Source: an uncultured virus (IMG/VR IMGVR_UViG_3300005530_000005) (Duplodnaviria > Heunggongvirae > Uroviricota > Caudoviricetes). From it: a stretch of 20,000 nucleotides of DNA. This document shows, piece after piece, positions 1-20,000 of this stretch. The stretch lies in IMG/VR virus record IMGVR_UViG_3300005530_000005. The stretch is one strand, 5' to 3'. A program made the position numbers and the translations under genes. Under the pieces are notes generated by a model. It saw only the letters and a list, made by a program, of their open reading frames with translations, had not been told where the DNA came from and made no database searches. Position 1 is the stretch's first letter. Every line of letters starts with the position of its first letter.

Positions 1-81
1 ATTGATTCCAACTACGACTATACAAATCCATTAGCATCTTTTGTTAAAGCAAAATTAGCCGAACTTGGATATACATCATGA
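1..81 (+). CDS. 3' end of a small paralogue-family protein (partial, runs off the window start)
   Basis: Frame 1 reads IDSNYDYTNPLASFVKAKLAELGYTS*, matching the L-x-x-FV-x-x-KL-x-x-x-G tail of the neighbouring ORFs. Its stop overlaps the next start (ATGA at 78-81). Confidence 0.8.
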   Translation: MDSNYDYTNPLASFVKAKLAELGYTS

Positions 82-410
82 TGCTCACTACAGGGGATAA
101 GTTTAAGTACAAAGAAGAACATATCCGTAGTTTGGAATGGCTGACCGCTGAAGAACTTGATTTAGTGCGAAATTATGTATTTGAATTTACAAATTCTGCT
201 ACAAATGAAGAACATGATTACGATGAAGATGACAATATAATTGGAACGACAGAATATACTGCATATTATTTTAATTATGATTACAGAGGGCGTAAAGTTC
301 AAATGTCCTTTATTGAGGACGATATAAAAGACGAATTGGAGCGCACCCAAGTTCTTGAAACATTTGTAGCCAGAAAGCTGGAATCTTTAGGGATTAAAAT
401 AAATGGCTAA
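78..410 (+). CDS. Small acidic paralogue-family protein
   Basis: N-terminal TGDKF and C-terminal LETFVARKLESLGIKING; overlaps both neighbours. Confidence 0.85.
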   Translation: MMLTTGDKFKYKEEHIRSLEWLTAEELDLVRNYVFEFTNSATNEEHDYDEDDNIIGTTEYTAYYFNYDYRGRKVQMSFIEDDIKDELERTQVLETFVARKLESLGIKING

Positions 411-433
411 ATACAAAGTGGGGGATCAATTTA
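390..433 (+). repeat. 44-nt imperfect direct repeat, copy 1 (copy 2 at 1543-1586)
   Basis: gggattaaaataaatggctaaatacaaagtgggggatcaattta vs gggattacaataaatggctaaatataaagtaggggataagttta; 39/44 identical by manual alignment; spans a paralogue-paralogue junction. Confidence 0.85.
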
Positions 434-666
434 AGGGAAATACTGGAGGGCCATTTGAAGGGTGGATATTTACTATAATATCAACAGAGTTAGCCCGACC
501 AGAACGAATATTATATGAGTTTACCTATGTAGATCATAATAAAAGTGGAGGAAGCACGTATTGGCAGGAGATATCTTTTGATACATACACCACGCCTATA
601 AACACTTTAAAATCCTTTGTACAGCGGAAATTAGAGGAAAAAGGAATTAAGGTGACTTTGACTTAA
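403..666 (+). CDS. Small paralogue-family protein
   Basis: Starts MAKYKVGDQF and ends LKSFVQRKLEEKGIKVTLT. Confidence 0.85.
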   Translation: MAKYKVGDQFKGNTGGPFEGWIFTIISTELARPERILYEFTYVDHNKSGGSTYWQEISFDTYTTPINTLKSFVQRKLEEKGIKVTLT

Positions 667-686
667 GCAAATAAATATGTTATATT
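658..686 (+). promoter_or_regulatory. Sigma70-type early promoter with extended -10
   Basis: TTGACT (658-663), 17-nt spacer, TATATT (681-686), with TG at 678-679; lies upstream of the kinase/tRNA-like/GluRS run. Confidence 0.75.
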
Positions 687-758
687 ATATGAACAATGAG
701 CGAAACATGTCGCTGAAATAAGTAAGCAGTTAATGGCCTAGTAATCGGGAGTAAGAAA

Positions 759-1178
759 ATGGCAAAGCTTGTAGTAATTCGTGGATTGCCCGGTAGTGGC
801 AAGTCAAAGAAGGCTCACGAGATTGCAACAGAGTACAAAGGGACAGTCGTTTCGGTTGATGATTATTTCACTGTAGACGGCGAGTATCGATTTAAGGACA
901 CGGAAATTAGCCGTGCGTATGGATATGTTGAGGGAAAAATCACTGCTCTTATGTCGGGCGGCACAGAGACAATTATCGCTGACGGCATTCATCAATCTGA
1001 AAAGCATATTCAAAGCTACCGCCGACTAGCTGAAAAGTTCGGCTATGAGTTGGAAATTCAATATCCAGATGGTGATATCTTTGATATTGAACAATGTTTC
1101 CAACATTCCATCCACAAAGTTCCCCGTCGAACAATCGCAAAAATTGCAGAACGATTTGAGCGCGATATAGCGGCTTAA
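759..1178 (+). CDS. P-loop kinase, AAA_33 / polynucleotide-kinase-like
   Basis: LVVIRGLPGSGKS Walker A, SVDDYF motif and HKVP near the C-terminus; GGGAG RBS; ends DIAA. Confidence 0.85.
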   Translation: MAKLVVIRGLPGSGKSKKAHEIATEYKGTVVSVDDYFTVDGEYRFKDTEISRAYGYVEGKITALMSGGTETIIADGIHQSEKHIQSYRRLAEKFGYELEIQYPDGDIFDIEQCFQHSIHKVPRRTIAKIAERFERDIAA

Positions 1179-1186
1179 TCGGCTAT

Positions 1187-1278
1187 GACGCCTTCGTCTA
1201 GAGGCTTAGGACAGTAGAAATTTGTGCGTTTTGCTGTAATTTCTAACAACACAGGTTCGAAACCTGTAGGCGTCGCCA
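1187..1278 (+). tRNA. tRNA-Glu-derived tRNA-like RNA with an enlarged, non-canonical anticodon arm
   Basis: Acceptor stem GACGCCT/AGGCGTC, D arm GTCT-AGAGGCTTA-GGAC, T arm ACAGG-TTCGAAA-CCTGT, 4-nt variable loop, G73 and encoded CCA. It is 92 nt long; the anticodon arm (1214-1246) is 33 nt instead of 17 and has no UUC loop. Confidence 0.88.
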
Positions 1279-1296
1279 ATTAATTGTGAGATAAAA

Positions 1297-1563
1297 ATGA
1301 ACTATTATGTGGGCCAGAAATTAAGATTTAAAAATCCTCAAGACAGATATATGTATGAAGATTTCATAACAATATTAGAACTCGGCACTCGTTTTGGTGG
1401 GAATGAAATTGTTATGGAGTGGACATATAAGGATAATAATCGAGAGAAAGTTAGAGTATGCTGGACCAGAAAAGACTTGGATGCAGAATTAATAGTTGTG
1501 GATGCACTTAAGGAATTTGTCCGTAATAAATTATCCTCTATGGGGATTACAATAAATGGCTAA
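1297..1563 (+). CDS. Small paralogue-family protein
   Basis: Starts MNYYVGQKL and ends LKEFVRNKLSSMGITING. Confidence 0.85.
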   Translation: MNYYVGQKLRFKNPQDRYMYEDFITILELGTRFGGNEIVMEWTYKDNNREKVRVCWTRKDLDAELIVVDALKEFVRNKLSSMGITING

Positions 1564-1586
1564 ATATAAAGTAGGGGATAAGTTTA
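1543..1586 (+). repeat. 44-nt imperfect direct repeat, copy 2
   Basis: 39/44 identical to 390-433. Confidence 0.85.
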
Positions 1587-1825
1587 CTCATTGTTATGAG
1601 CCTGGATTTATAGCCACAATCACTTCCATTGATGAGGGAGTCTACCATATACATTGGACAGCAATTCCCGATTATGAATTTGATGATGGAATCGAAACCG
1701 AGGACTGTGATAGTTCCCATAATTTTGAAAGCATTGAAAATAACTCGGCTACTTGGCAATTTTTAGGTAGTTCTTTAGAATTATTTGTTCGTGAGAAACT
1801 TGCAACATTAGGAATTAAAATATGA
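1556..1825 (+). CDS. Small paralogue-family protein
   Basis: Starts MAKYKVGDKF and ends LELFVREKLATLGIKI; ATGA overlap with the GluRS-like gene. Confidence 0.85.
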   Translation: MAKYKVGDKFTHCYEPGFIATITSIDEGVYHIHWTAIPDYEFDDGIETEDCDSSHNFESIENNSATWQFLGSSLELFVREKLATLGIKI

Positions 1826-2718
1826 TCCCTTATCATACTCGCATTGCGCCGTCACCTACTGGTTTTGCCCATATCGGCACAATTCGTACTGCATTATTCA
1901 ATTATCTAGCTGCCAAACAGACAGGTGGCCAATTCACCCTTCGTATCGATGACACAGACACGAATAGAAATAATGAAGAAGCCGTACAGCCAATCTATGA
2001 TGCTCTACAGTGGCTTGGCCTACAATGGGATGATACATTCCGCCAAAGTTCCCGTACCGATATTTACAAAGAAGCTGCCCATAAACTTCTGGAAGCCGGA
2101 CTTGCAGTTCGCCTAGATAATGGTGCCATTGCGCTTCTTTGGAATGATGAAATTCCACGAGCATGGCATGATAGTATTGCCGGTGAAATTAAAATCACAG
2201 ATACGAACATAGAACAAATTCACGGTCGTACAATTCTCCTTAAAGGTGATGAACATGGGAATGCACCAATCTATCAGTTTACTTCTACTTTTGACGATTG
2301 GGATACCGATATATCTTACGTTATTAGGGGTGTCGATCATATTACGAACACAGCCAAACAACTCGCTATTTGGTGGGCTCTTAATGCGTGTTATAATCTT
2401 AATAAGTTTCGGCCTGCTTTTGCCCATGTGGGGCTGATATTTAAAGACGGAAAGAAATTATCTAAACGAGAAGGTGCTGCAAGCGCTCTTTGGTTCAGAG
2501 ATCAGGGGTATCTGCCGGAAGCTATGTTTGCATTTTTGCTTCGTCTAGGATGGGCTCCAAGAAATGATGATAAGGATAGCTATACGCTCAGTATTGATCA
2601 AGCTAAGGAGCTATTCCTTACTCACGGCAAGATGCGTAGTAGTAACGCACAGATGGATATGGCAAAGCTAGATTCTGTTCAGAAGAAGTTTCTAGCTCGA
2701 ATGAAAGTGGCAGCGTAA
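1822..2718 (+). CDS. Minimal glutamyl-tRNA synthetase-like protein (class I catalytic core only)
   Basis: TRIAPSPTGFAHIGT (HIGH), LRIDDTD, QSSR, VIRGVDH, KKLSKREG (KMSKS) and LLRLGW motifs. At 298 aa it lacks the Zn-binding insertion and the anticodon-binding domains; ends KVAA. Confidence 0.93.
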   Translation: MIPYHTRIAPSPTGFAHIGTIRTALFNYLAAKQTGGQFTLRIDDTDTNRNNEEAVQPIYDALQWLGLQWDDTFRQSSRTDIYKEAAHKLLEAGLAVRLDNGAIALLWNDEIPRAWHDSIAGEIKITDTNIEQIHGRTILLKGDEHGNAPIYQFTSTFDDWDTDISYVIRGVDHITNTAKQLAIWWALNACYNLNKFRPAFAHVGLIFKDGKKLSKREGAASALWFRDQGYLPEAMFAFLLRLGWAPRNDDKDSYTLSIDQAKELFLTHGKMRSSNAQMDMAKLDSVQKKFLARMKVAA

Positions 2719-2831
2719 TGGATCAGTGGATAAAATGCCACGAATGTGGTCAACATTCTATGGGATCAGGATGGTTTTCGTGCTGGCATTGTGGGGCGTC
2801 CCTCTGTGCTATATTGAAATCGCTGTTTTAA
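2718..2831 (+). CDS. 37-aa zinc-ribbon microprotein
   Basis: Manual translation MDQWIKCHECGQHSMGSGWFSCWHCGASLCAILKSLF; two CxxC motifs; TAATG coupling to the GluRS-like stop. Confidence 0.6.
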   Translation: MDQWIKCHECGQHSMGSGWFSCWHCGASLCAILKSLF

Positions 2832-2855
2832 ACCAGTCAAATCTAGGGGATATAA

Positions 2856-3026
2856 ATGGACCTTGAAAATCTCACCAATCAGTCTGTAGCTTTCCGTTGC
2901 AAAACCAATATCACGAATTATTGGAAGGGCAAGGGATATAAGAATATCAAATGTGAAGTACACAATGTAAATGGAGTGTTTGTTGTAACCTCCAATTTGG
3001 GACCAACGGGGTTTCCTCCAGGATAA
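2856..3026 (+). CDS. 56-aa hypothetical protein
   Basis: Manual translation MDLENLTNQSVAFRCKTNITNYWKGKGYKNIKCEVHNVNGVFVVTSNLGPTGFPPG; AGGGGA RBS; fills the gap to 3030. Confidence 0.7.
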   Translation: MDLENLTNQSVAFRCKTNITNYWKGKGYKNIKCEVHNVNGVFVVTSNLGPTGFPPG

Positions 3027-3029
3027 TAA

Positions 3030-3473
3030 ATGGGTAAATTAAAGTATAAGCCAGGGGATGCAGTGCGTAGATGGAGCGAATATGGCTACATTCATAGCTA
3101 TGTCGGAAATTCATGGTATCGAGTACTCCGTATCACAAATGGTTATAGCGGAGTGGCAGTTCGTTTAACTTCTACTTCTGTTAGGGATTTACGATCAGTT
3201 GATCCTGAATGGATGCAAGATTATTTAAATAATATGATGAATAAGGAGACGCATCTTAATGCCCTTATTAGGAGAGCTACGCCGGATAACTACAAAGAAG
3301 TTGTCAGACTCATGCGTTCCTATATAAGAAGTGATCGGCGGATGCTGCGTAACGCTCTTAAATATACGAAAAAGGGAAGCGTGCCAATTCCAACATTTGA
3401 GGAATTGAGTAAATATAATATAGAAGATAATTATGGATCATACAGGTTGGAAGATTTGCGAGCGGCGGCTTAA
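3030..3473 (+). CDS. Hypothetical protein with a KYKPGD N-terminus and AAA C-terminus
   Basis: 147-aa ORF packed within the operon; ends LRAAA. Confidence 0.75.
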   Translation: MGKLKYKPGDAVRRWSEYGYIHSYVGNSWYRVLRITNGYSGVAVRLTSTSVRDLRSVDPEWMQDYLNNMMNKETHLNALIRRATPDNYKEVVRLMRSYIRSDRRMLRNALKYTKKGSVPIPTFEELSKYNIEDNYGSYRLEDLRAAA

Positions 3474-3861
3474 TAGATTTGAATTGGCAGCTAAAGCTGT
3501 AGCACTATCAGGACCAGGAATAAATAGAGGGCGAAATCGAAATGCGTTTAAGTGTGGTGCAGTCATTGTATCGCGTAAAGCGATTATTGCCGCCCGATTT
3601 AATTCTTACAAAACTCATCCGCAACTTATTAAATTTACGCCCTATCCATTCCTACACGCAGAACAAGCGGCGATCCTTGCGTGCGGAATTGGATTTCTTA
3701 GACGGCAAAAAGGATTGAAACTATACATAGCTCGCACGAAGAAGGACCACACATTAGCGTTAGCGAAACCTTGCTCAGTGTGCCAAGCTATGATCTCAGA
3801 AGCTGGAATAAAGGAGGTATATTACTCGACAAAACACGGAAATTTCCAAAGGCTAACTTGA
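3433..3861 (+). CDS. Zinc-dependent deaminase (cytidine/dCMP/TadA superfamily)
   Basis: CGAVIV, HAE, PCSVC and AGIKEVYY motifs; exact start uncertain. Confidence 0.88.
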   Translation: MDHTGWKICERRLNRFELAAKAVALSGPGINRGRNRNAFKCGAVIVSRKAIIAARFNSYKTHPQLIKFTPYPFLHAEQAAILACGIGFLRRQKGLKLYIARTKKDHTLALAKPCSVCQAMISEAGIKEVYYSTKHGNFQRLT

Positions 3862-3886
3862 CTTTGCAAAGTAAATATAATATGTT
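3858..3886 (+). promoter_or_regulatory. Sigma70-type promoter
   Basis: TTGACT (3858-3863), 17-nt spacer, TATGTT (3881-3886); spacer resembles that of the 658 promoter. Confidence 0.65.
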
Positions 3887-3962
3887 GTTAGCGTAATCAG
3901 TAACGTCTGGTTATTTTTCTTGGGTAGATATATTTCAAACAGAGAAAAGAGAGAGTTATATC

Positions 3963-4478
3963 ATGGGTATTTCAGTTTTTCAGAAGTCCACTGGCAAGGT
4001 TCCGACTGCTACTCGTCACAGCGTTCCGGTTAACGCGCTGTTCCGTTACCTGGATCGCTATGGCAAGCCGACTGGCGCTATCTTTGCGAACCTTGGTTTC
4101 GGCGATAATCTGGGCCGTTATTTCTCCGTCGCAGTTGACGGCGATAAGAAGGGTTCGCTCAGTGGCGGTAGCAATGGCTCCAAGCCTGTGCAGCTTTTGG
4201 GCACTTTCACGGTGGAGGCCAAGCTGGCTGCTGCTCGTGATCATCGTGAGGTCAGCCGTTCTTCGCTGACTCCTGGTGATGTGTTCCAGGTGCCGAACTC
4301 CAAGCAGGCCAAGCGCACTGGCAAGCCTGCTCTGTTCATGCATCTTGGTGCGGTTGCGGACGACACTAAGGTTCTTTCTTGGGACCTGAACACTCGTCGT
4401 CTGGCGATTGGCACGAAGCTGAACGGTCGTGTCAAGAAGGTTGGCGATATCGCCATTGACATGGCTATGGCTGCCTAA
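3963..4478 (+). CDS. Basic hypothetical protein with an internal two-fold repeat, likely highly expressed
   Basis: Visibly GC-richer than flanks with biased codons (ctg, cgt, aag, ggc/ggt); two similar halves; ends MAMAA. Confidence 0.85.
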   Translation: MGISVFQKSTGKVPTATRHSVPVNALFRYLDRYGKPTGAIFANLGFGDNLGRYFSVAVDGDKKGSLSGGSNGSKPVQLLGTFTVEAKLAAARDHREVSRSSLTPGDVFQVPNSKQAKRTGKPALFMHLGAVADDTKVLSWDLNTRRLAIGTKLNGRVKKVGDIAIDMAMAA

Positions 4479-4523
4479 TAAGGCCAGGGAATACAGGGGG
4501 ACATTAGAGCCCTCTTCTCTTGG

Positions 4524-4661
4524 ATGAATAAAAAATTAATAAGAACATTTCAAGATGCCGATGCTTATAGAGCTTGGCGAGACTCAAACAGAGAGATCAA
4601 ACACTTTTTCTTGATCGATGTTGTAAATAAAGTGATTTACGTATTTAAGAAGGGTAAATAA
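4524..4661 (+). CDS. 45-aa hypothetical protein
   Basis: Manual translation MNKKLIRTFQDADAYRAWRDSNREIKHFFLIDVVNKVIYVFKKGK; ends 3 nt before the next start. Confidence 0.5.
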   Translation: MNKKLIRTFQDADAYRAWRDSNREIKHFFLIDVVNKVIYVFKKGK

Positions 4662-4664
4662 ACT

Positions 4665-6530
4665 ATGGCAAAGGGTCTTACTGGATACCGCAAGCATCTG
4701 CCGTATTATTCTCCAAAAGCTACATGGAAAGATATCCAGCAGCTTCTTGAAAATTCTCGGGATCAATTTGAAGATGCATATGATAGCGTAGTTGGAACAT
4801 TTAAGGAGTTCGCACAGCACGAAATGTCGCATTCTGTGTGTCGTCTTGTGCGAATTCTTTCTACTGAATATATGAAGGCTGAGGCTCTGTTCCGATCAGT
4901 TGGCGGTGCTATTAATTTCACACACATGTACGCCCTTACTCCTAATGAACCCGGCAAGCTGCGTGTGTTTACGAATTTTGAAATCACTCCTGGGCATACA
5001 GGAGAAGCATTGACGGGCGCATGTCCCTATCATCAATATAGTGTTGTCGAGGCACTTCTCAAGCGCATCAATGAAGATATGAGTAAGCCTGCACAGCAGA
5101 AAGCATGGGTACCCATTGCTCGTGGTCGAAGCCGTCTCAAGCGCTATGAAGATATGCCCATTGAGCGCGCACTGATGCGTTATACAGACGCCAAAACGCG
5201 CCACAATATGAATGATGCTGGCATTAAGCAAGTTGCAGCAGCATTCGAGGAACTTCGTCAGCCTCTTGAATTGCACTTTGCAGAGACGCCTGAACAAGTT
5301 CTTTATATGTATTCCAGCGGCCCATCCTCGTGTATGTCTGCTGTTGGCAAGGAGCGCGCCTGGGGATCGATGACAAATCATGGTCGCCATCCCTGTGATT
5401 TCTTTGCATATCACCCCTATGTTCGCGGATGTTACACCAAGACAAAGGCAAAAGGTGCTGTTACTGCTCGTGTGTTCCTTTACACAAAGGAAAATAAGCA
5501 GGAATATTATGGCCGCATCTATGGTACAGATGGCCGTGCTGCTACTGCACTGAAGAATGCCCTTGAAGAAAAGGGTATTCGTAGTCTTCCAGATGATGGT
5601 GGCACTTCTCGCGATGGTTTCTCAGGAATGTTTGCCCGTGAATGCACATTTAAAATTCCCGGAGTACAAATGGGATCGGATTGGGTAGTTCCATTTCCGT
5701 ATATGGACAATCTTCGTGGGGGTGTTAATTTCACCTTTGATGAAAAGACGCATGAATTTACCGCTAATTGCTATGATGGTAGCGGCTACACGATTGTAGA
5801 CGGTAAGAAGATTGCTTATCGTGAGTTTCCAAGTTACACGGGTATTACTGCTGGCTACATTTCAAGCAGTCAACTAGGTACACACACTTGTCACCATTGT
5901 GGTGCCCCTATAAATCGTACGAATAAGTACCTCCAATATGCAGAACGAGACACAGGACATAAGTATTGTGGCCCAGGTTGCCTTGCTTCATTGAACAAGT
6001 GTATTGCAATTGTTGGCGATAGTACACGAGTAATTATGAATCAATCTGATGCATATTATGATGGCATTTCTGGCAATTTCTACACAACTGAAATGGCGTG
6101 TAAAGAGCGCGGCGGTGTTCCGTATGAGCCTGATCCCTGTGTTCGTTCGGAAGAGGTTACACTCACCACTGGCGGCTATGCAATTGCGGATTATAGAACA
6201 AGTGGTTCGGAGTATGCTGAAATGGCCAATCGTGTGTTTGGCATGAATAAGATTTTATTGGAGGGTAGACTTAAGGTTGAGGCCAAGAAGTATATGGAAG
6301 TTGATTGGAGTAAGCACGAGGGTATTCGTATCATTGGCGAAATTCCAGAAGATTTTCATGCAGAAATCGATAATCGCTATGGGTATCCTATTGCAGAAGA
6401 GACGTTTAGAGGACGAAAGATTTCCTATGCTGCGGATAAATCCAATCCTACTATCTCGAATAAAATTCGAGGCGCAATTCCCCTGAGTGCCTATTCCCGT
6501 CTGAATGAAGATCAAGAAGTAGCAGCTTAA
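4665..6530 (+). CDS. Large enzyme-like hypothetical protein with Cys-rich C-terminal part; candidate acyl/aminoacyl transferase
   Basis: 621 aa; motif-like segments SSCMS, ARVFLY, GRIYG, PYMD; CHHC...CGPGC zinc-finger-like segment; ends EVAA. The function is inferred only. Confidence 0.6.
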   Translation: MAKGLTGYRKHLPYYSPKATWKDIQQLLENSRDQFEDAYDSVVGTFKEFAQHEMSHSVCRLVRILSTEYMKAEALFRSVGGAINFTHMYALTPNEPGKLRVFTNFEITPGHTGEALTGACPYHQYSVVEALLKRINEDMSKPAQQKAWVPIARGRSRLKRYEDMPIERALMRYTDAKTRHNMNDAGIKQVAAAFEELRQPLELHFAETPEQVLYMYSSGPSSCMSAVGKERAWGSMTNHGRHPCDFFAYHPYVRGCYTKTKAKGAVTARVFLYTKENKQEYYGRIYGTDGRAATALKNALEEKGIRSLPDDGGTSRDGFSGMFARECTFKIPGVQMGSDWVVPFPYMDNLRGGVNFTFDEKTHEFTANCYDGSGYTIVDGKKIAYREFPSYTGITAGYISSSQLGTHTCHHCGAPINRTNKYLQYAERDTGHKYCGPGCLASLNKCIAIVGDSTRVIMNQSDAYYDGISGNFYTTEMACKERGGVPYEPDPCVRSEEVTLTTGGYAIADYRTSGSEYAEMANRVFGMNKILLEGRLKVEAKKYMEVDWSKHEGIRIIGEIPEDFHAEIDNRYGYPIAEETFRGRKISYAADKSNPTISNKIRGAIPLSAYSRLNEDQEVAA

Positions 6531-6558
6531 TTTTAGTTTATAATATGGAGAATGTAAA

Positions 6559-8346
6559 ATGGTTTATCGGATAAACGGATCAAATCGTCCTTCCTTTGAT
6601 GATATGGTTCTCCTGACTACGAAAAATCCTAAAATTGATCCGCTGCTTTTTAATCTTCTGCGTAATGCTACTCCCTATCCAGATGAGGAGCCTGTAGCCA
6701 AAATCATTCTGGAGTGGGCAAAGAAGTGTGGTGTGGATATTGATAACACTGAATTTGTATGGTTTAGCGAGAAAGAGAAGAACCTTATCATCGATTTGAG
6801 AACCGATGAAACTCATACAACCATGTTCAGTGCCCATATGGATACCTGTCAGGGCACTCCGGGAATTATTAACTTGTATTTTACAACTAAGGATTGTAAG
6901 GACCCAGGAGAGGGATTTATTTATGCAGGACGTAATCAGCGCTTATACACTATGTATGATTATGAAAATCCTGCTACAGAAATTGATTTTGCCGAGGCTC
7001 TTAAGAAAGAAAAAATCTATAATTACGAATTAGATTTCGATTTCACTAAGAAGAATAAAGATAAAATTCTATGTAAAGTCGAAGAGCGCTCTCTTAATGG
7101 CCCCAATAAAGCCACAGATTTGCGTTTTTGGGCAAAGCATACACACAATAATGCCTCACCTGCTGTATTAGGAGCCGACGATAAGATCGGCTGTTATATT
7201 ATGTGTAAGCTTATGGAAGCAGGAGTTAAGGGACTTTATGTATTCCATGTCGGGGAAGAAAGGGGCTGTAAAGGTTCTGAGTATCTTGCAAAAGAATATA
7301 AGGACTATTTCACGGGGACTAAGAATGAGGGAACTTTAGCTCCTGTGAAGCGGTGTATTGCATTTGATCGTGCAGGATACAAGGACGTTATCTCCAAGCA
7401 ACGCAGAGGAAATACAAGCTCAAAAGAATTTACAGATGAACTTGCCAAAGCATTGAATGCTCATATTCCTCAAATGTCCTGGTTTAATGGGGATGTTCAG
7501 GGAGTTTATACAGATAGTGCAGAATATATGGATATTATTCCTGAATGCACTAATCTATCTGTGGGCTATTTTAATCAGCATACAGATAAAGAACACACGG
7601 ATTATGTGTGGTTGGCAAGTATTTTCCTTCCCGCAGTTTTGAAAGTTGAATGGGATAAACTTGGCACATATAGGGACCCCCAGGCCCGCCCTACGTATCA
7701 AGCCTCGACTTACTGTGGGGGGCAATATGGTACTAACACCACCTTTCGCTCGCAAAGCCCGTTCGCGCCATCACAAGTCACGTCGGCGACGTCGCTAATG
7801 ATGTGCCCGAAATGGGACCCTATGACTGGATTGATCGAAGAAGCTTCTGTTGAGGGTATGCGACGTATTATTGAGTCGTATTTGGACATCGATGCAAAGT
7901 CAGTATTCACTAAAGTTAGCATTCTGTTTGATATGGCAAAGCGTATGGACAGTTTGCAGGAGGACCTTGTATCAATCTATTCGTTTTTGGTCAGTAAAGG
8001 CTTCAATAAAGAAGATATTGCGGAATGGGTCGAGCAAACATTTGGCGGAAATAATGATCAATTTTCTAACGATCCAAATGGTGGATTTGAGAAAGATGAG
8101 CAGACTACTGTAGAGGAAATGCTCGGAGAACAGTATTGTGAAAATTGTTATTATGTTAAATCTCAGTGTAACTGTAACTTAGCTAATGATAATAGATCGC
8201 CGCAACGAGAGGATTTTCCAGATGAAGCTACATTTCAAAGTGCTATAGTTGAATATCAAATTAGGGTTTCATCCACTGGAGCAACGCCAAAGACAGTACA
8301 AGAATTGATTTCAGATGAAGACATTCGTGCAAAGTTGGAGAAATAA
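6559..8346 (+). CDS. M28/M20-clan zinc metallopeptidase with C-terminal extension
   Basis: SAHMDT, GADDK, GEE, AFDR, YTDS and SVGYFNQH metal/catalytic motifs; GGAG RBS. Confidence 0.9.
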   Translation: MVYRINGSNRPSFDDMVLLTTKNPKIDPLLFNLLRNATPYPDEEPVAKIILEWAKKCGVDIDNTEFVWFSEKEKNLIIDLRTDETHTTMFSAHMDTCQGTPGIINLYFTTKDCKDPGEGFIYAGRNQRLYTMYDYENPATEIDFAEALKKEKIYNYELDFDFTKKNKDKILCKVEERSLNGPNKATDLRFWAKHTHNNASPAVLGADDKIGCYIMCKLMEAGVKGLYVFHVGEERGCKGSEYLAKEYKDYFTGTKNEGTLAPVKRCIAFDRAGYKDVISKQRRGNTSSKEFTDELAKALNAHIPQMSWFNGDVQGVYTDSAEYMDIIPECTNLSVGYFNQHTDKEHTDYVWLASIFLPAVLKVEWDKLGTYRDPQARPTYQASTYCGGQYGTNTTFRSQSPFAPSQVTSATSLMMCPKWDPMTGLIEEASVEGMRRIIESYLDIDAKSVFTKVSILFDMAKRMDSLQEDLVSIYSFLVSKGFNKEDIAEWVEQTFGGNNDQFSNDPNGGFEKDEQTTVEEMLGEQYCENCYYVKSQCNCNLANDNRSPQREDFPDEATFQSAIVEYQIRVSSTGATPKTVQELISDEDIRAKLEK

Positions 8347-8348
8347 TT

Positions 8349-8645
8349 ATGGCTTTTACTTTTACAAATACGTCAAATGGAGATACGGTAATAATTACTG
8401 TTCCTCCAAAAGAGCCGGAAAAGATTATTGCTACGAAACCGCAATATATAACTAAAATATCAAATTTGCCGAAACTTCAGAATGTAATTATGATGGCATA
8501 CAGACGTTCTCATCCGAAACTTAAACGAACTATTCATGTAACGTTTGCTTCGGGTGTATGTCGTGTATATTTTGAAGATAGTGCGGGTAATACAGATTAT
8601 TTTAGTGTACCCGATGTTGAAAAGAGGCGCATACCAGTTAAGTAA
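8349..8645 (+). CDS. Hypothetical protein
   Basis: 98-aa ORF starting 2 nt after the peptidase stop, with GGAG upstream. Confidence 0.7.
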   Translation: MAFTFTNTSNGDTVIITVPPKEPEKIIATKPQYITKISNLPKLQNVIMMAYRRSHPKLKRTIHVTFASGVCRVYFEDSAGNTDYFSVPDVEKRRIPVK

Positions 8646-8748
8646 AAATAACACACCTATACCTCTTGAAATTTCAATTTTAATAACCATCTTAAGATAA
8701 CTGTTTTCACTCCAGGGTCATATATCTAGCACAGGAAAATTATAAAAA

Positions 8749-9237
8749 TTGAAAGAAATTAAATTATCAAAAGGGAAAGTAGCTTTAGTTGATGATGAAG
8801 ATTATGAATACCTAAATCAATATAGATGGTATGCCGAGAAAGTTATATGCTGCAAGGTTCCTAAGTACTATGCCAGACGAGAAATTAGACTTACTGATGG
8901 GACAAAAACAAAAATTATGATGCATAATGTAATTTTAGGATTTAAAGGAGTTGATCATAAAGACGGAAATAGTTTAAATAACCAAAAAGAGAATTTACGA
9001 TCTGCAACAAACTCCCAAAATAATACTAATCGTATTGTAAAAAAGATTACACAAACAGGATTTCGTGGCTGCGAAAAGAATAAAAAAGGATTTTTAGCTA
9101 AGATATCTTTTGAGGGAAAACGACATTATTTGGGTTATTTTAAAAATTTAATTGATGCGGCTAGGGCTTACAATGAGAAGGCTTCAGAGCTACATGGTGA
9201 ATTTGCAGTTTTAAATGTCATACCAGAACAACTTTAA
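8749..9237 (+). CDS. HNH homing endonuclease with AP2 domain
   Basis: VDHKDGNSLNNQKENLR HNH motif and YLGYF...AARAYN AP2 motif; TTG start. Confidence 0.92.
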   Translation: MKEIKLSKGKVALVDDEDYEYLNQYRWYAEKVICCKVPKYYARREIRLTDGTKTKIMMHNVILGFKGVDHKDGNSLNNQKENLRSATNSQNNTNRIVKKITQTGFRGCEKNKKGFLAKISFEGKRHYLGYFKNLIDAARAYNEKASELHGEFAVLNVIPEQL

Positions 9238-10018
9238 TTTAGTACAAGATTTACTGGATAATAATCCAGACCAAGTAAGGTTTGACTGCCCCGTATGTGG
9301 CCGTCATAAATCTTTAGCTATTTATAAAAATGGTTCTGATATAGCATATAATTGTTTCGGAGCTACTTGTAGCTTAAAGGGAAGACAGCGCCAGAAACTA
9401 ACGATTGAAGATATCTACAGCCGCAGAAGTAATGAACAACAAGAAAAGCAACAATATGTTCTACCAGACTACTTCTTACCGGGACTTAATCGAGAAGAAG
9501 TTCGTAGATATCTTCAATCGGTTTATTGTTTTGAGGCAACAGTCGAAGGTAAAATACAAGTAAGATACGATCCTAAACAGGATCGAGCAGTATTTTTGAT
9601 TTATGAAAATGGGAAATTAGTTAACGCAACTGGTCGAGCTTTATCTAAGGGAGTGCAACCTAAATGGTACAAATACGGGCATCAAAATCACCTGTTAGTT
9701 TGCGGAAACAAGGACCACGCTATAGTAGTCGAGGATTGTGCATCCGCAGTACGAATTTCAAAATGGGTAACAGGCATCGCTCTACTCGGAACAACTTTGG
9801 CACAATCTGGTATTGGAAAACTTAGAAAGTATAAAAAAGTGTTAATAGGACTTGATCGTGATGCATTAAAGAAAGCAATCCATATGCAACGAGAACTTGA
9901 ATTTTTTGCTGACGTATCTACAATATTTTTGGACGAAGACCTAAAAAACTTGGACGATCAGCATTGTATTGATCTTTTAGGCAAGCACATTGATTTGGAG
10001 AATGTAAATGATACGTAA
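9215..10018 (+). CDS. DNA primase (zinc finger + TOPRIM)
   Basis: CPVC...YNCF...C zinc finger, GRAL, PKWYKY, VVED, ALLGT and LDRDA motifs. Confidence 0.88.
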   Translation: MSYQNNFNLVQDLLDNNPDQVRFDCPVCGRHKSLAIYKNGSDIAYNCFGATCSLKGRQRQKLTIEDIYSRRSNEQQEKQQYVLPDYFLPGLNREEVRRYLQSVYCFEATVEGKIQVRYDPKQDRAVFLIYENGKLVNATGRALSKGVQPKWYKYGHQNHLLVCGNKDHAIVVEDCASAVRISKWVTGIALLGTTLAQSGIGKLRKYKKVLIGLDRDALKKAIHMQRELEFFADVSTIFLDEDLKNLDDQHCIDLLGKHIDLENVNDT

Positions 10019-10063
10019 TGATGGTGATTTCGCAAACACATCGCGGAATTTACGAGGGGTAAT

Positions 10064-10369
10064 ATGTTCGTAACAGATATTTGGCAAATACTGCCATTCG
10101 GGCGGCATAAAGGTAAAACCATTCGAGAAATGCTCAATCTTGATCCTAATTATCTTCTGTGGCTGCATAAGAACACAACACGATTTACTATGTGTGAGAA
10201 ACTTGTAAGGCGCGCTATTGAAGCTACTCGTAGTGGATGTGATTGCCGGGAAATTCCCTTTAATAGTAAACCGCAAAAACAGAATTATGATCGTAAAGAT
10301 ACGGCGCAAGATGTCTTTGAGAGCAGATATCAAGGCGATATGGATGGTCCATATGGGGCTATATTTTAA
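10064..10369 (+). CDS. Small FGKHKG-motif protein (DUF3820-like)
   Basis: LPFGRHKGKTI...DPNYLLWL signature; GAGGGG RBS. Confidence 0.75.
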   Translation: MFVTDIWQILPFGRHKGKTIREMLNLDPNYLLWLHKNTTRFTMCEKLVRRAIEATRSGCDCREIPFNSKPQKQNYDRKDTAQDVFESRYQGDMDGPYGAIF

Positions 10370-10473
10370 TGTTGCGACTTCTGTGTTTCTTTGGCCATCA
10401 CCCCTTTCGTATTCGTAAGATGCATTGCTCAATTTGTAAATGTTGCCGAACAATACAGGAGTACCATGTCTAA
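10369..10473 (+). CDS. 34-aa Cys/His-rich microprotein
   Basis: Manual translation MLRLLCFFGHHPFRIRKMHCSICKCCRTIQEYHV; TAATG coupling upstream and overlap downstream. Confidence 0.55.
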   Translation: MLRLLCFFGHHPFRIRKMHCSICKCCRTIQEYHV

Positions 10474-10612
10474 AAAACTATGCCCGGTGTGTAAGGGTTC
10501 CGGCATGGAAGAGATAAAAGATTGGGGTGCAGTGTATTCTAAAATCTGCCGTAGATGTAACGGCAGCGGGAAATTAGATAGAACAGATAACAGGAAGAAA
10601 GATAATGAATAA
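10466..10612 (+). CDS. DnaJ-type zinc-finger microprotein
   Basis: CPVCKGSG...CRRCNGSG; AGGAG RBS before ATG 10466. Confidence 0.75.
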   Translation: MSKKLCPVCKGSGMEEIKDWGAVYSKICRRCNGSGKLDRTDNRKKDNE

Positions 10613-10802
10613 GCAGCAACAACAAAAGACATTAGCCGAAGCTGTTTATTATTTGAATGATGCTATCATTAACTGGTCACGCTCTGGTACAACACGGTGC
10701 AAGATACCAGATCATTACAAAGAAGTATTGCCTCAGATATATGATTGGGCAGTCGCGATGGGATATAAAATTAATGGGAATTATATAGAATGGCAACTGT
10801 AA
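10605..10802 (+). CDS. Hypothetical protein
   Basis: 65-aa ORF overlapping both neighbours. Confidence 0.65.
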   Translation: MNKQQQQKTLAEAVYYLNDAIINWSRSGTTRCKIPDHYKEVLPQIYDWAVAMGYKINGNYIEWQL

Positions 10803-11125
10803 CTAAAGAAAAATTGCTTGATGATATTCGCTGGAAGCTTCATGCTTATCCAGATGAATTTGTAATTAAATCGAATCATGAATTGTTACATATTTCGGGA
10901 ATAACTATATCGCGTCCTGGTGCGTCTTTTTCTTGGACAAAGTACGATGAAAAAAGATATAATGATTGCGGAATGTCTATCGATGCAGTCTACTATCATA
11001 TGGTTGGAGAAGAATTGTGGAATGCCTGGAATGCATGTCATATCTACCTTGAAGAAAAAGCAGAACTCAAAGCCTTGAATAAAACAGTTCGTAGACTATA
11101 TAATATCAAATGGTGGCAGAAGTAA
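10790..11125 (+). CDS. Hypothetical protein
   Basis: 111-aa ORF packed within the operon. Confidence 0.7.
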   Translation: MATVTKEKLLDDIRWKLHAYPDEFVIKSNHELLHISGITISRPGASFSWTKYDEKRYNDCGMSIDAVYYHMVGEELWNAWNACHIYLEEKAELKALNKTVRRLYNIKWWQK

Positions 11126-11135
11126 AGGAATTTAA

Positions 11136-12392
11136 TTGAGTACAGAAGCATTACAGCTTCTGAAATTATCATTAAGTCATGAGTTATATGAGCAATATAA
11201 GAGCCTATTTCTGGATGAATTTTTTCCAAGGCCAATTGATAAACTCTGGAATGTAATTAAAGAAGCTCACGAAGAATACAAACGTGATGTAACCGAGGAT
11301 GAAGTCCTAGCTCTTGTGTTTGCCAAGAATGGCACTCTTACAACAGCTATGAAAAACAACCTTGGTGAGCTATTAGAAGATGTTAAGCAGCTATCAGCAA
11401 TTGGTAATGAAGTTGCCTTAGAGGTACTAAAGGCTGCGCATAAACGGGAACTCGGTCGGGCCATAATCGAGGAAAGTTATTCCTTGATTGAGGGCAGGGA
11501 TTTTGATCAATCAAAAGTTCAGACTTATATTGATCAAATATCGGATGGATGTATTTCCAAAGACCATATTGAAGAAGTTCCCACTTCAATTGAAGCTCTG
11601 CTACAAGAAATAAATAATGGAAAAGGCTGGAGTTTCAATCTAAAATATCTCCATGAAAAGATTCCTCAAGTTCGCCCCGGTGAATTTGCAGTATTTTTTG
11701 CCCGTCCTGAAATTGGCAAAACAGCATTCTGGATTAGTTTAGCTTGTGGTGCTGGTGGATGGTGTGATCAAGGGGCAAATGTTTATGCCCTCTGTAACGA
11801 AGAATTTGCCAAGCGCAATATGGCTCGTGCTGTATCCTGCGCCTCAAGTATGACATGGGATGAAATTAAAGCTAATCCCGTGGAGGCACAGAAGCGTTGG
11901 CAAGATGTGTCCAGTAAAGTCCATATGTATGACACATTGGACTGGACACTGGATGATATTGATGCATTTTGTGCTGATCGAGAAATTGATATTTTAATTA
12001 TTGATCAGCTTGATAAGTGCAGAACAAATGGACCTAAAGATCAGGCCAATCATGAAAGGCTTGGAGATATTTATACTCGTGCGCGAGAGATTGCCAAGCG
12101 TCACAATTGTTTTGTTGTGGCTATTAGTCAGGCAAGCAATGACGCACAAGGATTAGATACTATTGATTTTAGTATGCTTGAGGGATCAAAAACACGTAAA
12201 GCTGCGGAGTGTGATTATGCTATTGGTGTTGGCCATAACAGCATCATAGAGCAGTCTGGCAGTAATAATGATGTCAATTTCCGTCTTATTACTGTATCGA
12301 AGAATAAGGGTACTGGCTGGCACGGATCAGTAGCAGCTAGAATTGATCCTCTTAGGTCTAGATATTTAGATTGTGAGCAGATGGTGAAATGA
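11136..12392 (+). CDS. Replicative helicase, DnaB/SF4 family
   Basis: ARPEIGKT Walker A, NEE, IIDQLD Walker B, ISQAS and KNK motifs; TTG start after AAGGA. Confidence 0.93.
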   Translation: MSTEALQLLKLSLSHELYEQYKSLFLDEFFPRPIDKLWNVIKEAHEEYKRDVTEDEVLALVFAKNGTLTTAMKNNLGELLEDVKQLSAIGNEVALEVLKAAHKRELGRAIIEESYSLIEGRDFDQSKVQTYIDQISDGCISKDHIEEVPTSIEALLQEINNGKGWSFNLKYLHEKIPQVRPGEFAVFFARPEIGKTAFWISLACGAGGWCDQGANVYALCNEEFAKRNMARAVSCASSMTWDEIKANPVEAQKRWQDVSSKVHMYDTLDWTLDDIDAFCADREIDILIIDQLDKCRTNGPKDQANHERLGDIYTRAREIAKRHNCFVVAISQASNDAQGLDTIDFSMLEGSKTRKAAECDYAIGVGHNSIIEQSGSNNDVNFRLITVSKNKGTGWHGSVAARIDPLRSRYLDCEQMVK

Positions 12393-12886
12393 GAAGAAAA
12401 AATCAAGATGCTTATAATGCTGCCAAACGAAAGAAATACGCGGAAGATTTAGCTTATAGAAACAAAGTAAAGCAGCAAGCCAGCGATTATCATTTTTTGC
12501 ACTATTACTCGGAAAATGGAGAATATAGAAAGAAACAATTAAATAGTCATATTAAAATTAAAAAAGAATTGCCTATAGAAAAATTACTTTTCAGAAATAT
12601 TGAAGCTTCTGCTAAGAGAAGAAATATAGAATTTAATTTATCTATTGATGATATATTTGTCCCTAAAAATTGTCCTCATTGCGGCATTGAATTGAGAAAA
12701 TATATTGGAGAGAAGAGAAGAGGGCCTGATGCCTACTCTATTGATCGTATAGATAGCTCACGAGGCTATGTAAAAGGGAATATACAAGTGGTGTGCTGGC
12801 GAGCCAATCATTTAAAGAGCGACGGGACGCTGGAAGAATTTGAAAAATTAGTTGATTGGTTGAAAAATGTACAAATTAGTTCTTGA
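12389..12886 (+). CDS. HNH-type endonuclease
   Basis: CPHCG...SIDRIDSSRGYVKGNIQVVCWRANHLK; AT-rich; lies between helicase and polymerase. Confidence 0.88.
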   Translation: MRRKNQDAYNAAKRKKYAEDLAYRNKVKQQASDYHFLHYYSENGEYRKKQLNSHIKIKKELPIEKLLFRNIEASAKRRNIEFNLSIDDIFVPKNCPHCGIELRKYIGEKRRGPDAYSIDRIDSSRGYVKGNIQVVCWRANHLKSDGTLEEFEKLVDWLKNVQISS

Positions 12887-14969
12887 TATCGAAACTAGCA
12901 CGCAATGGACCGATGACGGACGCACAGATAGTACACCATATCATCCGGATAATTTCATCGTATCTGTTGGATGGCGATTATTTAATGGTGAAGGGTTTGA
13001 AGATACTGGCTACATATTTTATGATGATCTTGCTTTTAAAGATGTAATCCAGGATTGTTTAGATAGCGCAGATTTACTCATAGGACATAACCTAAAGTTC
13101 GATCTTAATTGGTTAAAACAGTGTGGATTCATGTATGACGGCCGCATTTTCGACACTATGCTGGCCGAGTATTTGTTAGCTCGCGGACAAAAGTGGCAAC
13201 TTAGTTTAGAAGCCTGTTGTAAACGACGCGGCGTGCAGGAGAAAAAATCTGATCTTATTTCGGACTATTGGAAGAAAAAGATTGGTTTTCAGGACATGCC
13301 GCGTGACTTAGTAACGGAATACGGAATTGGAGATATTGAATCTACTTTTCAGTTATATGAAGTTCATCAGGAGTTATACAAGAGAGACAGGAATAAAGGA
13401 CTTATTCCTACACTAGAAATGTCTTGTGAATTTTTAACTATGTTATTGAAAGTGGAATCCAATGGAATTTATATTAATGGTAATGCTTTACGCGTTATTG
13501 AATTGGACTATTTGGAGGAAAAGCAAAGGCTTATTCGAGAAATTGATTCTATTTGTGTTCAATTGCTCGGTGATACCCCTTATAATCTTAATTCTCCACA
13601 ACAATTGTCCGAGATTATTTATTCTCGTCGAATAGTTAATAAAAAATTATGGTGCGATACTTTTAATCTTGGTTTAGATGAAAGAGGAAAACCTTTACGT
13701 AGACCTAGATTGTCTAGTAAGGACTTAAGGAGTGAAATACTTGCTAATACTACTCAAATATATCGTACTGTTGCACATCAATGTTCCGATTGTGGCGGTA
13801 GTGGGCGCATCCATAAACTCACAAAATCTGGACATACCTACAAGAATCTCCCTAAATGCCAAAGCTGTGGCGGTTCTGGCATTATTTATGATGATACTAA
13901 GGTCATTGCTGGACTTGGATTAGGCCCTAGAAATGTGCGCGATCTAACTTCCAACGGATTTTCCACTGATAAGGAAATGTTGGAGTATTTGGCGCGGTTG
14001 CCCAAGACTTCAGAAATTGGTAAGAAACTTTTAAATGGGCTGATACGACTAAATGCTGTGGAGACATACCTTAGTAGCTTTGTTGGAGGCATCCGTAGGG
14101 CTACACGTGCTAATAAGATTTTGCATTTTAACCTCAATCAATGTGTTACCGCTACTGGTCGTCTATCGTCATCTGATCCCAATTTCCAAAATCAGCCTCG
14201 CGGACTTACTTTTCCTGTTAAGCGGTGTGTTCGCAGCAGATTTGTTGGAGGACATATTGCTGAAATTGATTTTTCCCAGTTGGAATTTCGTATTGCAGCA
14301 GAGTTAGCACAATGCAAGGTAATGGAAAAGGAAATTAAAGATGGAGTTGATGTACACAAATTCACAGCCGCTACTCTTACTAACGCTGGACAATCCACTT
14401 CAAGACAGGAGGCTAAGCCAAAAACATTCCGTCCACTTTACGGCGGGAAAAGCGGTACGCCTGCTGAGGTCGCCTATAACCGAGCATTCATGGACAAGTA
14501 TAGCGGACTACGACGGTGGCATGACGACCTACTCACTACAGCCTGTTACACACATATCATTACCTTGCCAAGCGGACGGGAGTTTCATTTCCCGAATGCC
14601 TACAGAACGCCGTCTGGTTGGGTAGATGGTGAAACACAGATAAAGAACTTCCCGGTACAAGCTACAGCAACTGCTGATATTGTACCAATTGCTTGCATTC
14701 TATTGGATAGATATTTTGAAGAACATAAAGTACAGTCTCTCATTATCAATACAGTCCATGATAGTATCATTGTTGATATTTATCCTGGCGAGGAAAACTT
14801 AGTTCTTGATTTGATGGTTAGGGCTTGTATGAATGTCAAGAAAGAGTTTTTCCGTAGATATCAATATGAGATTACAATTCCTCTTGGAGTTGAGGTTAAG
14901 ATGGGCAAGACTTGGTTGAGTATGAAGGTTGTTCGAGAAGTTGATGAAGTTAAGGAGAAATGGGAATGA
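12867..14969 (+). CDS. Family A DNA polymerase with 3'-5' exonuclease and DnaJ-type zinc-finger insert
   Basis: Exonuclease motifs LDIET, GHNLKFD, YGIGD; TATGRLSS; motif A DFSQLEFR; motif B RQEAKPKTFRPLYG; motif C TVHDS; insert CSDCGGSG...CQSCGGSG. Confidence 0.96.
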   Translation: MYKLVLDIETSTQWTDDGRTDSTPYHPDNFIVSVGWRLFNGEGFEDTGYIFYDDLAFKDVIQDCLDSADLLIGHNLKFDLNWLKQCGFMYDGRIFDTMLAEYLLARGQKWQLSLEACCKRRGVQEKKSDLISDYWKKKIGFQDMPRDLVTEYGIGDIESTFQLYEVHQELYKRDRNKGLIPTLEMSCEFLTMLLKVESNGIYINGNALRVIELDYLEEKQRLIREIDSICVQLLGDTPYNLNSPQQLSEIIYSRRIVNKKLWCDTFNLGLDERGKPLRRPRLSSKDLRSEILANTTQIYRTVAHQCSDCGGSGRIHKLTKSGHTYKNLPKCQSCGGSGIIYDDTKVIAGLGLGPRNVRDLTSNGFSTDKEMLEYLARLPKTSEIGKKLLNGLIRLNAVETYLSSFVGGIRRATRANKILHFNLNQCVTATGRLSSSDPNFQNQPRGLTFPVKRCVRSRFVGGHIAEIDFSQLEFRIAAELAQCKVMEKEIKDGVDVHKFTAATLTNAGQSTSRQEAKPKTFRPLYGGKSGTPAEVAYNRAFMDKYSGLRRWHDDLLTTACYTHIITLPSGREFHFPNAYRTPSGWVDGETQIKNFPVQATATADIVPIACILLDRYFEEHKVQSLIINTVHDSIIVDIYPGEENLVLDLMVRACMNVKKEFFRRYQYEITIPLGVEVKMGKTWLSMKVVREVDEVKEKWE

Positions 14970-15145
14970 GTAAAGAGTTTAAATGGATTGGTGTAGATTT
15001 AGTGGATCAGATTGAATGCAGATGCGGATGGAAAAGTAAATCTTATTTTGATGGTCAAGTATGGGCGTACCGGGATTGGCAGGAGCATGCAAAAAGTCAT
15101 TATTGCAAACCAGCTATGCAAAATATTAATAGCTCTACTACTTGA
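14966..15145 (+). CDS. Small putative Zn-binding protein
   Basis: ECRCGW...H...H pattern; ATGA overlap with the polymerase stop; AAGGAG upstream (start could be 14960). Confidence 0.65.
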   Translation: MSKEFKWIGVDLVDQIECRCGWKSKSYFDGQVWAYRDWQEHAKSHYCKPAMQNINSSTT

Positions 15146-15204
15146 AATTTAGAAATTAATCACTACCTATATATTATAATTACTCATATAAGGAGAAAAC
15201 ATAA

Positions 15205-16059
15205 TTGAGTACAGCACTAGCAACTTTGGATAAAGATACTTCGTTCGATGAGATTGCGCGTATTACCGGCCAGTCTCAGGACCGCGCAGTAAAGAGTTTT
15301 CTGCCGCGCTTTAAGATTAACAAGGATTTTGAAACTGATGAAGGTGTTCAAATTCCTCCAGGCACTTACGCACTGACCCTCGATACAGGTACTGTGTATG
15401 CCAAGACCGCAGCCTTTCGTCCATTCATTAATGCTTTCCAGTATCAGATTTATGATGAACCTACCAATACGTATCCCAACAAGACTATCATTTTCAAAAC
15501 ATGGTCTGAGGAAGCTATTGATGAGAAGGGCACAGTTAAGTGTGGTAAGGTAACGGGTAAAGCTAAGGATAAGCTTACGGAGGAACAGGTTGCAGCACAG
15601 AAGATTATCAAGTGCTATCGTAATGTTTACGGCACGGTTACGCTTACAGGTAATAATGAAAAGGGTGAAGAGGTTATTGTAGAGAATGAGCCGTGCTTGT
15701 GGCGAGTTTCTGGTAGTGCCTTCCAGCCTATTGGCGATGCTCTTGATATTGTGACTGCAAGTAAGCGTCCTTATTTTGCTGCGGAACTTGATCTTAATGC
15801 TCCACAGCGCCAGAAGAAGGGTGCAACTATTTATTACACTCCGGTTATCAAGACTAATTCTAAAGTCCTTCCGTATGCTGAGGCAGAGTTGGTTCTCCTA
15901 AAGAAATTCCAAGAGACTATAGACTTTGAGAATAGGCCAGTTATCGAGAAATACAAAAAAGCTAAAGGGTTTGTTGAACAGGCCGATGCAATGGAAGAGA
16001 TTATTGAGGCGGGCTTCATTGATATGACTGATGACCTTAACGACGATATTGGTATCTGA
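15205..16059 (+). CDS. Single-stranded DNA-binding protein (putative)
   Basis: Lies between polymerase and exonuclease; strong AAGGAG RBS; acidic tail DMTDDLNDDIGI. Confidence 0.7.
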   Translation: MSTALATLDKDTSFDEIARITGQSQDRAVKSFLPRFKINKDFETDEGVQIPPGTYALTLDTGTVYAKTAAFRPFINAFQYQIYDEPTNTYPNKTIIFKTWSEEAIDEKGTVKCGKVTGKAKDKLTEEQVAAQKIIKCYRNVYGTVTLTGNNEKGEEVIVENEPCLWRVSGSAFQPIGDALDIVTASKRPYFAAELDLNAPQRQKKGATIYYTPVIKTNSKVLPYAEAELVLLKKFQETIDFENRPVIEKYKKAKGFVEQADAMEEIIEAGFIDMTDDLNDDIGI

Positions 16060-16223
16060 TGTACGTAATGGTTAATGTTTATACGGACAAGCCAGTTAGA
16101 GTGATGTGGTCAGGCTATGAGCGAGTATTCACAAAGAATGATCAATATCCCGCGTGGCCGCATTCTCTGTGTGTTCAATGTCCAGAAAATTCTTTTATAG
16201 TTGAAGAAGTTTTAGATGAATGA
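16059..16223 (+). CDS. 54-aa hypothetical protein
   Basis: Manual translation MYVMVNVYTDKPVRVMWSGYERVF...EEVLDE; TGATG coupling; fills the gap exactly. Confidence 0.6.
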   Translation: MYVMVNVYTDKPVRVMWSGYERVFTKNDQYPAWPHSLCVQCPENSFIVEEVLDE

Positions 16224-17079
16224 AATTCTATTTAAAGTTCAAAGATATCTGGATGATATTAATTTTGGCCGAGCAGAGTGTGATCCAAAACTAATTGAAG
16301 AGTTTGGCGAACGATCCAAAGAACTTCTTAGTAAGAAACTAAATGAAAAGCGTAAGGATAAGTTCACACTCCGTATGTCCAATGTAGGAAGGCCACTGTG
16401 CCAGCTACAAGCTGAAAAGCAAGGTATGGAGCGACAATCTCCCGATAACTTCTTCCCTATGAAGATGATGTTTGGGGATATGATTGAAACTCTAGCTATT
16501 GTAATTATGAAAGCTGCCGGAGTTGAAATTCAGAATGAGCAAATTCTAGTTTCTAACTTAGAAGGTATTGAGGGGACATTTGATGTCGAGATAGATGGAA
16601 AGATTTGGGACATCAAGAGTGCGGCAGATTGGTCATTTAATCATAAGTTCAAGAACAGCACTATTCAAGATTTGTGGAGTGATGATAGTTTTGGATATGT
16701 GGGTCAACTTATGAGTTATGCCAAATCTGTGAATAAGCCTGCGGGTGGATGGATTGTAATTAACAAACAAACAGGTGAGTGGACTGTACTAGAAGCCAAA
16801 TATGATGAGCAATTCGAGAAAGAAGTTCTAGATCGAGTTGCAGAGAACACAAGAGTATTAAATAGTAATGAGCCTTTTAAACGATGCTATAGTGATTATC
16901 CAGAACTATTCTATAAGCGAGAGACAGGAAATCGCGTTTTGGGTATTCCATGTACAATGTGCTCTTTTAAATTCTCTTGTTGGCCGAACTTACAAATATA
17001 TCCGTCACTCTCTAGCACGGCTAAAAATAAGCCGTTGGTTCACTACACTGTTGTTCAGGAAAAAGACAATACTGAATGA
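16216..17079 (+). CDS. PD-(D/E)XK exonuclease (Cas4/RecB-like)
   Basis: LRMSNVGRPLC, GTFD, WDIKS, GYVGQL and CTMCSFKFSC motifs. Confidence 0.88.
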   Translation: MNEILFKVQRYLDDINFGRAECDPKLIEEFGERSKELLSKKLNEKRKDKFTLRMSNVGRPLCQLQAEKQGMERQSPDNFFPMKMMFGDMIETLAIVIMKAAGVEIQNEQILVSNLEGIEGTFDVEIDGKIWDIKSAADWSFNHKFKNSTIQDLWSDDSFGYVGQLMSYAKSVNKPAGGWIVINKQTGEWTVLEAKYDEQFEKEVLDRVAENTRVLNSNEPFKRCYSDYPELFYKRETGNRVLGIPCTMCSFKFSCWPNLQIYPSLSSTAKNKPLVHYTVVQEKDNTE

Positions 17080-17086
17080 CAGTTGT

Positions 17087-17323
17087 ATGAAAGTTATCAT
17101 CAGTTTCCATGATGGTATTCGTATGATGCTCCTGGTGACTGAAACAGAAGCAAAGAAAGTAATTAAAGATTATCAGCAAATGAAACCTGTTTCAATTACT
17201 AATATCGATAATGAAATCTTTGCTTTTGATGGTGGCTTGATTAGATTGCTCACAGTTAGTAAAGTACTGGAACCACAGGATTGGACACGAGTTTTTGATC
17301 GGCTAGTTTCTAATGAAGATTAG
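17087..17323 (+). CDS. Hypothetical protein
   Basis: 3' part of track ORF 16868-17323; ATG 17087 avoids a 200-nt overlap with the exonuclease. Confidence 0.6.
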   Translation: MKVIISFHDGIRMMLLVTETEAKKVIKDYQQMKPVSITNIDNEIFAFDGGLIRLLTVSKVLEPQDWTRVFDRLVSNED

Positions 17324-17660
17324 TAGCGCCAAAAATAAAGGTCGTACTTTGCAAAAATGGATAGTGGAACAAATTCTATCTCGAACAAAACTCTCAGAGA
17401 ACGACGTAAAAAGCTGTTCAATGGGAAACAATGGGATGGATGTTCAGCTATCAGAAGCTGCCCGCAAGAAGTTCCCGTGGGCGGTAGAGGCGAAGAACCA
17501 GGAAAGATTTAAAGGAATATATGATATTTATAAACAAGCATCGACGAATGCAGCAGGATTGACCCCACTTGTAATCATTAAGATCAATCGTCAACAGCCG
17601 TTAGCAATTCTCGATGCTAGTTTATTTTTTGATTTAGTATTTAAAAAGAAAGAAAAGTAA
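17313..17660 (+). CDS. Holliday junction resolvase-like PD-(D/E)XK endonuclease
   Basis: SAKNKGR-x-LQ, GMDV and VEAKNQE motifs. Confidence 0.82.
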   Translation: MKISSAKNKGRTLQKWIVEQILSRTKLSENDVKSCSMGNNGMDVQLSEAARKKFPWAVEAKNQERFKGIYDIYKQASTNAAGLTPLVIIKINRQQPLAILDASLFFDLVFKKKEK

Positions 17661-17920
17661 TGAGTTTAACACTAACATTTACTCCAGCAGAGGGCGGACG
17701 ATTTTCCGCTTCTATGGATTTTAATCCTCCAGAGGATATGCCAGAGGAAATTCAGCAGTTCTACACAATCCTCGGACATGGCCTATTGGCTTATGCTACG
17801 GCAGATACTCAAGATGTTGTTAATCGTGGCGCTGTAGTTTTGCACAAGATGATGACCGATCAGCAGGAAGCCGAAGCAGCCAATGATACGCTAAATAAAG
17901 CGTTTGACGTAGTAGTCTAA
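17660..17920 (+). CDS. Hypothetical acidic protein
   Basis: 86-aa ORF with TAATG coupling. Confidence 0.75.
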   Translation: MSLTLTFTPAEGGRFSASMDFNPPEDMPEEIQQFYTILGHGLLAYATADTQDVVNRGAVVLHKMMTDQQEAEAANDTLNKAFDVVV

Positions 17921-17923
17921 TGT

Positions 17924-18694
17924 ATGAATGTGCTTATAATTCCCGATGCACATTCGTGCCCGGAACATAATAACGATAGATTTACATTAGCTGGCAAATA
18001 TATTCTTGATACTAAGCCAGACACCATCATATGCCTAGGTGACTTCGCTGATATGGGCTCGCTTAGTTCATATGATAGAGGCAAGAAATGTTTCGAAGGT
18101 CGTAGGGTAATCAATGATATTCAAGCAGCTAATGATGCTAATACAAAGCTTTGGGCTCCTGTGAATGAATATAATGCTATGCGAAAGCGCAATCGTGATA
18201 AACAGTACAAACCTAAACAGGTAATGCTACTTGGTAATCATGAGGATCGTATTTCACGAGCAGTAGAACAGGATGCGGAACTTGATGGATTGATATCCGT
18301 AGATAGTTTAGGATATGCAGATCATGGATGGGAAGTAATTCCATACGGTGTTCCGTATATTTATGAAGACATTGCATTTTGTCATAGCTTTCCTACAGGA
18401 GTTTCCGGGCAACCTATTAGTGGATCAAATGTTGCCGCTAGTTTGCTAACAAAAAATTTCATGAGTTCCATTGTTGGTCACAATCATATTAAGGATTATG
18501 ATGAAAAAGTTAGGGCTGACGGAAGGCGTATTTGTGCGCTTAGTGCAGGATGGTACGGTGATTTTGTCCCTGCTTTTGCTACTTCCAGTTCTCGTTTTTG
18601 GTGGAGCGGTCTTACTATGCTACACGATGTCAGAGAAGGTAGTTTTGAAACAGAATTTAAATCTATAAGGATGCTTCAAGAAAAATATGGCTGA
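17924..18694 (+). CDS. Calcineurin-like metallophosphoesterase
   Basis: DAH, GDFAD, GNHE and GHNH motifs. Confidence 0.92.
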   Translation: MNVLIIPDAHSCPEHNNDRFTLAGKYILDTKPDTIICLGDFADMGSLSSYDRGKKCFEGRRVINDIQAANDANTKLWAPVNEYNAMRKRNRDKQYKPKQVMLLGNHEDRISRAVEQDAELDGLISVDSLGYADHGWEVIPYGVPYIYEDIAFCHSFPTGVSGQPISGSNVAASLLTKNFMSSIVGHNHIKDYDEKVRADGRRICALSAGWYGDFVPAFATSSSRFWWSGLTMLHDVREGSFETEFKSIRMLQEKYG

Positions 18695-19394
18695 AATATT
18701 TGATTATTTTCTTTTTCAAGATAAAATGATGAGACGATTTAGTGAAGATAGAAAATTTTGGCTTTGGTTTCATCGCAAGACATTTTATGATTGGTTTGAT
18801 AAAGAATTAAATATTCCTAAATGGTTATTTGAAAAGTACGAAAGAGAATATATGGCTAATACATTAGTAGCTAATGGAGCGTTTGTATCCAATGAAGAAT
18901 GTAAGAAAATACTAGATGATACACTTATCATGTGTGAAAAATTTGATGGTGGAATTCGGCATTCTCAAAAATGCCCCAAATATTGGCCGGAAACTAACGG
19001 CTGGAACACGCAAGAATGTGAGAGGCCAGTGAGCAAAATATCACGGCCTAATACAGATACGGCAGTAAAGAATGATGAAGGTAAGTTACGATATGATTTA
19101 ATCCCACCTGAAGCCATGGAATATTGGGCGGAGGTTTATACGATTGGTGCAAAGAAGTATGCTGATCGTAATTGGGAAAAAGGAATGAGTTGGTGCCGCA
19201 TTTTCCGGGCCATGATGTCTCATTCGTGGAAATGGTTTCGTGGTGAGAAGTTTGATCTTAAAGATGGACAACATCATCTTGCCTCAGTTATGTGGTGTGC
19301 CGCTTCATTGATTGCATATGAAGCTCGTGGTATTGGGACAGATGATCGTGTAAAAGTTCCATCAGTTATTAAGGAAATTGAAATTGAAACGTAA
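18687..19394 (+). CDS. dATP/dGTP diphosphohydrolase (DUF5664) domain protein with N-terminal extension
   Basis: KNDEGKLRYDLIPP...GAKKYADRNWEKG...HHLASV...DDR signature in the C-terminal half. Confidence 0.88.
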   Translation: MAEIFDYFLFQDKMMRRFSEDRKFWLWFHRKTFYDWFDKELNIPKWLFEKYEREYMANTLVANGAFVSNEECKKILDDTLIMCEKFDGGIRHSQKCPKYWPETNGWNTQECERPVSKISRPNTDTAVKNDEGKLRYDLIPPEAMEYWAEVYTIGAKKYADRNWEKGMSWCRIFRAMMSHSWKWFRGEKFDLKDGQHHLASVMWCAASLIAYEARGIGTDDRVKVPSVIKEIEIET

Positions 19395-19548
19395 ATGCGT
19401 AATCTGTGGATTAAAGACAGAGAAGTGGCAACGTATAAATGGAGGATTTTGGCATTGCTACGATGGATGTAAGTCCACAACAGGTATAGATCATCGTCCT
19501 ATTTTGAAATATAGTACAAATACAGAAAGTTATAAAAGTGACAAATGA
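19384..19548 (+). CDS. 54-aa zinc-finger microprotein
   Basis: Manual translation from TTG: MKRKCVICGLKTEKWQRINGGFWHCYDGCKST...; AAGGA upstream; overlaps both neighbours. Confidence 0.55.
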   Translation: MKRKCVICGLKTEKWQRINGGFWHCYDGCKSTTGIDHRPILKYSTNTESYKSDK

Positions 19549-20000
19549 AACATACCGCCCGTACGTTCAACACCAGAGCGGTAATAAATTATGGCTAGAC
19601 AATCTCGATGATAATAAATATAATATTAACGATATTGCTCACTCCTTGGCTAATCAGTGTCGTTATGCTGGACATTGCGATATCTATTACAGTGTGGCTC
19701 AGCACTCAGTATTATGCAGCCAGATGTGCTATAAAGAAGTGGCTCTTGAGGCATTGATGCATGACTGCGGGGAAAGTGTAATGCCAGATATTGCCCGCCC
19801 CGTGAAGTATTTTATTCCGGGCATTCGAGAGTTTGACGACCGTATTAGCGCTAGCATGTTCAAGTATTTTAATCTACAGTGGCCGCTAGATACGCGAGTT
19901 CATGAAGTAGATAATCGAATGCTTGCTACAGAAGCTCGTCAGTTTATGAGTAATTCAAATATTGATGAGTGGGATGTTATTGGTAAATTGGAGCCTTACA
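19538..20000 (+). CDS. HD-superfamily phosphohydrolase, YfdR/YfbR-like 5'-deoxynucleotidase (partial)
   Basis: Manual translation from GTG 19538 includes DIAHSLANQCRYAGH, YSVAQHS, LMHDCGE, DIARPVK and VDNRMLATE; open to the window end, so absent from the ORF track. Confidence 0.88.
   Translation, partial: MTNETYRPYVQHQSGNKLWLDNLDDNKYNINDIAHSLANQCRYAGHCDIYYSVAQHSVLCSQMCYKEVALEALMHDCGESVMPDIARPVKYFIPGIREFDDRISASMFKYFNLQWPLDTRVHEVDNRMLATEARQFMSNSNIDEWDVIGKLEPY

Follow-up and report, generated by a model that had tools for sequence, protein, structure and literature searches.

Glutamyl-tRNA synthetase (GluRS) is the textbook example of a synthetase that depends on its tRNA, including the anticodon, even for the activation of its amino acid. 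A tRNA-like acceptor half can also be charged without reading of an anticodon, or used outside decoding, as is the case for tmRNA with AlaRS and for the non-proteinogenic carrier tRNAs. Reportedly, to go by the title of the study, a C-terminally truncated E. coli GluRS engineered by Dubois et al. (2009, Biochemistry 48:6012) is specific for tRNA-Glu. According to one survey (PMC4381286), a putative zinc-binding domain is missing in 7 of 212 bacterial full-length GluRS proteins, and 46 of 61 GluQRS proteins carry the zinc motif CxCx11-28Yx3C in their CP insertion. In the available portion of a 2022 review of synthetase paralogues, only YadB (GluQRS) is named under GluRS, and it is described as modifying queuosine in the anticodon of tRNA-Asp. 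Our literature search found no published description of a phage mini-GluRS family or of anticodon-less RNAs that resemble tRNA-Glu.

The stretch of DNA analysed here, called the window, comprises 20,000 nucleotides from an uncultured virus (IMG/VR record IMGVR_UViG_3300005530_000005). It includes a minimal GluRS gene (positions 1822..2718, plus strand) whose stop-free translation yields a protein of 298 amino acids. The protein consists of a Rossmann catalytic domain, a shortened CP insertion and a C-terminal part of the stem-contact type. We give an even chance to a model where it is an anticodon-blind minimal GluRS, putatively active, that glutamylates tRNA-Glu-shaped RNAs, and where its likeliest dedicated substrate is an RNA encoded at positions 1187..1278.

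A Pfam search matches the protein to PF00749 (tRNA-synt_1c; E 4e-58, 197 bits), the class I E/Q catalytic domain, and identifies it as a class I GluRS catalytic core. A preliminary description of this DNA had called the HIGH-like, KMSKS-like and glutamate-binding motifs intact, and every motif that it named is found in the translation. Positions 1840..1881 encode RIAPSPTG (residues 7-14) together with HIGT (17-20), a HIGH-type motif, positions 1942..1959 encode RIDDTD (41-46) with its family-specific D43, and positions 2455..2469 encode the KMSKS-type loop KLSKR (212-216), all on the plus strand. The protein also carries IRGVDH (168-173), AVRLDNGAI (95-103) and AQMDMAKL (276-283). In an alignment of 30 family sequences (A1), each 48-74% identical to the window's protein, residues R7, A9, P10, P12, T13, G14, H17, G19, T20, K212, K215 and R216 never vary, and S214 hardly does. 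There are 48 invariant columns in total, which take in the RIAPSPTG, H-x-G-T and K-x-S-K-R positions as well as Y151, DD158-159 and R169-G-x-D-H. Judged from its sequence, the protein has an intact catalytic core that is under selection. Structure prediction gives a confident model (pLDDT 94.1, pTM 0.91), whose top matches in the PDB are full GluRS proteins with TM values of 0.80-0.86, compared with 0.67-0.72 for GluQRS.

Two parts of an ordinary GluRS are missing from this protein. The site of the first deletion is the junction between residues 97 and 98 (2110..2115, plus strand), as located by a PDB search and by an alignment of 47 family members, 44 full-length GluRS and 7 GluQRS that was used for both the deletion and the signature residues. 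A set of 41 alignment columns, each occupied in more than 50% of the full-length GluRS, is empty in the family and starts right after residue 97. E. coli GluRS (8i9i) matches the protein in two blocks (residues 5-97 with 4-97 of the chain, and 146-255 with 176-278), and Methylacidiphilum GluRS (8jpv) matches it in a single unbroken block (query 6-284 to 11-284). The latter is a natural full-length GluRS without the zinc domain, which shows that a GluRS can work despite this deletion. It had been proposed that the protein has no Zn/CP insertion. This holds for the putative zinc-binding domain, whereas the CP insertion itself is present, because only the part with the zinc motif is deleted and about 50 residues (98-146) are kept.

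The second deletion removes the anticodon-binding domain. The C-terminus falls opposite residue 326 of the 475-residue Stenotrophomonas GluRS (7k86), and a Pfam search of the 298-residue protein detected no second domain, including the anticodon-binding domain PF19269 that is present in ordinary longer GluRS relatives. These findings agree with the earlier suggestion that the protein stops at the junction preceding this domain. Among the best 120 database relatives, 115 are 285-325 amino acids long at 49-99% identity, so the shortened architecture is not due to chance. By analogy with the natural and engineered enzymes mentioned above, both deletions have precedents that are compatible with the charging of tRNA-Glu.

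The protein belongs to a large and mostly viral family whose members have about 300 amino acids (range about 260-325), and its nearest relatives in this family are 72-75% identical to it. The family signature is a single clade with only the catalytic core, a deleted zinc segment, and the residues D43 and G204, all of which fit the window's protein. Two changes that the family has fixed, E43D and P204G, fall at positions that are otherwise nearly invariant in GluRS. At position 43, all 47 family rows have D, whereas 98% of the 44 full-length GluRS and all 7 GluQRS have E. Scans for additional relatives gave differing results, in that a single-protein pattern scan of viral contigs recovered none and an alignment-based scan found them. 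Scans of genome and metagenome contigs returned mostly ordinary GltX among the matches listed.

The phylogeny with GltX and GluQ that the preliminary description had called for places all 47 truncated sequences in a single clade (SH-aLRT 100), outside another clade formed by the 7 GluQRS sequences (99), and the branch of the family emerges on the side of GltX. The two clades are likewise separate in a tree of 38 rows. With this 38-row subset, a tree in which one side of a branch holds both the family and GluQRS passes the AU test (delta lnL 14.4, p 0.18). A sister relation is therefore possible, and only nesting inside GluQRS is excluded. The window's protein scores 273.3 bits on the bacterial GltX model (TIGR00464; cut-off 289.95 bits), where its best stretch covers profile positions 149-320 of 470. 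On the GluQRS model (TIGR03838; cut-off 276.7 bits) it reaches 134.2 bits, and the match involves only the N-terminal 92 residues. Thus the earlier view that this is a distinct family is supported, with the proviso on a sister relation given above.

The tRNA-Glu-like RNA gene (1187..1278, plus strand) is located about 540 nucleotides upstream of the enzyme gene on the same strand, in a 118-nucleotide gap between same-strand ORFs. The body of the RNA includes a perfect acceptor stem of 7 base pairs, a D arm of the tRNA-Glu type, a 4-nucleotide variable loop and a T arm. The discriminator is G, and the CCA of the 3' end is encoded. Each of the 16 pairs of the body is formed, and only 1 of 19 aligned bases in the D arm differs from a bacterial tRNA-Glu (cL037; alignment A2). 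A 33-nucleotide hairpin, with an 8-bp stem (1215-1222/1238-1245) and a 15-nucleotide loop, takes the place of the anticodon arm, and the canonical 5-bp stem and 7-nucleotide loop with a YUC anticodon are absent. The RNA was missed by ARAGORN with default settings and by an Rfam scan (E<=1). It scores 67.6 bits on a covariance model (R1) that has this same RNA among its training sequences. Across 29 sequences, 98.1% of the cells of the cloverleaf body are paired, a figure that is inflated because the sequences were picked by patterns requiring stem pairing and the D-arm motif; both-side changes occur in 149 cells compared with 42.5 in shuffles.

Assembled RNA-library contigs include one (1162-1342) that spans both ends of the RNA, and others cover parts of the enzyme gene. 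These contigs have a depth of 2.5-4 and may reflect DNA carry-over, they give no ends, strand or expression level, and the stretches that they leave uncovered are uninformative. Promoter- and terminator-like sites in positions 1-5000 are no commoner than in shuffles. We also considered whether the long arms of such RNAs are introns, and rejected this idea. When introns are allowed, ARAGORN calls Thr, Val, Arg and His for the RNAs of the window, G003, L184 and L302, with a different intron position in each, and Rfam detects no intron family in the insert of about 160 nucleotides in L184.

A megablast search of the whole window against phage records gave no match, and the nearest record is a 17-kb fragment (G001). 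The window is part of a 66,106-base contig assembled from one DNA run. Three related phages (G003, G004 and L184) carry RNAs with tRNA-Glu bodies whose anticodon arms are aberrant and measure 18 to about 175 nucleotides, in a same-strand block with the enzyme gene and two others. The first of these codes for a 621-residue protein with no assigned family (4665..6530, plus strand), and its homologues are located directly downstream of the tRNA-Glu-like RNA in the three phages. This protein matches no Pfam or PHROG family, and its matches in the Atlas are all hypothetical clusters from viruses, with a model of poor quality (pLDDT 0.50). The second gene codes for a 595-residue homologue of M28-like peptidases (6559..8346, plus strand) and always follows the 621-residue gene in this phage clade. 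Similar 'peptidase' genes are found in 364 phage records, and none of these records is among the 40 listed of 45 GluRS-like tblastn matches in the same collection. It is uncertain whether the two genes are parts of an enzyme-RNA system.

Four phages have kept the RNA, the enzyme and both neighbour genes in company through rearrangements. These phages form one lineage, and so the association amounts to about one evolutionary event. In G004, three to four such RNAs occur in tandem, and their acceptor stems differ but all pair. Other branches of the family have such an RNA 450 nucleotides upstream of the gene (L033) or 2.6 kb downstream of it (L029). The enzyme gene itself lies in a module for nucleotide metabolism and replication, with genes for a dCMP deaminase, a P-loop kinase, a MazZ-like pyrophosphohydrolase and an HD phosphohydrolase. 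The MazZ-like and HD genes raised the idea of a Z-genome, which we rejected because G001-G004 have no homologue of PurZ/adenylosuccinate synthetase.

A comparison of 37 distinct family loci showed no recurrent protein neighbour. By comparison, 21 of these loci have a tRNA gene within 3 kb, and 11 have one for tRNA-Glu. The 84 tRNAs near family genes include 22 for tRNA-Glu and 3 for tRNA-Asp. At four loci (L007, L016, L018 and L026), arrays composed only of tRNA-Glu genes, with UUC and CUC anticodons, end 4-511 nucleotides before the enzyme gene.

In GluRS, the parts that the phage enzyme keeps are those that face the acceptor and D arms of the tRNA. The RNA retains exactly these arms, which suggests that the two are complementary. 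In our preferred model, the enzyme would activate glutamate and transfer it to the 3' CCA of RNAs with the upper body of tRNA-Glu (acceptor stem, D arm and T arm), and no contact with an anticodon would be needed for charging. The RNA at 1187-1278 would be the most likely dedicated substrate in the window's phage, and host tRNA-Glu might be charged too. We infer that the enzyme is active, that its acceptor is the 3' end of these RNAs, and what the glutamyl-RNA may be used for.

The preliminary description went further and held that the enzyme is tailored to the neighbouring RNA. This is plausible, given that an anticodon-less RNA with a tRNA-Glu body does exist and that similar ones are found in three related phages. 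However, the many family members that lie beside ordinary tRNA-Glu genes count against a strict pairing, as do two further observations. One phage with the enzyme (G002, a complete genome with direct terminal repeats) has no tRNA-Glu-type RNA, with a best match of 7.1 bits (E 1.3) in covariance-model searches that covered the whole genome under default filters and the surroundings of the gene without filtering. Therefore, the enzyme needs no phage-encoded partner. Conversely, only 1 of 29 viral records with long-arm RNAs of the tRNA-Glu body has a GluRS-like gene (1 of 13 among those at least 90% complete), and so such RNAs need no enzyme. In the 28 enzyme-free records, these RNAs are mostly located inside large and ordinary tRNA arrays.

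An RNA without an anticodon cannot decode, which implies a non-ribosomal or regulatory role. A bolder version of our model, which we offer as tentative and consider rather unlikely, is that a GluRS without an anticodon reader and an RNA without an anticodon form a self-contained pair that is independent of the genetic code. The glutamyl-RNA would then be a private carrier of activated glutamate or a signal for non-ribosomal use, possibly with involvement of the 621-residue and M28-like proteins. The variable hairpin could be an address or specificity element, of which G004 would have three to four versions.

The alternative that survives best, and that we regard as a real though minority possibility, is that the protein serves ordinary translation alone, as an auxiliary GluRS which tops up the Glu-tRNA-Glu made from host or phage tRNA-Glu during infection. 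Such an enzyme could get around a block that the host places on GltX, or replace a host enzyme that serves phage isoacceptors such as tRNA-Glu(CUC) poorly. The RNA at 1187-1278 would then be unrelated, for example a relic, a signal for RNase P/Z processing of an early transcript, or an RNA with some different function. This would be consistent with the predominance of canonical tRNA-Glu genes in the RNA linkage (the 11 of 37 loci), with the G002 enzyme that lacks a special RNA, and with the look-alikes in the 28 records without a GluRS-like gene. The location of the RNA in a short same-strand gap, with a contig that crosses both of its ends, also fits a processing signal. However, the RNA retains a perfect acceptor stem, an encoded CCA and the D arm of tRNA-Glu, and the tandem RNAs of G004, whose different acceptor stems are all paired, are hard to explain as relics. 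The persistence of the four-gene block through rearrangements likewise argues against an unrelated RNA.

Some synthetase paralogues, such as MshC and PoxA/EpmA, have acceptors other than tRNA. By analogy, the protein might be a glutamate-adenylating ligase that acts on a small molecule, a protein, or a nucleotide or DNA base rather than on an RNA 3' end. Both parts that position the tRNA are lost, the gene resides among nucleotide-metabolism and replication genes, and the family-specific changes adjoin the active site, as might be expected of such a ligase. We nevertheless consider it improbable, because nothing but tRNA genes, chiefly those for tRNA-Glu, recurs next to the family's genes, because the C-terminal stem-contact-type part of GluRS is retained and conserved, and because no family member among the longer proteins is fused to another enzyme domain.

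An RNA modifier resembling GluQRS, which would place glutamate on a modified tRNA base, in the way that YadB acts on queuosine 34 of tRNA-Asp, or on a base in the long arm of the neighbouring RNA, has a slightly poorer standing. The family shares with GluQRS an architecture that includes only the catalytic core, a sister relation to GluQRS is not rejected by the AU test, and the aberrant arms are the variable part of the partner RNAs and could carry the target. However, the family forms its own clade, falls far shorter of the cut-off on the GluQRS model than on the GltX model, lacks the zinc motif, and has the GltX residue at eight positions where GluQRS and GltX differ (6, 8, 20, 38, 45, 173, 216 and 244). 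In addition, tRNA-Asp genes are not enriched near the gene. Finally, the protein might bind without catalysing, for example by soaking up tRNA-Glu-shaped RNAs or as a decoy against a host factor directed at GltX. The KMSKS serine, which HipA targets in E. coli GltX, is retained, in keeping with such a role. We consider this highly improbable because the amino-acid and ATP-site residues are invariant in a family of only 48-74% identity to the window's protein, which argues for catalysis.

A natural GluRS that is both widespread and conserved, yet lacks the anticodon-binding domain and the acceptor-positioning zinc domain, offers a test of how small a protein can be and still pick out tRNA-Glu. 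If the anticodon-less look-alike is charged, then enzyme and RNA would be a natural orthogonal pair of interest for genetic-code engineering, and they would hint at a so far undescribed function of glutamyl-RNA during phage infection, for instance in carrying amino acids, in regulation or in counter-defence. If the enzyme only tops up ordinary Glu-tRNA-Glu, then phages of about 66 kb, and not just huge ones, carry remodelled synthetases.

Among the known systems, bacterial GltX (TIGR00464; E. coli 8i9i, Thermosynechococcus 2cfo, Stenotrophomonas 7k86) shares the catalytic fold and motifs with the phage enzyme and provides its best sequence matches (E 5e-50 to 1e-45) and structure matches (TM 0.82-0.85, normalised to the query). 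In contrast to GltX, the phage enzyme lacks about 150 C-terminal residues corresponding to the anticodon-binding domain as well as the 41 zinc-domain columns, and its family is virus-borne, has E43D and P204G fixed, and is represented here by a protein 17 bits under the curated cut-off. The full-length GluRS enzymes without a zinc domain (PDB 8jpv, and the 7 in PMC4381286) have the same segment deleted, but they are housekeeping enzymes that keep the anticodon-binding domain. The truncated E. coli GluRS of Dubois et al. 2009 is reportedly cut at about the boundary where the phage enzyme ends. However, it is said to be a laboratory construct with its zinc-binding domain, whereas the phage family is natural and conserved and has the second deletion.

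GluQRS/YadB (TIGR03838; PDB 1nzj, 4a91) is, like the phage enzyme, a natural GluRS relative of about 300 amino acids that includes only the core. Its sequence match is weaker (E 1e-14, N-terminal third only), as is its structure match, and it belongs to a separate clade. The segment with the GluQRS zinc motif is deleted in the phage enzyme, and GluQRS acts on tRNA-Asp, whereas the phage family is linked to tRNA-Glu and not to tRNA-Asp. On the RNA side, neither a tag-coding part nor a known transferase is linked here to the phage RNA, as would be the case for tmRNA and the carrier tRNAs. The identity of those RNAs is Ala or Gly, whereas that of the phage RNA appears to be Glu, in the company of a remodelled synthetase.

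The mini-GluRS gene (1822-2718, + strand) is an uninterrupted ORF coding for 298 amino acids. Every motif named in the preliminary description, including the HIGH-like and KMSKS-like motifs, is found in the translation where it had been placed. The protein matches PF00749, the catalytic domain of class I Glu/Gln synthetases (E 4e-58). Among the NCBI curated models, bacterial gltX scores highest at 273.3 bits, slightly below its cut-off of 289.95, whereas the GluQRS model reaches 134.2/276.7 bits and covers only the N-terminal 92 residues. Full-length bacterial GluRS also leads the search of solved structures (E. coli 8i9i, E 5e-50), compared with E 1e-14 for GluQRS 1nzj. An AlphaFold model computed from 30 family sequences (pLDDT 94.1) superposes best on GluRS, with query-normalised TM scores of 0.80-0.86, and less well on GluQRS (0.67-0.72).

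The protein had been described as lacking both the anticodon-binding domain and the Zn/CP insertion. The first loss is borne out by Pfam and by alignment to the sequences of solved structures, since the entire C-terminal domain is missing, and the alignment with a 475-aa Stenotrophomonas GluRS stops at residue 326 of that protein. The second holds only in part. The zinc segment is gone, but approximately 50 residues of the insertion (98-146) are kept. In an alignment of 47 family members, 44 full-length GluRS and 7 GluQRS, 41 columns located immediately after residue 97 are empty in the family and occupied in most full-length GluRS. Likewise, 8i9i aligns as two blocks, with about 30 chain residues skipped after residue 97.

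Of the 120 best relatives in a large protein collection, 115 are 285-325 aa long and share 49-99% identity with the mini-GluRS. Four others are longer (430-499 aa), and their tails are mutually dissimilar and match no family in precomputed Pfam. A search for longer proteins related at the family level found none; the ordinary GluRS that it did return share no more than 38% identity. The short form (230-325 aa) is present in 33 of 60 related viral-contig loci, on contigs that span 54 kb to 608 kb, and full-length GluRS is present in 24; the remaining 3 have no ORF by the rule applied. An alignment of 30 family sequences has 48 invariant columns, among them amino-acid and ATP-site residues. Two positions are family signatures: D43, which is E in 98% of the 44 full-length GluRS and in all 7 GluQRS, and G204, which is P in 98% of the full-length set.

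The claim that these proteins form a distinct family was examined with a GltX/GluQ phylogeny, and it stands. A maximum-likelihood tree of 98 rows (quick search; a 38-row subset gives identical groups) places the 47 short sequences in one clade (SH-aLRT 100) on the GltX side of the branch (99) that separates the 7 GluQRS. The family is therefore placed outside GluQRS rather than nested within it. A shared origin of the two groups is not rejected by the tree alone, as an AU test on the 38-row subset that puts family and GluQRS on one side of a branch gives a delta lnL of 14.4 and p 0.18. Ancestry from GltX is favoured by the model scores, by structural similarity and by eight diagnostic positions, at all of which the family carries the GltX residue and not the GluQRS one.

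Neither ARAGORN nor an Rfam scan at E≤1 detects a tRNA in the window. Folding of the 118 nt that separate ORF 759-1178 from ORF 1297-1563 (MFE -32.2 kcal/mol, z -2.0) yields a cloverleaf at 1187-1278 (+). Its acceptor stem is 7 bp long, its variable loop has 4 nt and its T arm is of the standard kind; the discriminator base is G, and the CCA is encoded. The D arm is one base off that of a bacterial tRNA-Glu in our RNA alignment. The position of the anticodon arm is occupied by a 33-nt hairpin (stem of 8 bp, loop of 15 nt) that lacks a canonical anticodon loop. An intron-bearing tRNA is a poor reading of such RNAs, as intron-mode ARAGORN returns Thr, Val, Arg and His for four of them (window, G003, L184 and L302), with four intron positions.

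Similar RNAs are carried by three viral relatives, G003, G004 and L184, that share with the window the polymerase, helicase, primase, a 621-aa protein without a recognised family and an M28-like protein. G003 has one RNA with a 36-nt arm. G004 has three in tandem at 9849-10220, with tRNA-Glu bodies and arms of 18, 20 and 34 nt, and a fourth, lower-scoring candidate (19.7 bits) whose insert measures about 60 nt. The acceptor stems of the tandem RNAs differ yet all pair, their non-canonical anticodon arms differ, and default ARAGORN calls them Thr, Tyr and '???'. The L184 RNA (3206-3441, 236 nt) has a structured insert of about 160-175 nt replacing the anticodon arm of a tRNA-Glu body. It matches no Rfam family, no intron family among them; it follows the mini-GluRS gene by 480 nt and precedes a 621-aa-family gene by 72 nt. 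The RNA, the mini-GluRS gene, the 621-aa gene (4665-6530, + in the window) and the M28-like gene (6559-8346, +) occupy 5.5 to 8 kb of a single strand in G004, L184 and the window; in G003 all four lie inside 9.4 kb. Three of these four phages have the RNA at a distance of 29-753 nt upstream of the 621-aa-family gene. Two loci from other family branches also have such an RNA: L033, 450 nt upstream of the gene (15-nt arm, 5-nt loop), and L029, 2.6 kb downstream (arm closed by a GCAA tetraloop).

Across 29 sequences (22 aberrant RNAs and 7 canonical tRNA-Glu of phages or bacteria), pairing holds in 98.1% of the cells of the 16 body pairs. Cells with both sides changed number 149, compared with 42.5 in shuffles, and the covariation score is 0.80, compared with 0.17 in shuffles and at most 0.16 with partners slid. 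These figures are inflated because most of the sequences were collected by patterns requiring the D-arm motif and paired stems.

No protein neighbour is common beyond single phage lineages among 32 family loci and the window. A tRNA lies within 3 kb at 21 of 37 distinct family loci, including 11 with tRNA-Glu and 4 with tRNA-Gln, and the 84 tRNAs near family loci include 22 Glu, 11 Arg and 7 Gln. At L007, L016, L018 and L026, the tRNA arrays contain no tRNA other than tRNA-Glu (UUC and CUC anticodons) and stop 4 to 511 nt short of the start codon. These represent few independent events, because loci with adjacent Glu arrays occupy two subclades of the tree. The jumbo-phage loci L051, L053 and L061, which encode full-length GluRS, have upstream tRNA arrays without tRNA-Glu. 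The gltX genes of four viral or proviral contigs (L037, L038, L040, L046), each followed by tRNA-Ala and tRNA-Glu genes, are full length and probably host DNA at provirus edges, since they cluster with Burkholderiales and Rubrivivax GltX.

Some mini-GluRS subfamilies may serve tRNA-Gln-type RNAs. At L185, a tRNA-Gln UUG/CUG pair ends 27 nt before the mini-GluRS gene. This locus and the related L188 also have an odd tRNA-like RNA, missed by ARAGORN, within 2-3 nt after the gene. The sites concerned at these two loci are 252-413 and 1293-1373 in L185 and 187-258 and 1135-1215 in L188. Two large viral contigs (L025 and L027) carry a suppressor-type tRNA with anticodon UUA at 4640-4715, 1.26 kb upstream of mini-GluRS, whose D arm is by eye not of the Glu type.

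The window represents the early/replication part of a phage, with genes for a primase, DnaB-like helicase, family A DNA polymerase, Cas4-type exonuclease and RusA-like resolvase, and for a dCMP deaminase, P-loop kinase, MazZ-like pyrophosphohydrolase and HD phosphohydrolase. The polymerase (12867-14969), in which residues 303-342 form an inserted zinc finger of the DnaJ type (CxxCxGxG), is 44% and 40% identical to those of Pelagibacter phage HTVC033P and Puniceispirillum phage HMO-2011; neither phage is present in the listed 40 of the 45 tblastn matches to mini-GluRS. Two HNH-type endonuclease genes (8749-9237 and 12389-12886, +) are inserted within the replication module. The MazZ-like dATP/dGTP pyrophosphohydrolase domain (18687-19394, +) adjoins the HD/YfbR-like phosphohydrolase (19538-19999, +); no PurZ homologue was found in the related records G001-G004, and there is thus no sign of a 2-aminoadenine genome.

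The P-loop kinase (759-1178, +; AAA_33; PHROG 'polynucleotide kinase'/'ATPase') stops 8 nt before the tRNA-Glu-like RNA, and its homologue in the relative G002 lies 4.7 kb upstream of mini-GluRS. This kinase may act in RNA end healing. Four small paralogous ORFs of 87-110 aa (78-410, 403-666, 1297-1563 and 1556-1825, +) have a common motif in their C-terminal parts (type L-x-x-F-V-x-x-K-L-x-x-x-G-I) and match no family in Pfam or PHROG; two of them sit between the RNA and the mini-GluRS gene. The 310-nt gap after that gene, where no structured RNA is evident (z -0.6), has two small ORFs (2719-2832 and 2856-3026, +), the first coding for a 37-aa CxxC...CxxC peptide that by eye resembles a zinc ribbon.

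The window was assembled inside a 66,106-base contig from a rhizosphere metagenome DNA run. Three rhizosphere metatranscriptome libraries contain contigs that match stretches of the region exactly, among them 1162-1342, which spans the RNA, and 1744-1999 and 1988-2346 in the gene. Because these contigs are low-depth and assembled, they give no ends, strand or expression level, and DNA carry-over is possible. The best-covered part of 1-6000 in all three RNA-library runs is 3687-4522 (contigs of 763-811 nt, depth 7-13). It includes a 171-aa ORF (3963-4478, +) for which no known family was found, and local G+C is higher here (0.48).

Evidence against a strict pairing of enzyme and RNA comes from G002, a complete genome with terminal repeats. 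It carries the enzyme and both the 621-aa and M28-like genes, but our covariance model of tRNA-Glu-bodied RNAs has no match genome-wide (default filters, E≤0.01) and reaches at best 7.1 bits around the gene with filters off. The sole tRNA of this phage is tRNA-Tyr. Moreover, a pattern combining the tRNA-Glu D arm with a long arm, which left out the nearest record to the window and missed G004 and L184, finds 29 viral contigs, 22 with a regex cloverleaf. A GluRS-like gene is present in only one of the 29 (G003) and, among the 13 records with a completeness of 90% or more, likewise in only one. Most of the RNAs found by pattern are located within large ordinary tRNA arrays. Clearly, the RNA class is wider than the enzyme family. 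One of the 22, L282, is an ordinary tRNA-Glu whose variable region is long. Viral contigs L275-L302 provide at least 20 more tRNA-Glu-bodied RNAs with expanded non-canonical anticodon arms of 24-52 nt. Most of them lie in large phage tRNA arrays together with ordinary tRNA-Glu, and several come from records with a provirus classification.

GluRS domains contact distinct parts of tRNA, and tRNA-Glu has identity elements in the D arm. The mini-GluRS retains the parts that would face the acceptor and D arms and has lost the part that reads the anticodon; what the RNA at 1187-1278 retains is precisely the acceptor, D and T arms, with the anticodon lost. The best-supported mechanism is that mini-GluRS would glutamylate the 3' ends of tRNA-Glu-shaped RNAs without reading an anticodon, because of this complementarity, the family-wide linkage to tRNA-Glu genes and two precedents for functional deletions. 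The RNA at 1187-1278 may be a true substrate, in which case any use of its glutamylated form would lie outside decoding.

Our literature search found no published description of the mini-GluRS family or of anticodon-less tRNA-Glu-like RNAs, and YadB is the sole GluRS paralogue given in a 2022 review. One precedent is an engineered C-truncated E. coli GluRS, which is reported to be specific for tRNA-Glu. The other concerns the missing segment, which Chongdar et al. (PMC4381286) name the 'putative zinc-binding domain' and report as deleted from 7 of the 212 full-length enzymes of bacteria. The structure of one zinc-domain-deleted enzyme, Methylacidiphilum GluRS (8jpv), has been solved, and it aligns with mini-GluRS as a single block.
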